Of a DNA stretch of 64,000 nt, positions 1 to 64,000 are shown piece after piece. A program made the position numbers and the translations under genes. The stretch covers positions 161,603 to 225,602 of the forward strand of contig CAVTWB010000010.1 in the NCBI GenBank assembly GCA_963738245.1. Reading direction: 5' to 3'. This DNA is from an uncultured Verrucomicrobiae bacterium. GTDB lineage: Bacteria; Verrucomicrobiota; Verrucomicrobiia; Limisphaerales; UBA11358. Below the pieces are notes generated by a model. The model was not told the origin of the DNA, did no database searches, and saw nothing but the letters and a program-made list of their open reading frames with translations. Numbering within the stretch: the stretch's first letter is position 1; each line of letters opens with the position of its first letter.

Positions 1-996
1 TCATCCGTCCAGTGCGCCGGATGAGTGTAAAGCAGGCGGATCCAGAAATCGCCTTTCAACGAATTCAGCTCGCGCAGCAGCGTGCAAATGGTTGCGGCAT
101 CGGCGGGCAGCGATTTGGCGGCGGCGGAAAATTTCTCCGGCGACGAAATCGCGCGCGAATGGTTCGGGCGCAAATCGAGACCGTAATAAGTCGAATCCTG
201 CGAAATCAGATTGATTTCCTTCACGCCATCGGCAATCAAGGCTTTTGCTTCCTTGACGATGTCGCGTTGCGTCCGGCTGCGGTGCGAGCCACGCATCCGG
301 GGAATAATGCAGAAGCTGCACGGATGATTGCAGCCCTCGGCGATTTTCAGATACGCAAAATGTTTCGGCGTCAGCCGGAAGCGCGGCGTGCTAAAATCGG
401 GGATGAAAACCGGGCGCGCGGTCACGTCCAGAATTGCGGATTGGGGCACGATGACGGTTTTTGTTTTCCCGAATTTGTCCGTGCCGCGCAGGGATTCTTC
501 TTTTTCGAGGGCGGACAAGTCGCGGGATTTTTCCAGTTCGTTCAAACGCGAAACAACTGTGCCTTTCTGGACTTTGGGCTTTGGGCTTTGGATTTTGGAC
601 TCCCGGTTGGCAATCGCCTTGCCCACGATGTCGCCGACCTGCGCGACCTGGTCAATGCCCATGAACGCGTCCACTTCGGGCATGAGCTTGGGCAGCTCCT
701 CGCGAAACCGCTGCGAGAGGCAGCCGGAAACGATGACGGCCTGGCCGCGCCGGCTCGCGTCGCGCAACTCGACGGATTCAAGAATGGTGTCCACGCTTTC
801 TTCCTGCGCGGAATCAATGAAGGAGCAGGTATTGACGATCACGGCATCGGCCTGCGACGCGTCGTTCGTGATCTCCACGCCGCTTTTCATCAACGAGCCG
901 AGCATGATTTCTGCGTCCACCAGATTCTTGGCGCAGCCGAGCGAAATCAAGCCGACGCGCAACGGACGGTTTTTTAATTTTTTGTCTTCAGTCACG
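1..996 (-). CDS. rimO: ribosomal protein S12 methylthiotransferase RimO (3' end runs off the window; 5' end frame-broken as assembled)
   Basis: The minus-strand frame is open from 974 to 3. It reads RVGLISLGCAKNLVDAEIMLG...IVSGCLSQR...YLKIAEGCNHPCSFCIIP (radical-SAM CxxxCxxC)...THPAHWTD. A plausible N-terminus VTEDKKLKNRPL (GTG at 996) is in the neighbouring frame, implying one extra base near 958-962. Confidence 0.85.
567..599 (-). repeat. 33-nt four-heptamer word element (CCAAA-type variant) in-frame inside rimO
   Basis: The coding strand reads TCCAAAA TCCAAAG CCCAAAG CCCAAAG TCCAG, which is 4x7+5 nt and encodes SKIQSPKPKVQ. It lies within a roughly 50-aa K/E-rich linker expansion between the MTTase N-domain and the radical-SAM domain. 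Confidence 0.7.
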
Positions 997-1035
997 GAAG
1001 AATAAGCCTACGCGAACCGGCGGCTATGGTCGAAA

Positions 1036-2589
1036 TTAATTCGCGGCGGAGTTGGTTGTGACAGTCTCAACAGCGTTCGTCACCGCCGCGGGCGGCGTGT
1101 TGGTGGAAACGGGTCCGACAACCGGCGCGACGGTTTCAGCGGGCAAACTGAGCTGGGTTCGCAAAACGGCGCGCATGGCGTAGGGCATGCCTTTCTGCGG
1201 ATCGAGCAGGTCGTTCAGCACGGTGCGATTGTAAACCTCAAACGGCGACAAACCGACACGCGCGAGGTTGCTCTGCATCTTGGAAATCTTCTTCTGATAG
1301 TTGTCATAAACTTTTCGCGCGAGCAGCCGGAAGCCGGCGGAACGGTCGTCCTGCCCGATGGCCAGCTCGTAATAAGACCGCGCCAGCAGCCCTTCGATGA
1401 CCCCGGTGATGCGTTCCTGCGAGGTGTCGCCGACCTCCGATTGCACGCGCGCCACGGCGTATTCGTCGAGCGTGAGATTGCGCGGCAAGGAATTTTGGTC
1501 GTTGTCCAAAATGGGCTTGTCCGGATATTTTTCGCCGAGGATTTTATACCACTTGGCGGCGTCGGCTGCGCGGTTGTTTTCGTAGAGAAAATAAACCGCG
1601 TCCTTCAGAAAATTCCGGTGGGCGTTGCTGATGTGGTCGCGGTTTTTCGCGTCCTCCCGCATCATGGTTTCATACGCATCATTGACTTTGGCAACCAAAT
1701 CCAGATTCGGCTCCAGCGAGGCGGTTTTGGCAAAGGGATCCTTGATGATGCGCCCGTGATGAAACGCCTGGAGCATGGACTGGTAAATAATGCGGCGCAA
1801 AGTGATCACATCATCGGCCTTCACCTTGTCCGGATTTTCCTTCGCTTTTTGCAATCCGAGCGCGCCCCAGTAAATCGCCTGTGCTTCCGGCAGCCGCCAG
1901 TCGAGCGGACCCCATTCCTCGTTCACTTTTTCGGCAAAGGCCGGGTCCATCTTGAATTTTTCGCGCAGCACGAGCGCATTTGTCCGGGCTTCGGCAGACG
2001 TCGGATTGATCAACTCGGAGAAATTCGTCCCGTCGGCGCCAAAAAACGGCTCCATTTCCATCGCCCATTGCTGTTTGTAATACGCATTCGCGTCGTCAAG
2101 ATTTTGCCCCATCTTGTGCTGGAAAAACCACGCCAGTTCGCGATAAATCAAAAGGTCGTTCGGATTGTAGCGCAGGCCTTCGTCGCGCAGCAGTTCGATG
2201 CCGCGCTCGACCCAGCGCCAGCGGTCGGGAAAATCCTTGAACTTGACGGAAATGTTGTAGGCCATGTTCCAGCCTTGAAACAGCCAGACCTGCGTGAAGC
2301 TCGGCTCCAGATCCGTGATCCAGGTGGCGAGCTGCGCCGCCTCGAAAAACTTGTCGTCGTTCTGCAAATCGTTGGCACGAATCCAGAGCGCATTGGCGAT
2401 CAGCCCGCGAAAGCCGCCCAGCGCGACCGTGGTGAACGCCAGCACCGGCGGCGCATTTTCCAGCGCGTTCATGCGCGTCAGGCCGAGCTGTTCGCGGTCG
2501 CGGTTCAGGGCATTTTGCAACTGGCCGGAACCCGCCAGCAAAATTGCCGCGAGCAGGAGCAGAAGAAATTTTTTGGCGCGGGCGTTCAT
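1036..2589 (-). CDS. conserved hypothetical membrane-anchored/exported protein (517 aa)
   Basis: Long ORF with an N-terminal signal/TM (MNARAKKFLLLLLAAILLAG) and a second hydrophobic segment. A 4-nt ATGA overlap with the upstream permease gene suggests an operon. No family recognised. Confidence 0.65.
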   Translation of the reverse strand: MNARAKKFLLLLLAAILLAGSGQLQNALNRDREQLGLTRMNALENAPPVLAFTTVALGGFRGLIANALWIRANDLQNDDKFFEAAQLATWITDLEPSFTQVWLFQGWNMAYNISVKFKDFPDRWRWVERGIELLRDEGLRYNPNDLLIYRELAWFFQHKMGQNLDDANAYYKQQWAMEMEPFFGADGTNFSELINPTSAEARTNALVLREKFKMDPAFAEKVNEEWGPLDWRLPEAQAIYWGALGLQKAKENPDKVKADDVITLRRIIYQSMLQAFHHGRIIKDPFAKTASLEPNLDLVAKVNDAYETMMREDAKNRDHISNAHRNFLKDAVYFLYENNRAADAAKWYKILGEKYPDKPILDNDQNSLPRNLTLDEYAVARVQSEVGDTSQERITGVIEGLLARSYYELAIGQDDRSAGFRLLARKVYDNYQKKISKMQSNLARVGLSPFEVYNRTVLNDLLDPQKGMPYAMRAVLRTQLSLPAETVAPVVGPVSTNTPPAAVTNAVETVTTNSAAN

Positions 2590-3974
2590 TGCGTTCCCTG
2601 CGCCGTCGCCAGTTCACGGCGATGAAACAGCGCGATGCCCGCCAGCGCGACGATGCCGCCGAGCAGCAAAACGATTTGCCCGAACGCCAGCCCCAGTTCA
2701 CTCCAGGTGATGGCCCGGCCGGTGCTCAACGAGTCGATCGGCGAAAAATTTTGCACCAGCCGCGTGACGGCCAGAATGCCCTTGAACATCGGGATCAGCA
2801 CCGCATCCGCGCCCGAATGCCCCATCACGCCGGTCTCCTCGTTGCCGCCCACGACCGTGCCGGACTCGACCGCGTCCGCCAGCGTGCCGCTCGACAGAAT
2901 GACGACCAGCATCGCCAGCGAGAAAAATGCAGCGACCGGAAACGAAAGAAAACTTGCCGCCGCCAGCCCCAGCGCCGCCATCAGCGCCATCCAGCAGAAA
3001 ATGATGCCCAGCCCGCGCGCAAAATTCAGCGCGAAGCCGCCTTCGGGATACAAAACCTCCATGCCGTCCTCGAGCGGGAACAGCAGCGCCGTTTCGTTCG
3101 GGTTCACAAAAATGATGGTGAGCACGCCGTTCGTGTCGAACAGATTCGGCGGGATTTCAAACTCGTGGAACGTGTCCGCCGCGAGGCTCATCGGCATTTG
3201 CGTCTGCCACAGCTTCGTGCTGCCCGGCACGCCGGCCTGCCACAAGGCAAGATAGGTGCCCGACGCGGTTTTCTGCGCCGCGTTGAATTTCACCCGCAGT
3301 TGCAGCGGCTTGTCCTGCAGAAAATTTTTGGCGAACCCCAGGTCAATCTGCCATTCGTGCTGATAGCCTGGCGGCACCACCTGCCATTCGGCCTTGACCT
3401 GCTCGCGAATCTGCTTTTCCACTTCCGGCAGGTCCGCCGTTGTGACCGGGCTGGATTTTAACCGCTCCTGCAAAACCTGTTTCGCCTCGGCGTCAATTTC
3501 CGCGTCGTGACTTTGCTCCTTCGCCGAACCACGCGCGACCAGCACCTGCTCGCGCAAAATTTTTTGTTCCGCCGCCGGCAATTTCCCCGCGCGCCATTGC
3601 AGCAATCCCAAAACGCACACGCCGGAAATCGCCAGCAACACCGCGTTCAGCGACACGATGCCGAGCCACTTGCCGAGCCAGATCTGCCAGCGCGCAATCG
3701 GCTTCGTCGCGACGACCTGGATCTGGCATTCCTCGATGTCGCGCGCCAGCGTGCCGCACGCCAGCCACAACGTCGAAAGCCCGAGCAGCGCCGTGATGGC
3801 GCTCAACGTGTAAGTCAGGATGATCTGCGTGAAACCCTGCGCCGTGCCGTCGTCCTGGATAACGAGCGGCAAACCGACCACCGCCAGGATCAGTAGCACC
3901 GCGATGACGAGGAACAGCTTGAACCGCAGCGCGGCCTTCCAAGTCAACCAGGCAATGGCGAGAATTCTTTGCAT
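2586..3974 (-). CDS. ABC-2/NosY-like transporter permease with a large central extracytoplasmic domain
   Basis: Multiple TM segments at both ends, and an ABC-2-like motif ARDIEECQIQVVATKPIARWQ. It lies downstream of an ABC ATPase gene. Confidence 0.65.
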   Translation of the reverse strand: MQRILAIAWLTWKAALRFKLFLVIAVLLILAVVGLPLVIQDDGTAQGFTQIILTYTLSAITALLGLSTLWLACGTLARDIEECQIQVVATKPIARWQIWLGKWLGIVSLNAVLLAISGVCVLGLLQWRAGKLPAAEQKILREQVLVARGSAKEQSHDAEIDAEAKQVLQERLKSSPVTTADLPEVEKQIREQVKAEWQVVPPGYQHEWQIDLGFAKNFLQDKPLQLRVKFNAAQKTASGTYLALWQAGVPGSTKLWQTQMPMSLAADTFHEFEIPPNLFDTNGVLTIIFVNPNETALLFPLEDGMEVLYPEGGFALNFARGLGIIFCWMALMAALGLAAASFLSFPVAAFFSLAMLVVILSSGTLADAVESGTVVGGNEETGVMGHSGADAVLIPMFKGILAVTRLVQNFSPIDSLSTGRAITWSELGLAFGQIVLLLGGIVALAGIALFHRRELATAQGTQ

Positions 3975-3983
3975 TAAAATTCA

Positions 3984-4054
3984 GTCAGACACGAATTTCA
4001 CGGATTGACACGAATTAAAATCTGGTTGGTGAAAACTCGTGCAACTCGTGTCTC
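3984..4054. repeat. inverted pair of tandem-word arms (acacgaatt-type words), hairpin-forming
   Basis: cagacacgaatttcacggattgacacgaatt ... aaactcgtgcaactcgtgtctc. It fills the spacer between the ABC ATPase stop and the permease start. Confidence 0.55.
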
Positions 4055-5243
4055 ATTTTGGTTTTCCCAGCAGCGACGAAAGTTTCTCATCCGCCTTCGA
4101 CAAATCCACCGGCTTCGATTCCGGTGCAGGTTTGGCCGTTTGCGGGGCTGGCTGGCTGGCCTGTGCCAGCGCTTCGAGTTTTTTGGCATCCACTTTCGGC
4201 GCGGCCGTTGGCAACACCGGCTTGGCTTCAACGGCCACCGGCGCAGCCTGCGGCAGCGACAGCTTTTCCAGAACTTTCTCCGCCGCCGGTTTTGCCTCCA
4301 TGCCGCCGCGCAAATATTCCGCCACGCGCGCCCCGGATTGCGCGCCGCTGGTTTCATGCGCCGCCGTGCGCGCCTTCGCCACCACGTCGAGAAAATAGCT
4401 CTCGAGATTCTGCGTCGGATTGTCCACGCGCACTTCGCCGGTCGAAACGTCCTTGCGGATGATTTCCAAAACCCGTTCCAAAGTTTCGCGCGGAAGCACC
4501 GGCGTGGTGATTTGCAGCGTGTCCGGCGTCGCCAGCAAATCCTTCAGCGTGCCGGCGGCCTGGATTTTTCCGCCATAATAAATCACCACGCGGTCGCAAA
4601 CATCTTCGACATCGGAAAGCAGGTGGCTGCTCAAAATCACCGTCTTGCCGCGCCGCGCCAGCGCGATGATCAAATCCTTCACCTCACGGCAGCCAATCGG
4701 GTCAAGCCCGGCGGTCGGCTCGTCGAGAATCACCAGATCCGGATCATTGATGAGCGCCTGCGCCAGCCCGATGCGGCGCTGCATGCCTTTGGAAAATTCG
4801 CCGACCGCACGCGTCTGCGTTTTGCCGAGGCCAACCATTTCCAGCAATTGTTCCGCGCGACTGTCGCGCTCGCCTTTCGAGAGATGAAACAGGTTTCCGA
4901 AAAAATCCAGCGTCTCGCGCGAATTAAGATAGCGATACAAATATGATTCTTCCGGCAGATAGCCGATGCGCGATTTCGTCTGCACATGTCGTGGCGAATG
5001 GTCGAAGACCTCGATGTGACCCTTGGTCGGATTCAGCAAGCCGAGCAGCAGCTTGACCGTCGTGGATTTGCCGGAACCGTTCGGGCCAAGCAATCCGAAA
5101 ACTTCGCCGCGCCGGACTTCAAAATCCACATTGTCCACCGCGCGCGCCTTCGGGCGGTTCCAGAAATCCTTGAAGACTTTGGTCAGGCCACGAACAGAAA
5201 CAACAACTTCTCCGTTAGATTTCGGATGCGACTCGGCGGACAT
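4053..5243 (-). CDS. ABC transporter ATP-binding protein with a low-complexity A/P/K-rich C-terminal tail
   Basis: Walker A GPNGSGKST, signature-like FSKGMQRR, Walker B LVILDEPTAGLD. The tail reads ...AKPAAEKVLEKLSLPQAAPVAVEAKPV... Confidence 0.9.
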   Translation of the reverse strand: MSAESHPKSNGEVVVSVRGLTKVFKDFWNRPKARAVDNVDFEVRRGEVFGLLGPNGSGKSTTVKLLLGLLNPTKGHIEVFDHSPRHVQTKSRIGYLPEESYLYRYLNSRETLDFFGNLFHLSKGERDSRAEQLLEMVGLGKTQTRAVGEFSKGMQRRIGLAQALINDPDLVILDEPTAGLDPIGCREVKDLIIALARRGKTVILSSHLLSDVEDVCDRVVIYYGGKIQAAGTLKDLLATPDTLQITTPVLPRETLERVLEIIRKDVSTGEVRVDNPTQNLESYFLDVVAKARTAAHETSGAQSGARVAEYLRGGMEAKPAAEKVLEKLSLPQAAPVAVEAKPVLPTAAPKVDAKKLEALAQASQPAPQTAKPAPESKPVDLSKADEKLSSLLGKPK

Positions 5244-5261
5244 AAATCAATAGGTTGAGAT

Positions 5262-7253
5262 TCACGCCATCTTCGGCGTCAATTGACCGGCGGACGGACG
5301 TTCCGGTGTTTCCATTTCGGGATGGAAATGTTCCAGTTCCTCGCCTTTGCGCACGAGCCGGGCGCTGTTGAAAATCACGATGAGCGAGCCGATGTTGTGC
5401 AGCAGCGCCGCCACAATCGGGCCAATGTAGCCGAACGCCGTTGCCGCCAGGCCGACAATAATGAACACGACGCCGAAGGCAAAATTCTGGTTGATGACCG
5501 CGCGCGTGCTGCGAGAGAGATTCACCAAAAACGGGAGGCGGCGCAGATCATTGTTCATCAGCGCAATTGTCGCGCTGTGGATGGCCACTTCGCTGCCCGC
5601 CGCGCCCATCGCGATGCCGATGTCGCCGGCAGCAAGCGCAGGCGCGTCGTTCACGCCGTCGCCGATGACCGCGACTTTGTAGCCTTTCGCTTTCATGGCG
5701 CGGACAAATTCAACTTTGTTCTGCGGCAGACAATCGCCCTTCGCTTCTTCGCAGCCGATCTCGGCGGCGACGCGCGTGGCGACGACTTGCCGGTCGCCGG
5801 AAATCATCGCGACGCGGCGGACGCCGGCTTCTTTCAATTCCGCCAGCGCTTCCTTCGCCTCGGCGCGCGTCTGATCCTGCAGACCGACCCAGCCGACGCA
5901 CTTCCCGTTTTGCGCGACGAAAATCAGGCTCCAGCCTTCGGTTTCGTTCAAGTCCACCGATTTCTCGAAGCTCGCATCAATGCCGTTGTCCTTGAGCCAT
6001 TGCGCGCGGCCAACGAGAATTGTTGCGCCGTGGATTTGCGCCTTCACGCCGCGACCGGCGGTTTCGGCAAAATCTTTCGGCTCGGCCAGCGGAACGCCGG
6101 CTTCGCCGGCGAGCGTGGCGAGGGCCTTGGCGGTCGGGTGGTTGCTGTATTTTTCAGCGGACGCGGCGAGCAGCAAAAGTTCGGCCGGCTTGGTTTCACC
6201 AATTGGCGCGAGGCGGCTGACGGCGAGTTGGCCGGTGGTCAGCGTGCCGGTTTTGTCGAAGACGAACGCGTTGATCTTCGCCGCAAGTTCGATGTCGGCG
6301 ACGTTCTTGATTAAAATTCCCAGACGCGCGGCGGCGGACAGCGCGGCGACCATCGCGGTCGGCGTCGCGAGAATGAAGGCGCACGGACAGGAAACGACGA
6401 ACACGGCGATGACGCGGTTCAAATCGTGCGTGAACGCCCAGACCAGCGCGCCGATGACCAGCACCAACGGCGTGTAAAAACCCATGTATTGATCCACGAT
6501 TTTCTGGATCGGCAATTTGGTTTTTTCGGCGGCGATAATCAGTTCACGCACGCGGCCCAGCGTCGTGTCTTCGCCGGCGCGGCTGACTTTGATTTCCAGA
6601 ACGCCGGTCAGATTTTGCGTGCCGGCAAAAACTTCGTCGCCGGTAATTTTTTCGGCGGGCAAAGATTCACCGGTGATGGTGGCCTGATTGAAGGAGCCTT
6701 GGCCGTTCACAATAATTCCGTCGGCAGCAACATTATCACCGGGACGAATTCTGATTACATCGCCAACCGCAAGCTGGCTCGCGGCGACTTCTTCTTCATT
6801 TCCGTCTTTCAAAATGCGACGCGCTTTCGTCGGAGCTAATTTGATTAAAGATTCGATGGAATTGCGCGCGCCCTCGGCGGTGCGGGTCTCGATGATTTCG
6901 CCGGTGAGCATGAAGAAGGCGACGATGCCGGCGGTCTCGTAATTGCCGGAGGCGAACGCGGCGAGCACGGCGATGGCGACGAGTTCGTTGATGCTCAAAC
7001 GGCCGACACGCAAATCCTTGATGGCGGTCACGACGATTGGATAGCCAAGAATAATCGAGCCGATCATGGCGCTGGCGCTGGCGAGCGTGGTGCCGGATTC
7101 AAACAGCCAGTCCACAATGAAGGCGTTGAGGACAAAGACGACGCCGAGAACCGCCTGCCCGATATGCACAACGGAATGTTCGTGGTCGTGGCCGCAGCCG
7201 CATTCCGGCCCGTGCTCGTGTTCGTGATGGCTCAATAGCGACGTGACTTGCAT
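5262..7253 (-). CDS. heavy-metal translocating P1B-type ATPase with a His-rich N-terminus
   Basis: SCPCAF (CPC) in the TM helix, DKTGTLT phosphorylation site, GDGVNDAPAL hinge. N-terminus SHHEHEHGPECGCGHDHEH. The last TM carries HNIGSLIVIFNS. Confidence 0.92.
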   Translation of the reverse strand: MQVTSLLSHHEHEHGPECGCGHDHEHSVVHIGQAVLGVVFVLNAFIVDWLFESGTTLASASAMIGSIILGYPIVVTAIKDLRVGRLSINELVAIAVLAAFASGNYETAGIVAFFMLTGEIIETRTAEGARNSIESLIKLAPTKARRILKDGNEEEVAASQLAVGDVIRIRPGDNVAADGIIVNGQGSFNQATITGESLPAEKITGDEVFAGTQNLTGVLEIKVSRAGEDTTLGRVRELIIAAEKTKLPIQKIVDQYMGFYTPLVLVIGALVWAFTHDLNRVIAVFVVSCPCAFILATPTAMVAALSAAARLGILIKNVADIELAAKINAFVFDKTGTLTTGQLAVSRLAPIGETKPAELLLLAASAEKYSNHPTAKALATLAGEAGVPLAEPKDFAETAGRGVKAQIHGATILVGRAQWLKDNGIDASFEKSVDLNETEGWSLIFVAQNGKCVGWVGLQDQTRAEAKEALAELKEAGVRRVAMISGDRQVVATRVAAEIGCEEAKGDCLPQNKVEFVRAMKAKGYKVAVIGDGVNDAPALAAGDIGIAMGAAGSEVAIHSATIALMNNDLRRLPFLVNLSRSTRAVINQNFAFGVVFIIVGLAATAFGYIGPIVAALLHNIGSLIVIFNSARLVRKGEELEHFHPEMETPERPSAGQLTPKMA

Positions 7254-7282
7254 AACAAATTTTTAAGTTTTCAATTTGCGAA

Positions 7283-8371
7283 TTACGGATTCGCCGCCGG
7301 TTTCGGTTCCGGCGGTTCACGATTTAATTGTAGCCGAAGTTCGCGCGGTTTGCCATCGGCGCGCTGGGACAAAAACCATTTGTCCTGCACATTCGTAAAC
7401 GCCGGCCCAATCACCTGCACGAACGTCTGCTGCACGAACAGGCTCGAATTGGCCTCGTATTGCGGCAGCAGGTCGCCGAACCGCTTCGCCTCGGCGGTGA
7501 TGGACTCGACATAGCGCACGCGCTCGGCGGCGGCGGCGTTCGTGATGGACGTGGCCTGCGCACCGGACTGGTTCAAGACCTGGTTCTCGTAGCTGTGCGC
7601 GTCGTTGAGCAGCTTGTTGCGGTTTTCGCGCGCGTCGGTGACCAGCGCGAACACCGGCTGCAACTGGCGCGGCGGAATGCTCTGCACCTCGCAATTGTCA
7701 ATGACGATGCCCAACTGCGCCCGTTCCACCAAATCGCTGACGCGCTGCTGCACGGCTTCGCGAAAACCTGACACGTCGCGCGTGAGGATGTCGTCCACGT
7801 TGAACTTTGCGGCGGTGTAGAGCAGCGCGTTGTCCAGCGCGTTCTGCACGGCGTTCGAGGCGGCCACGAAATCGAACACATAATGAATCGGGTCATCAAT
7901 GTGATAATACAGCGTCGCGCGGGTGTGGATGATGTTGTGGTCGGCGGTGATGACATAGCCGTCCACCGCCGGGTTCAGCGACGGGCCGGCGGGCATTTCC
8001 TCGCCGCTCAATTCCGCCTCCGGCGTGGTCAGATACCAGCCGTTGTTGGAGGAAACTTTCTGAATTTCCGTGATGGGTATCCGCACCACCTCGTCAATCG
8101 GATATGGCAGCGACCAGTGCAATCCCGCCGTCAGCAAGGCTTTTTGTCCTTCGCCGACCGGCTTGCCGAAGCGGAGAATCACCGCCTTTTCCTGCGGGCC
8201 GACGGTAAAAAAACCGGAGCAGAAAAACGCGACGACCATCAGCGCCATGACGACTTTGACAATCGCAAAACTGCTGCTCAACGCCTCGGCCAGCGCCTGC
8301 GAGCCGGCGTCATCCGCGTGAACCGGCGCGGCGTGCTCGTGCTCGTGATGATGTTCGTGCTCGTCGCTCAT
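7283..8371 (-). CDS. SPFH/band-7 (HflK-like) membrane protein with a His-rich cytoplasmic N-terminus
   Basis: MSDEHEHHHEHEHAAPVH..., then one TM, then an SPFH-type start VGPQEKAVILRFGKPVG. It lies 29 nt upstream of the P-type ATPase gene. Confidence 0.8.
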   Translation of the reverse strand: MSDEHEHHHEHEHAAPVHADDAGSQALAEALSSSFAIVKVVMALMVVAFFCSGFFTVGPQEKAVILRFGKPVGEGQKALLTAGLHWSLPYPIDEVVRIPITEIQKVSSNNGWYLTTPEAELSGEEMPAGPSLNPAVDGYVITADHNIIHTRATLYYHIDDPIHYVFDFVAASNAVQNALDNALLYTAAKFNVDDILTRDVSGFREAVQQRVSDLVERAQLGIVIDNCEVQSIPPRQLQPVFALVTDARENRNKLLNDAHSYENQVLNQSGAQATSITNAAAAERVRYVESITAEAKRFGDLLPQYEANSSLFVQQTFVQVIGPAFTNVQDKWFLSQRADGKPRELRLQLNREPPEPKPAANP

Positions 8372-8372
8372 G

Positions 8373-9278
8373 TCAGTGAATCGGCGGATTGGCGGGAATG
8401 CCGGTGAACAAATCGAACGGCGGCGTGCGCTCGTCGAAAATCAAAGTCGAGCGCTGGTTGAGCGCCTGTTGCAGCGCGTCAATCCGCAGGAGGAAATTCG
8501 CCAGATCGGGATTCTGCTGGAACACCGGCAGCACCTTGGCGGCCTCGGCCTCGCCTTCGCCGCGGATGCGCGTGGCGTCGGCCACGGCGTTGTTGACGGT
8601 CTCGGACGCCTGCCGGTCGGCGGCGGACTTGATTTTCTGAGCTTCGGCCTCGCCCTCGTATTGAAACTGGTTGATGAGAATCTGCCGGTCGGAAGTCATG
8701 CGCGCAAAAACCGCCTGCGTGATGCTTTCCGGCAAACCGATTTTTTTGAAGCCGAGAAATTCCAGCCTGATACCGCAATTGTTCGTCTCCAACTGCGCCT
8801 GGACGGCCTGCTCGATTTCACCTTCAATCGCGTCGAACTGCAATTCCTTCGGATCCGCGTTCACAAACTCGGAGAGCGTGTGCTTGCCGATGACGGCGCT
8901 CTTGGCGCTGCGCAACATGCTTTCAAGCATCCGCTGCGCAGCCGGCACGGAGCCGCCGGCGAATTTCGGGAAGAATGTTTGCGCGTCGGAAATTTTCCAG
9001 CCGACATAAACGCTCGTAAGCAGATTATTATTATCCGCCGTCAGGTTTTCGCTGAACTTGTCCTCGAAATTCTGGACGCGCTGGTCGAATTTATAAACTT
9101 TCTGGACCGGCCACGGCCATTTGAAATACGCGCCCGGCTCGGTCAGGTCGCGCACCGGCTTGCCGAACGTGGTGACGACGGCGACCTCGGACTGGCGCAC
9201 TTGAAACACAAACAGCAGCAGCGCGAAAATGACAATCAGCACTGCGCCGATGACGACGGTTAACAAATTTCTTTTCAT
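8373..9278 (-). CDS. SPFH/band-7 protein, HflC-like
   Basis: N-terminal TM, then VRQSEVAVVTTFGKP, and a C-terminal EGEAEAQKI...GEGEAEAAK coiled region typical of HflC/HflK. Tightly packed with its neighbours. Confidence 0.85.
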   Translation of the reverse strand: MKRNLLTVVIGAVLIVIFALLLFVFQVRQSEVAVVTTFGKPVRDLTEPGAYFKWPWPVQKVYKFDQRVQNFEDKFSENLTADNNNLLTSVYVGWKISDAQTFFPKFAGGSVPAAQRMLESMLRSAKSAVIGKHTLSEFVNADPKELQFDAIEGEIEQAVQAQLETNNCGIRLEFLGFKKIGLPESITQAVFARMTSDRQILINQFQYEGEAEAQKIKSAADRQASETVNNAVADATRIRGEGEAEAAKVLPVFQQNPDLANFLLRIDALQQALNQRSTLIFDERTPPFDLFTGIPANPPIH

Positions 9279-10390
9279 GGCGATTGACTGTTGGGAACGT
9301 TCAGGTTCAAAAGGTCTTCACGGATTTTATCCTCCAGATCGAAAATCACGACGTCCTGCGTGTTGGTGACGAGCAAAATGTATTTGCGCGCGTTGGCCGT
9401 GGCGCTGGCGAAGGTCTGAAAATACGCGCGCTGCCGGTAAACCGATGGCGCAGCCTCGAAAGCCGGAATCTGGTTGGTGAACAGCGCCGCGCGCGCGAGC
9501 GCCTGGACTTCGAGCCGCTGGCGCGTCGCCTCGGCGACATTGGTCGTCGTGAACGCCAGCGCGCCGGCGAGCGCGTTCGTCTGGATGGCGTAGGCTTTGG
9601 CGTAATTGTTGGTCGTAATCGCCAACTGCTCTGCGCCGACGACTTTTTCATAGTCGCCCGCCACCTTCACCGGCGGATGGATGTCCTGCAGCCCGACAAA
9701 CAAAATTTTCACACCCAGCTTGCGCGCGTCTGCGGCAGCCTGGATTTGATCGCGCAAGGTTTGCGCGGCCTCCAGCCTCGCCTTGGACATGACGGAGTTC
9801 AAATCCACGCCGGCGAGGAAATGCACCACCGCCCGCGTGGCCAGATCCTGTAGCAGATTTGTCGGGTCGGCATTTTGATAGGCCCACGCCATCACGTCGT
9901 TGATCTGGAATTGCACCGGAATGCTGACGGTGATAAGGCTGACCGGCGGCGCCTTCAGCGTGTCGTTGGTGCCGGCATTGGCGTCCTGAATCGTCACCGC
10001 TTCGCGGTTGCCGACGAGAAAATTTTCCTCCTTCGCGTGGGCAACGCTCCACAAAATCGTGTTTGCATTTTCGCTTTGCGCATCCGGCGTGTAGCCGACA
10101 TCGAAGGTCTGGATCTGCTCCGTGCGATATTGATAAACCCGATCCGCGGGCCACGGCAGCTTGAAATGCGCGCCCGGCGTCAAAACGCCGCCTGCCACCG
10201 GCTTGCCGAACCGTTCCAGGACGGCCTGCTCGCCCGCGTCCACGAAAACGACGCAGGTGGACAACAGCAGCACGAGCAATTGCAGCAGCAGCAGCCAGAC
10301 AAGATTTTTTTTTACCAGTTGAAAAAACCAGGTTTCGGAAACATTGAAGCCAAACTGGTAATCAATGGTCTTGGCCGCCGTCGTGAACAA
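9275..10390 (-). CDS. SPFH/band-7 protein, HflK-like
   Basis: TM LVWLLLLQLLVLLLSTCVVFV followed by DAGEQAVLERFGKPV. 4-nt overlap with the next SPFH gene. Confidence 0.8.
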   Translation of the reverse strand: MFTTAAKTIDYQFGFNVSETWFFQLVKKNLVWLLLLQLLVLLLSTCVVFVDAGEQAVLERFGKPVAGGVLTPGAHFKLPWPADRVYQYRTEQIQTFDVGYTPDAQSENANTILWSVAHAKEENFLVGNREAVTIQDANAGTNDTLKAPPVSLITVSIPVQFQINDVMAWAYQNADPTNLLQDLATRAVVHFLAGVDLNSVMSKARLEAAQTLRDQIQAAADARKLGVKILFVGLQDIHPPVKVAGDYEKVVGAEQLAITTNNYAKAYAIQTNALAGALAFTTTNVAEATRQRLEVQALARAALFTNQIPAFEAAPSVYRQRAYFQTFASATANARKYILLVTNTQDVVIFDLEDKIREDLLNLNVPNSQSP

Positions 10391-11159
10391 ACTTTCCGGC
10401 TGGCCGAGCAGGCCGATCGAGGCGGCTGTCGTAAATCAGCCGGGAAATTTTCCCCTTCACGCGCGGCCGGTAAATTTCCAGCAGCAGCGTGATGAGGATT
10501 TCCGCCGCCATCAGGCCGAGCAAAACGCACAGGGCTTTCGCGACGTAGTAATCCAGCCGCGGCAGCTCCGTTTTGGTGCCGGCGATGGCCAGCGCCGTGG
10601 CGAAACAAATATACGCGCCCAGCAAAATGAAACTCGCGCCGGGCCGGAGCAGCCGGTTGTTTTCCAGCCGCGCCATCGTCACGGAAAACCGGCCAAACAA
10701 AAACAGCAGCAGCGCGAAAATGGCAAACAGCGAGAGCGCCGGCATCGCGCGGTCGGGCGCGATCACGCTGGTTGCATTGGCAATCCAGCGCCAGAGCAGC
10801 CACGCGCCGCCCGCTTCGAGCAGCAGCAGCAGCACGCCAAAGCCCGGCACGAAAAATTTCTCGAACTGCTCGCGGGCGCGGCGGGCCGGAAAAACCTCCG
10901 ATTCTTTCGCGTCAAAAAGGTTTGAGCCGCCCTTGGTGCGGGGCAGTTCGTCAATTTCCAGTTTTTCCAGCCGTTCGTTTTCCTCGAGCCGCATCTGGAA
11001 CCAGCTCGCGAATGCGACCAGCGCCGCGAGTCCGAGGAAGATCGAGGCCGCCTGGCCAGCCAGCGAGCGGACATAAGTCGTCACGACAAACGCGGCGACA
11101 AAAATCATCGCCGCCGCGAGCAGGTTCACCAGCCCGTTTTTTTGAACATTGCGTTCCAC
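10362..11159 (-). CDS. polytopic membrane protein of unknown function (first gene of the SPFH block)
   Basis: At least 6 hydrophobic segments. The 3' end overlaps the SPFH gene by 29 nt, and the upstream part of the SPFH frame is also open, so a fusion or frame error cannot be excluded. Confidence 0.55.
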   Translation of the reverse strand: MERNVQKNGLVNLLAAAMIFVAAFVVTTYVRSLAGQAASIFLGLAALVAFASWFQMRLEENERLEKLEIDELPRTKGGSNLFDAKESEVFPARRAREQFEKFFVPGFGVLLLLLEAGGAWLLWRWIANATSVIAPDRAMPALSLFAIFALLLFLFGRFSVTMARLENNRLLRPGASFILLGAYICFATALAIAGTKTELPRLDYYVAKALCVLLGLMAAEILITLLLEIYRPRVKGKISRLIYDSRLDRPARPAGKFVHDGGQDH

Positions 11160-11164
11160 GTTTT

Positions 11165-11250
11165 GTTAAATCGTTAAATCGTTACTTTGTTAAATCGTTG
11201 CACCGGGATTTGCCGAACCGGTTTAACGATTCGACCATTCAACAATTTAG
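11165..11250. repeat. inverted pair of tandem-word arms (gttaaatc words)
   Basis: gttaaatc gttaaatc gttacttt gttaaatc gttgcaccgg ... ccggtttaacgattcgaccattcaacaattt. Occupies the spacer between two minus-strand genes. Confidence 0.6.
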
Positions 11251-11253
11251 CTT

Positions 11254-12216
11254 TCAGCTTAATTCCCGCTCTTCAAATAGCGCCGTGCCGGCCGCGAGCG
11301 CCGCGCCGGCGTAACAAATCATGTAGCCGAACGCCTTGCCGACATAACCCCATTGAAAGGTGTTTTTGCCCATGTCGAGCGCGTCGCCGAGCCAGAAAAG
11401 TTGCCAGTTCGGGACGACGCTGTAAAGCGTCGAAGCCCACCAACTGCCTTTGGACGCCGGCAATCCGAAAAAATAATCCGACATCAGCCCGAGCAGAAAA
11501 ATCGCCGAACAGATGGCCAGCGTCGGAATCGTGTCGAACCGCGTCGAACATGCCAGCGCCACCGCCGCAAGAATCCACAGCGCGAATAAAATTAAAATTC
11601 CCGCCGGCAGCAGGTTCCAGTTCACCCGCGCCTGCGTGCCAAGGCTTTCCTGCTGCGTTGTAAATTGGAAAATGATGAATGCCGCGAGCGTTGCAAAAAT
11701 CAGCATCGCAAAAACCGCGTCGCTCACGAACGGACGGCGCAGAAAGAAATTGCTGAACCCGGCGAACGCGTAGGCGACGGCGATGCCACCGCCAAAAATG
11801 CCGACCGCCGGCAAATCCGTTTTTCCGTAGGCGTCGAACGCCATGCGGCTGGCGAGCAGCACCCCGACCATGTTCACATACGTCAGCACCGTCAGCGCCG
11901 CGGCGAGTCCGGCGAACTTCGCGAGCAAAAACTGCGCGCGGCTCACCGGTTTGGACAGGACGGCCAGTGCCGTGCCGCTGCGGATTTCCCGCGCGAGCGA
12001 CGACGACGCGCTCAACACCGCGCCGAACAGCCCGGACAGGAGCATCACCGCCAGCGCGCTGTTTTCCACCAGCTTTGGCTCGTCGCCGAACGCGAAGTAA
12101 TAGGGAACGGCCAGAAAAATCTCGAACATCACGGAACCCGTCATCAACAGCAGAAAAATCGGCTGCCGGATGAGTTCCATGAAGGCGTTGACCGCGATGT
12201 TGCAAAATTGACGCAT
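11254..12216 (-). CDS. ABC-2 family (NosY-like) transporter permease
   Basis: Six or more TM segments and the motif SLAREIRSGTALAVLSKPVSRAQ typical of ABC-2/NosY-type permeases. Confidence 0.75.
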   Translation of the reverse strand: MRQFCNIAVNAFMELIRQPIFLLLMTGSVMFEIFLAVPYYFAFGDEPKLVENSALAVMLLSGLFGAVLSASSSLAREIRSGTALAVLSKPVSRAQFLLAKFAGLAAALTVLTYVNMVGVLLASRMAFDAYGKTDLPAVGIFGGGIAVAYAFAGFSNFFLRRPFVSDAVFAMLIFATLAAFIIFQFTTQQESLGTQARVNWNLLPAGILILFALWILAAVALACSTRFDTIPTLAICSAIFLLGLMSDYFFGLPASKGSWWASTLYSVVPNWQLFWLGDALDMGKNTFQWGYVGKAFGYMICYAGAALAAGTALFEERELS

Positions 12217-12317
12217 GAACGTCCGACCAGCTTACAAACCGCGCGCACGTTTGCAAACGGTTATTCAGCTTGGGCAAGGAAGTTGAGGTGGAAAATGACG
12301 TTTGCGTTCAAAAAAAG

Positions 12318-14808
12318 TTACGCCATCGCGCGGGCGATGCTGTTCCACCACGCGTCGTGCAGTTCGGTGAGCGGGGCGGAGAATTCGCCGCTGGCGGTTT
12401 TCACCGTCAGCTTGTCGCCGCCGACTTTGCCGATTTGCACCGCGGGCACGCCCATGAGCTTGGCGCGTTCGACGACTTTCACGGCGTCGAGCGCCTTGCA
12501 ACTGATGACGATGCGCGATTGCGTTTCGCCGAAGAGCAACGCGTCGAGGCGCGTAGTGGTAGGGACGCGTTCCACCGCGTCCCCATCTTCCAGTTTGGGA
12601 CGACGTGGAAGTCGTCTCTACCAACGAAAGATCAATCGTCGCGCCGATAAGGCGCGGCGTTTCGCGGGCGATGAGTTGGCTAATGCAGCTTTCCGCGAGC
12701 GCGACGGCGAGGCCGCCTTCGCTGCAATCGTGCGCGCTCTTCACGAGGCCGGATTGGATCAGGCCGATGAGCGTGGTGTGCAGCGTCTTCGCGACTTCAA
12801 GGTCGCAGCGCGGCGGCGAACCGTTCTTCTTGCCGTGGACGACTTGCAGATACGCGCTGCCGCCGAGGCCGAAAATCGGATCGTCTTTGTCCACCGCTTC
12901 GCCGAGCAGGATGATGGCGTCGCCTTCGTCCTTGAACCATTGCGTGGTGACGTGCTCCAGCTTCTCGATGAGGCCGACGACGGAAATCGTGGGCGTCGGA
13001 TCAATCGGGCCGGCGGGGCTTTGATTGTAGAGCGAGCAATTGCCGCCGGTGACGGGCGCGTTGAAGGCTTTGCAACCTTCCGCCAGACCGCGCACGGATT
13101 CCTTGATCTGCCAGAACAGCTCGGGCTTGAGCGGGCTGGGCATGTTGAGATTGTCCGTCGCGCCGAGCGGAATCGCGCCGGAGCAAGCGAGATTGCGGCA
13201 CGCTTCGGCCACGGCGATTTTCGCGCCTTCGTAGGGATCGAGATAAACGTAACCGCCGTTGCAATCCACGGTCATGGCGATCAACTTCTCGGAAACTGTC
13301 GGGTCGCCAACTTTCGCGGCGAGTTCCGCGCTCATCACGGGCAACGAATCCGTCTTGATGCGGATGACCGCCGCGTCGCTGCCGGGCAGAACGACTGAGC
13401 CGTCGCGCACTTGATGATCGTATTGGCGATAGACCCAGTTCTTCGACGCGATGCTCGGCCACGCCAAAAGCTTTATCAAATCGTCAGACGGGAGATTGGG
13501 TATCGGGAATATCCGTCCAGCCGGAACGCTCGAACATCTTTCAGATACGCCGGCTCAACGGCTTCGCGCTGATACACCGGCGATTCGTCGGCAATTTTCC
13601 GCGCGGGAATATCCACGACGAGTTTGCCGCCGTGCCGCACCTTCATGTGGCCGGTGTCGGTGATGATGCCGATCTCGGACCACGGCAAATCCCACTTGTC
13701 GAAAATGCGTTTCACTTCCTCTTCGCGGCCCTTGTGGACGACGATGAGCATGCGCTCCTGCGATTCCGAAAGCATGATCTCGTAGCTGCTCATGTTCGGC
13801 GCGCGTTGCGGAACTTTGTCGAGTTCGATCTCGATGCCCGTGCCGGCGCGCGCCGCCATTTCGCAGGTGGAACAGGTCAAACCCGCCGCGCCCATGTCCT
13901 GCATGCCGGCGACGCAACCGGTGGCGAGCAGTTCGAGGCACGCTTCGCACACGAGTTTTTCCATGAACGGATCGCCGACCTGCACCGCGCCGCGCTGTTG
14001 CTCGGCGGATTCCTCGGTCAAATCCTGCGACGCAAACGCCGCGCCCGCGAGACCGTCGCGACCCGTCGCCGGGCCGACGTAAAACACGGGATTGCCCACG
14101 CCCTTGGCCGCGCCGCGCGTGATCTGTTCGTGGCGCAGCACGCCGAGGCAGAACGCGTTCACGAGCGGATTGCCTTGATACGTCTTGTCGAAATACACCT
14201 CGCCCGCGACGGTCGGGATGCCGAAGCAATTCCCGTAATGCGCGATGCCGCTGACGACGCCGGCGAACAGGCGGCGGTTGTTGCGATTTCGATTTTGTGC
14301 TTTGGGGATCACGCGCCCTCGGCGTTGCGACGACCCCGTCGTTCGAATTTCGATTGACGAGGCGTCACCGCGACGGTCGCGCTCCCGTTTATTCGTCCGT
14401 GATCGGCCCAAAGCGCAGCGAGTTCACCGCGCAGACCGGCCGCGCGCCCATCGTGAAAATGTCGCGCACGATGCCGCCGACGCCGGTGGTCGCGCCCTGA
14501 AACGGCTCGACCGCGCTCGGATGGTTGTGCGACTCGATCTTGAACGCGATGGCGATGCCGTCGCCGATGTCAATGATGCCGGCATTTTCCTCGCCCGCGC
14601 CGACGAGGATTTTCGGCGACTTGGTGGGGAAGGTCTTGAGCAGCGGCTTGGTGTTTTTGTAGCTGCAATGCTCGCTCCACATCACGGAAAAGATGCCGAG
14701 CTCGGTGTAGCTCGGCGTGCGGCCGAGGATTTCCACGGCGTGGGCGTATTCTTCCGGCGTGAGGTTGTGCTTGGCAACCAACTCTGGGGTGATGGCGGGT
14801 TCGGTCAT
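12318..14808 (-). pseudogene. purL: phosphoribosylformylglycinamidine synthase subunit PurL, split over four frames as assembled
   Basis: Pieces read in order: [11 protein letters not shown]...CSYKN...[24 protein letters not shown]...[10 protein letters not shown]; then [26 protein letters not shown]...; then LLAWPSIASKNWVYRQYDHQV...PVTGGNCSLYNQ...; then RLDALLFGETQSRIVISC...WWNSIARAMA*. The breaks are near 14389, 13480-13520 and 12575-12610. Confidence 0.88.
14281..14307 (-). repeat. heptamer-word repeat inside purL (part of an insertion of about 110 nt)
   Basis: The coding strand reads CCCCAAA GCACAAA ATCGAAA TCGCAAC and encodes PKAQNRNRN immediately before the conserved [11 protein letters not shown]. 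Confidence 0.55.
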
Positions 14809-14969
14809 GGAAAAAATTTTAATTCAATTAAACTTGGCAGCTCGCGCGTCAATTTCCGGGCGAAACTCAATTTCAATCCGGTCAAAGTAAAACTTTCAGT
14901 CGCGCTTGGAAATCAAAAACCAAAAGCCGTGAGCCACGGCAGGCAATGGCCAACCGCAAGGTTCAAAAC

Positions 14970-14996
14970 GGCCTTTAGAAACGGAGGCCTTTTTTT
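14970..14996 (+). terminator. orphan plus-strand intrinsic-terminator-like hairpin upstream of brnT
   Basis: GGCCT ttagaaacgg AGGCC followed by T7. No plus-strand gene lies upstream of it. Confidence 0.4.
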
Positions 14997-15033
14997 GTTT
15001 GCAGCCACGGCTTCCGTCGGTTCAACTTTCCCC

Positions 15034-15315
15034 ATGCTCACGTTTGAATGGGACGCGAACAAGGCCAGAGCCAATCTGACCAAGCACGCCGTCAGCTTTC
15101 AGGAGGCCACCACGGTTTTTGGCGATCCGGTTTCCATCACCATTCCCGACCCGGCGCACTCGCAGGCCGAGAACCGGTTCATCATTTTGGGCAAGTCGCA
15201 TCAGGGCAGAATTCTGGTTGTCGCCCACACCGAACGCGGCGATAATATCCGTGTCATCAGCGCGCGACCCGCGAGCCGCCGCGAAAGAAAACAATATGAG
15301 CAAGCCATCAGCTAA
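15034..15315 (+). CDS. brnT: BrnT-family (DUF497) toxin
   Basis: MLTFEWDANKARANLTKHAVSFQEATTVFGDP...RFIILGKS..GRILVVAHTERGDNIRVISARPASRRERKQY, which is the characteristic BrnT pattern. Confidence 0.8.
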   Translation: MLTFEWDANKARANLTKHAVSFQEATTVFGDPVSITIPDPAHSQAENRFIILGKSHQGRILVVAHTERGDNIRVISARPASRRERKQYEQAIS

Positions 15316-15517
15316 ATCAGCAGATAAAGAAATGCAGCCGGAATATGATTTTTCAGCCGGTGTGCGTGGCAAGCATTTCCGGCGCTACCAGCGCGGCACG
15401 AACGTGGTGGTGCTCGATCCGGACGTGGCCAAGTTTTTTTCCAACGCCGAAACCGTGAACGATTCGCTGCGCGCACTCGCGGGCATCATCCGCCGCCAAA
15501 AAGTTGTGGTGAAATAA
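15296..15517 (+). CDS. brnA: BrnA-like antitoxin
   Basis: Overlaps the brnT 3' end by 20 nt. Contains PEYDFSAGVRGKH...VVVLDPDVAKFF...SLRAL, typical of antitoxins partnered with BrnT. Confidence 0.65.
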   Translation: MSKPSAKSADKEMQPEYDFSAGVRGKHFRRYQRGTNVVVLDPDVAKFFSNAETVNDSLRALAGIIRRQKVVVK

Positions 15518-15519
15518 TT

Positions 15520-16134
15520 ATGAAGAAAACCTGTATTGTGATGGTTGCGATTATTTTGGTCGCAATTCTCAATCAGGGATGCTCCTCTCTTGGTGAACTG
15601 CCGTCCGGCAAGGTATGGTATAAGCCCGGAATAAGCGAAGATCAAACACAGTTGGATTGGTTGATTTGCCAACAAGTAGCATTGCAAAACGGCTCTCTTC
15701 AAGCAGCCCCCAATCAAATACAAGCAACACCCAGCCAATCTTACAATCCACCTACCACTGTTCAACCGAATGCTTACGGTTTGGGAGTCAATGCCGACCA
15801 ATATGGCCGGCCAAGCACCTACCAGTTGCAAAATGGCCAACAACTCGATCCGATATTCAACGCAGGTGTGAAGCAAAACGCGTATGGACCAGGCGTTGGG
15901 CAAGACCAGTTTGGGAGACCTGTTTATAATACTCCATACGATAATGCTGCATCTGGAAATTATGGACAGGGAAGTGATGCCGGGGGACAGATTGCCTTAA
16001 ACATGCTAAATGTGATGGCAGAAAACGGCAGAGCCAAAAGCTTAATGACGGCAAAGGGGTATCGTTTAGTAAGCACAAATTCACCTTCGCTGATAAACAG
16101 ACCGCTGCATTTTACTGACGCGGACTTTAAATGA
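15520..16134 (+). CDS. lipoprotein of unknown function, Q/N/G/P-rich with a duplicated NAYGxGVxxDQ[YF]GRP motif
   Basis: Lipobox ILNQGC. Starts 2 nt after the brnA stop. Visibly lower GC than the flanks. Confidence 0.6.
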   Translation: MKKTCIVMVAIILVAILNQGCSSLGELPSGKVWYKPGISEDQTQLDWLICQQVALQNGSLQAAPNQIQATPSQSYNPPTTVQPNAYGLGVNADQYGRPSTYQLQNGQQLDPIFNAGVKQNAYGPGVGQDQFGRPVYNTPYDNAASGNYGQGSDAGGQIALNMLNVMAENGRAKSLMTAKGYRLVSTNSPSLINRPLHFTDADFK

Positions 16135-16170
16135 ACGACAAGGGCGGCCAGTGTTACAAAAACACTGCTT

Positions 16171-16641
16171 ATGAATAAACCAGCGGCTGTCATTGATAAA
16201 TCGCTGTTGCAGGCCATTTGCGAACAAAAGGCAGAGAAACGGAGTGCTTATTACAAAGCATTGTCCAAGCACTATCAAGTAGTCGTTACGCTGGTTTTGG
16301 TTGAAGAAATTTGGGTCAACATTGCAAAACCTAACGAAAAAACACCGCCAACGGTTCTTGCAAACTTGCAGGATTTTCTTCGATTACACGATTCGTGGAT
16401 TGCTGATCCTTTAGAAATTGCGTTTGCCGAGCTTGTAAAAGGAGAGTCAGTTAAAATCCTTCCACGACCAGCTAATAATTTGGAGCATAGTTTTTCCATA
16501 CTGCGTCCTGAAAATCCAGCACTGGTAAATTGGGTAGAAATCAGGCGATCAAAATACTTGGCCGTGGATTTCGCGACCAATTTAATAATCTTGCCGATGA
16601 AAGATATGTCCAATCTGCATTGCTGTGTGACCGATTATTAA
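16171..16641 (+). CDS. hypothetical protein (low GC); may continue in the 16530-16766 frame after a frame break near 16540
   Basis: ORF of 156 aa. The overlapping +1 ORF continues in a protein-like way (..AIKILGRGFRDQFNNLADERYVQSALLCDRLL..). No family recognised. Confidence 0.4.
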   Translation: MNKPAAVIDKSLLQAICEQKAEKRSAYYKALSKHYQVVVTLVLVEEIWVNIAKPNEKTPPTVLANLQDFLRLHDSWIADPLEIAFAELVKGESVKILPRPANNLEHSFSILRPENPALVNWVEIRRSKYLAVDFATNLIILPMKDMSNLHCCVTDY

Positions 16642-16851
16642 CGCGTGACAAAGGAATGCACAATGTTATGACACTGCTCAAAGATTGCGGGTTTTGGGAT
16701 GGAATATCTGTCTTCATTGATCCCAAAAAAGACATGGAAATTCAAATTTCTCAAAGCCTAATCTAGTTTTAGAAAAATTCTTCCACCCATTCTGCATTCG
16801 TTCAAGCGCGGGCAATTCATCCAAGATTTTCTGGATGACTGCCCTTCGGAA

Positions 16852-17136
16852 TTACTGCCCCGCATCCAGCCGCAGCAGGCAATGGCCGAAATCCACCACC
16901 GGCTGGCCGGGCGTGGGCAGATATTGGCGCACGATCTGGTAGACGCCGCCGCGCCCCCGCTCCACCAGTCCCGCCTTCTGCAAAACTTGCAGATGTTTGA
17001 CGCTGCTGTCGTAGCTGCAACCGCCCACCGCCGCCAGTTCGGCAATCGTCCGCGCCTCGCCGCAGGTCAATTCCTTGAGCATCTTCCAGCGCGACATCTG
17101 GTTGATGGCTTGAAGCGCCCGTTTGAGGTCGGGCAA
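16852..17136 (-). CDS. ArsR/SmtB-family winged-helix transcriptional regulator
   Basis: RWKMLKELTCGEARTIAELAAVGGCSYDSSVKHLQVLQKAGLVERGRGGVYQI matches the ArsR-type HTH pattern. TTG start. Confidence 0.7.
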   Translation of the reverse strand: MPDLKRALQAINQMSRWKMLKELTCGEARTIAELAAVGGCSYDSSVKHLQVLQKAGLVERGRGGVYQIVRQYLPTPGQPVVDFGHCLLRLDAGQ

Positions 17137-17220
17137 CGGCTTGACGATGGCATTTTTCGCGTGTTCTAGGTGTTGAATTCATGCAGAAAACCTTAAATAA
17201 TGGGGAAATCAATGTCAACT

Positions 17221-17525
17221 GACGGATCGCTTATTCTGTTGACAGGATGGCTTCTTCTGTCAGGCGAGGAATGGAATTTTTATCGGCGGGAATGCTTTTT
17301 CCATAGGAGGGACGTAAACATTTTCTACAGAAGAGATGGCATTCTTCTTCGGCGGGATGGAATTGTTTGCTGGCAGGATTTTGCCTAAGATTGTCGGCGA
17401 GATTGCTTTGTTTGTCGGCCGGAATGCCTTTTCTTTCAGCCGGATTGCTTATTACTCGGGCCGGCCGGCCTTTTCGTTCCGGCGGATTCGCCTTTAATCA
17501 CGGCGCGAGTCCATTTGCTCATGCC
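17221..17525. repeat. tandem array A1: about 14-15 degenerate units of about 21 bp (GGCGGGA-type dyad core plus T-tract)
   Basis: Unit starts at 17221, 17241, 17263, 17285, 17306, 17330, 17351, 17372, 17396, 17417, 17438, 17459, 17481 and 17502. Example units: ggcgggaatgctttttccata, ggcaggattttgcctaagattgtc, ggcggattcgcctttaatcac. The right end is 8 nt from the purQ stop. Confidence 0.85.
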
Positions 17526-17533
17526 TTTCATGC

Positions 17534-18244
17534 TCACGCCGCCTGCGCGACGGCTTTGTTTTTGAGCGCGGCGAAGATGCTTTCGAAAATCCATTTGCCG
17601 TCGTCGCTGCCGAGGAGTGGTTCGCAGGCGCGTTCGGGATGCGGCATCAGGCCGGCCACGTTGCGCTGTTCATTGCAGATGCCGGCGATGTTTTGCAGCG
17701 CGCCGTTGGGATTCGCGGTGTCGGTCAGGTTTCCGCTGGCGTCGCAGTATTGCCAGAGCACCTGGCGGTGGGCCACCAAGCTGTCGAGCGTCTCTTTATC
17801 AGCGTAGTAGCAGCCTTCGCCGTGGGCGATGGGCACGCGGAGGATTTTGCCCGCCGGAATCTTGCTGGTGAACGGCGAATCGTTCGTGGCGGTCTTGAGG
17901 TGGATGAATTCGCAGTGAAATTTCAGGTCGCGGTTGCGGATGAGCGCGCCGGGCAGCAAGCCGGCTTCGGTGAGGACTTGAAAGCCGTTGCAGATGCCGA
18001 GGACGAGGCCGCCGTTGTCGGCGAATTGTTTCACGGCCTGCATGACGGGGCTGAACCGCGCGATGGCGCCGCAGCGCAGATAATCGCCGTAGCTGAAACC
18101 GCCGGGGACGATGACGCAGTCGGTGTCGCCGAGGGAGGCGTCCTTGTGCCAGACGAGCCGCGCGGAATGGCCGAGCAGGCGGACGGCGTGGACGGCGTCC
18201 TGGTCGCAGTTGCTGGCGGGGAATTGTAAAACAGCGAAGTTCAT
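17534..18244 (-). CDS. purQ: phosphoribosylformylglycinamidine synthase I (glutaminase) PurQ
   Basis: MNFAVLQFPASNCDQD...VIVPGGFSYGDYLRCGAIA...GICNGFQVL...PHPER. Confidence 0.94.
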   Translation of the reverse strand: MNFAVLQFPASNCDQDAVHAVRLLGHSARLVWHKDASLGDTDCVIVPGGFSYGDYLRCGAIARFSPVMQAVKQFADNGGLVLGICNGFQVLTEAGLLPGALIRNRDLKFHCEFIHLKTATNDSPFTSKIPAGKILRVPIAHGEGCYYADKETLDSLVAHRQVLWQYCDASGNLTDTANPNGALQNIAGICNEQRNVAGLMPHPERACEPLLGSDDGKWIFESIFAALKNKAVAQAA

Positions 18245-18333
18245 AATTTAGGCGCGGGGCGCGGGGCTTTAGGCAGTGGGCTTCTGAATTCGGGCCTCTA
18301 GCCCAAAGCCTCGCGCCTCGTGCCTCGCAAATT
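18245..18333. repeat. inverted pair of 33-nt four-heptamer arms filling the whole purS-purQ spacer
   Basis: AATTTAG GCGCGGG GCGCGGG GCTTTAG GC ... GCCCAAA GCCTCGC GCCTCGT GCCTCGC AAATT. Confidence 0.7.
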
Positions 18334-18575
18334 TATTCAATTTCCAGTTTGTAATCTTCGATCACCGGATTGCTCAACAGCTTGTACGCCGCGTCGTTCA
18401 AGGCTTTCCGCGCGGCGGCCTTGTCGGTGCCGGGCGCGAGGTCAATCTCGATGTATTTGCCGATGTGGACGCCGGTGACGCCGGTGTAGCCCATGTGTTC
18501 GAGGGCGTTCTGGACGGTTTTGCCCTGCGGATCCAGGACGGCCTTTTTCGGGGTGATGATGATTTTTGCTTTCAT
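18333..18575 (-). CDS. purS: phosphoribosylformylglycinamidine synthase subunit PurS
   Basis: MKAKIIITPKKAVLDPQGKTVQNALEHMGY...IEDYKLEIE. Typical 80-aa PurS. Confidence 0.9.
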   Translation of the reverse strand: MKAKIIITPKKAVLDPQGKTVQNALEHMGYTGVTGVHIGKYIEIDLAPGTDKAAARKALNDAAYKLLSNPVIEDYKLEIE

Positions 18576-18677
18576 GCTCGCGCGCAAAGATTTTGCCGGA
18601 AGCGAGCGCGCCGTGCGAGATTTTTTTAGAAAGGAGAAACATTGAAATCCGCCGCCGTTTGCGCGAAAGTTGCGGCC

Positions 18678-20228
18678 ATGCGAATTTTGAATTCACCGAA
18701 TAAGGCCGCCGGCGGCAACGGCGACCGCAAAAGCCTCGACGCGTGCACCATCGTCATATTTGGCGCGAGCGGCGACCTGACGGCGCGCAAGCTGATTCCC
18801 GCGCTCTACCATTTGTTCAAGGAAAAGCAGATGCCATCCGCGTTTCGCGTGGTCGGCTTCGCGCGCCGCGAGAAGACCGACACCTCGTGGCGGCAGGAGT
18901 TGCGCACGGCGCTTGACCAATTTTCCCGCACCAAGCCGGTGGACGATAAAGTCTGGACGGTGTTCGCGGAAAATCTTTTTTACTGCCAGGGTGATTTGAC
19001 CGACGATGCGGCCTACAAAAAGCTGGAGGCGCAGTTGACCGAGTTCGGCAGCGGGCCGCTGCGCGAAAACCTGTTGTTTTATCTGGCGATTTCGCCCAGC
19101 CAGTTCGGCGAAGTAGTCGAGCAAATTCATCGCTGCGGGCTGTTGAACAAAGACGGCGCGGCGTGGCAGCGCATTGTCGTCGAGAAGCCGTTCGGCCACG
19201 ATCTCGCGTCCGCGCAGTCGCTCAACCGCGAACTGACCCGCTACACACACGAGCAGCAGGTATTCCGCATTGATCATTATCTCGGCAAGGAAACGGTGCA
19301 GAACATTTTGATGTTCCGATTTTCCAATTCGATTTTTGAAAAGCTCTGGAACCGCAATTCCGTGGACCACGTCCAAATCACCGTCAGCGAAAAACTCGGC
19401 GTGGGCGAGCGCGGCGGATATTACGAGGAAGCCGGCGCGCTGCGCGACATGGTGCAAAATCACATGCTGCAGGTGCTGTCGCTCATCGCCATGGAACCGC
19501 CGGTGTCGCTCGAAGCCGAGGCTGTGCGCGATGAAAAGGTGAAATTGCTCAAATCCATCCGCGCGCTCGAGTCGGACGACGTGGCCAGACAAATTGTGCG
19601 CGGCCAATACTTCGCCGGCACGGTGGACGGCCAGCCGCGGCCCGGCTACCGGCAGGAGCCCAAGGTGAATCCAAACTCAAACGTGGAGACATTTGTCGCG
19701 CTGAAATTATTTATTGATAACTGGCGCTGGAGCGAGGTGCCGTTTTATCTGCGCATGGGAAAAAATCTGCCGATGAGCGCCAGCGAGGTGCGGATTCAAT
19801 TCCGGCCCACGCCGCATGTTTTGTTCGCCGCCCAGTGCGGACAGAAATTGGACGCCAACGCGCTCACGCTCCGGCTCCAGCCGAACGAAGGCATTTCGCT
19901 GCGCTTCAACGGCAAGATTCCGGGCACGACGCTCGGCTTGCGGCCGGTGCGGATGCACTTCAGCTACGATTCCGAGTTTGGCGCCTACACGCCCGAAGCT
20001 TACGAACGGCTGCTGCTGGAAGCCATCGCTGGCGACGCGACGCTGTTCATCCGCCGCGACGAAGTCGAAACCGCGTGGCGAATCGTAGACTCCATCCGCA
20101 AAGGCTGGGAAGGCAAGGCGCTGACGAACCGCGAATTTTATTCCGCCGGCACCTGGGGCCCGATTGCCGCCGACGATTTGCTCGCGCAGCTCGGCCACAC
20201 CTGGCACGAGCCGCTGGTGATCAAGTAA
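18678..20228 (+). CDS. zwf: glucose-6-phosphate 1-dehydrogenase
   Basis: IFGASGDLTARKLIPALYHL, RIDHYLGKE, EKPFGHDL motifs. The ATG at 18678 is preferred to the TTG at 18642. Confidence 0.94.
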   Translation: MRILNSPNKAAGGNGDRKSLDACTIVIFGASGDLTARKLIPALYHLFKEKQMPSAFRVVGFARREKTDTSWRQELRTALDQFSRTKPVDDKVWTVFAENLFYCQGDLTDDAAYKKLEAQLTEFGSGPLRENLLFYLAISPSQFGEVVEQIHRCGLLNKDGAAWQRIVVEKPFGHDLASAQSLNRELTRYTHEQQVFRIDHYLGKETVQNILMFRFSNSIFEKLWNRNSVDHVQITVSEKLGVGERGGYYEEAGALRDMVQNHMLQVLSLIAMEPPVSLEAEAVRDEKVKLLKSIRALESDDVARQIVRGQYFAGTVDGQPRPGYRQEPKVNPNSNVETFVALKLFIDNWRWSEVPFYLRMGKNLPMSASEVRIQFRPTPHVLFAAQCGQKLDANALTLRLQPNEGISLRFNGKIPGTTLGLRPVRMHFSYDSEFGAYTPEAYERLLLEAIAGDATLFIRRDEVETAWRIVDSIRKGWEGKALTNREFYSAGTWGPIAADDLLAQLGHTWHEPLVIK

Positions 20229-20283
20229 ATTCTCCGGTTCAATGCCACCTTGACCCGCGATTCTGAATAAATTTTAATCTAAT

Positions 20284-20319
20284 CCGGCAAGTAACCAGAC
20301 GGTTAAAACCCGGCTTTTT
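20284..20319 (+). terminator. zwf intrinsic terminator; contains the GTAACC-agac-GGTTA palindrome
   Basis: CCGG caa GTAACC agac GGTTA aaac CCGG followed by CTTTTT. Confidence 0.6.
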
Positions 20320-20394
20320 CGCTAAAACACCAGCAAAATGCGGGTTTTTGCCGGCTTCAAATAAAATTTGCTTTTTTTTGAACCAAATACGAGG

Positions 20395-20588
20395 TTGCCC
20401 GGTCTGATATTACGAATGGGTTTGGGATTTCGCTGTTCGTTTAGGGTTGGCATAGGGATTTTGCTCGTGGTGCGGCTCGGACAGCGACCCCAAGTTGGCC
20501 GCACCACCCTTCTGAGCGCCCGGGTGAGGGCGTATAAATCTCGTCACCCAGAGAGGCCGGACGCAAGTCCGGCCTTTCGCTTTTTTTT
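20395..20588 (+). ncRNA. candidate structured small RNA or leader of unknown class
   Basis: Three consecutive stem-loops (GGTGCGGC...GCCGCACC; GCGCCC gggtga GGGCGT; GGGTGA...TCACCC), then a strong terminator AGGCCGGAC gcaa GTCCGGCCT plus T8 at 20554-20588. There is no convincing ORF, and the 5' end is unknown. Confidence 0.25.
20554..20588 (+). terminator. rho-independent terminator
   Basis: 9-bp GC-rich stem AGGCCGGAC/GTCCGGCCT, GCAA loop, ttcgc then T8. Confidence 0.75.
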
Positions 20589-20651
20589 ACATGAATAACC
20601 GGCGGAAATCCGCATTGATTCAGCCGGAAAAGCCGCTAAACTTCCCAACGC

Positions 20652-21656
20652 ATGAAACATCAGCTTGATTTCGAAAAGCCGATCACGGAATTGCAGAACA
20701 AGCTGGACGAACTCCGGCTGCATCCCGAAAAGCATTCCTTGGGCATCAGTTTTGAAGAGGAAATCCAGCTCATCGAAAAAAAACTGGAAGAAACCCGGCG
20801 GCAGACCTTCCTGAACCTCACCGCCTGGCAACGCGTCCAGCTCGCGCGCCATCCCAAGCGCCCTTACACGCTGGATTACATCAAACATGCCTTCACGGAT
20901 TTTCAGGAACTTCACGGTGACCGCCTGTTTTCCGAGGACCGCGCAATGGTCGGCGGTTTTGCCAGGCTGGGTGAACATCGCGTCGTCGTTATTGGCACGC
21001 AAAAGGGCCGCGACACCAAGGAAAACATTTCGCGCAACTTCGGCTCCGCGCATCCGGAAGGCTACCGCAAGGCGCTGCGCCTGATGCGGCTCGCGGACAA
21101 ATTTGGCCTGCCCATCATCACGCTTATTGACACGGCTGGCGCGTATCCCGGCGTTGCGGCGGAGGAACGGCATATCGCCGAGGCCATCGCGGTGAATCTC
21201 CGCGAAATGACTTTGCTCGAAGTGCCCATCATCGCCGCCGTCATCGGCGAAGGCGGTTCCGGCGGCGCGCTGGGCATCGGCGTGGCCGACCGCGTTTTGA
21301 TTTTGGAGAACGCCTATTATTCCGTCATCAGCCCGGAAGGCTGCGCGGCGATTTTGTGGAAGGACCGCGCCAACGCCGCCAAGGCCGCCGCCGCGCTGAA
21401 AATCACCGCGAAAGATTTGTTCAAATTCAAGCTCGTGGACGATGTGGTGCCCGAACCGCTCGGCGGCGCGCACACGGACGCCGTCGGCACCGCCGCGAAT
21501 CTGAAAACCCATCTGCTGAAACATCTCGAAGAAGTGCTCGCGTTGCCCGTCGCGGAACGGTTGAAATTACGTTACGAAAAATTCCGCGCGCACGGGCATT
21601 TTTCCGAAAAAATTGAATCCACGGAAAACGGCGTCGTGCCGCAGGCCGCCCGTTAA
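20652..21656 (+). CDS. accA: acetyl-CoA carboxylase carboxyltransferase subunit alpha
   Basis: LDFEKPITELQNKLDEL...ARHPKRPYTLDYI...TLIDTAGAYPGVAAEERHIAEAIA..GEGGSGGALG. Confidence 0.94.
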   Translation: MKHQLDFEKPITELQNKLDELRLHPEKHSLGISFEEEIQLIEKKLEETRRQTFLNLTAWQRVQLARHPKRPYTLDYIKHAFTDFQELHGDRLFSEDRAMVGGFARLGEHRVVVIGTQKGRDTKENISRNFGSAHPEGYRKALRLMRLADKFGLPIITLIDTAGAYPGVAAEERHIAEAIAVNLREMTLLEVPIIAAVIGEGGSGGALGIGVADRVLILENAYYSVISPEGCAAILWKDRANAAKAAAALKITAKDLFKFKLVDDVVPEPLGGAHTDAVGTAANLKTHLLKHLEEVLALPVAERLKLRYEKFRAHGHFSEKIESTENGVVPQAAR

Positions 21657-21662
21657 CCAGCC

Positions 21663-22637
21663 GTGCTTTATCCACTCATTTTCCAGCCGGCCTTCAAGGA
21701 GCGCGTCTGGGGCGGACGCGAACTGGAGCGGCTTTACGGCAAAAAACTTCCGCCCGGCGCGGCCATCGGCGAGTCGTGGGAAATTTCCGACCGGCCCGGC
21801 GACGCCAGCGTCATTGCCAACGGCCCGCTCGCCGGAAAAACTCTCCGCTGGCTCATGGAAAATCACGCGGCGGAAATTCTCGGCGGCGCGAAGCCGGCGG
21901 CGGCAGGAAGATTTCCGCTGCTCTGCAAAATTCTCGACGCGCGTGAAAAACTGTCGCTCCAAGTCCATCCGCCGGCCAGCAAAGCCGCCGAACTCAAAGG
22001 CGAACCGAAAACTGAAATGTGGTTCATCGCCGACGCCGCACCGGATGCGAGTTTGTATGTCGGCCTGAAACGCGGCGTGACGCGCGCGAGGTTCGAGAAA
22101 AAAATTGCCGACGGCAGCGTGGCGGATTGTTTTCACCGGATTCCGGTCAAGGCCGGCGATACGATGTTTCTGCCGAGCGGTCGCGTCCACGCCATCGGCC
22201 ACGGCCTGGTGATTTTTGAGATCCAGCAGAATTCCGACACGACCTACCGCGTGTTCGACTGGAACCGCGTCGGTCTGGACGGCAAGCCGCGTGAACTGCA
22301 CATCGCGCAATCGCTGGCGAGCATTGATTTCACCGACTTCGAGCCGAAGCTGGTGGAAACCCAGTTTGTCACCGACGGAAAAATCCAAAAGCGCGCGCTG
22401 GTGAATGATCCGCTGTTCAATGTCGAAACATGGAAACTGAACTCCGGCGCGCGTGGTTTGTTGAAACCGAAAGAATTGCAAATCGTCGCGGTGACGGCGG
22501 GCGAAGTTGAAATCAAAAGCGGTGCGACGGCGGTGAATTTGTCCGCCGGCCAGTTAAGCGTGATTCCCGCGAGCTTGGAGCGGACCGAAGTTTTGGCGAA
22601 GTCAGACGCAGTCCTGTTGCGCGTCGAGGCCAATTGA
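21663..22637 (+). CDS. manA: class I mannose-6-phosphate isomerase
   Basis: LYPLIFQPAFKERVWGGRELE...GESWEISD...LSLQVHP...HAIGHGLVIFEIQQNSDTTYRVFDW. GTG start. Confidence 0.85.
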   Translation: MLYPLIFQPAFKERVWGGRELERLYGKKLPPGAAIGESWEISDRPGDASVIANGPLAGKTLRWLMENHAAEILGGAKPAAAGRFPLLCKILDAREKLSLQVHPPASKAAELKGEPKTEMWFIADAAPDASLYVGLKRGVTRARFEKKIADGSVADCFHRIPVKAGDTMFLPSGRVHAIGHGLVIFEIQQNSDTTYRVFDWNRVGLDGKPRELHIAQSLASIDFTDFEPKLVETQFVTDGKIQKRALVNDPLFNVETWKLNSGARGLLKPKELQIVAVTAGEVEIKSGATAVNLSAGQLSVIPASLERTEVLAKSDAVLLRVEAN

Positions 22638-22638
22638 T

Positions 22639-22845
22639 TTACCACAAAGTTTTTGCCGACGGCTCATGCCCTTCTTTTCTGCGCTGAAAAAACTCCCGTT
22701 GCATTTGGAATTTGATTTTCAGCTTTTTGAGCGGCGATGCCGCCGCAAGCTCTCCAGCATACTTTGCCTGGATGGACTTCCATAGGCTGGATTCTTTGCC
22801 CCGGGCAAATTCAAATGCACCGTGCGAATGAAATCCATTTTTCAT
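22639..22845 (-). CDS. small hypothetical protein (68 aa)
   Basis: Only an ORF with protein-like composition lying between convergent and adjacent genes. No family recognised. Confidence 0.3.
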   Translation of the reverse strand: MKNGFHSHGAFEFARGKESSLWKSIQAKYAGELAAASPLKKLKIKFQMQREFFQRRKEGHEPSAKTLW

Positions 22846-22849
22846 AGGT

Positions 22850-23425
22850 TCAGTTCAGTGACAAATCATCCGGCATCTGCGAGAGGAGCCTGTTTTTCCA
22901 GCCGCCCTTGGTTTTCAAGATTTTCGACCAGAGCTGGTCGGGCGGCGTTTCAAAGACGAGCTCGAGCGACGCCGGAAACGTGAGCCAGGATTTACGCTTC
23001 ATTTCATTCTCAAGCTGGCCGGGCGACCAGCCGGCGTAACCGGCGAATAATTTGACTTTTTTCGCGGCGGAAAACGACTCACCGACCTCCACCAGTTCAT
23101 CCAGCGAATGGCCGAGGTTCAGGTTTGGAAAAACATTCGCGTCGGGAATGAAATTGTCCGCGTGCAGGAAACTCAAAGCGGTCGGCTGCACCGGCCCACC
23201 GAGAAACAGCGGCGCATCCTTGAGCAGATCGGGCAGATCGGCGACGACGAGTTCGCCGACCTTGCTGCCGCTGGAACGGTTCAGCACGAGGCCGAACGCG
23301 CCCTCGGCATTGTGCTCGCAGACGAGCAGCACGGTGCGATGGAAAAACGACCCGCCCAAATCACCGCCGTCCAGCAGCAATTTTCCCTTGAGAATTTTCC
23401 CCGGATCGCTCATTGCCACGGACAA
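22850..23425 (-). CDS. YqgE/AlgH-family protein (UPF0301)
   Basis: GSFFHRTVLLVCEHNAEGAFGLVLNR...FLGGPVQ...LFAGYAGWSPGQLENE. Confidence 0.85.
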   Translation of the reverse strand: MSVAMSDPGKILKGKLLLDGGDLGGSFFHRTVLLVCEHNAEGAFGLVLNRSSGSKVGELVVADLPDLLKDAPLFLGGPVQPTALSFLHADNFIPDANVFPNLNLGHSLDELVEVGESFSAAKKVKLFAGYAGWSPGQLENEMKRKSWLTFPASLELVFETPPDQLWSKILKTKGGWKNRLLSQMPDDLSLN

Positions 23426-23450
23426 TGTGCCTCATAAAGCCAGATCTGGC

Positions 23451-23487
23451 AAAAAGAAAACCGGCGTGAGAATTGGCTCGAGCCGGC
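23451..23487 (-). terminator. probable tkt terminator
   Basis: The minus strand reads CCGGC tcgagccaattctcac GCCGG ttttcttttt. Confidence 0.45.
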
Positions 23488-23506
23488 TTGAGTTCGATTT
23501 TAACGA

Positions 23507-25336
23507 TCAGAGCGATTTCACTTTTTTCACAATCGCCGCCGCATCAATCCCGAATTTTGCAAGCAGTTCCTCGGCCTTGCCGGAATGCGGGATGCCGATC
23601 ACGGCGAGCTTGTGGACCTTGATGCCTTCCACGCTCAATTCGCCGGCCACCGCGTCGCCGAGTCCGCCTTCGGAATAATGATCTTCCACGGTGATGACGG
23701 TATTGCCGGTTTTTTTCGCCGCCGCGAGAATAACGTCCTTGCCGAGCGGCTTGATGCTGTAAGCGTCAATCACGGTGACATTGATGCCATCGGCCTTCAA
23801 CGTATCGGCGGCTTTCAATGCCTCAAACAACGTGACGCCAGCGCTCACAATGGTGACTTTGTCGCCTTCGCGCAAAACCTTCGCGCCGCCAACGGGGAAT
23901 TTTTCGTCGTTGCCGTAAATCACCGGCGTCTTGGGCCGCGAGGTGCGCAGGAAACAGACGCCTTTTATCAGCGCCATCTCCTCCAGCAATTTTTCCGTGG
24001 CGACGGCGTCGCTCGGATACAAAACCGTGCTGCCGACAATCGCGCGCATCATCGCCAGATCTTCCAGCGCCATTTGCGACGGGCCGTCCTCGCCGATGCT
24101 CACGCCGACATGCGAGCCAACCAGCTTGATGTTCGACTGCGAAATGCCCGCAACGCGGATGTGGTCGAAGGCGCGGGTGAAAAAGGTGGCAAACGTGGAG
24201 GCGAAAGGCACCTTGCCGCGCGCACCCAAACCCATCGCGACGCCAACCATGTTTTGCTCGGCGATGAAACATTCGGTGGAGCGTTCCGGAAATTTCTTGA
24301 AAAACTTGTCCGCGAACGTGGAATTTTTCGTGTCGCCGTCAACCGCGACAATACGCAAATCCGCTTCACCAATGCGCGCGAGCGCGGTGCCGTAGGCTTC
24401 GCGCGTGGCGACTTTGTCGCCGAGATTATAACTGACCGGTGGATAGCTCGCCGGAATCGCATTGGCCGGAGCTGGCAGCGAATTCGGCGCTGGAATCGCG
24501 ACGCCGAGGCCGGACTTCGCGCTGGGCTGAAGTTCAGCAATGGCTTTGGCGGCTTCTTCCTTGTTCAACGGTTTGCCGTGCCAGCCTTCCTTGTCCTGCA
24601 AAAATGAAACGCCCGCGCCCTTGTAAGTTTTGGCGATGATGGCGAGCGGCTTGTCGTCGAGACCGACGCCGCCGAGCACTTCGGCAATTTCCTCGATGTC
24701 GTGGCCGTCAATATCCTCCACGCGCCAGCCGAACGCTTCAAAGCGGTCGCGATAAACGCCGATGTCGTGGCCGAACGCCGTGGCTTCGCTCTGGCCGAGC
24801 CGGTTCGCGTCAACAATCGCGATTAAATTATTCAATTTGTAATAGCCCGCGAGCGACGCGGCTTCCCAGACGGCGCCTTCGGCGATTTCGCCGTCGCCGA
24901 GCAGGACGTAGGTGTTGTAATCCAGTTTGTCAAAACGAGCGGCGCGCGCCATGCCGACGCCGACACCAAGACCCTGGCCGAGCGAGCCGGTCGCCACGTC
25001 CGCGAACGCGAGGCGCGGCGTGGGATGGCCTTCGAGTTCGCTGGTGAACTGCCGGAGCGTCAGCAATTCCGGAATCGGCACAAAACCATTTTCCGCCCAC
25101 GCGGCGTAAAGCAGCGGCGCGGCGTGGCCCTTGGAAAGGATGAAACGGTCGTTGTTGTAAAAGTGCGGGTTCTTTGCGTCGTAACGCATCTGGCCGAAAA
25201 ACAGCACGGCCACGAGGTCCGCCGCCGAGCAGCACGAAGTCGGGTGCCCGCTGCCCGCCGCCGTGGTTGCCTCGATGGAATGGATGCGCAGTTGGTTTGC
25301 GATGCCCTTCAACAGTTCAGTATCGGTGTCAATCAT
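23507..25336 (-). CDS. tkt: transketolase
   Basis: AAGSGHPTSCCSAADL..., GDGEIAEGAVWEA, FIAEQNMVGVAMG, 609 aa. Confidence 0.95.
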   Translation of the reverse strand: MIDTDTELLKGIANQLRIHSIEATTAAGSGHPTSCCSAADLVAVLFFGQMRYDAKNPHFYNNDRFILSKGHAAPLLYAAWAENGFVPIPELLTLRQFTSELEGHPTPRLAFADVATGSLGQGLGVGVGMARAARFDKLDYNTYVLLGDGEIAEGAVWEAASLAGYYKLNNLIAIVDANRLGQSEATAFGHDIGVYRDRFEAFGWRVEDIDGHDIEEIAEVLGGVGLDDKPLAIIAKTYKGAGVSFLQDKEGWHGKPLNKEEAAKAIAELQPSAKSGLGVAIPAPNSLPAPANAIPASYPPVSYNLGDKVATREAYGTALARIGEADLRIVAVDGDTKNSTFADKFFKKFPERSTECFIAEQNMVGVAMGLGARGKVPFASTFATFFTRAFDHIRVAGISQSNIKLVGSHVGVSIGEDGPSQMALEDLAMMRAIVGSTVLYPSDAVATEKLLEEMALIKGVCFLRTSRPKTPVIYGNDEKFPVGGAKVLREGDKVTIVSAGVTLFEALKAADTLKADGINVTVIDAYSIKPLGKDVILAAAKKTGNTVITVEDHYSEGGLGDAVAGELSVEGIKVHKLAVIGIPHSGKAEELLAKFGIDAAAIVKKVKSL

Positions 25337-25399
25337 TGAACGTGAAGTTTAGCCGAGAAACGGTGAAAGCCAAGAATGAAAATCGTCGCGACCCAAATT

Positions 25400-26038
25400 T
25401 CACGGCGGCGGCACCTGCAGCACATGGCCGGGAACCGAGCACGTCGGCAGTGCGCCCACGGCATTGAGCGTGTAGGTGCCGCCCGACGGGCAGGTCGGCA
25501 AAACTCCGCCCGGCAAATACGGCACGATGTCTGGAGCAGTGGGAACGGCCGTCACTGCCTTGTTTTTCTCCAGCGCCCACATTTGTTTGGCCGCGTTAAT
25601 CAGCCGGAGATTGTTGATGCAGGCATCACGCTCGGCCGCTGCCTCCGCCTGGGCCGCCTGGGCCGCCTGCTGGGCCTGCGCCGCCTGCTGGGCCTCCGTA
25701 ATTTGCTGCAACTGCGCCTGCTGCTGCTGTGCGAAGGCGCTGGTGGACTTCAACTGGTCGGTCAATTTCTGGTTCTCCGCGAGCAACTGCTTGATCTGGT
25801 TGCGCAGCCGCGGCAAATCCTGGTTTTCCGCGCGCAGCCGGGAAATCTCCGTTCCTTGCAGGCTGGCGTTGGAACTTTGGAGCGAATCCACCTGCGCCTG
25901 CAAATCGTCCGCGCGCTGTTTTTGCGTCAGGAGGGAAACCCGCGCCGCCTCTTTCTGCCGGAGCGCGGAAAAAAGAAAAATTTCGCTGGCGAGAAACGCC
26001 ACGACCAGCAACCGAACCATCCACTTGTTCAATTTCAT
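25400..26038 (-). CDS. membrane-anchored coiled-coil protein with a C-terminal CINNLR...CPSGGTY domain
   Basis: Start MKLNKWMVRLLVVAFLA (TM), then Q/A-rich heptads, then ACINNLRLINAAKQMWALEKNK...CPSGGTYTL. The 237-aa track ORF over-extends the N-terminus into the tRNA. Confidence 0.65.
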   Translation of the reverse strand: MKLNKWMVRLLVVAFLASEIFLFSALRQKEAARVSLLTQKQRADDLQAQVDSLQSSNASLQGTEISRLRAENQDLPRLRNQIKQLLAENQKLTDQLKSTSAFAQQQQAQLQQITEAQQAAQAQQAAQAAQAEAAAERDACINNLRLINAAKQMWALEKNKAVTAVPTAPDIVPYLPGGVLPTCPSGGTYTLNAVGALPTCSVPGHVLQVPPP

Positions 26039-26083
26039 GGCAGCGCCTGTTTCGTTCTTTTGGGAACCGGCGTCAAATCGGAA

Positions 26084-26160
26084 TGGTGCGCGCGGCGGGA
26101 GTCGAACCCACAACCTTCGGCTTCGGAGGCCGACGCTCTATCCAATTGAGCTACGCGCGC
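26084..26160 (-). tRNA. tRNA-Arg (anticodon CCG), CCA encoded
   Basis: GCGCGCGTAGCTCAATTGGATAGAGCGTCGGCCTCCGAAGCCGAAGGTTGTGGGTTCGACTCCCGCCGCGCGCACCA. It has a 7-bp acceptor stem, anticodon stem TCGGC/GCCGA with loop CTCCGAA, and T-loop TTCGACT. Confidence 0.92.
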
Positions 26161-26213
26161 ACTATGGATTCCACGTTACAGGCCGGCGCGCGTTTGCTCA
26201 AATCATTTTGCAC

Positions 26214-26247
26214 GCGAAAACAAAAAGGGACGGCACGAAGCCGTCCC
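26214..26247 (-). terminator. terminator of the Spy/CpxP-like gene
   Basis: The minus strand reads GGGACGGC ttcgt GCCGTCCC tttttgttttc. Confidence 0.65.
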
Positions 26248-26274
26248 CGGTGTCACTTGTCGGTTGCTGCCAAA

Positions 26275-26700
26275 TCAATTCTGCGGAGGTGGCGAGCCGG
26301 CCGGCGGAGCGCCGGCGGACGGACGATTGCCGCGCGCATGTTTGACCAATTCCTGCCACTTGGTGAATTGATCCGGCGTCAGCAGCGCCTTCATTTGCGT
26401 GGCGATGTCTTCCTGGATGGCCTTGGCCTTGGCCTTTTTATCTTCCGGCGTCAGGCTCGTGTCCTCGCGCAACGCCTTGCGTTTCTCCATCGCGCCTTTC
26501 ATGATCTCCTGAAATTTGGGCTTCTGATCATCCGTGAGATTGAGTTCCTTGGCAATGTCATGGCGTCCGGCCTTCACACCGGAGCCGGTTGCGCCGGAGG
26601 GCGCGGTGTTGGTGGAATCTTGCGCGAGCAGGGACGAACTCCCGGCGAACAATGCGCCCGCAACCAGTGCGGCAATTAACAATGTTTTCTTTGATTTCAT
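26275..26700 (-). CDS. periplasmic Spy/CpxP-like (LTxxQ-motif) protein
   Basis: Signal peptide MKSKKTLLIAALVAGALFAGSSSLLA, repeated LTDDQ / LTPED / LTPDQ motifs, K/E-rich helices. The long 312-aa track ORF was rejected. Confidence 0.7.
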   Translation of the reverse strand: MKSKKTLLIAALVAGALFAGSSSLLAQDSTNTAPSGATGSGVKAGRHDIAKELNLTDDQKPKFQEIMKGAMEKRKALREDTSLTPEDKKAKAKAIQEDIATQMKALLTPDQFTKWQELVKHARGNRPSAGAPPAGSPPPQN

Positions 26701-26786
26701 ATTTTCCGTTTCTTTCTGTTTGTTTGTTTCCGCGCGCCTTAAAAAGCATGCGGGATACGAGGTCAGACGCGGAAAATGAGGAAAGG

Positions 26787-28070
26787 TTACAACCCGCGCA
26801 TGATTTTTGCCGCCGCGCTGACCGTCTTTTCGATCTCCGCCGGCGTGTGCGCCGCCGAAACAAATCCCGCCTCGAACTGCGACGGCGCGAAATAAAATCC
26901 CGCGTCCAGCATCCCGTGGAAAAATTTCTTGAACCGCTCGCGGTCGCTTTTCAACGCGTCGGCCACATTGTGAACCGGCCCGCCCGTGAAATAAGTGCAG
27001 AACATCGAGCCGCAGGAATTGACCTGCACCGGCACGCCGGCGGATTTCGCGGCGTCCTTCATGCCGGCAGCCAGTTGTTCGCCGAGTTTTTCCAATTTGC
27101 CATACGCCCCGCTCGCCGCCAACTCTTCCAGATTCGCGATGCCGGCCGCCATCGCCAGCGGGTTGCCGCTCAATGTTCCCGCCTGATACACCGGACCGAG
27201 CGGCGCGAGACAATCCATGATTTCCGCGCGCCCGCCGAACGCGCCCACCGGCAGCCCGCCGCCGATCACCTTGCCAAACGTGGACAAGTCCGGCGTGATG
27301 TGAAACCGTTCCTGCGCGCCGCCGCGCGCGAGGCGGAAGCCCGTCATCACTTCGTCGAAAATCAACAGCGCGCCGTGCTCTTTCGTAATTTCGCGCAAAA
27401 ATTCCAGGTAGCCCGGCTTCGGCAAATACAAACCGGCGTTGCCCGGCACCGGCTCGATGATGATTCCGGCAATCTGATCCTTGTTCGCCGTGAATGCCGC
27501 CATGACGGCTTCAAAATCATTATACGGCAGAACAATCGTGTGCTGAGTGAACGCCGCCGGCACGCCCGCGCTGTCGGGCTGGCCGAACGTCAGCGCGCCG
27601 CTGCCTGCGCGCACCAGCAGCGAATCCGCGTGCCCGTGATAGCAGCCGTCAAACTTGATGATTTTGTCGCGCCGCGTGAACCCGCGCGCCAGCCGGATCG
27701 CGCTCATGCACGCCTCCGTGCCGCTGCTCGTCATGCGGACTTTTTTCACGCTCGGCACCCGCTCGCAAATCATCTTCGCCATTGTCACTTCCAGCGGATT
27801 GGGAATGCCGAAGCTCGTGCCGTGATCGGCGGCGGCCTTGACGGCGGAAATAATTTTCGGATGTGCGTGGCCGAGAATCGCCGGTCCCCAGGTGCCGACA
27901 TAATCAATCAGTTCGTTGCCGTCCACGTCCCAGATTTTTGAGCCGCTCGCGCGGTTGACAAAAAACGGGTGGCCACCCACGGCGCGAAACGCTCGCACCG
28001 GCGAATTGACGCCGCCAGGAATATATTTCAACGCCTCGGCAAAAAGTTGCTCGGATTGGGTCCGGTTCAT
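26787..28070 (-). CDS. hemL: glutamate-1-semialdehyde 2,1-aminomutase
   Basis: [12 protein letters not shown]...[16 protein letters not shown]...[15 protein letters not shown]...[10 protein letters not shown]... Confidence 0.95.
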
Positions 28071-28297
28071 GCGGATAAATTAACAACGAAGACGCGAGGA
28101 AACAAAGCAGAATGAAATTGGATTAATAGCGGAATTCGCCAAGCCACACGGAAGCCCGAGATCATCGGAGGGACGGGTTCCACGCGCTGGTATCCGATTA
28201 AGGAGGGTGTTAAACGCGCAAAATGGCCATTTGGCAGTAGTATCGTGAGCGTTGAGTGTGTGTGTCGATTCCCCGTCTAAAGGCGATATAATCGCCG

Positions 28298-28531
28298 ATG
28301 CCTGTTTTTAAACCCGTTTTTTCCCAAATTGTCGCTCGTCTCCACAACCATGCTTTTGCCCGGTGTGCCGAGCAGTTCCCAGTGCGGCGCAACCTCCGTC
28401 GTTTTTCTGCTTATGATCATTTTTTAGCACTGTGCTTTGGTCAACTGACTTATCGCGAAAGCCTGTGCGACATCGTTGCCTGCCTCAACGCGCGTCCTCG
28501 ATTGCAATACCACCTTGGGTTTAGGGGGATA
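28298..28531 (+). pseudogene. N-terminal remnant of an IS4-family (DUF4372-type) transposase, cut by the IS630 insertion
   Basis: MPVFKPVFSQIVARLHNHAFARCAEQF..RRFSAYDHFLALCFGQLTYRESLCDIVACLNARPRLQYHLGFRG matches the conserved N-terminus of this transposase type. The reading frame ends at the IS630 left end. Confidence 0.6.
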
Positions 28532-28578
28532 TAGAATTTCATATTGACATTGGGACATAAGCTGATAGGCTTGAGGGC

Positions 28579-29428
28579 ATGAAAGCCTATGCGTTGGACT
28601 TGCGGGAACGGGTGGTGAAATTCATTCAGGGCGGTGGCTCCAAAGCCGAGGCCGCCCGGCGCTTTGAGCTGGCCCGGAGTTCCGTTTATCGGTATCTCGT
28701 TGCCGCTAAAAAGGGCGCGTTGACCCCGAAAAAGAGCTGGGGGCATTGGCGCAAGCTCGACCCCCAAAAACTCCAGGCGCATGTCAAAAAACATCCCGAC
28801 GCCACCCTCAAGGAAATCCAAAGGGTCTTTGGTGTCAGCCATCACGCGGTCTGGGTGCGGTTGGGACAACTGGGCTTCACGTTAAAAAAAACTCACAAAA
28901 TATCGCGAGCGCAACGAAGTGCAACGGTGGCTCTTCCGCCGCGAACTGGAAAAGTTCAACGGCCAGCCCGTCTTTTACCTCGACGAATGCGGCGTGGATC
29001 ACCGCCTGTATCGTGAGTATGGCCGCGCGCCCCGGGGTGAACGGATTTATCAGGCCGTGGCCGGCAAACGGCGGGAACGCACCAGCATCATCTCGGCCTC
29101 GCAACAAGGCAAACTGGTGGCCCCGCTGGTGTTTCAAGGCAGTTGCAACACGGAAGTGGTGGACACTTATTTTGAACAGGTGCTGCTGCCCGAACTGCCG
29201 CCAGGCAGCGTGATCGTTTTGGACAACGCCCGCTTCCATCAATCCCCCACTACGCAGAAGCTGGTCGAAGCCGCCGGCTGTCAGTTGCTTTTTCTGCCGG
29301 CCTACTCCCCCGACCTCAACCCCATCGAACATCTCTGGGCCGCGTTCAAGACCCGCCTGCGCAAAGACCTGGCCACCGCCACCAACCCCTTCCTTTTTAT
29401 CGCCAATATGTCCCAATGTTATTGTTAA
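28579..29428 (+). CDS. IS630-family DDE transposase, in two frames joined at an A8 run
   Basis: N-terminal HTH part MKAYALDLRERVVKFIQGGGSKAEAARRF. Catalytic part with YLDECG, VLDNARFH and NPIEHLW (D,D,E). The second frame is +1 relative to the first. Confidence 0.85.
28884..28891 (+). promoter_or_regulatory. A8 slippery run at the transposase frame junction
   Basis: gttAAAAAAAActc. Removing one A fuses the two frames into ...GFTLKKLTKYRERNEVQRWLF... Confidence 0.5.
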
Positions 29429-29801
29429 TTGCTATAGTGCGTATGGATTATCAGGTAAAAGAAAGCAAGGTGCTGATCCGGGTGGAAGGGACGCCCGCAT
29501 TGTGGTCGCAGGAAAGCTGTCCGCATTGCGCCGCCAAGACTGTGCGCGGTTATCAATTGCATTTTGTCCCGGCTTGAAGAAAAACGCGTAGCGATTGATG
29601 CCGGATTCATTCCGGGCTTGGTGAGCAAATATGAAGTCACGATTGCTTTGAATGGTTGACATGGGCATCGAAGATTCAACAATCAGAACATCTGCATCGA
29701 AGTCAAGATTCGTCTGTGAACTGGCGGTAAAGCGAATCAAAAACACGCCCAAGGCGACAATCCTTGTCAAGCAATCAAGCTTGAAACGCCGGATGCCGCG
29801 T

Positions 29802-29838
29802 AAAAATTAAACGCCGGCCTGAAATTTTCCAGGCCGGC
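29802..29838 (-). terminator. terminator downstream of the lipoprotein cluster
   Basis: The minus strand reads GCCGGCCTG gaaaattt CAGGCCGGC gtttaattttt (9-bp stem). Confidence 0.7.
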
Positions 29839-29862
29839 ATCGGGGCAAAACCATCAGCGCGT

Positions 29863-30459
29863 TCAGAAACCAACGGACGAGCGCGTGCCCTGCTTGGTGA
29901 TTTCTTTCTCACCTTCCCAGACCGCCAGACCGCTCTTGGGATCGGTCAGCGAAAGCTGGAAACTGTAAGTGGACTGGCTGGTGTTGCCGGCCTTGACGGC
30001 GAGCTGGATGATTTTGCCGGAAAGCGTGAAGTCCGGGATGCGGGTGCTTTTCACATCGGACTTGAAATCATTCTCCTGCTGCAATCCCTGGGCCATCGGG
30101 TCTTCGGCGGTGCCGCCCAAGCCCATCGTGGTGGTGGTCACGGCCTTGCCGCTTTGGAGCAGGGCGACGCGGATTTTCTTGGTGAGCAGATCAATGTCAA
30201 TCTGCTGGCCGGTGTTGTTGACAATGCGGCTGATGGCGAGCACGGCAGGCGGATTGGCCACGCGGCCGAGCGCGCCGGACGCGAGCAGCTCGCCTGTCAT
30301 CGCGTCGGCGGCCTGGATGTAATCCTGAATGTTGATCTGGCCGATGGTGACAACGCTTTGGCTGCCGCCGGTCTGGACGTAATGGGCGTTGGTCGCGCAA
30401 CCGCCGCCGATGAGCGGGATGGCCGCGGCTAGAACGGGCATGAGAATTTTATTTTTCAT
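29863..30459 (-). CDS. LpoB-like lipoprotein (COG3417 family)
   Basis: Lipobox LIGGGC. PAVLAISRIVNNTGQQIDIDLLTKKIRVALLQSGK and a C-terminal YSFQLSLTD..SGLAVWEGEKEI pattern. Confidence 0.75.
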   Translation of the reverse strand: MKNKILMPVLAAAIPLIGGGCATNAHYVQTGGSQSVVTIGQINIQDYIQAADAMTGELLASGALGRVANPPAVLAISRIVNNTGQQIDIDLLTKKIRVALLQSGKAVTTTTMGLGGTAEDPMAQGLQQENDFKSDVKSTRIPDFTLSGKIIQLAVKAGNTSQSTYSFQLSLTDPKSGLAVWEGEKEITKQGTRSSVGF

Positions 30460-30475
30460 GAGAGGTTTTGTTTTT

Positions 30476-30893
30476 TTAGTTTAGGATGAACTTGACGCGG
30501 AAATCCCGGCATTCGGGCGTCGGGGCCACGGTGGAAATGAACTTGTCTTCGCCGCCCAGAATCACGTCGGGAATTTCCGCCGTGGTCAGCGTGCTCAATT
30601 GCATTCCGTTGGCGTCGAACCATTCAAAATGATAGCTGAAATTTTGCGGCGAACGCGTGGTGTTCAGCAGTTCAATCTGCACTTTCAGAAATCCACCGGG
30701 CGTCATCGCCGAATTGACGCCGACGATGGAAACTTTTTTGGTGAGGCCCGTGTCGGTGACGGCGCGCTGGTCGGACACCATCTGGCGCTGGCCGGTTTTC
30801 TGGGCGTTCTCGACCGAGTTGACGGACGTTTTGCAGCCGGAAACCACCAGCAGCAGCTGCTCCGGCAAGCGTGAGAAAAAGTCCTGTTTTCAT
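30476..30893 (-). CDS. YcfL-family (DUF1425) lipoprotein; signal peptide in a neighbouring frame as assembled
   Basis: FLKVQIELLNTTRSPQNFSYHFEWFDANGMQL...DFRVKFI. The ATG at 30893 (MKTGLFLTL..) overlaps the upstream stop as ATGA but is one base out of frame with ..VVSGCKTSVNS. Confidence 0.7.
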
Positions 30894-32308
30894 TTCAGTT
30901 TCATTTGCGTCACCAGCAGCGGGCCGGCGGCATTGATGGATTTGACGTAAATCAGGTTAATGGTGCCATCACCAATTGTCATCTGGATTCTTTGACGCCC
31001 GCCGGGCGTTTCCAATTCAATTTTTCTGTCCGGCGGCGTGGGAAAATGGCAGACCTGAAACTGCTTCGGCAGCGTCGTCCAGGTGCGCTCGTCGGCGATA
31101 TTGACGGCGGCCTGATAAATGGCGGTGCCGATTTGCATGAACAGCCCGGCCAGATCATTTTGCTGCCCGGCGGCCTGGTTCGCCGCGTAGGCGGCCACGC
31201 CCTTGACCACCGTGGCCGCGATGGTTTTGGTGATCACAATCGGCATTTCATTTTTGAAATCAATGCCGATGACGCTGTCCATGTCGGAAACCAGCGCCGT
31301 ATTCAAATTCCTGCCGTCCGCTGTCACGGTCAGGCTGGGAATAAAATTCCCCTGCGGCTTGAGCGTGGGAAACGCTGCACCGATGTAGGAAACTTTCGTG
31401 ACGATGATGGGAATATCAATGCGAATCTGGTCGCGCACCGGCGCGCAGCCGGTTTCAAAAATGACAAAAGTGGTCGGCGGCAGCGCTCGGCCGTTGATCA
31501 AATTGTCCACTATCGCCAAATCTTCTCTCGCGTAGCGGTTGTCCGGCGCCATTTCCGTGACCCGCTCAAAAGATTTGCGGGCGCGCTCCAGATCCGAATT
31601 GTCGGCGGCATCCGTCATGAAAAACAGGCCGTCGAGATAAACGGTGAACGGATTGACGTAAGCCGCGTAAGGTTTGAGATTGTTGAGATTCGTGGAGCTG
31701 TTTTGAATTTGCGCCTGCAGGCCCGGATCGTTTTGCGCCCTTTGAATGGCCGCGCTGTCCTTGTTCCGGGCCGCCTCGGCCTGAACTTTTTCAATGCGCT
31801 TCTGATTATCCTGAACGGCATCCTGCTGGCGTTGATAGGCGCGGATGAGTTCGGGCCGGGCCTTGTCCGGCTCGCCCAGTGCGAGATAATTCAGCGCCAT
31901 GTAAGTGTTCAGCATGATGCCGTCGTAGGCACGGCCATCGTAATCCAGGTTGGCCTGATTGGACAGCAGCGCGCCGGTTTCTTGGCCGAGCCGGACCTTG
32001 GCTTTCTGCGCGTAGTCGTCCATTTTTTCCTGCGCAGTTTCAAACGCCTTGTTGCTGTCCTCGTATTGGCCGTTCGCGCGCAGCACCGCGCCCTGCTCCA
32101 GACGCCAGATGACGGCGTCCTTGTTGTCCGCATTTTTATCGGCCGTCTTGGTGGCCACGACCACCGCGTTGGTCAAATCGCCGCGCTGCCAATATTGAAT
32201 GACTTTATTCTGCTCCTGATAAGTTTTGCAGCCGGTCGCCAGCAGCCCGGCCACCGCCGCCAGCAGCAGCGATTGAACGCAGGGCTTGAATCCAGCGAGT
32301 GTTTTCAA
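30890..32308 (-). CDS. large lipoprotein, COG3014-like (TPR-like N-terminus)
   Basis: Lipobox LLATGC. AVIWRLEQGAVLRANGQYEDSNKAFETAQ... It sits between csgG-like and ycfL-like genes, as in the clusters I recall. Confidence 0.55.
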   Translation of the reverse strand: MKTLAGFKPCVQSLLLAAVAGLLATGCKTYQEQNKVIQYWQRGDLTNAVVVATKTADKNADNKDAVIWRLEQGAVLRANGQYEDSNKAFETAQEKMDDYAQKAKVRLGQETGALLSNQANLDYDGRAYDGIMLNTYMALNYLALGEPDKARPELIRAYQRQQDAVQDNQKRIEKVQAEAARNKDSAAIQRAQNDPGLQAQIQNSSTNLNNLKPYAAYVNPFTVYLDGLFFMTDAADNSDLERARKSFERVTEMAPDNRYAREDLAIVDNLINGRALPPTTFVIFETGCAPVRDQIRIDIPIIVTKVSYIGAAFPTLKPQGNFIPSLTVTADGRNLNTALVSDMDSVIGIDFKNEMPIVITKTIAATVVKGVAAYAANQAAGQQNDLAGLFMQIGTAIYQAAVNIADERTWTTLPKQFQVCHFPTPPDRKIELETPGGRQRIQMTIGDGTINLIYVKSINAAGPLLVTQMKLK

Positions 32309-32316
32309 CGGGGAGA

Positions 32317-33264
32317 TTAATTTGCGGGCTGCGCCGGTTTGCGGAGAATGGCGCCCTTGTCAATGCCGGCGTCATCCACGATTTCCGCCGTAGAGGTCTT
32401 CGGGTTCACCTGCGTGATTTTCACCGTGCCGACATTCACCTCTTCGCGGCCGAGCGATTCCTTCGTGTCGGGGTCAATCAATTCCTGGCCGAGCGCATAC
32501 GCATTGAACGTGTCGCCCATGGCCACGCCGCCGCCCTCACCTCGATTGAGGATGACTTGATTATCGCGACGGATGAGAACCTTAATGGGGAAAATCACGT
32601 CCGCAAAATGATTGGCAATTTTCTGCGCCATGTCGCGCGCCACCATGACCATCATCTCGTCGGTCAGATTGCCGTCCTTGATCGAATAGCTCCGGTTTTC
32701 GGAAATGTCCTTGAACGCGTCGTTGCCGGTTTGCAGGTTCGCCGACTCGATCAACTTGCCGGTGCTCGAGTCATAAAGTTTCCCGACAACCGACAGCCGG
32801 AATGCGCGTTTGGTGGCGCTGCGGCCTGTGCCGGCAAACGTGGCCGTCTCGACGTAATCCTGAAAATCGTCCACCGTCGCCACGAGCAGAAAAGTCGCGC
32901 CGGCAAGCTTGCCGGCCTTGGCGGCGGTGTTGCTGGCCACGTTCGTGGACGTGTCGAGCGCCTGTTCATAGAAAATGTCGGACAAATCACTGCGGCTTAC
33001 GACATCGAATTTGCGCGTTGCGTTGATGCGGTCAATCAACTGGCTGTTCATGGACTCAATGATGCGCCCCATCTCCAATCTTTTATCCGGCATAACCGAA
33101 GCGTCCAGCGACGGCGTTGGCTTGATGGATGAGACGGCGATGGTGGCTTTGCCGTCCTGGGCGGCGGCAACCATGGGCAGCAAAATGCCCGCCAGCAAAC
33201 CGGCGCAAATCGCGCGGAACGAACGGTCGCCCGCCGCCGGCAAAAATGGGAAAGACACTCGCAT
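32317..33264 (-). CDS. CsgG/HfaB-family outer-membrane lipoprotein-like protein
   Basis: KATIAVSSIK...RIIESMNSQLIDRINATRKFDVVSRSDL...AGATFLLVATVDDFQ... is the pattern of COG1462/CsgG-like proteins. Confidence 0.7.
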   Translation of the reverse strand: MRVSFPFLPAAGDRSFRAICAGLLAGILLPMVAAAQDGKATIAVSSIKPTPSLDASVMPDKRLEMGRIIESMNSQLIDRINATRKFDVVSRSDLSDIFYEQALDTSTNVASNTAAKAGKLAGATFLLVATVDDFQDYVETATFAGTGRSATKRAFRLSVVGKLYDSSTGKLIESANLQTGNDAFKDISENRSYSIKDGNLTDEMMVMVARDMAQKIANHFADVIFPIKVLIRRDNQVILNRGEGGGVAMGDTFNAYALGQELIDPDTKESLGREEVNVGTVKITQVNPKTSTAEIVDDAGIDKGAILRKPAQPAN

Positions 33265-33290
33265 AATTTTTTCGCGGTTGAAAAATCAGA

Positions 33291-33728
33291 TCACTGGCCC
33301 GTAGCGTTTGTGCCCGGCGGCGTGGCAACGGAAGTGATAGGTGCGGCTTGTGCTGCTGGCGCGACCGGCGGCGGTGCCGGATTGCCGGTCGGAGCCGGCA
33401 TGTGCGCCGGCCGGCCATATTGATCCACCAAAACATCGTAAGGCACTTGGATTGTCCGGCCGTCCGCCGTGGTTTCCGTGCGCCAATAGCGAACCATGTG
33501 ATATTGCGGATCGAAAGTGTAGGCAAAACCATGCGTGGTTCCCTGCACCACGCCCACGCCGGCACCTGCGACGTTCCCCGCCACGACGCCCACGCCCGCG
33601 CCCACGGCCTTGCCCGCCGTCGGTCCGGGCTGATACGGGCTGCCCGTGCCGTAATCGGAGCGGCAGCCGGTGGCAGCCAGAAGAATTATCACACTCGTGA
33701 AGGTTCCGGCGATGATGGTCGTTTTCAT
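33291..33728 (-). CDS. glycine-zipper lipoprotein
   Basis: MKTTIIAGTFTSVIILLAATGC lipobox. GKAVGAGVGVVAGNVAGAGVGVV glycine zipper. P/A-rich tail. Confidence 0.6.
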   Translation of the reverse strand: MKTTIIAGTFTSVIILLAATGCRSDYGTGSPYQPGPTAGKAVGAGVGVVAGNVAGAGVGVVQGTTHGFAYTFDPQYHMVRYWRTETTADGRTIQVPYDVLVDQYGRPAHMPAPTGNPAPPPVAPAAQAAPITSVATPPGTNATGQ

Positions 33729-33756
33729 GGTGTGCCTCTTAATTTGTCGAGTTGTC

Positions 33757-34138
33757 CTAGTTTTGGGGCAACCGATGCCGCCATTCAAGCAAATTATCCG
33801 ACGAAAAACCACCCGCCGGTTCACGACGGGCGGTGACCCTGAAGCCGATTATTGTTTGTCGTATTGCAAGCGCCAGCTTGAGCTGCTCAATGGCCGCGTC
33901 ACATTCCTTCAACGCCGACTCGCGGTGGCCGCCGAAATCATGGTTCGCATTCTTCAAGTCCACCTTCGCCTTTTCCAGCGCGTGGATGGCATTGCGGATG
34001 GCCGGATGCCGCTCGTGAGCTGGGGTTTGTGTGGCTGGCGGCGGCGGGGTGCTTTGCGCCAGAGCCGTGGTGTTGGTGTAAATCGCCGCCCCGGTCAGGG
34101 TCAGCAGCGGTTGCAATCAATGTTATTTTCCGTTTCAT
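33757..34138 (-). CDS. small secreted protein; the start (MKRKITLIA, ATG 34138) is one base out of frame with the body as assembled
   Basis: The body reads ..LLTLTGAAIYTNTTALAQSTPPPP...AIHALEKAKVDLKNANHDFGGHRESALKECDAAIEQLKLAL. The alternative is a TTG start at 34116. Confidence 0.45.
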
Positions 34139-34243
34139 AATGTTGATGTTTGGTCTGTTTGCGGGCAATATGCCCCCGGTTCCATAGACGAGCGAAGTTG
34201 CCAAAAGATTCAAAAAAAACGCGCCTCGTTTTAAGCCGCAAAA

Positions 34244-34993
34244 TCACCGCCAGTAACCACGGTGATAATGCCAGCCGTAGCCATCGTGCCAGCGTCGGCC
34301 AGAAATCCAGACCGCGTTCGGATACGGCGGATAGGCCCAATGCCCGGCAACCCAGAACCAGCCCGCCCCGCCCCACGCCCATTCCCCGCCAATCCAAACA
34401 TAACCCGGCCCAGGCGCAACCACGACCGTTTCCACCGGTGCCGGCGGCGGCGGCGCCTGGACCACCGTGGCGGCAGGCTGGCTTGCCAGCGGAACACTGC
34501 CAGCGGTCTCCGGCGTGTTGATCATGTAATTCACCACTTTATCCGTCACGCCGGCATCGCGTAGATCAATGATTTCCGGCGCGGTCAAATGATAAACCGT
34601 GTGTGAATTCCGGATCTGGCTGATGATGACATCCTCACTGATGCCGGCCTTCGCCAGGGCCTTGACGTCCGTAAGGCTCAACGGCTGCCCTTGGTAAACC
34701 TTCGCATAGGTATCCGGGGACTGCTCGCGCAACCGTGCCTGCTGTTGCTGATCCATCGAGTAGCCGATCAGGCCGCCGCCAACCGCCCCCGCGCCGGCGC
34801 CGATCAATGCGCCCTCGCCGCCATGCTGCGGGCCGCCGATGGCCGCGCCGGAGATCGCCCCCACCGCGCCGCCAATCAGCGCGCCGGAACCGGTGTTGTT
34901 CTGCGTGCCGTCAGGGTTGACACAGCCGGTCAACAACGCCGCCGCACCCGCCGCCGCCAAAACCCAAATATTTGTTTTCATGGTCATTTTCAA
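34244..34993 (-). CDS. lipoprotein with a glycine zipper and a C-terminal W/Y/G-rich (YXWGXW-like) repeat region
   Basis: Lipobox LLTGC. GALIGGAVGAISGAAIGG...GAGAGAVGGGLIG. C-terminus YVWIGGEWAWGGAGWFWVAGHWAYPPYP...GYGWHYHRGYWR. Confidence 0.65.
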   Translation of the reverse strand: MKMTMKTNIWVLAAAGAAALLTGCVNPDGTQNNTGSGALIGGAVGAISGAAIGGPQHGGEGALIGAGAGAVGGGLIGYSMDQQQQARLREQSPDTYAKVYQGQPLSLTDVKALAKAGISEDVIISQIRNSHTVYHLTAPEIIDLRDAGVTDKVVNYMINTPETAGSVPLASQPAATVVQAPPPPAPVETVVVAPGPGYVWIGGEWAWGGAGWFWVAGHWAYPPYPNAVWISGRRWHDGYGWHYHRGYWR

Positions 34994-35011
34994 AATTGTC
35001 TTTTACACGTT

Positions 35012-35030
35012 CAAGTAACCAGACGGTTAC
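35012..35030. promoter_or_regulatory. perfect palindrome GTAACC-agac-GGTTAC in a divergent promoter region
   Basis: caagtaaccagacggttac. The 18-mer caagtaaccagacggtta is identical to 20288-20305. Confidence 0.3.
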
Positions 35031-35152
35031 CCATATTGGAATAGACAGTTGCCAAAACGCGATTATTCAAAAATATCAAGCGAACAGACGCATCGCCGGC
35101 TTACCGGGTGGAATGATTTGATTTGTTTCGCCGCTGCGGCTTCAATGTTCAG

Positions 35153-35928
35153 GTGATTGCAAAACGTGTCATTCCCTGTCTCGACGTCCACGACGGCCAG
35201 GTCACGCGCGGCGTCCAGTTTGGCGTCGCCGAAAAAGGCGGCTTGAAGAATGTCGGCGACCCCGTGGAACTCGCGCTCCGCTACAACGAGCAGGGCGCGG
35301 ACGAAATGGTTTTCTTCGACATCACCGCCACCGCGCACGGCCGCGGCACGATGGTCGAGGTGATCGAACGCGCCGCCGACCAATGCTTCATGCCGCTCAC
35401 CGTCGGCGGCGGCATCAAGTCCGTGGAGGACATGTTCACCATGCTGCGCGCCGGGGCGGACAAGATTTCGCATCAACTCCAGCGCGCTGGCCCGGCCCGA
35501 ACTCATCCGCGAAGGCGCGGAGAAATTCGGCAGCCAGTGCATCGTCGTCTCGATTGACGCCAAGAAGATTGCGCCGGACAAATGGGGCGTGTTCTCGCAC
35601 GGCGGACGCAAGGACACCGGCCTCGACGCGCTTGAATGGGCGCAAGCGCGCCGTGGCGCTCGGCGCGGGCGAAATTGTGTTGAACTCCATTGACGCCGAC
35701 GGCACCAAGGCCGGGTTCGATCTCGTCATCACGCGGCGCGTGAGCGAAGCCGTGGGCGTGCCGGTGGTGGCCAGCGGCGGCGCGGGCACGCTGGAACACA
35801 TGGCCGAAGTGCTGCTGGCCGGCAAAGCCGACGCCGTCCTCGCCGCGAGCATTTTCCATTTCGGCACCTACACCGTCGGCGACGTGAAACAGTTTTTGAA
35901 GCAGAAGAATATTCCGGTGAGGTTATGA
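35153..35928 (+). pseudogene. hisF: imidazole glycerol phosphate synthase cyclase subunit HisF, two +1 frame breaks as assembled
   Basis: [23 protein letters not shown]...[25 protein letters not shown] | [31 protein letters not shown]... | [24 protein letters not shown]...ASGGAG...ASIFHFG. There is an extra base near 35471 and another near 35645-35651. Confidence 0.88.
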
Positions 35929-36194
35929 TTACGCCAAATCCAGACACTGTTAATTCATTCTTATCTGAATGGAACACGTTGGAAAATTATAGGCTTCAAG
36001 AACAATCTCTCAGCTTGTTGTTTAATAAATTTTGCCCCGGAAACGCCACGCTAGAATTTGTGCTCTTAAAAGTCACAGCGCTCAATCAGTTTTATAGCAC
36101 ATATATTCTGGACACCGAGATCGACCAGCGCGCCTATGAGCTTTATGGACTCACGCCGGAAGAAATTAAAATCGAGGGAGGCGCCGCCAAATGA
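35925..36194 (+). CDS. low-GC chimeric remnant ORF with a C-terminus like that of a DNA methyltransferase or type IIG R-M enzyme
   Basis: Ends in ..[21 protein letters not shown], a tail I recognise from N6-adenine MTase/R-M proteins. It is only 89 aa and overlaps the hisF stop (ATGA). Confidence 0.35.
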
Positions 36195-36398
36195 GCCTTG
36201 AAACGGCCAGCCACCGACTGACACGGACAAACAATGACGGGGAAAAAGTTGTCCGTGCCGGCGTCCGTGCATGGCCGCCGCCCCGGACGGATTGGTTTTC
36301 GCTCCTCACCGGCTGACTTTCCCCCACGAACGATTCGCCTCCGCATCCACCTCGTCCGGCTTTCAGCCACCTTCTCCCCAGAGCGGAGGAGTTAACCT

Positions 36399-38546
36399 CT
36401 AATCCCGGTGGCTGAATTCCAGAATCGCGCCGCGCCACCAGGCCGCGAGCGATTCACCGGGCCGCTGCCAGGTTTGCTGGTGCAGCCAGACCATCACGCG
36501 CTGGTCGGCCATGACGAGCATCCGTTCGGCGGCGGTTAATTTGTCCGGCCCTTCGGCCAGCAGTTTTTCACCCAGCGCCTGGACCACCTCGCCGCCGCAG
36601 CCGAGCTTGGAAAATTGCTCGGCATAGACCGGGTTGAGCTGTTTCTCGCGCAGCAGCGAGACGTGGATGGCGTTGACGTAAGGATCAAGAATCACCTCGG
36701 CCAATCCGGCGTGCGGACGGGGCGGAGTGGGATCGCCGGTGAGTTCGTGGATTTTTAACTGTGCGCGCAGCGAAACCAGTTCCACCGGCGGTCTGGTTTC
36801 TTCCGGTGTCAGGCAAAAACCGAGCCGCCGGGCGTGCGCTCCGAGGCTGCGGCGGCTGGTCAGGACGCTCAACGGAATGGACAGGGCCATGCCGGCCAGC
36901 ACGGGCGTGAACCACCAGAACAGGGTCGGATCCAGCCGCCACATGAACGCGCCCCATACGACGCCGATGAGCGTATGGCCCCAGTGCCGTTGCGCCGCGT
37001 AAAGCCAGGCGGTGCCGTCGGCGGCGCGTTTCTGCGCCGCCCAGCCGACGCTGATGCCGAGAATGTTGGTCAGCACGAAGCGCGTGTGCCAGAGCATGAG
37101 CATGGGCGCGTGCAGCGTGGAAAAAACGGTTTCGCCGACCACGCCGGAGGCGGCCCGCGCCAGTCCGCCGAACGCACGGCGGCGTTCCCAGTCGTTGGCG
37201 AGGTCAATGAGAGCCAGGAATTTTGGCAGCATGATGACGACCATGCAGATGATGAAAATCAGCAGCGCGTGCGCCGTGCCGCTCATGCCGCTCAAATACG
37301 GATTGAACGCCGGCACGGTGATGTTGGAAAGTTCGGTGTATTTTTGATACGCGTAAATATAATTAAACGTCAGCAGAAACGCCAGCCACAGCGGGCCAGC
37401 GAGATAACCGCAGATGCCGAGGATCAAATGCATCCGGCTGACACCGCGCAAGCCTTTCGCGAACAGGACGAGGCCGTGCTGCAAATTGCCCTGGCACCAG
37501 CGACGTTCGCGCTGCGCATTTTCAATGAGCGCCTGCGGCGCCTCCTCATAGCTGCCTTCGAGGTCGTAGGCGAACCAGACCTCCCAGTTTTCGCGGAGCA
37601 GCAGCGCCGCCTCGACAAAATCGTGGCTCAAAATCTGGCCGCCGAACGGCTTGCGACCGGGCAGTTGCGGCAGGTCGCAGCATTGCATGAACGGCTCGGT
37701 GCGGATGATGGCGTTGTGGCCCCAATAATTCCCGAGGTCGAGCGCCCAGTAATTCAGCCCGGCGATGAAGATCGGCGCGTAAAGGCGGTTGGCAAACTGC
37801 TGGATGCGGCCGAACAGCGATTCCGCGTTCACGAGCGCGGGCACGGTCTGGATCAGGCCGGCGGCCGGATGAGCCTCCATCAATTTCACCAAATCCACGA
37901 GCGTTTCGCCGCGCATCACGCTGTCGGCGTCGCAACAAATAAAATAGCGGTAGCGGCGGCCCCAGGTGTTAAGAAAATCGCGCACATTGCCGCTCTTGCG
38001 GGCTTCGTTGACCAGGCGGCGGCGGTAATAAATTTTTCCGAGCGCGTCGAGTTCGCGGATCAAGTCATACCACCGGCGTTCCTCCTCGATCCATTTGTCC
38101 GGGTCGGTCGAGTCGCTCAGGATGAAAAAGTCGAACCGCTCCAACTGGCCGGCTTTGGCGAGCGATTCATAGGTTGCGCGCAGGCCTTCGTAAACGCGGA
38201 CGACATTTTCATTGTAGATCGGGAACACGATCGCGGTGCTGATACCGTCAATGTTCTGGCCGCGAAAATTTGCCAGGTTCGTGATGCGGCGTTTGTCGCC
38301 AAAGGTCCGCAGAAAAAACCCATACACGCCATGCACGCAGCCGATGGCGGCGAACGAGAATAAAATCACGAAGAGCACCAGCAGCACGGTGCGGGCGGCG
38401 GACCAGCCGGTGCGCCAGAGCAGGTCGGCAAAAAGCATCGAAACGAGGCCGGTGAGCAGCAGCGCGCAGGAATAAAAAACGAAGACGCGCCAGCCCCGCC
38501 GAAGGCGAGGGGCCGCCGCAACGGAAATTTTCGGTGCGTCAGCCAT
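36399..38546 (-). CDS. opgH: glucans biosynthesis glucosyltransferase H
   Basis: AIVFPIYNE...FFILSDSTD...GNVRDFL...FICCDADSVM...QRERRWCQGNLQH plus multiple TM segments. ATG 38546 is preferred over the track start. Confidence 0.92.
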   Translation of the reverse strand: MADAPKISVAAAPRLRRGWRVFVFYSCALLLTGLVSMLFADLLWRTGWSAARTVLLVLFVILFSFAAIGCVHGVYGFFLRTFGDKRRITNLANFRGQNIDGISTAIVFPIYNENVVRVYEGLRATYESLAKAGQLERFDFFILSDSTDPDKWIEEERRWYDLIRELDALGKIYYRRRLVNEARKSGNVRDFLNTWGRRYRYFICCDADSVMRGETLVDLVKLMEAHPAAGLIQTVPALVNAESLFGRIQQFANRLYAPIFIAGLNYWALDLGNYWGHNAIIRTEPFMQCCDLPQLPGRKPFGGQILSHDFVEAALLLRENWEVWFAYDLEGSYEEAPQALIENAQRERRWCQGNLQHGLVLFAKGLRGVSRMHLILGICGYLAGPLWLAFLLTFNYIYAYQKYTELSNITVPAFNPYLSGMSGTAHALLIFIICMVVIMLPKFLALIDLANDWERRRAFGGLARAASGVVGETVFSTLHAPMLMLWHTRFVLTNILGISVGWAAQKRAADGTAWLYAAQRHWGHTLIGVVWGAFMWRLDPTLFWWFTPVLAGMALSIPLSVLTSRRSLGAHARRLGFCLTPEETRPPVELVSLRAQLKIHELTGDPTPPRPHAGLAEVILDPYVNAIHVSLLREKQLNPVYAEQFSKLGCGGEVVQALGEKLLAEGPDKLTAAERMLVMADQRVMVWLHQQTWQRPGESLAAWWRGAILEFSHRD

Positions 38547-39189
38547 CTTGCCGGAACCAGTCAATGACGTGGAACAGTTTGGCTTTGGCTTGCTCGATCC
38601 CGGCGTGGGTAAGCCAGAAAATGGCGACGAGCAGCAGCGCAAACAGGGTCCACGCCAGCACCATCCGGAAATAAGGCAGCCGGCCGAGGTTGGTCAGCGT
38701 CGTGATCGGGCCGAGATCCAACGGGCGCGGCGTCATCTTGGAAAGCTGGAAATCCGGGCCGGCGCGCAGAAACGTTTCACGCATGGCGCTGGTGAATTCC
38801 TCCGGCCACGGCCCGGGCCGCAGGAATTGGTCCTGCCATTTTCCCGGCATGTCGGCGAGCAGCAGCGCGAGCCGGCCGCGCGTGGAAAGGGTCTGGTCGG
38901 TGTTCGTCGGCGAGACCTGGAGCACTTCGGAAAACCATTCGGTCACGATGCGGTCCATTTCCTCGGCGGCAAGCTGCGTGGCGGAACGGCCCGGCTCGGC
39001 GGGCGCGCGGCGCTGGGCGCGTTCGAGCACGCGCAGGACAAGCTGGCCGAGCAGCGGTTTGTTCCGGATGCGGAGCGCGTGAAAGTAGCTTTCCACTTTC
39101 GCATAGGCGGCATTCCATTCTTCCAGCGGACGACCGGCAAGCTGGCCGGATTCATCGGGCAAAATCGCGGGGTTCACGGCGGACTCCAT
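38539..39189 (-). CDS. uncharacterised single-pass membrane protein encoded between opgG and opgH
   Basis: MESAVNPAILPDESG... soluble N-domain, then C-terminal TM MVLAWTLFALLLVAIFWL. Overlaps the opgG end by 16 nt and the opgH start by 8 nt. Confidence 0.6.
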   Translation of the reverse strand: MESAVNPAILPDESGQLAGRPLEEWNAAYAKVESYFHALRIRNKPLLGQLVLRVLERAQRRAPAEPGRSATQLAAEEMDRIVTEWFSEVLQVSPTNTDQTLSTRGRLALLLADMPGKWQDQFLRPGPWPEEFTSAMRETFLRAGPDFQLSKMTPRPLDLGPITTLTNLGRLPYFRMVLAWTLFALLLVAIFWLTHAGIEQAKAKLFHVIDWFRQDG

Positions 39190-40739
39190 TGATAAGTCCA
39201 GGTCTCGCCCACAACATTGGTGCCCTGTTGCAGCGAGCAGCGCAAATCCACGGGATCCACATTGCCGGGCTTGGGCTGCATTTTCAAAATCACGCGCCAG
39301 GTCCCCAAATCTTCGTTGCGGATGACCTGGTTGTCCAAAATCGCGGCGTTCGTGCTGCAATTGGCGATGGCCACCGGCGGCGTGTTTTCTGGAATGGCGT
39401 CCAGCTTCGGCCCGTCGAAATCAATCACGATCTGCCGGCAATCCTTGCAGTTCAAATCCAGCCCGATGCGCGTGGCCACCGCCCGGTTCTCGGACAATTT
39501 CGTGTCGTTCTCCCGCGTCCAGTAAAGCGTGTAGCCGAAATGATACGGCTGCAACGGCGCGGGCTTTTCCTTGGGATCCCAGAACGCGACGATGTTGTCC
39601 AGGCCCTCAAACTCGGCGTTTAATTCCACCAGGTGCAGATCGCCTTCGCCCCAATTGCCATGCGGCTCGACCCAGACACTCGGCACCAGATGATATGGGT
39701 TGAAGCTGTCCTGATACGCCGCGAAGGAGCGTTCGCGCTGCATCAGCCCGAAGCCGCGGATGTTCGGCGCGTAAAAAACCTGGTGCCGCATCACCGACGG
39801 ATTGTCGAGCGGACGCCAAATCACCTCGCCATTGTCCATCCGGGCCAGCAAGCCGTCGCTGTCGTGGACTTCCAAACGGTAATCGTCCGGCTTGCGCTCG
39901 GTGGTTTTGCCAAACCAGAACATGCTCGTCAGCGGCGCAAGGCCGAGGGTTTTAACCGGCTGCCGTTTGGCATCCACTTCATGAATCTTGTTCGTCTGGC
40001 GCAAATACAAAATGGCTTCCACGTCGCAGACGGTCGTTTCGCCGGGGCGGATGAGGAATTCATACGCGCCCACGCAGCTCACGCTGTCGAGAATCGCGAA
40101 GAGCCGCAGTTCCGTGTCCTCCTTTTGCGGCTTGCCGAGCCACCAGTCGGTGAAGATGGGAAATTCCTCCGGCCGGTCCGGCTCGCCGCTGTCCAGCGCC
40201 AGCCCGCGCGCGGACATGCCGTAACGCTGGTCCTTGCCGAGCAGCCGGAAATAGCTCGCGCCCAAAAACGCGCCGAGTTCGTCCAGTTGATTCGTCTGGT
40301 TCAGCGGATACAAAACGCGGAAACCCGCATAGCCCGTGTTGACCGGAATCTCGTTTTGAATTTTCAGGTCGCCGTAATCAAAAAAATCCTGCACGAAGCG
40401 GATCGGCTGGACGTGCGTCAGCGTGAATTCGTAAATGTGAACCGGCTCCTGGTAAAGATAGCCCGGATGAAAAAATTCGATGCGGAACGGCAGGTCGTCC
40501 GCCGTCCAGAGCGCGCGGTCGCGGCGGAACCGGATTTCGCGGTATTTGTCGTAATCAAGATTGTCCTGACGCAAAACCTTCGGCAAATCCGCGCGCGGCG
40601 AGTGAAACGGCTTCTCGGCGCGTTCCAGCGCCCGCTTCGCCACATAATCGAGGTTCACCTCGGCGGATTCCGAGGCGGCGCAGACCGACGCGATCAGCAG
40701 ACTTCCGGTCAAAATCAAACGCCTATGGGCTTGCCACAT
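39174..40739 (-). CDS. opgG: periplasmic glucans biosynthesis protein G
   Basis: Signal peptide, then FRIEFFHPGYLYQEPVHIYE..., GFRVLYPLN, FRGFGLMQRE. 521 aa. Confidence 0.9.
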   Translation of the reverse strand: MWQAHRRLILTGSLLIASVCAASESAEVNLDYVAKRALERAEKPFHSPRADLPKVLRQDNLDYDKYREIRFRRDRALWTADDLPFRIEFFHPGYLYQEPVHIYEFTLTHVQPIRFVQDFFDYGDLKIQNEIPVNTGYAGFRVLYPLNQTNQLDELGAFLGASYFRLLGKDQRYGMSARGLALDSGEPDRPEEFPIFTDWWLGKPQKEDTELRLFAILDSVSCVGAYEFLIRPGETTVCDVEAILYLRQTNKIHEVDAKRQPVKTLGLAPLTSMFWFGKTTERKPDDYRLEVHDSDGLLARMDNGEVIWRPLDNPSVMRHQVFYAPNIRGFGLMQRERSFAAYQDSFNPYHLVPSVWVEPHGNWGEGDLHLVELNAEFEGLDNIVAFWDPKEKPAPLQPYHFGYTLYWTRENDTKLSENRAVATRIGLDLNCKDCRQIVIDFDGPKLDAIPENTPPVAIANCSTNAAILDNQVIRNEDLGTWRVILKMQPKPGNVDPVDLRCSLQQGTNVVGETWTYQWSPP

Positions 40740-40817
40740 CTTGGGAACATGAGAACCGAAACCGGCCCGGTTTGCAAGTTTAGTGCGAAAACCCCTTATT
40801 TTTAAAATGAAAATGGG

Positions 40818-41957
40818 TTAATCCAGCGTCTGCCGGTAGCGTTTGATGCCGATGACCAGCATCACGACCAGAAACAACGCGATGGGCCACAAATCCGGCG
40901 CGATTTCGGCCAGGCCATTTCCCTTCAGCAAAATGCCGCGCACGACACGCAGAAAATGCGTGAGCGGCAGGCATTCGCCGACATCCTGCGCCCAGACCGG
41001 CATCCCGCGAAACGGAAACATGTAGCCCGACAGCAGCAGCGACGGCAGGAAAAAGAAAAACGCCATCTGCACCGCCTGGAGCTGGTTTTTGGCGATGGTC
41101 GAAAATGTGATGCCGACCGCGAGGTTGGCGACGATGAAGAGAAACGTCATCACCACGAGCAGCAGCAGGCTGCCGACCATCGGCACATCGAACAAAAACT
41201 TGGCGGCGACCAGAATGAGCGCGACCTGGATGTAGCCGACCGCGATGTAAGGCACGATTTTGCCGATGAGCACCTCGCCGGGCCGCACCGGCGTGGAGAG
41301 CAGGTTTTCCATCGTGCCGCGTTCGCGTTCGCGCGTGATGGCCAGCGCGGTGATCATCACCATCGTCATCGTCAGCATCACGCCCATCAAACCGGGCACG
41401 ATGTTATACTGCGTGATGTTTTCCGGGTTGTAACGCTGCTGGACGACGAGATTGAACGGCGTGGCGCTGGGCTGAAGTTTTGCCAGCGGCCCCGTCAAAT
41501 CACGGTTCAAGACCGTCGGCGTGAGTGAATTCATCGCCGCGATCGCATAACCCACCGCCGTCGGGTCGGTGGCGTCGGCTTCCAACAGCAAATCTGGTTT
41601 TTCGCCGCGCAGCAGCTTGCGCGAAAAATCCACCGGAATGGTCACAGCGAACTGCACGGCGTTTTCCGCCAGCAGCGTGTTGATCTCCGCCTCGTTTCTC
41701 GGCTCGAGTGTGATGTCGAAGTAGCTGCTATTGCGCATTCCCCAGACGATGCTGCGCGCGAACACGCTGTTGTCCGCCGAATAAACCGCCGTCGGCAGGT
41801 GCTTCGGGTCGGAATTAATGGCGTAGCCGAACAGGATGAGCTGGATCATCGGCACGCCGATCATCATGCCGAACGTCAGCCGGTCGCGGCGCATCTGGAT
41901 GAATTCCTTGCGGATCACCGCGCAAAACCGACGCCAGTTGAATTCGTGCAGCTTCAC
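40818..41957 (-). CDS. ABC-2 type efflux permease
   Basis: GTG start overlapping the ATPase stop (GTGA). RRFCAVIRKEFIQMRRDRLTFGMMIGVPMIQLILFGYAI..., REREGTMENLLSTP-like motif (RERERGTMENLLSTPV). Confidence 0.85.
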   Translation of the reverse strand: MKLHEFNWRRFCAVIRKEFIQMRRDRLTFGMMIGVPMIQLILFGYAINSDPKHLPTAVYSADNSVFARSIVWGMRNSSYFDITLEPRNEAEINTLLAENAVQFAVTIPVDFSRKLLRGEKPDLLLEADATDPTAVGYAIAAMNSLTPTVLNRDLTGPLAKLQPSATPFNLVVQQRYNPENITQYNIVPGLMGVMLTMTMVMITALAITRERERGTMENLLSTPVRPGEVLIGKIVPYIAVGYIQVALILVAAKFLFDVPMVGSLLLLVVMTFLFIVANLAVGITFSTIAKNQLQAVQMAFFFFLPSLLLSGYMFPFRGMPVWAQDVGECLPLTHFLRVVRGILLKGNGLAEIAPDLWPIALFLVVMLVIGIKRYRQTLD

Positions 41958-42880
41958 GAGAAATTGTCCTCCGCCGTGTCCATCAGGCTGATGAAAACAT
42001 CTTCCAGCCCGGATTGAATTTGCGTCCAATGATATTCGCCGGTCATCCACGGACTCACACTCGCGCGCAATTTTGCCGCGTCGCGCCCGCTGACATGCAG
42101 CGCCGTGCCAAACGCGACAACCTGTTCCACGCCGGGCAGGCCGCGAATTTTTCCCGCCAGCGCGGCAAGATTTTTTCCAGAAACCTCCCACGTTGTCAGC
42201 GCGGCGGTTTTCACCACCTCGTCCACCGCGCCGCTGGCGAGCAGGTTTCCGTAGGCAATATAAGCAAGCCGATGGCAACGCTCGGCTTCGTCCATGTAAT
42301 GTGTCGTGATGAGCACCGTCAGACCGCTGGCGGCGAGCTTGTGGATTTCGTCCCAGAATTCACGGCGCGCTTTCGGGTCAACGCCGGCCGTCGGTTCGTC
42401 GAGCAGCAGCAGTTGCGGTTCGTGAATCAGGCAGGCCGACAGCGCGAGTCGCTGTTTCCAGCCGCCGGAAAGCGTGCCGGCCAGTTGCTTGCGCCGTTCC
42501 ACCATGCCGAGGCGCTCCAAACTTTTTTCCACGGCGGCCTTGCGCAGCGGAATTTCGTAAAGCCGCGCGATGAAATCCAGATTCTCCTCGATGCTCAAAT
42601 CCTCGTAGAAGCTGAACCGCTGGGTCATGTAGCCGACGCGCTTTTTGATCTCGCCGCTTTGCGTGCGGAAATCCAGACCGAGGCAGCTTCCTTCGCCGCC
42701 GTCCGGCTTAAGCAGGCCGCAGAGCATCCGCAGGAACGTCGTCTTGCCGCTGCCGTTCGGACCGAGGAAGCCATAAATTTCGCCGGGCCGCACCTGCATG
42801 GCGATGTGGTTGACGACGGTGCGCGCGCCGAATTTTTTCGTGACGCCGCGCACGTCAATGACGAAATCGGTGGCATTCAT
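41954..42880 (-). CDS. ABC transporter ATP-binding protein
   Basis: GFLGPNGSGKTT, LSGGWKQRLALS, LLLLDEPTAGVD. Start at MNATDFVIDVRG. Confidence 0.9.
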   Translation of the reverse strand: MNATDFVIDVRGVTKKFGARTVVNHIAMQVRPGEIYGFLGPNGSGKTTFLRMLCGLLKPDGGEGSCLGLDFRTQSGEIKKRVGYMTQRFSFYEDLSIEENLDFIARLYEIPLRKAAVEKSLERLGMVERRKQLAGTLSGGWKQRLALSACLIHEPQLLLLDEPTAGVDPKARREFWDEIHKLAASGLTVLITTHYMDEAERCHRLAYIAYGNLLASGAVDEVVKTAALTTWEVSGKNLAALAGKIRGLPGVEQVVAFGTALHVSGRDAAKLRASVSPWMTGEYHWTQIQSGLEDVFISLMDTAEDNFS

Positions 42881-42891
42881 TCGCAGAACTT

Positions 42892-43431
42892 TTACATGGT
42901 TCGCTGGCCCTCTTCTCTGCAAAGGTTCTTGATTGCTTCGCTCGTGCGCAAGTAAGTGCCAAATTCCCCCGCGAATTTAACGCGCGAAGCCTCATAAACC
43001 AACGACCAGATTATGCTGGACGCTCGTTGCCCCAGCGGCTTTTCAGCAAGAACTCTTTGAAGATTTAAGACGCAAACGCCTGTCCCCATATATCTACAAA
43101 CGTTGCTTTGTTTCCATCGAGAACCGTTATTTTCCATCGGCCTAATATAAATTATTCGGATGTGCTTTATTACCAGTTCAAACTTTTCTTTATCATACCG
43201 ATTTAATAGCTCTAACGCTGTGTAAACTTTGATGTGATTAATCCAAGTTCCATCATCTTCGAGAGCGACCACACGAATTCCAAATTCTTCGAAGGCTGAC
43301 GGATATGGCTTTAAGCAGAACGCCCAAATAACTAACTGGCAACTTCGGAGAAAGCGAAACGGCAAATAGAACGGCAGAAGCACGAAATATCTTATTCTGC
43401 GAGACTTTTCAGATTTAACATCCGCTTTCAC
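42892..43431 (-). CDS. low-GC hypothetical protein embedded between the hlyD-like and ABC ATPase genes
   Basis: 179-aa ORF. The GTG start overlaps the HlyD stop (GTGA), and the stop is 11 nt before the ATPase start. Hydrophobic N-terminus YFVLLPFYLPFRFL..VIWAFCL. Clearly more AT-rich than the flanks. Confidence 0.55.
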   Translation of the reverse strand: MKADVKSEKSRRIRYFVLLPFYLPFRFLRSCQLVIWAFCLKPYPSAFEEFGIRVVALEDDGTWINHIKVYTALELLNRYDKEKFELVIKHIRIIYIRPMENNGSRWKQSNVCRYMGTGVCVLNLQRVLAEKPLGQRASSIIWSLVYEASRVKFAGEFGTYLRTSEAIKNLCREEGQRTM

Positions 43432-44237
43432 TTTGCGTTCAGCTTCACATCCACCGGCTGGCCGGGCCGGAGATCCGCCGCGTCCGCCGGTGAAAATGTC
43501 GCCTCGACCATGAACACCAGCTTCGCGCGGTTTTCGCGATTGTAAATCACCGGCGGCGTGAATTCAATCTGCGTGGAAATATAACTAATGGTCGGAGAAT
43601 AATTTTTTGCCGCACCGTCGAAAATGACTTTCACCGTCTCGCCCGTTTTAATTTTCGGCAACACTTCCTGGGGCACGAAAAACCGCACCTTGAGATTTTC
43701 CGGCGGCAGCAAAACCACGACCGGATTTCCCGCCGCGACCCATTCGCCCTGCCGATAAAGCGTGTCCTGCACAAACGCGTTTGTCGGCGCGAACTGCTGC
43801 TTCTGGTCGAACGACCACGCCGCCTTGTCGAGCGCGGCCTGTTGCGACGCGACCGCCGCCGCATCGGCGTCGCGCTGCGCGCGGGCCTGATCCAGTTCTT
43901 CGACGGAAATCACGCCATTGGCGTCACGCAATTGCTGCCGGCGGGAATAATTGGCATCGGAAAGCGCGAAGCTGGCCTTTGCCTGCGCCAGATTTTTTTT
44001 GGCCTCATCCAGCGCGGCGGCTTCGGAGCCGCGTTCCAGCGCGAAGAGCAGTTGCCCGGATTTCACTTCATCGCCGCGCGCGACGGCGAGATTGGTGAGC
44101 GCGCCGCCGAGCGGCGAGGCGACGTAAACATATTCGCCTTCGACATAACCTTGAAATTCATCCGGCGAATTGCGCGAGCAGCCGGTGACGAATGCGGCCG
44201 CCAAAACGAACAGGCTCAAGCTGGAGAAAATTTTCAT
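43428..44237 (-). CDS. HlyD-family membrane fusion (periplasmic adaptor) protein
   Basis: Lipoprotein-like start ..AAAFVTGC. EGEYVYVASPLGGALTNLAVARGDEVKSGQLLF, coiled-coil segment, VKVIFDGA..., PGQPVDVKL. Confidence 0.85.
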   Translation of the reverse strand: MKIFSSLSLFVLAAAFVTGCSRNSPDEFQGYVEGEYVYVASPLGGALTNLAVARGDEVKSGQLLFALERGSEAAALDEAKKNLAQAKASFALSDANYSRRQQLRDANGVISVEELDQARAQRDADAAAVASQQAALDKAAWSFDQKQQFAPTNAFVQDTLYRQGEWVAAGNPVVVLLPPENLKVRFFVPQEVLPKIKTGETVKVIFDGAAKNYSPTISYISTQIEFTPPVIYNRENRAKLVFMVEATFSPADAADLRPGQPVDVKLNAK

Positions 44238-44335
44238 GCAAACTTCGCGTGCATCCTAGCAGGAAGGCAATTTTTGACGAGCGAAACGATTCATTCGACT
44301 TTCAACTTACCGAATGGTAGGATTCTTCCGCTGTT

Positions 44336-45715
44336 ATGAAAAAATTGACGCTGCTTTCACTGTTTTTGGGCTTCACTTTCGAGGTTGTCGCCGCCGACAC
44401 CAACGCGCCGTCGTGGCTAACGCGGCCGCTTTCGCTCGCGGACTGCCTGAACATCGCGCTCGCGCAGAACGCCACGATTCTCAAGGCGAAAAATGATCTC
44501 GAAGCGCAATACGGCGTGGTCGTGCAGACGCGCGCGGTGGCGCTGCCGCAATTGCAGGCGACCGGCCAGTTCAAGGACACGGATCCAAGCGCGATCGAGA
44601 GTTTTCCCGGCACCAGCACGCCAAATCAAAACTGGACCGCCGGCGTGCAACTGGTGCAAACCATTTATCAGGGCGGCAAACTGCTGGCGGCGGTGCGCGC
44701 GGCCAAGGTCACCAAGGAGCAGGCGCTGGCGCAATACCAGACGACGCTCGCGGACACATTGCTGTCCGTGCGGCTGGCGTATTATGACATTCTGCTGGCG
44801 GCGGAGCAAATCACCGTGAACGAGACTTCCGTCAACCTGCTGCAAAAGGAACTGGACGACCAGCAGCGCCGATACGACGCGGGCACCGTGCCGCATTTCA
44901 ACGTGCTGCGCGCCAAGGTTTCCGTGGCCAACGCGAAGCCGCCCTTGCTCCAGGCGCAAAATAATTATCGCATCACCAAGAATAATCTGTCGAATCTGCT
45001 CGGCTACAATTTGCCGCGCGACATCTGGGAAAACATTCCGCTGACGCTCACCGACTCGCTCGATGCCGAGCCGTATCCCATCAACCTGTCCGACGCGCTG
45101 CAACAGGCGCTGAACCGGCGCCCCGAACTGGTCGCGCTGCGCAAATCCGAGGAACTGCAACGGTTGAGCATCACCGACGCGTCGTCTGGCTACAAACCGA
45201 GCGTCCAGGTTTTCGCCGGTTACAACTGGTTCAACCAGCAATTCAGTATCCCGACCGCCAGCCAGCCCAACCCGTCATCCCCGGGCCTCAATGAATATCT
45301 CGACGGCTGGAACGCCGGCGCGCAGGTGAGCTGGGACATTTTCGACGGAATGTTGACGCACGGAAAAGTCGTCCAAGCCAGGGCGCTTTACGAAAAATCC
45401 AAGACCGCCGTGGACGAAGAATCGCGCAACATCGAGCTGGAAGTGCGCACGACCTATTCCGATTTTCTCGAGGCGCAGCAGGTTTTGGAATCGCAAAAAA
45501 CCGTGCAGGAAGAGGCCGAGGAATCCTTGCGCGAAGCCAACGCCCGCGCCGACGCCGGCACCGGCACGCAGCTCGACGTGCTCGACGCCGAAAACCAGCT
45601 CACGCAGGCGCGCAGCACGCAGGTGCAGGCGCTGCATGATTACGACGCCGCCCGCGCGCGTTTTGAACGCGCCATCGGCGCGGAAATCGTCCAGAACTCA
45701 ATTTCAAAACCGTGA
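44336..45715 (+). CDS. TolC-family outer membrane efflux protein
   Basis: Signal peptide. LSLADCLNIALAQNATILKAKNDLE and duplicated alpha-helical repeats (RRYDAGTVPHFNVLRA...; ARADAGTGTQLDVLDAENQL). Confidence 0.88.
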   Translation: MKKLTLLSLFLGFTFEVVAADTNAPSWLTRPLSLADCLNIALAQNATILKAKNDLEAQYGVVVQTRAVALPQLQATGQFKDTDPSAIESFPGTSTPNQNWTAGVQLVQTIYQGGKLLAAVRAAKVTKEQALAQYQTTLADTLLSVRLAYYDILLAAEQITVNETSVNLLQKELDDQQRRYDAGTVPHFNVLRAKVSVANAKPPLLQAQNNYRITKNNLSNLLGYNLPRDIWENIPLTLTDSLDAEPYPINLSDALQQALNRRPELVALRKSEELQRLSITDASSGYKPSVQVFAGYNWFNQQFSIPTASQPNPSSPGLNEYLDGWNAGAQVSWDIFDGMLTHGKVVQARALYEKSKTAVDEESRNIELEVRTTYSDFLEAQQVLESQKTVQEEAEESLREANARADAGTGTQLDVLDAENQLTQARSTQVQALHDYDAARARFERAIGAEIVQNSISKP

Positions 45716-45759
45716 TTTGATGTTGCGGCGGCGGCGGGATTCTAGGATTTTGTCCGCTC

Positions 45760-47310
45760 ATGACAAAAATTCAACGCGCGCTCATTTCGGTCTCCGACAA
45801 AACCGGTTTAATTCCCTTCGCACAAATTCTGGCCCAAACCGGAATTGAAATCATTTCCACCGGCGGCACGGCAAAAACTTTGCGCGAGGCCGGGCTTGCG
45901 GTGAAAGACGTCAGCGAACACACCGGTTTTCCCGAAATGCTCGACGGCCGCGTGAAGACGCTGCACCCGAAAGTCCACGGCGGATTGCTTTACATCCGCG
46001 GCAATGAAACGCACGAAAATGCCGTGAAAGCCCACGGCATTTCGCCGATTGATCTCGTGGTCGTGAATCTTTATCCGTTCGAGGCGACGGTCGCCAAGCC
46101 AAACGTCGCGCTGCACGAAGCGATTGAGAACATTGACATCGGCGGGCCTTCGATGCTCCGCAGCGCGGCTAAAAATCACGCCAGCGTCACGGTCGTGGTT
46201 GACCCGCTGGATTACGCAGAAGTGGCGAAACAAATTTCTGAAAGCGGCAACACGACTTTGGAATTGCGCCGCAAATTATGCGCGAAAGTTTATGCGCGCA
46301 CGGCGGCTTACGACGCGGCGATTGCGGCGCATCTGCAAAGGGAATTTGCCGCCGATAAAAATTCTTTGCCGCAGGTGCTGACGATTTCTGCGCCGCTGGC
46401 GCAACCATTGCGCTACGGCGAAAATCCGCACCAGACTGCCGCGCTCTACGGCAAATTCCACGAATATTTCAAGCAGCTCCACGGCAAGGAACTTTCCTAC
46501 AACAATATTCTGGACCTGACCGCCGCGACCGCGCTCATCGCGGAATTTCGAGATGACGCGCCGACGCTGGCGATTTTGAAACACACAAATCCGTGCGGCG
46601 TCGGCCAGGGCGCGATTTTGCGCGAGGCCTGGGAAAAGGCGTTCGCGACGGACAAACAGGCGCCGTTCGGCGGAATCATCGCCGTGAACAAAATTCTCGA
46701 CGGCGCGTGCGCCGATGCCATCGCGGAAATTTTCAGCGAGGTCATCGTCGCGCCGGATTTTTCGGCCGAGGCGCTGGCGGTTTTGCAGAAGAAAAAAAAT
46801 CTGCGGCTGCTTAAAATTTTGAAGTCACCGCTGGAAGCCGGCGCATTTGATTTGCGGAGCGTCGGCGCGGATTCATTTTTGTTGCAGCAGCGCGACTTGA
46901 AAGTGACGGCGGTGGCGGATTTGAAAATCGTCACCAAGCGGCAGCCAACCGAAACAGAATTGAAGGCGATGCTGTTCGGCTGGCGCGTGGTGAAGCACTT
47001 GAAATCAAATGCGATTCTTTACGCCGGCGAAGGCCGGACGCTCGGCGTCGGCGCGGGCCAGATGAGCCGTGTGGATTCCAGCCGCATTGCGGTCTGGAAG
47101 GCGGGCGAGGCTAAACTGCCGCTGGCCGGCAGCGTGGTTTGCAGCGATGCATTTTTCCCGTTTCCTGACGGGCTGATCGCGGCGGCGGAGGCGGGCGCGA
47201 CGGCGGCCATCCAGCCGGGCGGCTCCGTGCGCGATGCGGAAGTGATTGCAGCCGCAGACGAACGCGGCATGGCAATGGCGTTCACCGGCACGCGGCATTT
47301 CCGGCATTGA
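45760..47310 (+). CDS. purH: bifunctional AICAR transformylase / IMP cyclohydrolase
   Basis: [12 protein letters not shown]...STGGTAK...[11 protein letters not shown]...VVNLYPF...[15 protein letters not shown]...KHTNPCG...GTRHFRH. Confidence 0.95.
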
Positions 47311-47312
47311 AA

Positions 47313-47393
47313 CGGATTGATGGATTATTGGATGAATGGATTGCTGAAAGGCTGCCAATTCATTTATCCACCAATCCTAACATCCGTTCATCC
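47313..47393. repeat. inverted pair of four-word arms (ggattgat-type 8-mers) downstream of purH
   Basis: ggattgat ggattatt ggatgaat ggattgct ... caattcat ttatccac caatccta acatccgt tcatcc. Confidence 0.65.
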
Positions 47394-47400
47394 AGTTGTT

Positions 47401-47790
47401 TTATCCGAGCAGCCAGTAAATCAGCGCCATTTGACCGGCGGTGACACCGGCCAGCAGCGCCCACACAAAATTTTCGCGGACGGCCAGGCGGCCCTGCCGG
47501 GCGGCGGCGAGCCAGAACTGGATTTTTACCGAACCGACCGTGATGGTGTCACCGTTGCGGAGCAGCGCGTTTTGAACCGGCCCGCCGTTGACGGCGGCAA
47601 GCGCCCCGGCGGCGGTGATCAGCTTAAACCCCGACTCCGAATGGAATTCCAGAGTGGCGTGACGATCCCAGATGCCATCATCCTCCAGTTGCAGTTCGTT
47701 TCCCGGCGCGCGCCCGATGCGGAAAGGAAAACGGCGGGCCACCGTCTGGGTGCCCGCCTGTTTGCCGGAAAGAATGCTTAATTGAATCAT
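47401..47790 (-). CDS. FHA-domain protein with a C-terminal TM anchor
   Basis: FPFRIGRAPGNELQLEDDGIWDRHATLEF...ALLRNGDTITVGSVKIQF, then TM FVWALLAGVTAGQMALIYWLL. The start overlaps the wza-like stop by 1 nt. Confidence 0.7.
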   Translation of the reverse strand: MIQLSILSGKQAGTQTVARRFPFRIGRAPGNELQLEDDGIWDRHATLEFHSESGFKLITAAGALAAVNGGPVQNALLRNGDTITVGSVKIQFWLAAARQGRLAVRENFVWALLAGVTAGQMALIYWLLG

Positions 47791-48440
47791 CAGAAAATCC
47801 GGCGCGGCACGACGATTTGATCGCCGGGATAAACCTGCGGGTCGAGCGACGGATCCTCCAGGGCTTTGTCCACATTCACCTTGACGCGCTCGCCGTTGGC
47901 GCGGATGAGCCACACCTTGTGGCTGGCGAAATCGGTGAAGTCGCTGGCGGAGGTAATGGCTTTGGTGACGGTGGTTTCCCCGACATAAATCTCGCGGCCG
48001 GGCTGCTTGACTTCGCCGCGCACATAATAAATGAGGTCGCCCGGTTTCACCACGACGTTCAGACGGACATAATATTTCGGAACGTAAAGACCGTGGATTG
48101 CGTTCTGCAATTCGCCGGCAGTTTTGTCAGCCGCCTGGACCGAGCCGATCAGCGGCAAAGTAATGTTGCCGTCCTCCTTGATGGTTTCTTCATGCGGAGG
48201 GAATTCTGTCGGATCGGGCGTCCCGGAAAAAATGATGTTGACCGTTTCACCGACGTGAAACCGGGCGACTTCGGTATTAGTCTGGCCTGCATCGGCAGCG
48301 GACAGGCCGGCCGGAGCATTGGTTTGAACTCCGCCGGTGTCGGGGATGCTGGACAGCGACGTCGGCGTGGAGCAACCGGTGAAGACCAGACTGGCGGCCA
48401 TCAGACTCGAACCAATCAATCCGTAAACAAATAATTTCAT
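47790..48440 (-). CDS. polysaccharide export protein (Wza-like; Poly_export plus SLBB)
   Basis: Lipobox LVFTGC. GDLIYYVRGEVKQPG, ITLPLIGSVQAADKTAGELQNAI, VYPGDQIVVPRR. Confidence 0.8.
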   Translation of the reverse strand: MKLFVYGLIGSSLMAASLVFTGCSTPTSLSSIPDTGGVQTNAPAGLSAADAGQTNTEVARFHVGETVNIIFSGTPDPTEFPPHEETIKEDGNITLPLIGSVQAADKTAGELQNAIHGLYVPKYYVRLNVVVKPGDLIYYVRGEVKQPGREIYVGETTVTKAITSASDFTDFASHKVWLIRANGERVKVNVDKALEDPSLDPQVYPGDQIVVPRRIF

Positions 48441-48474
48441 TGGGCTAATCGTTTTAAAATAATCCTGGGCGGAA

Positions 48475-50646
48475 TCAATATTTTTGTTTGATTCCGACTT
48501 TGTCCGGGTCGCCAGAAACTTTGGGCGTCGCCGCTTCCTGATCCTTGGCATTTCCGGAATAATAATAATCGTGGTAATAACCGCTGTAGTAATAATAGCT
48601 CTCGTCCTGCGACATATTGATGTTGTTCAGCACGATGCCGAGGAAGGTGCCGCCGACTTTTTCAATCACCTGTTTGGCGCGGAGGTTCATCGGCTGCGGA
48701 TAGCGGCGGTATTGGATGACCTGGATGACCATGTCCACTTCGCTGGCCAGAACCGAGGCGTCACTCACGCCCAAAATGGGCGGTGAATCAAAGAAAACAA
48801 AATCGTAGCGGCGCTTCAATTCAGTGATCATGTCCTTCATCTGCACCGAATTCAGGATGCTCATGGAACTGCTGGGCAGCTTGCCGCTGGCCATGAAGTT
48901 GAGCATGGGCACGCCGGTGGTCTGGATAACTTCTTCCAGCGAATTTTGCTTGAGCAGATAATTTGTAAGGCCGATATCGTTGGCGACGTGCAACAGTTTG
49001 TGCAAAGTGGGACGGCGCAGATCCGAATCTACGATCAAAACGCGGATGCCGGCCTGGGCGAAAACCGTGGCCAGATTGAGCGCGGTGGTGGATTTGCCTT
49101 CGCCCGCACCCGCGCTGACCAGGACAATGGTGGTGAGCGACTCGTCCTTGCGCGCGAACAGAATATTGGTGCGCAATACCCGGTAGGCCTCGGCGTAACG
49201 GCTCTCGACCCCTTCGTCCGCCAGAATGCCGACGTTTTGCGGAATGACGCCAACAACCGGTGCCTGGAACGAGCGTTCAACATCGTCAATGGTCTTGACG
49301 CTCGTGTCGAGATACTCGATGAAGAAGGCGAGACCGACGCCGACAATGAGACCAAAAATGATGCCCAAACCGATGTTGAGCGGTTTGTTGGGCCGGACGG
49401 GATCCTTGCCCGGCTCGGCAACCGTGGTGATCTCCACCACGGACGTTTTGGGAATGGCGAGGTCAATTTTTTCCGCCTCAATCCGGGCGGCGAGAATCTT
49501 GTGAAAATCCACCAGGTTGGCCAGTGTGCGCTTTTCCTCCCAATAAGGCTGGCCGCGGGTGGCTTCTTCGCGATCTTTCTGAATGGCGGCGTCAACCTGG
49601 TCTTTGAGCGTGTCCAGCGCGGCCTTTTCAGTGTTCAAATTATTTTCCAGGCCGGCCATGATGCCGTCAACCCGGTCGTTGATCTGCCGGTTCACCTCGT
49701 CAATCGTGGACTGAAGCCGGATGACTTCCGGGTGGTCAAGCGCATAATCATTGGTCTTGCTGGCATACGCCTGTTGCGCCTCGTGCAATTTGTCCAGCAG
49801 CCCGGTCAATGCACTGTCGGGACTGGTGCTGATGGATGGCAAGACATCCCTGAGTTTCTCCGGTGATAATACCTTGAGCTGATCCAGTTGCTCCTTGAAC
49901 CGGTTATAGCGGGTCTGGCCTTCCATCATCGTGTCGTTGTATTGGCGCAGTTGCTCTTCGGTCAACGTGGGCGTGGGGACAAGGGATTGCGGGTCGTTGT
50001 CGGTGATGTCCAGCTCTTTGCGCAAGCTGTCCACTTTCTCCCGCATCATCTGGAGTTGTTGCTCTTCCGACTGGTATTGTTCTTCCAAAACCTTGATGCC
50101 GCCGACCGTCAATTGTGTGTGCCGTCCAAGCCGGTATTCTTGATAGGCTTTGGCGATAGAGTTGGCAATGTCCGCCGCCTCTTTTTTGTCTGCATCATAA
50201 ACGGTGATGTCCACCAGAGTGGTATTGCGGACGGGACTGACACTGACATAGTGCTTCAAAAATTCCATTGTCTCGGACGTTTTAAGCGTGTCCACGCCGT
50301 ATTTTTTCCCCCACACCGAGTTCAGATTCAGCTTCTCAATCACTTTGTCCAAAACCTCCGGACCTTGAAGAATTTCCAGTTCCGTTTGGAGGAAATAAGG
50401 ATCGTATGCGGGGCTGACGGACGTCATGGCGTTCATGCTCGGAATGTCCGAGCCGGTGTCCGGCTCAATTTTAATCTGGGCCGTGCTGGAATAGGCAACC
50501 GGCAGAATGAAAGTGACCGCCGTGGCAATGATCGCCGTGATCAAAAATACGGTGATGATGATGGCTTTGCGGATGCGGATGATGCGCCAGTAATCCAGAA
50601 AGTGCAGTCTGGCTTCTTGTGGCGGCTGATTTTGTGGCGAATCCAT
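48475..50646 (-). CDS. polysaccharide chain-length determinant / tyrosine autokinase (Wzc/GumC-like)
   Basis: N-terminal Wzz-like domain with coiled coil. C-terminal P-loop SAGAGEGKSTTALNLA, VLIVDSDLRRP. Tyr-rich tail YYYYSGYYHDYYYSG. Confidence 0.88.
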   Translation of the reverse strand: MDSPQNQPPQEARLHFLDYWRIIRIRKAIIITVFLITAIIATAVTFILPVAYSSTAQIKIEPDTGSDIPSMNAMTSVSPAYDPYFLQTELEILQGPEVLDKVIEKLNLNSVWGKKYGVDTLKTSETMEFLKHYVSVSPVRNTTLVDITVYDADKKEAADIANSIAKAYQEYRLGRHTQLTVGGIKVLEEQYQSEEQQLQMMREKVDSLRKELDITDNDPQSLVPTPTLTEEQLRQYNDTMMEGQTRYNRFKEQLDQLKVLSPEKLRDVLPSISTSPDSALTGLLDKLHEAQQAYASKTNDYALDHPEVIRLQSTIDEVNRQINDRVDGIMAGLENNLNTEKAALDTLKDQVDAAIQKDREEATRGQPYWEEKRTLANLVDFHKILAARIEAEKIDLAIPKTSVVEITTVAEPGKDPVRPNKPLNIGLGIIFGLIVGVGLAFFIEYLDTSVKTIDDVERSFQAPVVGVIPQNVGILADEGVESRYAEAYRVLRTNILFARKDESLTTIVLVSAGAGEGKSTTALNLATVFAQAGIRVLIVDSDLRRPTLHKLLHVANDIGLTNYLLKQNSLEEVIQTTGVPMLNFMASGKLPSSSMSILNSVQMKDMITELKRRYDFVFFDSPPILGVSDASVLASEVDMVIQVIQYRRYPQPMNLRAKQVIEKVGGTFLGIVLNNINMSQDESYYYYSGYYHDYYYSGNAKDQEAATPKVSGDPDKVGIKQKY

Positions 50647-50685
50647 ATAAAAAATAATGGGAGCCTTGAAAAAGTCCTGGCTCCC
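50647..50685 (-). terminator. hairpin plus T-run between the OM-barrel gene and wzc (terminator or attenuator)
   Basis: The minus strand reads GGGAGCC aggactttttcaa GGCTCCC attatttttt, directly abutting the wzc ATG. Confidence 0.45.
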
Positions 50686-50724
50686 GTCTCAAGTTCTCAA
50701 AACATTGTATTCCAATCCATTGGC

Positions 50725-52023
50725 TTAATAGGCTGCGGTAACACCCACATAAACAACGTTTCTCGAATAAGCACCAACTGCTGTTGCTGCACTGGCTGAT
50801 TGGAGATCATCAAAGTTGTAACCCAAATCAGCCGAAAGGTGCGGGTTAAAGGTGTATGTTAAATTTACCCCGACGGTGTAAAATTGTTCCGTGTCGTTGT
50901 TGTAGGCTCCTTGATTGAATTGGGACAACTGTGCACTGGCGATGATTGAACCCATCAGCTCCGCCGTTATCTCTTGATTGACTGACGCGGAAATCACCGT
51001 GCTTTGCTGGTTTTGAGTGATTTGTCCTCTGCTGTTTGCCGTCACGATGGAGGTAGCATTTTGCATGTGCTGGACGCCCAACTGCGCATAGCTGCCTTCA
51101 GCGTAGGTATAGCTTAACGAACTGTTCACCCATGGTGTGACATAATTCTGCCCGCTGGCGGAGGTATTACTGAATTCGGTAATTTGCGCGCCAACCTTGG
51201 TCGAAACATTGAGATTGGCCAAAAATGAATGCTGAAAACCGACGTAAGGAATGTAGGATTGGTTGTTGCGAGCACTGCTATATTCGGTGACGCCATTTGG
51301 TCCAAATGCAATCGGTTCATTGCCAAGATAGTTCACCCATTGATATGAAAATCCAGCCAAAATCATCGTTTCCGGGGCCACGCTCCACTGCGGCTGCAGT
51401 GAAACGGTTTGTTCCATGCGGGTGAGCAAACCGTTTTGGCTTGGATTGGACGCCGTCCCACCGTTTTGTTGATAATCGTAATAGCCGTTTTCGTAAGACA
51501 ACACCGTGCTGAAGAGCCGCGTCCAATCCGTGGTCAGCGCCACATTGGCGTCGTTGACGATGTTGTTGCCGTTGACGCGCAACGGCTGCGCATTTGCTGC
51601 TCCGCTGGGATTCAGTAATCCCGGTTCCTGACCAACGACAAAAGTGTCATGCACGGTTGACTGCCAGCGTTCGGTAAACGCATGATCCAGCCACAAGTCC
51701 ACCTGATGGGTTTGATCATACGGATCATTTCCCTGATTCCGCCGTTCTTGATAATAATACAAACCGTAAGTGTAACGGACATCAAATTCCGTCTGCTGCA
51801 TCGGCACGGCAAAGCTCACCGAGGGGCTGACTTCATAACCGGCGCTGCCCTGCTTCTGTCCATTCGGCGCCGTGTTGTAGTTGTCGTCGTAAAATCCACG
51901 CAAGGTGCCGGACACGCTCCAAAACTTCGTGGTCTGCATGGAATTCAAACCCGGCGCATAATCTGCATGCAAACTGGCCGTTCCGGCTGCAACCAGCCCC
52001 ATGGAGATAAAAAGTTTCTTCAT
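50725..52023 (-). CDS. putative outer-membrane beta-barrel protein of the polysaccharide export locus
   Basis: Signal peptide MKKLFISMGLVAAGTASLHA. Alternating-hydrophobicity strands throughout. C-terminal ..VVYVGVTAAY (aromatic terminus). Lower GC. Confidence 0.6.
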   Translation of the reverse strand: MKKLFISMGLVAAGTASLHADYAPGLNSMQTTKFWSVSGTLRGFYDDNYNTAPNGQKQGSAGYEVSPSVSFAVPMQQTEFDVRYTYGLYYYQERRNQGNDPYDQTHQVDLWLDHAFTERWQSTVHDTFVVGQEPGLLNPSGAANAQPLRVNGNNIVNDANVALTTDWTRLFSTVLSYENGYYDYQQNGGTASNPSQNGLLTRMEQTVSLQPQWSVAPETMILAGFSYQWVNYLGNEPIAFGPNGVTEYSSARNNQSYIPYVGFQHSFLANLNVSTKVGAQITEFSNTSASGQNYVTPWVNSSLSYTYAEGSYAQLGVQHMQNATSIVTANSRGQITQNQQSTVISASVNQEITAELMGSIIASAQLSQFNQGAYNNDTEQFYTVGVNLTYTFNPHLSADLGYNFDDLQSASAATAVGAYSRNVVYVGVTAAY

Positions 52024-52158
52024 AACTCGTTTGGATGTTCAATTTTGACCGCCCGCAACTCTTTCTATTCAAAGAAAGTGACAACAGCTTATGACAAATT
52101 TGAGATTAGCAGTTAAGCGAGCCGCCCGTCAAAACAATTTTTGCGGTTAAACCGGGTG

Positions 52159-52185
52159 AAAAAAACACCGCCATTTCCAGGCGGT
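52159..52185 (-). terminator. polX terminator
   Basis: The minus strand reads ACCGCC tggaaat GGCGGT gttttttt. Confidence 0.65.
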
Positions 52186-52194
52186 TTTCCCGGC

Positions 52195-53937
52195 TCAAAT
52201 GTCGCGTTTCAACTGCTTCACCAACACCGCCGCCGCCGATACATTGACGACATCCGTTTTTTCCAGCCAGCCCTTGCGCGCAATGCCAGCGCCCAGCCGC
52301 AGAAATCCCGCGTGCGCGTTCCGGTGCGCGTCGGGATTGATGACACACTTCACGCCTTTGCTTTTCGCGTGCGGCCAGTGCCGCCAGTCCAAATCCAGCC
52401 GGTGCGGATTGCAATTCAATTCAATCCACGTCCCCGTCGCCGCGCACGCGTCAATCACCGCCGGCACGTTCACCGGATACGGCTCGCGCTCCAACAGCAG
52501 CCGTCCGGTCAGGTGACCGAGAATATGGACAAACGGATTTTCCGCCGCGCGAATCAGCCGCTTTGTGTTCTCGGCCTCGCTGCTGCTCGGAACGTGCAGG
52601 CTCGCCACCACCACCTCCAGTTCCGCCAAAACATCGTCGTCAAAATCCAGCTTGTCCTTGAGAATGTCCACCTCCGTTCCCGTCAACAGCCGGAACTTGC
52701 GGCCTTCGCCGGCCAGCCGGTCGTTTAATTTTTTGATTTCCTGGATTTGCGACCGCAGCCGTTTCGCGTCCAGCCCGTTGGCCTGATAAGATGCTTTCGA
52801 GTGATCCGTGATCGCCCAATATTCAAGCCCTAAATCTTCCATGTAGTCGGCAATTTCCTCCAGCGTGTTGTGGCCGTCGCTCCAGTTCGAATGGTTGTGC
52901 AGCGCGCCTTTCAAATCCGTCCACTCGATCAATTTCGGCAAGTCATTTTTTCCGCCCGCCAAAAATTCACCGTGGTCCTCGCGGATTTCCGGCGGAATGT
53001 AAGGCAGCTCCAGCTTCGCAAAAATGTCCTCCTCCGCTTCGCACGGCACGAGCAGTTTCGGATCGCGCGTCTCCTCCTTGGATTTGAACAGACCGTATTC
53101 ATTCAGCCGCAGCCCGCGCTGGATGGCCCGCTGGCGCATAACGATGTTGTGCTCCTTGCTGCCGGTGAAATACGCCAGCGCGAACGGAAACTCCGCGTCG
53201 CTCACCACGCGCAAATCGCACTGGATGCCGCCGTCCAGAATCACACTCGCCTTCGTCTCGCCTTTGGCGATGACTTTCAAAATGCCCGGCTGCGAAACAA
53301 AATGCTCAATCACCGCCACCGGTTTCTTCGACGACGCCAGCAAATCAATGTCGCCGATGACCTCCTTGAACCGCCGCAGGCTGCCCGCCGTGCTGCACCG
53401 GATCACGTCGGGATGTTCGCGCAGATTTTCCAGCAACGTCTCGGCGGCCGGCAGCGCCTCGCTCAACAAATGTTTGCTCGCGTAAGTCCGTTTGCGCGCG
53501 ATGCCTTCCAAAATGTTTGCCTGCGTCTTCTCGCCAAATCCGTCCAGCTCCGCCACCTTGCCCGCCTTGCAGGCCGCCTCCAGTTTTTCAATCGAATCCA
53601 CGCCGAGCTTTTTGTTCAGCGCCTGGATTTTTTTCGGGCCAAGCCCGGAAATTTCCAGCATCTCGATCAAGCCCGGCGGAATGGAAGCCTTCAGCTCGTC
53701 GTAGTATTTCAATTTTCCCGTCTCGACCAGCTCCGTAATTTTTTGTTCCAGCGCCTCGCCGATGCCCTTGATTTCACCGAGCCGTTTTTCGGCGACGAGC
53801 GTTGCCAGCGGTTCGCTCAAGCCCTCCAGCGTCCGCGCCGCGTTCGCATAGGCGCGGGTTTTGAACGGATTTTCGCCCTTCAATTCCAGCAGCGTTCCGA
53901 TTTCCACCAAAATCTCGGCAACCTTGTCTTTGTCCAT
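52195..53937 (-). CDS. polX: DNA polymerase/3'-5' exonuclease PolX (Pol-beta-like plus PHP domain)
   Basis: NPFKTRAYANAARTLE, HhH motifs (GIGEALEQKI, GLGPKKIQ), GSLRRFKEVIGDIDLL, PHP His cluster ALHNHSNWSDG...DHS... Confidence 0.88.
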   Translation of the reverse strand: MDKDKVAEILVEIGTLLELKGENPFKTRAYANAARTLEGLSEPLATLVAEKRLGEIKGIGEALEQKITELVETGKLKYYDELKASIPPGLIEMLEISGLGPKKIQALNKKLGVDSIEKLEAACKAGKVAELDGFGEKTQANILEGIARKRTYASKHLLSEALPAAETLLENLREHPDVIRCSTAGSLRRFKEVIGDIDLLASSKKPVAVIEHFVSQPGILKVIAKGETKASVILDGGIQCDLRVVSDAEFPFALAYFTGSKEHNIVMRQRAIQRGLRLNEYGLFKSKEETRDPKLLVPCEAEEDIFAKLELPYIPPEIREDHGEFLAGGKNDLPKLIEWTDLKGALHNHSNWSDGHNTLEEIADYMEDLGLEYWAITDHSKASYQANGLDAKRLRSQIQEIKKLNDRLAGEGRKFRLLTGTEVDILKDKLDFDDDVLAELEVVVASLHVPSSSEAENTKRLIRAAENPFVHILGHLTGRLLLEREPYPVNVPAVIDACAATGTWIELNCNPHRLDLDWRHWPHAKSKGVKCVINPDAHRNAHAGFLRLGAGIARKGWLEKTDVVNVSAAAVLVKQLKRDI

Positions 53938-54001
53938 GCCCCTAAAATGGCCGTGCAAGTTCCAAGTTTCAAGTTGTCGTTTGCTCCGCTAAATTTACCG
54001 C

Positions 54002-54891
54002 ATGTTAAAACGCAAAGAACTGCCCGTTGCGCTCACCATCGCCGGCTCGGACAGCGGCGGCGGCGCGGGCGTTCAGGCCGATCTGAAAACGTTTGCCGCG
54101 CTTCGGCGTCCACGGCACCAGCGCGATTGCCTGCCTCACCGCGCAAAATCCAAAACAGGTTTTGGCGGCCGAGCCGTGTTCGCCCAAAATGCTGCGGCGG
54201 CAGATCGAAGCCGTGTTTGCCGAACTGAAACCGGCGGCGGTGAAAACCGGAATGTTGTTTTCGGTGGAAAACATTTCCGTCGTCGCGGATTTCTACCGCA
54301 ACTCGAAACTGAAAACTAAAAACTCAAAACTGATCGTGGATCCGGTCATGGTATCCACCAGCGGCGCTAAATTGCTCCAGCCGGCGGCGGTAAAAATCCT
54401 GACGGGAAAAACTGCTGCCACTGGCCGCGCTCGTCACGCCGAATCTGGACGAGGCGGAAATTCTGGCGGAACAAAAAATTTCGTCGCCGGAGGATTTGCG
54501 TGCCGCCGCGCGGAAAATCCAGGCGCGTTTCGGCTGTGCGGTTTTGGTGAAAGGCGGCCACCTGAAAAATTCCCGCGAGGCAATTGACGTTTTCTTCGAC
54601 GGAGAAACGGAACTGCTGCTGTCCGCTCCGTTTGTGAAGGGCGTTTCGACGCACGGCACCGGCTGCACTTATTCCGCCGCGATTTGCGCCGCGCTGGCGC
54701 TCGGCCACGATTTGCCGCACGCGGTGGAGATCGGGAAAAATTTCATCACGGCAGCTATCGCCGGCAGCTTCCGCATCGGAAAACATTTCGCGCTCGGATA
54801 TTTTCCGCTCAAAGATCCGGCCAGCTCAACTGGTAAAACTGGTTCGCATTTGTCGCGTTCAGGAAAATGTAATTGCTGCCGTTCGCGATGA
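54002..54891 (+). pseudogene. thiD: hydroxymethylpyrimidine/phosphomethylpyrimidine kinase ThiD, two +1 frame breaks as assembled; true 3' end uncertain
   Basis: [24 protein letters not shown] | [15 protein letters not shown]...KTGML...IVDPVMVSTSGAKLL... | LLPLAALVTPNLDEAEIL...VLVKGGHL...GTGCTYSAAICAALA. There is an extra base near 54101-54105 and one in the A-run at 54407-54411. Confidence 0.85.
54300..54332 (+). repeat. 33-nt four-heptamer element E1, in-frame in thiD
   Basis: AACTCGAAACTGAAAACTAAAAACTCAAAACTG encodes [11 protein letters not shown] directly before the conserved IVDPVM. Confidence 0.85.
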
Positions 54892-56445
54892 CCGGCGCCG
54901 GAAGATTGTTCGTCGTCCAGGCGACGGGCGGCGTCAAACCGGCCGTGGCTTCTAGCTGAAATCCGGCGGGATAAACCGGCCAGGCGAGCGTCACGTTCGT
55001 TTCCGTGGCGGCGATGTTCAGCGACTGCGAGAAAAAGGCCCACGCGAGCGCGTAGGTTTCGCTCGCGCTGACGGTCGTTCCGCCGTGTTTCAAAACCTGC
55101 AAGTCATAGCGGCTCTGCGGCAACTGCGGCAGCCAGAGGTGCTCGACGTTGTCCACCATGCTCGTGCTGCACGCGACGAGATTGCTGTTGGCGCAATCGT
55201 AAAGAAACAGATCCAGGTTGTTGATGCCGGTCTGGTTTTGCTGCCGGTTCCAGACGAGCGTGGCGGTGGCGGTGAATTGCGCGGCGTTCAAATTGTTCGT
55301 GACGTTGAAATAATAATGTTTCACGCCGTCGGTGGTGGCGCTGCTGGTGTTGGTGTTGAAATCCCAGCCGCTCAATACGTTGATGGTTCCCGTCGCGCCG
55401 GTCGGCAGATGCGGGCTGTTGGTGGTGACGATAGCGAAAGCGATGTAACCCTGTTTTCCACCCGCGAGCTGTTCGTAGGAATTAAAAAGATTCACCACAC
55501 CCGCGCCGTAGCGGAAGTCCAGCGGCGAAGGCGCAATATTCGTCCAGTCGGCAGGCTTGACCGCGCCGTTTAATAATAGCGCCTTCACCGTGCGGATGTC
55601 GGCGGCGGCATTGGTGCTGCTCCCGCCGTCGCCGCGCAAACCGGCCTGCATCAGCACCGCTGCCGCGCCGGCAACGTAGGGCGTGGAAAAACTCGTCAGT
55701 CTCGCCAGGCCCGGCGCGGTGATGTCCGGCTTGCAGCGGCCGTTGTCCACCGTCGGGCCGACGCTCGAAATTGTGGAACCGTTGATAAGCGCCGACGCTG
55801 ATGCAATTGTAACCCGTTGCCCGGCGCGCCGACCGGAACCCGTCCGTTGTTTCCTGCACCGGAGACAAAAAGCGTGCTGTATTTGGCGGCGTAATTATCA
55901 AACTTGTGAATCCAACTGACTGTTGCATGCCCACGGTGATATAGCCCGGTGGCGGGGAATTGTTGGTGGTGACATAACCAAAAATGAAACTTTGATTGAC
56001 GACCCGATCATTGATGTTCGCGGTCGCCGGCACGACGAAATGTGCTGTAAAAAAAATCGGCCTCGAAATTGTCCACATGCATCACGTTCGTGGCCACGCC
56101 GCCGGGGGTCGGCCATACAAATTGTGGTGCCGTAAAAATCCCCACCGCGTCCGCGTGGCCTGACTCATCGCCAAGGCCATTGGGAAAGCTGGTGCTGGTG
56201 CCTGAAGCGGAAGTGTAAGTAAAAAGCCCGTCGGCTGGCCGACCGCAGCGGGATTAACTTCCCAGTGTTTGTCCCGTGAACCATTGGTATCGCCGTTATT
56301 GGCTTCCGCCTGCGCCACGCGGATGCCCGTGCCATCCAGATTAGTCGTCACCGCTCGCAAAGTGGTCACGCCGATTTCATCCAGATATTGCGTCCGTGCC
56401 GTCAGGCTGCCCGGAAAACACGGCGTAAAAAAACACTAGTCCCAT
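54809..56445 (-). pseudogene. subtilisin-like (S8) serine peptidase, heavily frame-broken
   Basis: Fragments in at least 4 frames: ..LDGTGIRVAQAE.., ..DESGHADAVGIF.., ..LFVSGAGNNG.., ..YNCISVGAY.., ..LTSFSTPYVAGAAAVLMQAG.. (His and Ser boxes), plus an intact 313-aa C-terminal region. Confidence 0.7.
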
Positions 56446-56563
56446 TTCGTTTCCATAATTTCCTCATAAATTTGCTCGGCACACCATAACTCATCTCTGG
56501 CAAAAATCCAAACCCGTTTGAATAATTCTGTTTAATTTTGCCGGTTCCGTTTAATTTTAGGCG

Positions 56564-57307
56564 ATGTCCGACACGCTCGTCGTCAACGAAGTCTATTTGA
56601 GCCTGCAGGGTGAAAGCACCTTCGCCGGGCTGCCGTGCATTTTCATCCGGCTCACCGCGTGCGACTTGCGCTGCTCCTACTGCGACACCGCCTACGCCTT
56701 CACCGAAGGCAAAAAGAAAACGCTCGCGGAAATTCTGGCGGAAGTCCGTCGGCAGGCCGCGCCGTTTTTGAATTCAAAATTAAATATTCAAAATTCAAAA
56801 CTGCCCTTGGTGGAACTGACCGGCGGCGAGCCGCTGCTCCAGAAAAATTCCCTGCCGCTGATGAAATCGCTCTGCGACGACGGCTTCACCGTTTTGCTCG
56901 AGACCAGCGGCGCGCATGACATTTCCAAAATTGACCCGCGCGTCCGCCGCATCATGGACTTGAAATGCCCGTCCAGCGGCGAAGTTGCCCGCAACCGGTT
57001 TGAAAACATTGCGCACCTGAAAGCCACGGACGAAATCAAATTCGTCATCGGCACGCGGGAGGATTATGATTGGGCCAAGCTGCAAATTGCCGAGCACCAG
57101 CTTGCTTCCGTCTGCCCGCTGCTGTTTTCCTGGGTGCATCCGCTCACGCCGGCGCAGCAGAGCAAGGTGCTCAAAAAAGTTCCCGCCGGGCACACGCCGA
57201 TTTCCCGCCGGGAGCTCGCGGAAAAAATCATCGCCGACGCGCTGCCGGTGCGTTTCCAAATCCAGCAGCACAAAATCATCTGGCCGCCGGAACAGCGCGG
57301 CGTTTAG
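56564..57307 (+). CDS. queE: 7-carboxy-7-deazaguanine synthase QueE (radical SAM)
   Basis: VNEVYLSLQGESTFAGLPCIFIRLTACDLRCSYCDT...ELTGGEPLLQ... Confidence 0.88.
   Translation: MSDTLVVNEVYLSLQGESTFAGLPCIFIRLTACDLRCSYCDTAYAFTEGKKKTLAEILAEVRRQAAPFLNSKLNIQNSKLPLVELTGGEPLLQKNSLPLMKSLCDDGFTVLLETSGAHDISKIDPRVRRIMDLKCPSSGEVARNRFENIAHLKATDEIKFVIGTREDYDWAKLQIAEHQLASVCPLLFSWVHPLTPAQQSKVLKKVPAGHTPISRRELAEKIIADALPVRFQIQQHKIIWPPEQRGV
56771..56803 (+). repeat. 33-nt four-heptamer element E2, in-frame in queE
   Basis: AATTCAAAATTAAATATTCAAAATTCAAAACTG encodes NSKLNIQNSKL directly before PLVELTGGEP. Confidence 0.85.
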
Positions 57308-57308
57308 C

Positions 57309-57388
57309 AATTTACGATTTACGATTGCCGATTTACGATTGGCAAAACAGCGGCGCGTAAATCGTAAATCAAAAATCGTAAATTCGTG
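57309..57388. repeat. inverted pair of 33-nt four-heptamer arms (atttacg words) filling the queE-aminotransferase spacer
   Basis: AATTTAC GATTTAC GATTGCC GATTTAC GATTG gcaaaacagcggcg CGTAAAT CGTAAAT CAAAAAT CGTAAAT TCGTG. The right arm includes the GTG start at 57386. Confidence 0.75.
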
Positions 57389-57714
57389 ACCACAACAGAG
57401 ACTTTTCAATTACTCCGCGACTACGAATCGCGCAACATCGTGTTCATTGAGCCCGACGGCTCGTGGCCGATTGTCTGGGAACGCGCCAAGGGCGTTCACG
57501 TCTGGGATGCGGAGGGCAAAAAATATCTGGATCTGACCGCCGCGTTCGGCGTCGCCGCCGCCGGCCACGCGAATCCAAACGTCGTTCGCGCCGGGACAGA
57601 AACAGATGGCCAAACTGCTGCACGCGATGGGCGATGTGCATCCGCACGCGCTCAAGGCCGAACTCGCGCGGGAATTGAGCCGCATCACTTTCGAGCGGTG
57701 GAGCAGCCTGTCAG

Positions 57715-57747
57715 AACTCAAAACTAAAAATTCAAAATTCAAAACTG
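57715..57747 (+). repeat. 33-nt four-heptamer element E3, in-frame in the aminotransferase but in a different codon phase
   Basis: AACTCAAAACTAAAAATTCAAAATTCAAAACTG is read as (E)LKTKNSKFKT(G) directly before KVIFSNSG. Confidence 0.85.
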
Positions 57748-58448
57748 GAAAAGTGATTTTCTCCAACTCCGGTTTCGAAGCCGTCGAATCCGCGCTGAAA
57801 ACCGCGATGCTCGCCACCGGCAAACGCGGCGTCATTGCGTTTGAGGGCGCGTATCACGGCCTCGGCTACGGAGCACTGAACGCCACGCACCGCGAACATT
57901 TCCGCAGCCCGTTCCGCTCGCAACTGCGCGAATTTGGAAGTTTTGTGACGTTTCCGAATCAACCGGCACAGCTCGCGGCAATTGAAAAAGACATCCGCCA
58001 GATTTTCCGCCGCAAGAAAATCGGCGCGATTCTCGTCGAGCCGGTGCAGGCGCGCGGCGGCATCAACATCCCGCCGACGGAATTTCTGCCGCTGCTCCGC
58101 AAACTTTGCGACAAATTTGGCGCGTTGCTCATCCTCGACGAAATTTACACCGGCTTTGGCCGCACCGGCAAATGGTTCGCGTGCGAGCACAGCGGCGTGG
58201 TTCCTGATTTGATCTGCCTCGGCAAGGCGCTGACCGGCGGTTTTCCGCTGTCGGCCTGCGTCGGCCGCGCGGATTTGATGGACGCCGCGTGGCCGACCTC
58301 GACCGGCGAGGCGATTCACACCAGCACATTCCTCGGCCATCCCGTCGGCTGCGCGATGGCGCTGGCGCAAATCTCTGAAATCCGCCGGCTGAAACTTTGC
58401 GAACGCAGCGCGGTGCTCGGAAAATTTCTTGTTGAACGAGCTTGCTTC

Positions 58449-58483
58449 AATTCAAAATTCAAAATTCAAAATTCAAAATTCTG
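58449..58483 (+). repeat. 35-nt variant E4 of the four-heptamer element, coinciding with an aminotransferase frame break
   Basis: AATTCAAAATTCAAAATTCAAAATTCAAAATTCTG. Compared with the canonical ...CAAAACTG end it has 2 extra nt (TT at 58479-80). Confidence 0.8.
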
Positions 58484-58702
58484 CTGCGCGGCCTCGGTTT
58501 GATGGCCGGCGTGGAATTGACATTGCCCGACGGCAAGCCCGCCACCGAAACGGCGTTGCGCGCGATCAAAACACTGTTGCATCGCGGCTACATTTTCCTG
58601 CCGGAAGGCGAATTTGCCAACGTCATCAGCTTCACGCCGCCGCTGACAATTACCAAAGTCGCAGCTTGCAAAAGCCGTTGCCGCGCTGGCGGAGGTTTTG
58701 CA

Positions 58703-59632
58703 ATGACGCTCACCGAAATGCGCGCGTTGCTGGCGAAACGCGACATCCAACTGACGCGCTCGCTCGGCCAGAATTTTCTCCACGACGGCAACCAACTCCG
58801 GCGCATCGTGGACGCGGCGGAAATCACGCCGGCGGATAAAATTCTGGAAATCGGGCCGGGGCTGGGGCCGTTGACGGAATTGCTTTTGGAAAAAGCCGGC
58901 GAGGTGCTGGCGATTGAAATGGACGCGCGGCTGGTGGATTTTTTGTGCGAGCGGTTCGGCACGGAACAACGGAATCGCCGATTTGCTGGTCGGACGCAGT
59001 TGAGCCGGCCAGCCAGAAAAGCTGTCCGAGCCGGAGCAGAGTGCGGCGTTCCATCTATTGCACGATGACGCGCTGGCATTTCTCAAGCGCGAGCCGCGCG
59101 ACTGGAGCGATTGGAAGCTCGTGGCGAACCTGCCGTATTCCGTCGCCTCGCCGATTTTGGTGGAACTCGCCGCCGGCCCGCGCGCGCCGAAGATGATCGT
59201 CGCCACGCTGCAACTGGAAGTCGCGAAGCGGCTGATGGCGCAGGCGGACGACGACGATTACGGCATCCTGACGCTGCTGGTGCAGCTTGATTTTGAGCCG
59301 CGCGGCAGCTTCAAGATTCCGCCGGAATGTTTTTTCCCGTCGCCGGACGTGGATTCCGCGTGCGTGTGCCTGCGTGCGCCGCGCGACGCCGCTGCTGCCG
59401 GAAAATCTCCGCGCCGACCTTCGTAAAAATCGTCAAGCGCGGCTTCTCGCAACGGCGCAAGATGATGCTGAAATTGTTGAAACAGGATTGGGCGGCGGAC
59501 AAACTGGCGGCCGCGTTTGCCGAATTAAAAATCTCGCCGCAGGAACGCGCGGAGAAATTGAGCTTGGAACAGTTTGTGGCGCTCACGCAATTCTTGAGTA
59601 GCCACAACTTTATGAATAAAAAATTGTTGTAG
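58703..59632 (+). pseudogene. rsmA: 16S rRNA (adenine1518/1519-N6)-dimethyltransferase RsmA/KsgA, multiple frame breaks as assembled
   Basis: MTLTEMRALLAKRDIQLTRSLGQNFL...ILEIGPGLGPLTELLL | ..FHLLHDDALAFL...LVANLPYSVASPIL...FFPSPDVDSACVCL | ..PLLPENL.. | FVKIVKRGFSQRRKMM... Confidence 0.82.
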
Positions 59633-60285
59633 ATATGGAAATCACAGGCATGAAGCATGTCGTAATCGAACGATCACTTGCCGATCTGTTGAATGGAGCT
59701 CTAAAGACAAACCAAGTGCTTGGCGACAAGCTTGATTCAGAAATCCAAACCCTGAATACCGTGCATTCCATTGAATCAATGGAAAGATTTTAGAAGATCG
59801 AATCTCTCCGGTGTGCTCAAACTCATGCAGTCATCATCAAAGTTGCTGAAATTAGTGGAGTCGAAGCTCTCGCAAATTTAATCTTGGACATTTAAATGCG
59901 ACTGGAGAACTAGTTGAGCACGTGGATACGTTAAGCGACTTGGAGCAATTGGTGGTCCAAACCAGAAATTGATTCTGAAAACAATATGAATTGCGCAAAA
60001 GGTGAAACACTTTACGTGAAATTAAAACTAGCTTCATAAATTAAGAAGAGTTGTACCCAAAGCGAAATTCGATAAAGAGTGAAATAATCTATTAAGGAAA
60101 TCGCCGAACGCACTTCGGGCATGGAGCTAAGTCTGAATATTGTGGCGTTCCCAGCCGAATCGGTTAAGAATTTGGAATTATGATAAGAGCATGGCTGCGC
60201 GTTTATTTTAGAAACAGCGACTTTAGTAATACATTTATACTTGAAAATTCAAAAGACGAAAGCGCAATTAATCCAAGTGTAAAAA

Positions 60286-60350
60286 ATGAGCGAAGAAATT
60301 TTTGACATCGTCAACGAGCGCGACGAGGTGATTGGGCAGAACACGCGGCG
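60286..60350 (+). repeat. direct repeat DR1: truncated duplicate of the nudix 5' end
   Basis: 63 of 65 nt are identical to 60950-61014 (ATGAGCGAAGAAATTTTTGACATCGTCAACGAGCGCGACGAGGTG..GGGCAGAACACGCGGCG). Confidence 0.9.
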
Positions 60351-60389
60351 GATGCTTGATTTATTCTGCAACTGCCATAATTTGACTGC

Positions 60390-60599
60390 ATGAAGAACTG
60401 GATTGTCGCTGACCCGGAGCATTTGGGCGGAAGCCCGCGTGTGCGCGGCACGCGCATTTCCGTGGCGCTCATCCTGGAGTCGCTCGCCGCCGGCCTGTCG
60501 GTCGCCGACATCGTGGATGCGTATCCGAGCCTGACCGAGGAATCGGTGCGCGGCGCGCTGGCGGAACTGGCGCATCAGAAAGAACTGCAACCGGCGTGA
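60390..60599 (+). CDS. DUF433-family putative antitoxin
   Basis: ADPEHLGGSPRVRGTRISVALILESLAAGLSVADIVDAYPSLTEESVRGAL is the DUF433 (COG2442) pattern. Confidence 0.8.
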   Translation: MKNWIVADPEHLGGSPRVRGTRISVALILESLAAGLSVADIVDAYPSLTEESVRGALAELAHQKELQPA

Positions 60600-60925
60600 A
60601 AATCCTGCTGGACGAGAACCTGCCGCGAAAACTCGTCGCCGCGTTGCGCGCGGAAGGCCACGAAGTCGAGTCGGTCATCACGCTGCGGATGCAGGGCTTG
60701 GACAACGGCAAACTCTACCAATTCGCGATCCAAAATTTCGAGATCTGTTTCACGCGCGATTTTGGTTTTATCAACAATGTTCGTCAGGGCAAATCGCCGG
60801 AGAAATTCAAATTGCTCCGCGTGACGCTGGAGCAAAAGCCGCAGGACGAATTCGTCAGGGATTTCATCGCCGCATTTCGCGCGGCGGATTTGAAAAAGTT
60901 TCAGCACGGCGACGACTGGCCGTAA
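60596..60925 (+). CDS. DUF5615 / PIN-like (Mut7-C-like, COG4634) putative toxin
   Basis: MKILLDENLPRKLVAALRAEGHEV... It has a 4-nt overlap with the DUF433 gene, the usual partner. Confidence 0.75.
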   Translation: MKILLDENLPRKLVAALRAEGHEVESVITLRMQGLDNGKLYQFAIQNFEICFTRDFGFINNVRQGKSPEKFKLLRVTLEQKPQDEFVRDFIAAFRAADLKKFQHGDDWP

Positions 60926-60949
60926 ATTTTATTTCCACAAAACTGCCGC

Positions 60950-61465
60950 ATGAGCGAAGAAATTTTTGACATCGTCAACGAGCGCGACGAGGTGGTCGGG
61001 CAGAACACGCGGCGCGAGGTTCATGCGCGCGGGTTGTGGCATCGCGCGGTGCATGTGCTGGTGTTCAATGCGCGCGGCGAGGTGTTTCTCCAGAAGCGCT
61101 CGATGAAAAAGGACATCGCCGCCGGCAAATGGGATTCGTCGGCGTCCGGCCATCTGGACAGCGGCGAGGCTTACGACGCGTGTGCGGTGCGCGAGGTGCG
61201 CGAGGAGATCGGACTGAACATTGTGACGACAGACAGCCGCACGCGGCTTTTCAAGATTGACGCGCGCAAGGAGACGGGCTGGGAATTCTGCTGGATTTAC
61301 CGCTGCGAAAACGAAGGGCCGTTCGTTTTGCATCCCGATGAAATCGAGACGGGCGCGTGGTTCGCGCCGGACGCGGTGACGAAGTGGGTGAACGAAAAGC
61401 CGCAGGATTTTGCGAGCGCGTTTGTGCTGATCTGGAAAACATTCGTTAAATCGTTGAAGTGTTGA
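60950..61465 (+). CDS. Nudix hydrolase
   Basis: Nudix box GKWDSSASGHLDSGEAYDACAVREVREEIGL. The 5' 65 nt form DR2. Confidence 0.85.
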   Translation: MSEEIFDIVNERDEVVGQNTRREVHARGLWHRAVHVLVFNARGEVFLQKRSMKKDIAAGKWDSSASGHLDSGEAYDACAVREVREEIGLNIVTTDSRTRLFKIDARKETGWEFCWIYRCENEGPFVLHPDEIETGAWFAPDAVTKWVNEKPQDFASAFVLIWKTFVKSLKC

Positions 61466-61515
61466 ATTGTTATATCGCCCGCAAAATTTCGATTCAACGA
61501 TTCAACAATTTAACC
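61444..61515. repeat. inverted pair of tandem-word arms overlapping the nudix 3' end
   Basis: cgttaaatcgttgaagtgttgaattgtt ... tcgattcaacgattcaacaatttaacc. The left arm encodes the last residues FVKSLKC*. Confidence 0.6.
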
Positions 61516-61569
61516 ATTCAGCGATTCTTCCACACTTTACTTGCGGCGAAAATGGAGTAGTTATTTCCC

Positions 61570-62196
61570 ATGCAAAATTATTTCGTTCCGATTGTGGTGG
61601 AGCAGACCGGGCGCGGTGAGCGGAGCTGGGACATTTATTCCCGCCTGCTCGTGGACCGCATTCTTTTCCTCGGCACGCCGGTGGATGACAACGTCGCCAA
61701 CATCATCATCGCGCAGCTTTTGTTTCTCCAGATGGCCGACCCGAAGAAGGACATCCATCTCTACATCAATTCGCCCGGCGGCAGCGTCACGGCGGGGCTG
61801 GCGATCTACGACACCATTCAATACATGACCTGCGACGTGAACACCTATTGCGTCGGGCAGGCGGCGAGCATGGGCGCGGTGCTGCTGGCGGCGGGCACGA
61901 AGGGCAAGCGTTACGCGCTGCCGAATTCCAACGTCATGATCCACCAGGTGCTCGGCGGCGCCGAAGGGCAGGCGAGCGACGTGGAAATTCGCGTGAAGCA
62001 CATGCTCAAGCTCAAGCAGACGCTGAACGCCATCCTCTCGAAACACACGGGCAAGCCGGTGGAACAGGTGGAGAAGGATTGCGACCGCGACAATTTCATG
62101 ACGGCCGACGAAGCGAAAGCCTACGGCCTCGTGGATCACGTCGTGCAGTCGCGCCGGGAAATTCCCGGCGCGGAAAAAAGCTCCGTGGTGGTTTGA
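61570..62196 (+). CDS. clpP: ATP-dependent Clp protease proteolytic subunit
   Basis: [31 protein letters not shown]...[17 protein letters not shown]...[11 protein letters not shown]...IHQVLGG. Confidence 0.95.
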
Positions 62197-62253
62197 GAAA
62201 ATCAGGTTGTCAGTCGCGCAGCCAATGAAAGCGGCGTAGTTGGGGCAATTTTC

Positions 62254-62590
62254 CCCTGCGCGCGGGGTAAATTCACCTTCGTGCGGGCATATTTCGTTCC
62301 CGTGCGGGCATCATTTACCCCCGTGCGCCTTGTTTTCGCCTCCATACAGGTGTTTTTCACTCCCCATCGCCTGTTTTCGGCTCCGTGCGGGGCATTTGCT
62401 GGTTCGTGCGGGCGTTTTTCACTCCGTGCGGGCCATCGGCCCGTCCGTGCGCCCGTTTTTCGGTTCGTGCGGAGGATTTGCCGCTCCGTGCGGACCAACT
62501 CCCGCTCCGTGCGGGCGGCCTCGGCTGCCGAACAGCCATTTCCCGTTCCGTGCGGCTGTGCAGAAAAATATTGCGCCCGTCCGCAACCGG
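62254..62590. repeat. tandem array A2: about 16 slots of 20-21 bp (CCGTGCGGGC dyad core plus T-tract)
   Basis: GTGCG cores at 62281, 62302, 62323, 62385, 62406, 62426, 62447, 62467, 62488, 62509 and 62550 (spacings 21, 21, 62, 21, 20, 21, 20, 21, 21, 41). Example units: ttcgtgcgggcgtttttcac, tccgtgcgcccgtttttcgg. Confidence 0.88.
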
Positions 62591-62662
62591 CGTATAAATC
62601 ATTTCTCAATCACTTCGCTCGTTCAGGAAGGAAAACTTAAGCAAATCGAAACGCACACTTCT

Positions 62663-63349
62663 ATGAAACAAAAAATCATCAGTCTTCTAGCGACCTTCAA
62701 ATCCACCGACGCCTTCGGCATCAAATACGCTGCCGACTATCCTGCCGGCAGCGTCGGCGCGACGCAATTCGCCCTCGTTCACGCCGCCGTGCCGCAGACC
62801 AGCACCCTCGGCGCCGCGCAGGTTTCCAGTTCCGAACAAATTGACAGCGCCGTGCTGGGCAAGGTCGCCGGACGATTGCATCTGCGGCAGGACATGCTCG
62901 GCATCACCGACGCCGTTCATTCCCTCGTCCTGCTCGGCACGCCGGGACTCGACGGAAAATTTCACATGCCGCGCAGCGCGGGCGACCAGGCCCTGCTCAA
63001 TTCCGCCCGCGCCTTTGCTGCGGACGCCCCGGCCTTCTCCGCGCCATTCATCAGCGTCGGCCTCGCCGCCGATTTCATCGCCCATCTCACCAGCGACATC
63101 GCCGATTTTGAAACCGTCATTGGCAGCAAAAACACCGGCACCGGCACGGAAGCCGCCGCCACCGGCGGCATGGACGACACCGCGCAAAAAGCCGCCGTGG
63201 CGTTGCATGTGCTGAACACCGTCGTGAAGAACACCTGCAAAAACGACCCGGCTAAGCTCGCCGAATGGGCCACCGCCAGCCATGTCGAAAAACACACGCC
63301 CGTCCCGCGCGCCAAACCGGCTCCGGCTCCGGCGGCGACACAGAAATAA
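62663..63349 (+). CDS. hypothetical protein (228 aa), alanine-rich, no signal peptide
   Basis: ATG-initiated ORF starting 73 nt after array A2, with protein-like composition. The track ORF from 62240 reads through the repeat array and was trimmed. Confidence 0.55.
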   Translation: MKQKIISLLATFKSTDAFGIKYAADYPAGSVGATQFALVHAAVPQTSTLGAAQVSSSEQIDSAVLGKVAGRLHLRQDMLGITDAVHSLVLLGTPGLDGKFHMPRSAGDQALLNSARAFAADAPAFSAPFISVGLAADFIAHLTSDIADFETVIGSKNTGTGTEAAATGGMDDTAQKAAVALHVLNTVVKNTCKNDPAKLAEWATASHVEKHTPVPRAKPAPAPAATQK

Positions 63350-63397
63350 GACAATTGTGAAACTCTTTGCGAGTTTTCACCAAACGGCAAAACTTTT

Positions 63398-64000
63398 ATG
63401 AAACTGCATCTAACTTGCTCAACGTTTATATTTGGGTTTGTGTCATTTATAAACTGCGCAATCGCCGACACCATCTCGTTTGATACCACCACAGCTACAG
63501 GCTGGACTGCAACTGCCGGCGGGGCAATGAACGCCAATCCATTTGTTGTCTATGCTCAAGAGACAATCGGGTCGGGAGGAAATCAATATCATGACTTTTT
63601 GAGCGTCACGAGCACCGGCGACAATAGCGGAACATTTTTGCAAGGTGGGAGCATTGGGAATTTTACTGGCTTCTGGATAGCAGACTACTCCTTTGTTTTA
63701 CCACAAAATGCAACAGGTGTTAATTTCAGCTACGATAATTTTTTTGCGGATGACCGCGCTGTTCTTTACGTGAATGGGCAAGCCATCACCGCAACCGGCA
63801 TTTACGCCGATCAGGGTGGCGGGGAAATGGTTTTAACCGACGGCGGCAATCCACAGTCATATTCATTTACCAGTGCAATTTCTGGAACAACAAGCAGCGG
63901 TTTTAACATCGGTGGAGAAAACACCATTGAGGTCATTGTCAATAATACCGGGCAGGGCATTTATGGCTCCAACAAGAATGTCTCGCAGGGAGATAATACT
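63398..64000 (+). CDS. secreted hypothetical protein (partial, runs off the window)
   Basis: I translated it by hand: MKLHLTCSTFIFGFVSFINCAIADTISFDTTTATGWTATAGG...NFFADDRAVLYVNGQAI...IEVIVNNTGQGIYG. There is no stop up to 64000, it is lower in GC, and it is not in the supplied track (which seems to omit ORFs lacking an in-window stop). Confidence 0.6.
   Translation, partial: MKLHLTCSTFIFGFVSFINCAIADTISFDTTTATGWTATAGGAMNANPFVVYAQETIGSGGNQYHDFLSVTSTGDNSGTFLQGGSIGNFTGFWIADYSFVLPQNATGVNFSYDNFFADDRAVLYVNGQAITATGIYADQGGGEMVLTDGGNPQSYSFTSAISGTTSSGFNIGGENTIEVIVNNTGQGIYGSNKNVSQGDNT

Follow-up and report, generated by a model that had tools for sequence, protein, structure and literature searches.

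Intergenic hairpins and in-gene arrays built from short tandem words in a Verrucomicrobia subdivision 3 genome and its relatives

Results

Hairpins with periodic arms between genes

The genes for QueE and a class-III aminotransferase are separated by a spacer that is filled by an inverted pair of tandem heptamers (57309-57388, plus strand). The spacer is located in the 64-kb stretch of DNA analysed here, hereafter called the window, which belongs to a Limisphaerales/Pedosphaera-like soil MAG of Verrucomicrobia subdivision 3. The 5' arm (57309-57341, 33 nt) reads AATTTAC GATTTAC GATTGCC GATTTAC GATTG, and is followed by a GC-rich loop of 14 nt (57342-57355) and a 3' arm (57356-57388, 33 nt) that reads CGTAAAT CGTAAAT CAAAAAT CGTAAAT TCGTG. 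A preliminary description of the locus had given the same arms and loop, which match the sequence letter for letter and agree with the output of TRF (ATTTACG, 4.4 copies; CGTAAAT, 4.0 copies) and of an inverted-repeat finder (arms of 29 nt, 86% complementary). The 5' arm begins 1 nt after the TAG stop codon of queE (57305-57307), while the GTG start codon of the aminotransferase gene (57386-57388) makes up the last three bases of the 3' arm and is paired at the base of the stem. QueE was identified by homology search, and the identities of PurS, PurQ, PurH and the class-III aminotransferase were likewise confirmed, in agreement with the gene names used previously.

Five further sites had been described as analogous structures with different words, and all of them are hairpins with periodic arms. 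The purS-purQ spacer is filled by a GC-rich hairpin (18250-18325, minus strand) of the 7-nt words GGCGCGG (2.4 copies) and GCCTCGC (3 copies). Immediately 3' of the purH stop codon is a hairpin (47311-47388, plus strand) composed of the 8-nt words GGATTGAT GGATTATT GGATGAAT GGATTG and their complement. The NUDIX-clpP hairpin (about 61445-61529, plus strand) also consists of 8-nt words, CGTTAAAT CGTTGAAG TGTTGAAT TGTTATAT in the 5' arm, which overlaps the final codons of the NUDIX gene, and CGATTCAA CGATTCAA CAATTTAA CCATTCAG in the 3' arm. Another hairpin of 8-nt words (GTTAAATC, 4.4 copies, with an imperfect complement) occupies the whole spacer of two co-directional genes (11163-11245, minus strand). 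The weakest of the set (3987-4053, minus strand; previously placed at 3984-4054) is made of 9-10-nt words of the CACGAATTT / CACGGATTGA family and fills the co-directional spacer between an upstream gene for an ABC-transporter ATPase (4053-5243) and a downstream gene (2586-3974) that gave no Pfam match.

At the six sites, the arms consist of 3-5 tandem copies of a 7-10-nt word and the hairpins are imperfect, and each site folds into a single long stem-loop with an energy of -23 to -46 kcal/mol (z -3.3 to -5.6, 200 dinucleotide shuffles). The six hairpins contain six different sets of words, and the GATT-type arm is the 5' arm at 57309 and the 3' arm at 11163 and 61445. The two single-arm runs that had been listed in addition did not hold up equally well: the run at 53955-53980 is weak (2.9 copies) and located just upstream of a gene start, and convincing periodicity is absent from the purL upstream region (14826-14935).

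Eight arrays of period 7 and three of period 8 were identified by TRF in the window at a threshold of at least three copies, as compared to about 0.3 expected (0.2-0.4 each in Markov-1, Markov-3 and Markov-5 simulations), which corresponds to a 20-40-fold enrichment over the Markov models. Likewise, five hairpins had a score of at least 13, as compared to 0.2 in block shuffles, and four of these five are intergenic sites flagged above. A chance origin of the arrays and hairpins in the window is thus excluded. A scan of the window against Rfam 15 at the gathering score matched none of the sites, the sole match being a tRNA-Arg (26087-26160), and neither a tRNA scan nor a promoter consensus scan gave a match to any of the named sites.

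Single arrays within genes

It had also been suggested that inverted pairs occur between genes and single in-frame units within genes. This division is borne out, and the window contains stronger in-frame single arrays than the examples first given (568-601, 54306-54333, 56771-56800, 57711-57746 and 58449-58481). Within queE, a single in-frame array of the heptamer AATTCAA (56771-56800, plus strand, 4.3 copies) encodes the peptide NSKLNIQNSKL in a loop before the TGGEP strand. The aminotransferase gene contains two arrays on the plus strand, AT1 (57711-57746), which is a single in-frame heptamer array of TCAAAAC in 5.1 copies, and AT2 (58449-58481), a perfect array of AATTCAA in 4.7 copies where the reading frame shifts in this assembly and would be restored by one unit more or two units fewer. 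A single in-frame array of AAACTGA/AAACTCA (54306-54333, plus strand, four copies) encodes 11 residues before the motif IVDPV in a gene that resembles thiD (HMP-P kinase), as judged from its N-terminal sequence only. The fifth array is found in the gene at 1-995, again single and in frame (568-601, minus strand, 4.9 copies of CCAAAGT/CCAAAGC in the sense direction).

A palindromic insert of the form GGTAGGGACGCGTTCCACCGCGTCCC ... GGGACGACGTGGAAGTCGTCTCTACC (12557-12623, minus strand) was identified in an ORF read as the C-terminal region of purL. It coincides with a frame change and resembles, by eye rather than by alignment, a dispersed in-frame palindrome of the relatives, CGGAGGGACGAGTTnCACGAGTCCC...GGGACTCGCAGAGCTCGTCCCTCCG.

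The word of the queE array differs among species (AATTCAA, CACTCCG, CCCTCAA and GCAATCG being examples), with the periodicity kept, and the array is 21 nt (three units) shorter in the relative L009 and 27 nt shorter in L026. At the AT1 site, some relatives lack an insert, and others have different heptamer words, an 8-mer hairpin or a palindromic element there; the lengths of the inserts are always multiples of 3 nt (none, +21, +33 and up to +87) and all inserts are free of stop codons, hairpins included. In-frame 8-mer hairpins inside genes were found in L043 and L078.

A census across the clade

We extended the analysis to 80 related genomes, with at most 20 kb taken from each, so that the sample including the window amounts to 1.30 Mb; genes at the loci of the relatives were called with a GC3-based heuristic that yields a rough ORF map. 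At the same threshold, 218 arrays of period 7 were recovered, as compared to 39, 32, 14 and 14 arrays of periods 6, 8, 9 and 10, respectively. The heptamer arrays have a median length of 30 nt (5th-95th percentile 23-36 nt) and a mode of 31-32 nt, or 4.4-4.6 units, in line with the basic unit proposed earlier, namely about four degenerate words of 7-9 nt in about 33 nt. An inverted partner within 130 nt was found for 57 of the 171 non-genic arrays, but for only 14 of the 181 genic ones and for none in a reversed-sequence control. On the rough ORF map, well over 100 of the roughly 220 heptamer arrays are in frame inside genes. Of 128 genic words, 10 contain a stop codon in at least one frame when read on the sense strand, as compared to 50 on the antisense strand, and the words are composed of 34% A, 32% C, 20% T and 14% G on the sense strand.

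Among 71 word-hairpins, 31 are located between co-directional, 14 between convergent and 4 between divergent genes, many contexts having stayed unassigned. The stems begin 1-6 nt past the stop codon, and the gaps that separate a stem from the stop codon before it and from the start codon after it have medians of a few nucleotides. In several different genes, the start codon is reached by the end of an A-rich array, for example (CGTAAAT)n, or lies no more than a few nucleotides away from it. Hairpins of the GATTTAC word were also recovered at further junctions, at purS-purQ in L025 and L128, at two more sites in L022 and at one in L043, and CACGGATGAA-type hairpins at no fewer than eight sites. 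With both strands searched, the GGAGGGACGAGTT palindrome of about 75 nt matched 25 times, at four named sites inside genes and a few further positions; as a palindrome may be counted once per strand, these matches correspond to about 17 separate places. In metagenome contigs, about 30% of the ATTTACG arrays are paired.

The words found in different genes of one genome are closer to each other than expected, with a cyclic distance of 2.05 as compared to 2.85 +/- 0.11, in a comparison uncorrected for phylogeny. In L008, CACTCCG is present at all four sites. The idea of strictly one word per genome was rejected, with L009, L019 and L053 among the genomes that have four or five words, and the weaker similarity within genomes remains.

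Turnover at orthologous junctions

The comparative genomics that had been proposed as a check shows, at the level of species, that a single junction can be empty, filled, decayed or replaced. Among 70 genomes in which queE and the aminotransferase gene are neighbours, the two genes simply abut or overlap without a hairpin in 23, the GATTTAC hairpin is kept in 15, hairpins of the CACGGATG type are found in 12 and hairpins of other words in 8. The remaining 12 junctions contain a spacer but no strong hairpin, and in about 6 of these, decayed remnants of GATTTAC are visible. The NUDIX-clpP and purS-purQ junctions show a similar turnover, and in L025 and L128 the GATTTAC-word hairpin at purS-purQ takes the place of the GC-rich hairpin of the window. 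When relatives are compared, the arms of the hairpins have gained and lost words independently (L024 versus L038; L004; L015). Nested hairpins were observed in L001 and L008.

Where the GATTTAC hairpin is retained, pairwise identity is 83% in both arms, 60% at four-fold degenerate sites of the adjacent queE and 48% in the loop, and the arms exceed the four-fold sites in 66 of 66 genome pairs (3' arm) and 65 of 66 (5' arm). Some bias enters this comparison, as the alignment was restricted to hairpins that could still be recognised and arms of low complexity are easy to align. Such conservation implies either that the word itself is under purifying selection or that the arms are continually homogenised, and it counts against a purely neutral by-product, which would decay. 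The 15 orthologous hairpins show no more covariation than shuffles do, and the pairing of 90.9% is reproduced by the shuffles because both arms are simply conserved. One-sided substitutions in the queE hairpin are mainly from A-U to G-U on the sense strand. In 47 hairpins, mismatches relative to the sense strand comprise 43 G·U and 56 A·C, whereas, by folding energy, the sense strand gives the more stable structure for 18 of the 23 co-directional hairpins compared, many of which are orthologues of one site. Selection on the hairpins at the RNA level is therefore unproven, as the tests of strand asymmetry disagree.

Discussion

Origin and maintenance of the elements

We tentatively interpret these elements as a clade-wide superfamily of miniature DNA-level repeats, about four words of 7-11 nt in typically 31-33 nt, that are kept only at permissive sites; this is our preferred explanation, at somewhat less than even odds. 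At the DNA level, slippage of replication within an array would create and renew the repeats, the second arm of an inverted pair could be copied from the first by template switching, and elements may be copied or converted between dispersed sites, with selection presumably purging them everywhere but at permissive sites. Two types of such sites are demonstrated here. Protein surface loops are one, where only single, stop-free, sense-strand arrays with lengths in multiples of three survive, and the junctions of adjacent genes are the other, where inverted pairs are tolerated. At a co-directional junction the pair would be transcribed within the operon mRNA and fold as a long stem-loop, the base of which should bring the upstream stop codon beside the downstream start codon, so that translational coupling would be little harmed. 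The hairpin itself would then be a tolerated by-product and neither a terminator nor a sequence-specific regulator.

A more radical explanation, which we regard as improbable, is that heptamer cassettes, each about 33 nt long and made of a preferred word, are actively written and rewritten at fixed sites across the genome by a templated or drive-like system, for which a reverse-transcriptase or telomerase-like activity and a biased conversion or uptake mechanism are candidates. If true, active rewriting would account for the 7-nt unit and the narrow range of array lengths, for perfect arrays at orthologous sites despite a change of word, for the switch of the four examined arrays in L008 to CACTCCG and for the joint change of word in both arms of a hairpin.

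Several other explanations were weighed against the superfamily of DNA-level repeats. The position of the stems, which span the region from 1-6 nt past the stop codon to the start codon with the latter paired at the base, would fit functional RNA stem-loops in operon mRNA that might shield the upstream cistron against 3' exonucleases, serve in processing, or sequester the downstream start codon until ribosomes that terminate on the upstream gene open it (translational coupling), with the words as the mode by which stems grow. The enrichment of hairpins at co-directional and convergent junctions and their rarity at divergent ones, the higher conservation of arms than of synonymous sites, the A-U to G-U bias at queE, the more stable sense folds and the transcription of the Xanthomonas repeats (PMC4692102) are all consistent with such a role. 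We nevertheless judge it unlikely, though worth serious consideration, since an overall excess of G·U over A·C is absent, covariation is at the level of shuffles, 23 of 70 genomes lack the hairpin and many of the rest show a decayed or substituted one, conservation extends beyond pairing to the word itself, and related arrays occur within coding sequence, in which a stem-loop would hardly be expected to play a part. Rather doubtful, in our view, is an origin as REPIN- or MITE-like non-autonomous mobile elements, the movement of which would depend on an enzyme acting in trans, such as a Y1 transposase of the RAYT type dedicated to them, that recognises either the hairpin or the array of words, with the single arrays as decayed halves. 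Dispersed families at unrelated sites with conserved arms and variable loops fit this explanation, as do the nested hairpins, arm conservation above the neutral expectation and the pairing of only about 30% of the ATTTACG arrays, a proportion reminiscent of the division of REP sequences into singlets and REPIN doublets (PMC3116915). Yet the window contains six hairpins with six sets of words, unlike the near-identical REPs within a genome, and changes of copy number by whole words together with perfect periodicity point to slippage rather than to cut-and-paste. A GTAG-like head was not seen, nor was a target-site duplication visible when filled and empty junctions were compared, a weak test given their divergence.

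That the arrays are periodic binding sites for a single-stranded nucleic acid-binding protein with about 7 nt per subunit (cold-shock or S1-like OB-fold), which would tune translation initiation or RNA melting, appears quite improbable. The preference for a period of 7, the conserved sequence of the words and the A-rich arrays that end at or near the start codons of several different genes speak for such sites, and the TAACTGA repeats of Beggiatoaceae, which most often end 1 nt before the start codon, are reported to bind one CspB per heptamer (PMC4679880), but the words differ widely by site in one genome with periods from 7 to 11, the orientation of the hairpins relative to transcription is inconstant (the GATT-type arm being either 5' or 3') and pairing with the opposite arm would mask the site. 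The proposed link with transcription termination found no support: a terminator-like scan recovered none of the six hairpins and none is followed by a T-tract. Stable hairpins directly past stop codons, and the 14 of 71 word-hairpins between convergent genes, would suit intrinsic (Rho-independent) terminators, but the AT-rich hairpins have the order T-rich arm, GC-rich core and A-rich arm, which is the reverse of a terminator on both strands, and most hairpins are located within apparent operons with the next start codon inside the stem, which makes such a function highly improbable.

Other readings were rejected. An analogy to DNA uptake sequences (DUS/USS), which place one genome-specific word both in genes and, as inverted pairs, behind them, fails because the in-gene words of the window (AAAATTC/AAAACTC) differ from its hairpin words (GATTTAC, GATTCAAC, GGATTGAT, GGCGCGG and CACGAATTT). 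The words are too poor in G for G-quadruplexes, and the only G-rich site (18250-18325) lacks four G-tracts. CRISPR and iteron arrays were discounted by inspection, as spacers and neighbouring replication genes are absent and the sites lie dispersed. MITEs would have terminal inverted repeats, a target-site duplication, a related IS and a conserved internal sequence, and the loops here are unrelated both between sites and between species; the previous judgement that no standard REP, BIME or MITE family is involved stands, with words that differ by site in the window, arrays that also occur inside genes and unrelated loops.

Relation to known repeats

To our knowledge, there is no agreed cause or function of heptamer repeats. 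The STRR heptanucleotide repeats of heterocystous cyanobacteria were reportedly described by Mazel et al. in 1990. As cited in PMC4692102, an over-representation of heptamers has been noted in several bacterial phyla since 1990 (Calothrix STRR) and in a genome survey from 2007. TAACTGA direct repeats are found in Beggiatoaceae, cyanobacteria and Bacteroidetes (PMC4679880). Both resemble the elements described here in being lineage-specific tandem heptamers of 2-6 copies that are mostly intergenic and often end at a start codon (PMC4679880), but they are nearly always direct, the Beggiatoa genome containing a single inverted case, each genome employs just one or a few words, and the phylum is a different one. 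In Geobacter metallireducens, elements of four heptamers occur inside and between genes, with GGACCGG in four units (49 copies) and MTYCTGA in five (PMC2700814). Each of those families has one consensus word and is annotated as putative regulatory RNA or binding sites, whereas inverted pairing and the replacement of words at orthologous sites, both present here, were not described there (PMC2700814).

The closest precedent is provided by the GGGAATC repeats of Xanthomonas (PMC4692102). Rehm et al. (2015; PMC4692102) described heptameric GGGAATC / GGGGA(T/C)T repeats in Xanthomonas and Nostoc with a preference for about four units, located mainly between aligned ORFs and less than 50 bp from a stop or start codon. 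Convergent pairs of arrays that could form a stem-loop or cruciform account for 70-75 cases per genome, and the position of the repeats is kept between related species while their length and sequence vary (PMC4692102). Shared with the elements studied here are the over-representation of heptamers, the preference for four units, the occurrence of inverted pairs close to stop and start codons where genes are co-directional, and a position that is kept despite changes in length and sequence. In contrast, the Xanthomonas and Nostoc repeats have one G-rich word per genome and were explained by G-quadruplexes, and here the words are rich in A, T and C, site-specific and 7-11 nt long, and in-gene arrays in frame make up the large share noted above. 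The architecture here is Xanthomonas-like, with words that are not G-rich and that vary by site. Because such words cannot form a G-quadruplex, this structure cannot explain the preference for four units here, and the published explanation of that preference is not general.

[quoted passage not shown] The Rickettsia elements are, however, 100-150 bp long and lack arms of tandem words, whereas the elements here are periodic and measure 33-90 nt. Rickettsia palindromic elements are also mentioned in PMC10969869 and PMC1779305. REP, BIME and REPIN sequences are similarly short, imperfect, intercistronic palindromes that occur dispersed as doublets and singlets with conserved arms and a variable spacer (PMC3116915). 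They differ in being near-identical within a genome, extragenic by definition, linked to RAYT and free of tandem words (PMC3116915), unlike the periodic and partly genic arrays of this clade.

The clade offers a dense natural comparison for the birth, homogenisation and loss of repeats, with the empty, filled, decayed and replaced states of one junction comparable across 70 genomes and with four or five protein loops that have been repeatedly rewritten. The repeats also create spurious low-complexity peptides, NSKFKIQNSKF among them, and may give rise to frameshift or assembly artefacts in MAGs.

Tandem-word hairpins in the spacers of co-directional genes

The spacer between queE and the aminotransferase gene (57309-57388) reads exactly as in the preliminary description, with a first arm of 33 nt made up of heptamers (AATTTAC GATTTAC GATTGCC GATTTAC GATTG), a 14-nt loop and a second 33-nt arm of complementary words, the last bases of which are GTG. 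TRF reported 4.4 copies of ATTTACG and 4.0 copies of CGTAAAT in the two arms, and an inverted-repeat finder aligned arms of 29 nt with 86% complementarity. The stem begins 1 nt past the TAG that terminates queE, and the base pairs at its foot include the GTG with which the aminotransferase gene starts. The other five sites named in that description are also imperfect hairpins with internally periodic arms, which consist of period-8 words at 61445-61527, 47311-47388 and 11163-11245, of GC-rich period-7 words at 18250-18325, and of period 9-10 words at 3987-4053, the weakest of the six. A single long stem-loop is predicted for all six sites (-23 to -46 kcal/mol), with folding z-scores of -3.3 to -5.6 relative to 200 dinucleotide-preserving shuffles, and the hairpin fills the whole spacer between a co-directional gene pair at five of the six. 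According to Pfam, the adjoining genes code for PurS, PurQ, PurH, a class-III aminotransferase and a NUDIX-ClpP pair. None of the six hairpins matched an Rfam family. A 423-nt spacer between co-directional genes at 20229-20651 is strongly structured (z = -5.1), with several inverted repeats at 20269-20369.

Abundance of the arrays in the window and in related loci

A chance origin of the word arrays and hairpins is excluded. Eight heptamer and three octamer arrays of at least three copies were identified in the window, as compared to 0.2-0.4 each in Markov-1, -3 and -5 simulations; the idea that such arrays are no commoner than in shuffled sequence is contradicted by counts so far above the simulated ones. 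Hairpins with an alignment score above 13 numbered five, of which four are flagged intergenic sites, versus 0.2 in block shuffles.

We extended the census of arrays with at least three copies to 80 related loci, which together with the window amount to 1.30 Mb. By these loci and by QueE homologs, the window belongs to Verrucomicrobia subdivision 3 (Limisphaerales or Pedosphaera-like MAGs). The repeats are thereby corroborated by 80 other MAG assemblies. Arrays of period 7 dominated (218), followed by those of period 6, 8, 9 and 10 (39, 32, 14 and 14, respectively). The array length has a median of 30 nt, a 5th-95th percentile range of 23-36 nt and a mode of 31-32 nt, a narrow distribution that agrees with the proposed unit of about four words and 33 nt. 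An inverted partner within 130 nt was detected for 57 of 171 non-genic arrays (none in the reversed-sequence control) versus only 14 of 181 genic arrays, in a data set of 64 kb from this genome and no more than 20 kb from each relative, with heuristic gene calls in the loci; this bears out the suggestion that paired units lie between genes and single units inside them. Genic arrays lie on the sense strand, where A and C predominate and G is scarce, and their words are mostly free of stop codons in all frames. The most enriched tetramer of the words is GATT/AATC (30% versus 10% expected).

The exact ATTTACG array, ATTTACGATTTACGATT, was also present in no fewer than 120 contigs from metagenomes (L081-L200; GC content 0.34-0.62), human-gut assemblies among them, and the word thus recurs well beyond this clade. 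There, the arrays reach 12 units, and an inverted partner accompanies only about 30% of them.

Turnover at gene junctions

Among 70 genomes in which queE and the aminotransferase gene are adjacent, the genes abut or overlap in 23 (e.g., TAGTG), while the junction contains a GATTTAC hairpin in 15, CACGGATG-type hairpins with 10-11-nt words in 12, hairpins of other words in eight, and a spacer without a strong hairpin in 12. About six of the last 12 are visibly decayed GATTTAC remnants, in which words have been lost independently from each arm. A similar turnover was observed among relatives at the NUDIX-clpP junction, and the purS-purQ spacer has GGCGCGG words in the window and GATTTAC words in L025 and L128. 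The word families recur at unrelated junctions and intergrade (ACGATTT, AACGATTT, CACGAATTT, CACGGATTGA).

Directly upstream of the clpP ATG codon is a well-conserved leader, CTTTACTTGCGGCGAAAATGGAGTAGTTATTT (61530-61569), which may be a promoter or 5'-UTR element. Of 28 related loci that have a match to ClpP, most contain this leader, and it is kept while the hairpin zone just upstream of it is freely replaced. A conserved gene beginning MARPTN has a single (CGTAAAT/CGCAAAT)4-5 array immediately 5' of its start codon (L037:14699, L041:15445, L043:14727, L049:15064, L052:16564, L076:14865, L027:7114). In most of these seven loci a small hairpin of another kind (TTGGAGTTCACGCTTTAGCGTGAACTCCAA) comes before the array, and the arrangement is a conserved leader architecture.

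In-frame arrays and palindromes inside genes

Clear in-frame single arrays are located at 568-601, 54306-54333, 56771-56800, 57711-57746 and 58449-58481, whereas the single-arm examples proposed initially, 53955-53980 and 14826-14935, are weak. The queE array codes for residues 68-79, a variable loop preceding the TGGEP strand, and its position and length are shared by most relatives, except that it is shorter by exactly 21 nt (three units) in L009 and by 27 nt in L026. Its word varies by species (AATTCAA, AACTCAA, CACTCCG, CTTCGCA, CCCTCAA, GCAATCG), with the periodicity kept and often perfect. Inserts at the first aminotransferase site (57711-57746) are always a multiple of 3 nt long and without stops. 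The site lacks an insert in five genomes (24 nt); in others it contains heptamer arrays that add 21 or 33 nt, in-frame hairpins of 8-mer words (L043, L078) or a palindrome roughly 75 nt in length.

This palindrome has the form CGGAGGGACGAGTTnCACGAGTCCC-loop-GGGACTCGCAGAGCTCGTCCCTCCG (about 70-85 nt). Copies, including those at L015:11138, L016:12396, L031:12732, L034:8600 and 11283, and L056:10212 and 12578, are dispersed in frame inside several conserved genes, namely the aminotransferase gene at this first site, a ksgA/rsmA-like gene, queE and a ThiD-like gene. It occupies the same sites as the heptamer arrays of other species. An 18-mer taken from it gave 25 matches over both strands, at these four sites and a few other positions; since one palindrome may be matched twice, once per strand, they correspond to roughly 17 distinct places. 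By eye, a copy appears to be present at 12557-12623 on the minus strand, within what is read as the purL ORF. These in-frame inserts resemble the Rickettsia palindromic elements.

Words at different genes of the same genome are more alike than expected, with a mean cyclic distance of 2.05 versus 2.85 +/- 0.11 by permutation, and 36 near-identical pairs versus 12 expected (p < 0.0005 in a permutation that ignores phylogeny); several genomes have quite different words at their sites. CACTCCG was found at all four sites in L008 (620-655, 3058-3088, 4077-4103, 4809-4837), and queE and the ksgA-like gene share one perfect word in L005 (10207, 12435), L030 (10207, 12474) and L035. That the arrays of separate genes within a genome are often identical and perfect suggests homogenization between loci.

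Origin and maintenance of the repeats

Most economically, though tentatively, the elements can be read as one superfamily of miniature DNA repeats whose building blocks are tandem arrays of words. The arrays would arise and renew at the DNA level through slippage, template switching would copy one arm of a pair from the other, and elements would be copied or converted between dispersed sites, with selection leaving those at permissive sites alone. Permissive sites are of two kinds: protein surface loops, with single stop-free arrays of a length that is a multiple of three, and gene junctions, with inverted pairs. A spacer-wide hairpin would hold the stop and start codons together, which may explain why inverted pairs are tolerated where these codons overlap in relatives.

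A genuine RNA role of the hairpins, in coupling, stability or processing, seems rather doubtful. An energy test favored the sense strand in 18 of 23 hairpins, a smaller and largely orthologous set. The mismatch bias expected of a selected RNA structure is absent across the 47 word-hairpins with an assignable sense strand, where 43 G·U and 56 A·C stem mismatches were counted. In 15 orthologous GATTTAC hairpins, 25 base pairs are kept and 90.9% of the cells are paired versus 90.3% in shuffles, which are nearly equal because both arms are simply conserved; only two pairs show compensatory change. On the other side, pairwise identity in 12 genomes is 83% in the arms, 60% at four-fold degenerate queE sites and 48% in the loop. 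Of 66 comparisons, all showed higher identity in the 3' arm than at the four-fold sites, and 65 did so for the 5' arm, a contrast that carries some ascertainment and low-complexity bias. The word is therefore either constrained or continually homogenized. That the hairpins are intrinsic terminators is highly improbable, since a terminator-like scan showed no T-tract 3' of the stem at any of the six sites.

In a full-text literature search on tandem heptamers in Verrucomicrobia, the one paper retrieved was unrelated, but the tandem-heptamer architecture is already published for other bacteria. The GGGAATC repeats of Xanthomonas and the GGGGAYT repeats of Nostoc prefer four units and occur mainly in the gaps that separate aligned ORFs, close to a stop or start codon; each genome has 70-75 convergent inverted pairs of them, and their length differs among related species (PMC4692102). 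In Geobacter metallireducens, 49 elements, each with four GGACCGG heptamers, are located within and between genes (PMC2700814), and the commonest end point of the Beggiatoaceae TAACTGA repeats is 1 nt before the start codon (PMC4679880). Unlike the G-rich heptamers of Xanthomonas and Nostoc, the words described here are G-poor, and a G-quadruplex can thus not explain their four-unit preference. Also unlike the published systems, words and period (7-11 nt) vary by site, and orthologous sites have had their inserts rewritten time and again. Binding of cold-shock proteins to heptamer repeats, with one protein per heptamer, has been reported (PMC4679880); that the arrays are periodic binding sites for a Csp- or S1-kind protein is quite improbable. 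REPIN-like mobility by a dedicated enzyme is unlikely.

Frame breaks and other features

Several conserved genes in the window are split across two reading frames: the aminotransferase gene (near 57590 and at 58449-58481), the ORFs read as purL (~12590, 13478 and 14400) and the ThiD-like gene (54093-54319). One break coincides with a GGG run and one with a perfect heptamer array. They may be uncorrected assembly indels or pseudogenes, and exact copy numbers in the window should therefore not be over-read.

Several MAGs with close relatives of this verrucomicrobial locus are titled Methylomirabilota, Acidoferrales, Bifidobacteriaceae, Akkermansia sp., Limnocylindrales, etc. (L002, L004, L021, L032, L040, L042, L054, L059 and others), which suggests that contigs were mis-binned or bins wrongly labelled. 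From the start of purL to purQ, a stretch of about 2.7 kb with a lower GC content (~0.51; 14809-17533) and small accessory ORFs looks like an inserted island; by eye, it contains a BrnT/BrnA-like toxin-antitoxin pair (~15033-15517) and an ArsR-like regulator (16852-17136). The ORF at 62240-63349 contains tandem repeats of greater length (21 and 41 nt) at 62272-62515, with GTGCGGG in their units.

Follow-up and report, generated by a model that had tools for sequence, protein, structure and literature searches.

A predicted toxin–antitoxin cassette bracketed by a 65-base duplication of a nudix gene start in an apparent uncultured Verrucomicrobium

Insertion with long target duplication is a mode of entry described for restriction–modification (RM) gene complexes (Nobusato et al. 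2000, Gene 259:99, as cited by later authors). Its mechanism was left unresolved by Furuta, Abe & Kobayashi (2010; PMC2853133), who suspected DNA breakage by the restriction enzyme. That study required direct repeats of more than 30 bp that are present once at the related empty site, an insert shorter than 20 kb, the lack of an integrase or transposase, and a repeat that is not a tRNA or att site. The locus considered here, in a 64-kb stretch of DNA that is referred to as the window, has each of these properties, with a repeat of 65 bp, single-copy empty sites and a 599-bp insert. It resembles the RM insertions in that a small addiction-type unit with no linked mobility gene lies between repeats that exceed 30 bp and vary in length. 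Gene fusion at the junction, reported for RM systems (PMC2853133), also has a parallel in an LMW-PTP-like gene that occupies this slot in relatives. The differences lie in the cargo, which here is a predicted type II toxin–antitoxin (TA) pair, and in the host, an uncultured Verrucomicrobium. Moreover, unlike what the breakage idea implies, the scar is found here around unrelated toxins (PIN-like, HicA and ParE-like), and the mosaic described below points to donor homology. A review from 2014 that covers both RM and TA systems (PMC3874152) ascribes the long-target-duplication mode to RM systems only, and literature searches turned up no type II TA cassette reported with such a duplication; the scar is thus of a type known from RM systems, with TA cargo for which no earlier report was found.

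A second point of comparison is provided by integration with one-ended homology. In Escherichia coli, single crossover is the main route by which such substrates integrate (Amarir-Bouhram et al. 2011; PMC3240628), and in most products duplications of the homologous segment, 109–950 bp long, flank the insert (PMC3240628). Homology-facilitated illegitimate recombination was described by de Vries & Wackernagel (2002) and Prudhomme et al. (2002), as cited in PMC5361080. The window would share with these events one homologous anchor and one non-homologous join. They are, however, laboratory events with engineered substrates, whereas the window represents a natural one, and its duplication (65 nt or shorter) is at the low end relative to the 109–950 bp seen in E. 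coli.

The type VI secretion effector–immunity arrays of Vibrio cholerae, and Rhs and CDI orphans, are displacement arrays of polymorphic toxin/immunity modules (Kirchberger et al. 2017; PMC5361080). They have in common with the window a conserved anchor segment, a displaced resident piece that stays behind as a fragment, and a mosaic structure spread by homologous recombination. In those arrays the upstream segment is the anchor, and immunity genes accumulate on the downstream side. At the present locus the anchor, which is the nudix 5′ end, lies downstream instead; what has been displaced is a dead gene start on the upstream side, and the cargo is an intracellular TA pair. The TA cassettes of integrons, such as the Vibrio superintegrons, are similarly compact, sit in a slot with varied cargo, and are thought to stabilise repeat-flanked DNA (PMC2654758). 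In contrast to integron cassettes, the present locus has no integrase, attI or attC, and its repeats are variable and derived from the target.

Architecture of the repeat and the predicted TA pair

The features of the locus are listed in Table 1; L-numbers denote loci in relatives that were compared with the window. A preliminary description of this DNA had reported a near-identical duplication of the nudix 5′ end. The repeat finder returned the same pair as a single two-copy family (63/65 identical, 97%; spacing 664), and the two mismatches were also as described (left GTGATTGGG, right GTGGTCGGG). No other local direct repeat in the window is as long or as similar between its copies, and its local-alignment score of 120 for this pair, compared with a best of 28 from 200 shuffled queries, excludes a chance origin. 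The repeat begins exactly at the ATG and finishes at GCGGCG, and the DNA outside both copies is unrelated. It is apparent that the cassette is bracketed by a genuine 65-base duplication of the nudix start.

Table 1. Features of the rsmA–clpP interval (positions in the window)
Feature	Position	Strand	Basis
rsmA/ksgA, left conserved flank of variable slot	58742..59632	+	Pfam RrnaAD
AT-rich (about 39% GC) resident upstream region, recipient haplotype, without intact gene	59633..60285	.	composition profile
Left copy: truncated nudix 5′ end, codons 1–21 plus two bases, Ile16 (ATT)	60286..60350	+	
35-codon ORF MSEEIFDIVNERDEVIGQNTRRMLDLFCNCHNLTA, running from truncated nudix start into cassette upstream element	60286..60393	+	ORF table
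Conserved upstream element of cassette, CTTGATTTATTC..CCATAATTTGACTGC, promoter/operator-like (by conservation)	60351..60389	+	
DUF433 (COG2442) predicted antitoxin, 69 aa	60390..60599	+	PF04255, 4e-20
DUF5615 PIN-like predicted toxin, 109 aa, GTG start	60596..60925	+	PF18480, 4.4e-14
24-nt spacer, toxin stop to nudix ATG, specific to nudix context	60926..60949	+	
Right copy: 5′ end of intact nudix, Val16 (GTC), presumably imported	60950..61014	+	
nudix nt 1–260, donor-clade tract	60950..61209	+	identity to relatives
Nudix hydrolase gene (YfcD/Idi-like), 171 aa, intact	60950..61465	+	Pfam NUDIX 4.7e-21
clpP, right conserved flank	61570..62196	+	Pfam CLP_protease 3.7e-82

The 599-bp insert consists of the predicted TA pair and short flanks. 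The ORF table and Pfam agree with the earlier statement that DUF433 and DUF5615 genes alone separate the copies, and the ORF table also contains the 35-codon ORF whose TGA was said to overlap the DUF433 ATG. The right copy does restore an intact nudix gene, as had been claimed, since alignments with orthologues span residues 1–169 of the encoded protein; its NCBIfam match to YfcD (1.6e-26) is below the cut-off. The neighbours of the cassette are housekeeping genes. Compared with L019, L084 and L016, rsmA carries two +1 insertions, and in the window it is read in three frames. No integrase or transposase was found within 15 kb upstream of the cassette or in the 3 kb of the window downstream, and no tRNA was found in the 50–64 kb portion of the window. 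The reported absence of a nearby recombinase is upheld. Rfam yielded nothing relevant.

The antitoxin gene comes first, and its stop codon overlaps the start of the toxin gene by 4 nt (GTGA). The match of its product to PF04255 scored 71.8 bits against a cut-off of 23.6. The protein has 99% amino acid identity to those of L005, L081 and L082, and a weak match to 2GA1. The toxin, in addition to its PF18480 match, hit PIN_10 at 1.6e-5 (25.4 bits, just under the cut-off of 26.2). Its residues D6, T53 and D55, which, going by PIN-like domains in general, would be those of the active site, are invariant among 13 homologues with identities down to 23%. NCBIfam had no model for either TA protein, and a PDB sequence search gave weak matches only, with no close solved structure. 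The DUF433/DUF5615 pair co-occurs at about 25 loci in varied contexts and is predicted to be a type II TA pair of the PIN-like/DUF433 (VapBC-like) kind, for which toxicity and addiction would be expected from family membership alone. The PIN–COG2442 (DUF433) VapBC-like systems (Makarova et al. 2009, PMC2701414; Synechocystis vapBC10, PMC3834315) likewise have the DUF433 gene first, overlapping a small PIN-like nuclease gene, and are abundant and mobile. Unlike them, the window toxin falls in the DUF5615/Mut7-C-like branch, known here from sequence.

Two nudix alleles and a mosaic at the rsmA–nudix slot

The order rsmA–nudix–clpP is kept in most of 80 relatives, with a gap between rsmA and nudix of 2 to 2619 nt. 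The cassette precedes nudix at only three of the 80 genome loci, and remnants are present in two more. The nudix-start repeat is single copy in all 80 relatives except for a partial second copy in L004, and the empty sites that the preliminary description had proposed to seek are common, being present in most of the Verrucomicrobia relatives. DNA resembling the AT-rich region upstream of the left copy was found only in the rsmA–nudix interval of L056 (67% over 641 nt); there it runs straight into nudix and represents an empty-site haplotype. Other cargo varies by locus and includes ParE, the LMW-PTP-like gene, TIR_2, AAA_21 and NOV_C, in a scan of a hand-picked sample. The repeat was also considered as an att-like conserved site and rejected as such, the third-position identity of nudix nt 1–65 being 0.53–0.64, compared with 0.41–0.68 along the gene.

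Both differences between the two copies lie within codon 16, which reads ATT (Ile) on the left and GTC (Val) on the right. Across 81 orthologues this codon is ATC in 33, GTC in 20 and ATT in 15. The right copy is identical at all 65 positions to L084, L004 and L006; DUF433 lies upstream of nudix in the first two of these (with the full pair in L084), and L006 has no cassette. No exact match to the left copy was found among the 81 orthologues, the best being 63/65.

The relationships of the flanks differ from those of the insert and its anchor. For rsmA and clpP the nearest relatives of the window are L019, L010 and L016 (90–94%), whereas nudix nt 1–260 is 97–98% identical to L001, L005, L006, L009 and L011 and only 88–92% to L019, L010 and L016. 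The donor-type tract runs on from the insert into the nudix anchor, and the flanks reverse the pattern. In comparison with L005, the upstream element, DUF433, DUF5615, the spacer and nudix nt 1–260 are 92–98% identical, and the flanks 84–89%. The 24-nt spacer matches that of L005 at 23 of 24 positions and does not follow this cassette outside the nudix context (L082, L083, L085 and L087), which argues that the incoming DNA derived from a donor with the cassette in a nudix context. Taken together, the presence of two different natural alleles and of a donor tract reaching about nt 260 points to homology-assisted recombination with DNA of a relative. The proposal of insertion by target duplication is therefore upheld in part: the bracketing duplication is real, but on these same two grounds it is unlikely to be a duplication in the transposon sense.

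A within-genome origin was also weighed, in which a local duplication or slippage took place in a genome already carrying the TA–nudix arrangement and two point mutations then arose in the left copy. The 97% identity of the copies, which are the same outside codon 16, is as such a course would leave them, and two transitions after an intragenomic duplication are a possible alternative source of the codon 16 difference. However, an extra rearrangement would be needed to bring nudix nt 1–65 upstream of the cassette beside L056-type DNA. The second change would have had to fall in the same codon (a chance of about 3%, or 2/64) and to recreate the allele of 15 relatives, and the incongruence between flanks and nudix would be left unexplained. 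We regard this origin as highly improbable.

The upstream element and the 35-codon ORF

In ten cassettes with unrelated upstream DNA, column identity was 0.89 at positions −35 to −1 relative to the DUF433 ATG, compared with 0.39–0.46 beyond −46; conservation thus extends over 35–40 nt and reaches background past about −45. Because it is kept across unrelated contexts, this sequence suggests that the cassette carries its own regulatory element. A strict sigma-70 scan of positions 59500–61700 called no promoter, the upstream element included, so the label ‘promoter’ for that element is one of conservation only. Matches in a terminator scan were at chance level.

The preliminary description had assigned a different role to the left copy, with the cassette driven by the nudix promoter and translation start and the truncated nudix ORF serving as a coupled leader for the antitoxin. 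The overlap of the ORF’s stop with the DUF433 start (ATGA at 60390–60393), the lack of a Shine–Dalgarno sequence before the DUF433 ATG and the negative sigma-70 scan are all compatible with such a role. Furthermore, the LMW-PTP-like gene uses a duplicated nudix start in L004, L084, L024 and L035, where MSEEIFD..NER is fused in frame, so co-option of the nudix start has occurred at this locus. Nevertheless, we consider this model unlikely for the cassette, whose own upstream element of about 40 nt is present in every context. An intact leader is absent or unrecognisable where the same cassette precedes nudix in L005, L059, L081, L084 and L098, as it is in all non-nudix contexts, and the equivalent truncated ORF in L082 stops 44 nt before the DUF433 ATG. 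The second DUF433 codon encodes Lys or Asn (ATGAAG or ATGAAC in close cassettes), which places a TGA within the ATGA. Since this TGA is intrinsic to the DUF433 start, an ORF entering in that frame stops there, and the overlap is roughly a one-in-three accident. Neither the use of the nudix promoter and start nor the coupled leader role is thus supported by the comparison with relatives. The 35-codon ‘leader’ is judged to be a by-product, and the cassette to be expressible from its own element.

Recurrence of the scar and its probable origin

Other DUF433/DUF5615 cassettes with duplicated targets, for which the preliminary description had suggested a search of the genome, were found in relatives (L082, L088, L120 and L063). 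In L082 the same cassette is situated at a ThiF/MoeB gene, with a 147-nt duplication made up of that gene’s promoter and first 94 nt. Duplications in the range of 43–113 nt were found in the other three, and also around HicB/HicA at hisC (L091), a ParE-like cassette at the 3′ end of rsmA (L067) and RHH-type cassettes (L056 and L062). The overall range outside the window is 37–147 nt. Many direct repeats in relatives were excluded as dispersed intergenic, paralogous or tandem (for example in L010, L016, L025, L030, L032, L036, L059, L064 and L080). Upstream of the cassette, L005, L081 and L084 have candidate degenerate left copies where one would expect them; these scored no better than shuffled controls and were not counted.

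These analogous duplications come from many independent assemblies of different projects, and their copies are 83–97% identical, a degree of divergence that speaks against an artefact of assembly or consensus, such as a chimera of two co-occurring strains with and without the cassette. The source is an apparent uncultured Verrucomicrobium, the frameshifts in rsmA and an aminotransferase gene relative to relatives suggest that consensus quality may be imperfect, and an exact-sequence look-up found neither the Nudix nor the DUF5615 protein on record elsewhere. However, the junction of GCGGCG with GATGCTTGA occurs in neither parental arrangement and offers an assembler no long shared word. An artefact therefore appears scarcely credible.

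Integrative elements typically restore their target gene through direct repeats of some tens of base pairs, and the slot gathers varied cargo in the manner of an array. The repeats might accordingly be viewed as an attL–attR pair, left by a small element that lacks its own integrase and is moved in trans by a tyrosine or serine recombinase, or as marks of an integron-type cassette. The ThiF-derived repeats around the same cassette in L082 argue against any fixed attachment site, repeat lengths vary, and no attC-like palindrome or GTTRRRY core was seen at the junctions by eye. With no integrase in the 15 kb upstream and 3 kb downstream, and no tRNA, site-specific integration is very unlikely.

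In ten cassettes the left ends are clustered, lying about 10 nt or less from one another, and in several unrelated contexts the right end is 0–7 nt from the toxin stop. [quoted passage not shown] The locus shows no inverted repeat pairing the cassette ends, no transposase and no fixed short duplication. Several observations are at odds with de novo insertion: the two copies are different natural alleles, donor-type sequence continues past the repeat to about nudix nt 260, and the nudix-specific 24-nt spacer moved along with the cassette. In addition, L099 holds about 270 nt of unrelated DNA within its duplication, duplication length varies from 37 to 147 nt, and the scar is the same with toxins of different biochemistry. 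The L099 fragment contains an HVHLV motif and may be transposase-like. De novo insertion is, in our estimation, rather unlikely.

The best explanation of the locus, and one we hold to be reasonably probable, is a recombinase-free, homology-assisted import from a relative. The order of events that we infer would begin with the import of a fragment in which the cassette and its own upstream element were followed by the 24-nt spacer and by at least about the first 260 nt of nudix. The right end of this fragment would have been resolved by homologous recombination inside the resident nudix. Its left end, just outside the −35-like CTTGA of the cassette, would have been joined illegitimately to resident nudix nt 65. 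At the junction itself, nudix ...ACGCGGCG meets cassette sequence that reads ...GCGCGG immediately before CTTGA, with an extra GATG in the window that the model does not account for. GC-rich strings of the GCGG type on both partners are at most suggestive of microhomology at this join. Joining may have occurred by homology-facilitated illegitimate recombination or by a Campbell-type single crossover of a circularised fragment. The product would consist of resident upstream DNA, resident nudix nt 1–65 (a dead start), the cassette, and an intact nudix with an imported 5′ half; the left copy would be the resident nudix start, displaced by the import. An insert between direct repeats could be looped out again, but loss of the TA pair would presumably be counter-selected, so that scars of this kind would persist mainly at addiction modules.

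Neither the donor nor the recipient genome was recovered among the relatives compared. The nudix 5′ half is near-identical across a whole group of relatives and may therefore stem from a separate recombination, in which case a 65-nt Campbell circle would have been enough. Purely random illegitimate joining does not predict the clustered left ends of the ten cassettes. This clustering could reflect a defined cassette end, or trimming combined with promoter selection.

A tentative extension of homology-assisted import, to which we give distinctly less credence, is that TA cassettes act as recombinase-free ‘hitch-hiking’ units. Recombination between the repeats would release a circle carrying the cassette and one target copy, the circle would re-enter the same gene of a relative by single crossover, and it would be kept because its loss is lethal. 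If this is correct, such units would also supply new gene starts (the LMW-PTP-like gene that begins with the nudix start being an example), and a step dedicated to recognising the cassette ends could even be suspected from their tight clustering.

Little is understood of the way chromosomal TA systems spread from genome to genome when no transposase or integrase is involved. This locus and about ten analogues offer a concrete, testable route for TA mobility, which combines homology to a conserved adjacent gene with an imprecise second join, by which 40–150 bp of the target are duplicated, and with addiction as the means of retention. They tie TA mobility to the ‘insertion with long target duplication’ of RM systems, and suggest that the common cause of the RM and TA scars is post-segregational killing and not DNA cleavage. 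The rsmA–nudix interval emerges as a small, well-bounded hotspot for defence and addiction cargo in an abundant group of soil and peat bacteria, at which duplicated gene starts can be recycled as the starts of newly inserted genes.

The duplicated nudix start and the slot it occupies

The two copies of the nudix 5′ end, at 60286-60350 and 60950-61014, were recovered by repeat search as a pair of 65-nt direct repeats with 63 identical positions, the top local direct repeat by length and similarity in the whole 64 kb window. Their local alignment score was 120, compared with 28 or less in shuffled controls. The repeat runs precisely from the ATG to GCGGCG, with no relatedness outside these limits. 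These results bear out the arrangement in the preliminary description, including the left copy opening a 35-codon leader ORF that overlaps the DUF433 gene and the right copy heading an intact nudix gene. Features are listed in the table below.

The gene order, as identified with Pfam, has rsmA upstream and clpP downstream of the cassette and nudix. The DUF433 and DUF5615 ORFs overlap by 4 nt (GTGA), and DUF5615 residues D6, T53 and D55 are invariant across 13 homologues with identities down to 23%. DUF433-PIN pairs form a predicted VapBC-like type II toxin-antitoxin (TA) family (PMC2701414), and one such pair has been tested as a VapBC-like TA system (PMC3834315); TA activity of the present pair is predicted from family membership. 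As described earlier, there is no recombinase nearby: no integrase, transposase or tRNA was found near the cassette, and the repeat search detected no inverted repeats pairing its ends.

A scan with the Nudix protein, using one genome per species, yielded 80 loci, overwhelmingly from uncultured Verrucomicrobia (Limisphaerales/Pedosphaera-like MAGs) by record titles, among which rsmA-nudix-clpP synteny is common. The cassette lies upstream of nudix in only three of the 80: L005 (94% nucleotide identity over 560 nt), L059 (85%) and L004, where DUF433 stands alone before a ParE-type pair. Short cassette remnants are left in L009 and L025. At the other loci rsmA and nudix are separated by anything between 2 nt and 2.6 kb, and the genes adjoining the nudix ATG differ (ParE toxins, LMW-PTP-like, TIR_2, AAA_21/AAA_15, NOV_C). 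Cargo at the four loci tabulated includes TIR_2, AAA_21/AAA_15 ATPase, NOV_C (DUF3883-like) and ParE toxins, and in L011 and L068 the cargo ORFs terminate on the nudix ATG (ATGA overlap). Because both gap and cargo vary, the interval is regarded as a small addiction/defence hotspot between two conserved genes, a slot that behaves as a miniature defence/addiction islet. The AT-rich DNA of approximately 650 nt left of the left copy matched only L056, at 67% identity; since the matching DNA there runs directly into nudix, L056 represents the left side of the window in its empty-site form. The empty sites anticipated in the preliminary description are thus present in relatives.

Several other features of the window were observed. 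An AT-rich motif of 34 nt, GAAYTCAAAAYTAAAWATTCAAAATTCAAAACTG, is repeated within 6 kb. A radical-SAM ORF contains one copy in frame, the class-III aminotransferase gene contains two, and a further one lies shortly before the left nudix copy. It seems conserved, as locus L019 aligns through its positions. Directly past the nudix stop lies an inverted repeat, GTTAAATCGTTGAA ... TTCAACGATTCAAC, probably a terminator or REP-like hairpin; matches to mir-8517 on both strands there were rejected as spurious products of this repeat. The interval from clpP to an ORF with its ATG at 62654 holds some 13 copies of YCCGTGCGGGC at a spacing of about 20-21 nt (TRF periods 21 and 41), with a strong T-over-A skew. 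A longer ORF across this stretch (62240-63349) has no Pfam match, and Rfam returned only a weak CRISPR-DR10 match (E=0.2); the stretch looks like an array of putative protein-binding sites. The frames of rsmA/ksgA and the aminotransferase are disrupted, reflecting either pseudogenes or consensus errors, and consensus quality is therefore uncertain.

Features of the window and of relatives' loci (L numbers, from homology scans, each in its own coordinates)
Feature	Locus	Position	Strand	Remarks
Leader ORF, 35 codons	window	60286-60393	+	Opened by left copy; TGA overlaps ATG of 69-aa ORF
DUF433 ORF, 69 aa	window	60390-60599	+	Pfam 4e-20
DUF5615 ORF, 109 aa	window	60596-60925	+	GTG start; Pfam 4.4e-14; PIN_10 slightly sub-threshold
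nudix ORF, 171 aa	window	60950-61465	+	Starts in right copy; Pfam NUDIX 4.7e-21
AT-rich motif	window	54299-54332, 56770-56803, 57714-57747, 58448-58481, 60231-60264
Inverted repeat	window	61443-61525
YCCGTGCGGGC stretch	window	62270-62560
rsmA/ksgA	window	58742-59632		Three reading frames; single-base insertions at ~59262 and ~59306 vs L019, L084, L016
Aminotransferase	window	57606-58650		Frame change near 58450 relative to relatives
Slot cargo	L011	5420-5998
Slot cargo	L068	5174-5998
Slot cargo	L005	4960-5364
Slot cargo	L004	2049-2375
LMW-PTP-like gene (PF01451)	L004	1166-1538		Upstream of nudix
LMW-PTP-like gene (PF01451)	L084	2126-2491		Upstream of nudix
LMW-PTP-like gene (PF01451)	L024	502-870		Upstream of nudix
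LMW-PTP-like gene (PF01451)	L035	1238-1642		Upstream of nudix
Window-type cassette	L082			147-nt repeat, 93%: promoter region and first 94 nt of ThiF/MoeB gene
Distant DUF433/DUF5615 pair	L088			59 nt of ABC ATPase 5′ region
Another distant DUF433/DUF5615 pair	L120			Last 78 nt of upstream gene, including stop
HicB/HicA pair	L091			55 nt of hisC-like 5′ region
Phd-like + nucleotidyltransferase pair	L091			94-nt repeat
ParE-like pair	L067			76 nt of rsmA 3′ end; also in rsmA-nudix slot
RHH-type pair	L056	10113-10982		43 nt of cytidine/dCMP-deaminase 3′ end
RHH-type pair	L062	9620-10561		113 nt of cytidine/dCMP-deaminase 3′ end, from stop codon
DUF433/DUF5615 pair	L063	9603-10491		92 nt of cytidine/dCMP-deaminase 3′ end, from stop codon
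Cassette + ~270 nt unrelated DNA (HVHLV motif)	L099			Both inside duplicated segment

The upstream element of the cassette and the leader ORF

It had been proposed that the cassette uses the nudix promoter and translation start through a coupled leader. A DUF433 scan of metagenomes supplied further copies of the cassette (88-99% amino acid identity), both before nudix (L081, L084, L098) and in unrelated contexts (L082, L083, L085, L087 and others). In ten cassettes, column identity upstream of the DUF433 ATG is 0.89 over the last 35 nt, 0.65 at -45 to -36, and 0.39-0.46, i.e. background, farther out; the cassette therefore carries its own element. This element (CTTGA...N...ATAATT-like) ends about 7 nt 5′ of the ATG, which has no Shine-Dalgarno sequence, and is putatively promoter/operator-like; a strict sigma-70 scan did not call it. 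No other cassette before nudix has an intact leader, and look-alikes in L005, L081 and L084 are weak, no better than shuffled controls. In close cassettes DUF433 begins ATGAAG or ATGAAC, so the ATGA overlap is supplied by its start and second codon and any ORF arriving in that frame must stop; an analogous truncated ORF in L082 ends 44 nt earlier. The proposal is accordingly not upheld: the leader is judged to be a by-product, although upstream read-through may occur in this genome.

The LMW-PTP-like gene preserves an older event at the window locus. Its N-terminus (MSEEIFD..NER, approximately 37 nt; 30 of 32 identical in L004) is nudix-derived, MSEEIFDTANER / MPVEIFNAVSGR ... being fused in frame ahead of KILFVCSRNRRRS, and orthologues in L036, L037 and L077 are without it. 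Co-option of a duplicated nudix start has thus taken place at this locus, but not for the TA cassette.

Two further likenesses were seen. The region upstream of ThiF/MoeB in L083 (~4540-4600, downstream of the TA genes), AGCTTGATTTATTCATCGAATGCCATA, resembles window 60355-60381, GCTTGATTTATTCTGCAACTGCCATA, which may reflect a common promoter consensus or a fragment moved between contexts. The cassette-nudix spacer of L084 (3165-3250) holds an inverted repeat of about 21 bp, GGAGACGAGGTGACGAGTCTC ... GAGACTCCTCACGTCGTCTCC, half of which also occurs in L059 (3280-3326); this is possibly a small hairpin element.

Origin of the duplication

Codon 16 accounts for both differences between the copies: it reads ATT (Ile) in the left copy and GTC (Val) in the right one. 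The chance of a second random change in the same codon as the first is about 3%. Each version is a common natural allele, codon 16 being ATC in 33, GTC in 20 and ATT in 15 of 81 orthologues. The right copy is identical at 65/65 positions to L084, L004 and L006. The window locus is a mosaic. Its rsmA and clpP are nearest those of L019, L010 and L016 (90-94%); nudix nt 1-260 are 97-98% identical to L001, L005, L006, L009 and L011 and 88-92% to the former three, and from nt 261 onward identity is 86-92% to all of these. Against L005, the upstream element, both TA genes, spacer and nudix 1-260 give 92-98%, the flanks 84-89%. The 24-nt spacer separating the toxin stop from the nudix ATG matches L005 at 23 positions and was not found after cassettes in non-nudix contexts; the imported DNA therefore stems from a genome with the cassette already before nudix, and as such brought nudix homology with it. 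The repeat starts at the ATG because the recipient-like (L056-type) and donor-like (L005-type) haplotypes begin their homology there. Taken together, allele pair, mosaic, spacer and repeat start favour import of DNA from a related genome over target duplication of the transposon kind. Insertion by target duplication, as previously proposed, thus holds as to structure and nudix-derived repeats; a transposon-like mode is unlikely. No genome corresponding to either parent was recovered, and none of the 81 orthologues matches the left copy exactly.

The simplest reconstruction of such an import has two joins, by homology-facilitated illegitimate recombination, a process invoked for other loci (PMC5361080; PMC2884548). 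A homologous crossover would have occurred within nudix, at or past approximately nt 260, and an illegitimate join would have linked resident nt 65 to the left end of the fragment, immediately outside the -35-like CTTGA. A Campbell-type single crossover of a circle bearing the cassette and nudix 1-65 gives the same final structure and has direct experimental precedent in 109-950-bp duplications in E. coli (PMC3240628), but needs a separate exchange of the nudix 5′ half; that half varies little within a group of relatives and may therefore have been exchanged in a separate event. The microhomology at the junction is equivocal. In the ten cassettes the left ends fall within some 10 nt of one another, which could reflect a defined end, or selection and trimming; the extra DNA in the L099 duplication, read as a putative transposase fragment, argues for arbitrary fragment ends.

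Recurrence of the scar around TA modules

Other cassettes flanked by duplicated gene starts, which the preliminary description had envisaged, do exist, for example at ThiF/MoeB in L082 and an ABC ATPase gene in L088; for the TA pairs in the table, the remarks give the duplicated segment that brackets each. The target of the HicB/HicA pair in L091 looks like the hisC 5′ region, judged from its N-terminal sequence, and had no Pfam match. The cytidine/dCMP-deaminase 3′ end is a second slot, with an empty site in L080 (~8170). The nudix-sampled loci are unbiased as to TA; local duplication of unique sequence was identified in five of them (L004, L056, L062, L063, L067), each time around TA modules, with L007 left unclassified. 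Their other direct repeats were set aside as dispersed motifs, paralogous motifs or tandem repeats.

In L086 (4146-4734), a MazE/AbrB-type antitoxin gene lies between two copies of an 82-nt segment made up of the 3′ end of DUF433 and the start of DUF5615, and the DUF5615 toxin is truncated; TA loci are themselves targeted by the same kind of insertion.

The scar pattern corresponds to insertion with long target duplication, known for restriction-modification (RM) systems: small units without mobility genes, variable-length direct repeats of more than 30 bp that are single-copy at empty sites, and junction gene fusions, the mechanism being unsettled (PMC2853133). The cargo here is type II TA; a review of RM and TA systems assigns this insertion mode to RM only (PMC3874152), and no report of it for type II TA modules was found in the literature searches. 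The window locus is also similar to the displacement arrays of T6SS, Rhs and CDI modules, where incoming modules are anchored by a stretch of a conserved gene and the resident stretch stays behind (PMC5361080).

The structural interpretation in the preliminary description is supported; the functional one is not. What is new is the type II TA cargo, in Verrucomicrobia, of an already known kind of insertion. As the scar surrounds toxins of unrelated biochemistry, addiction, i.e. counter-selected loss by repeat recombination, is inferred to be a likelier shared property than DNA cleavage. Its recurrence makes the event moderately interesting and experimentally testable.
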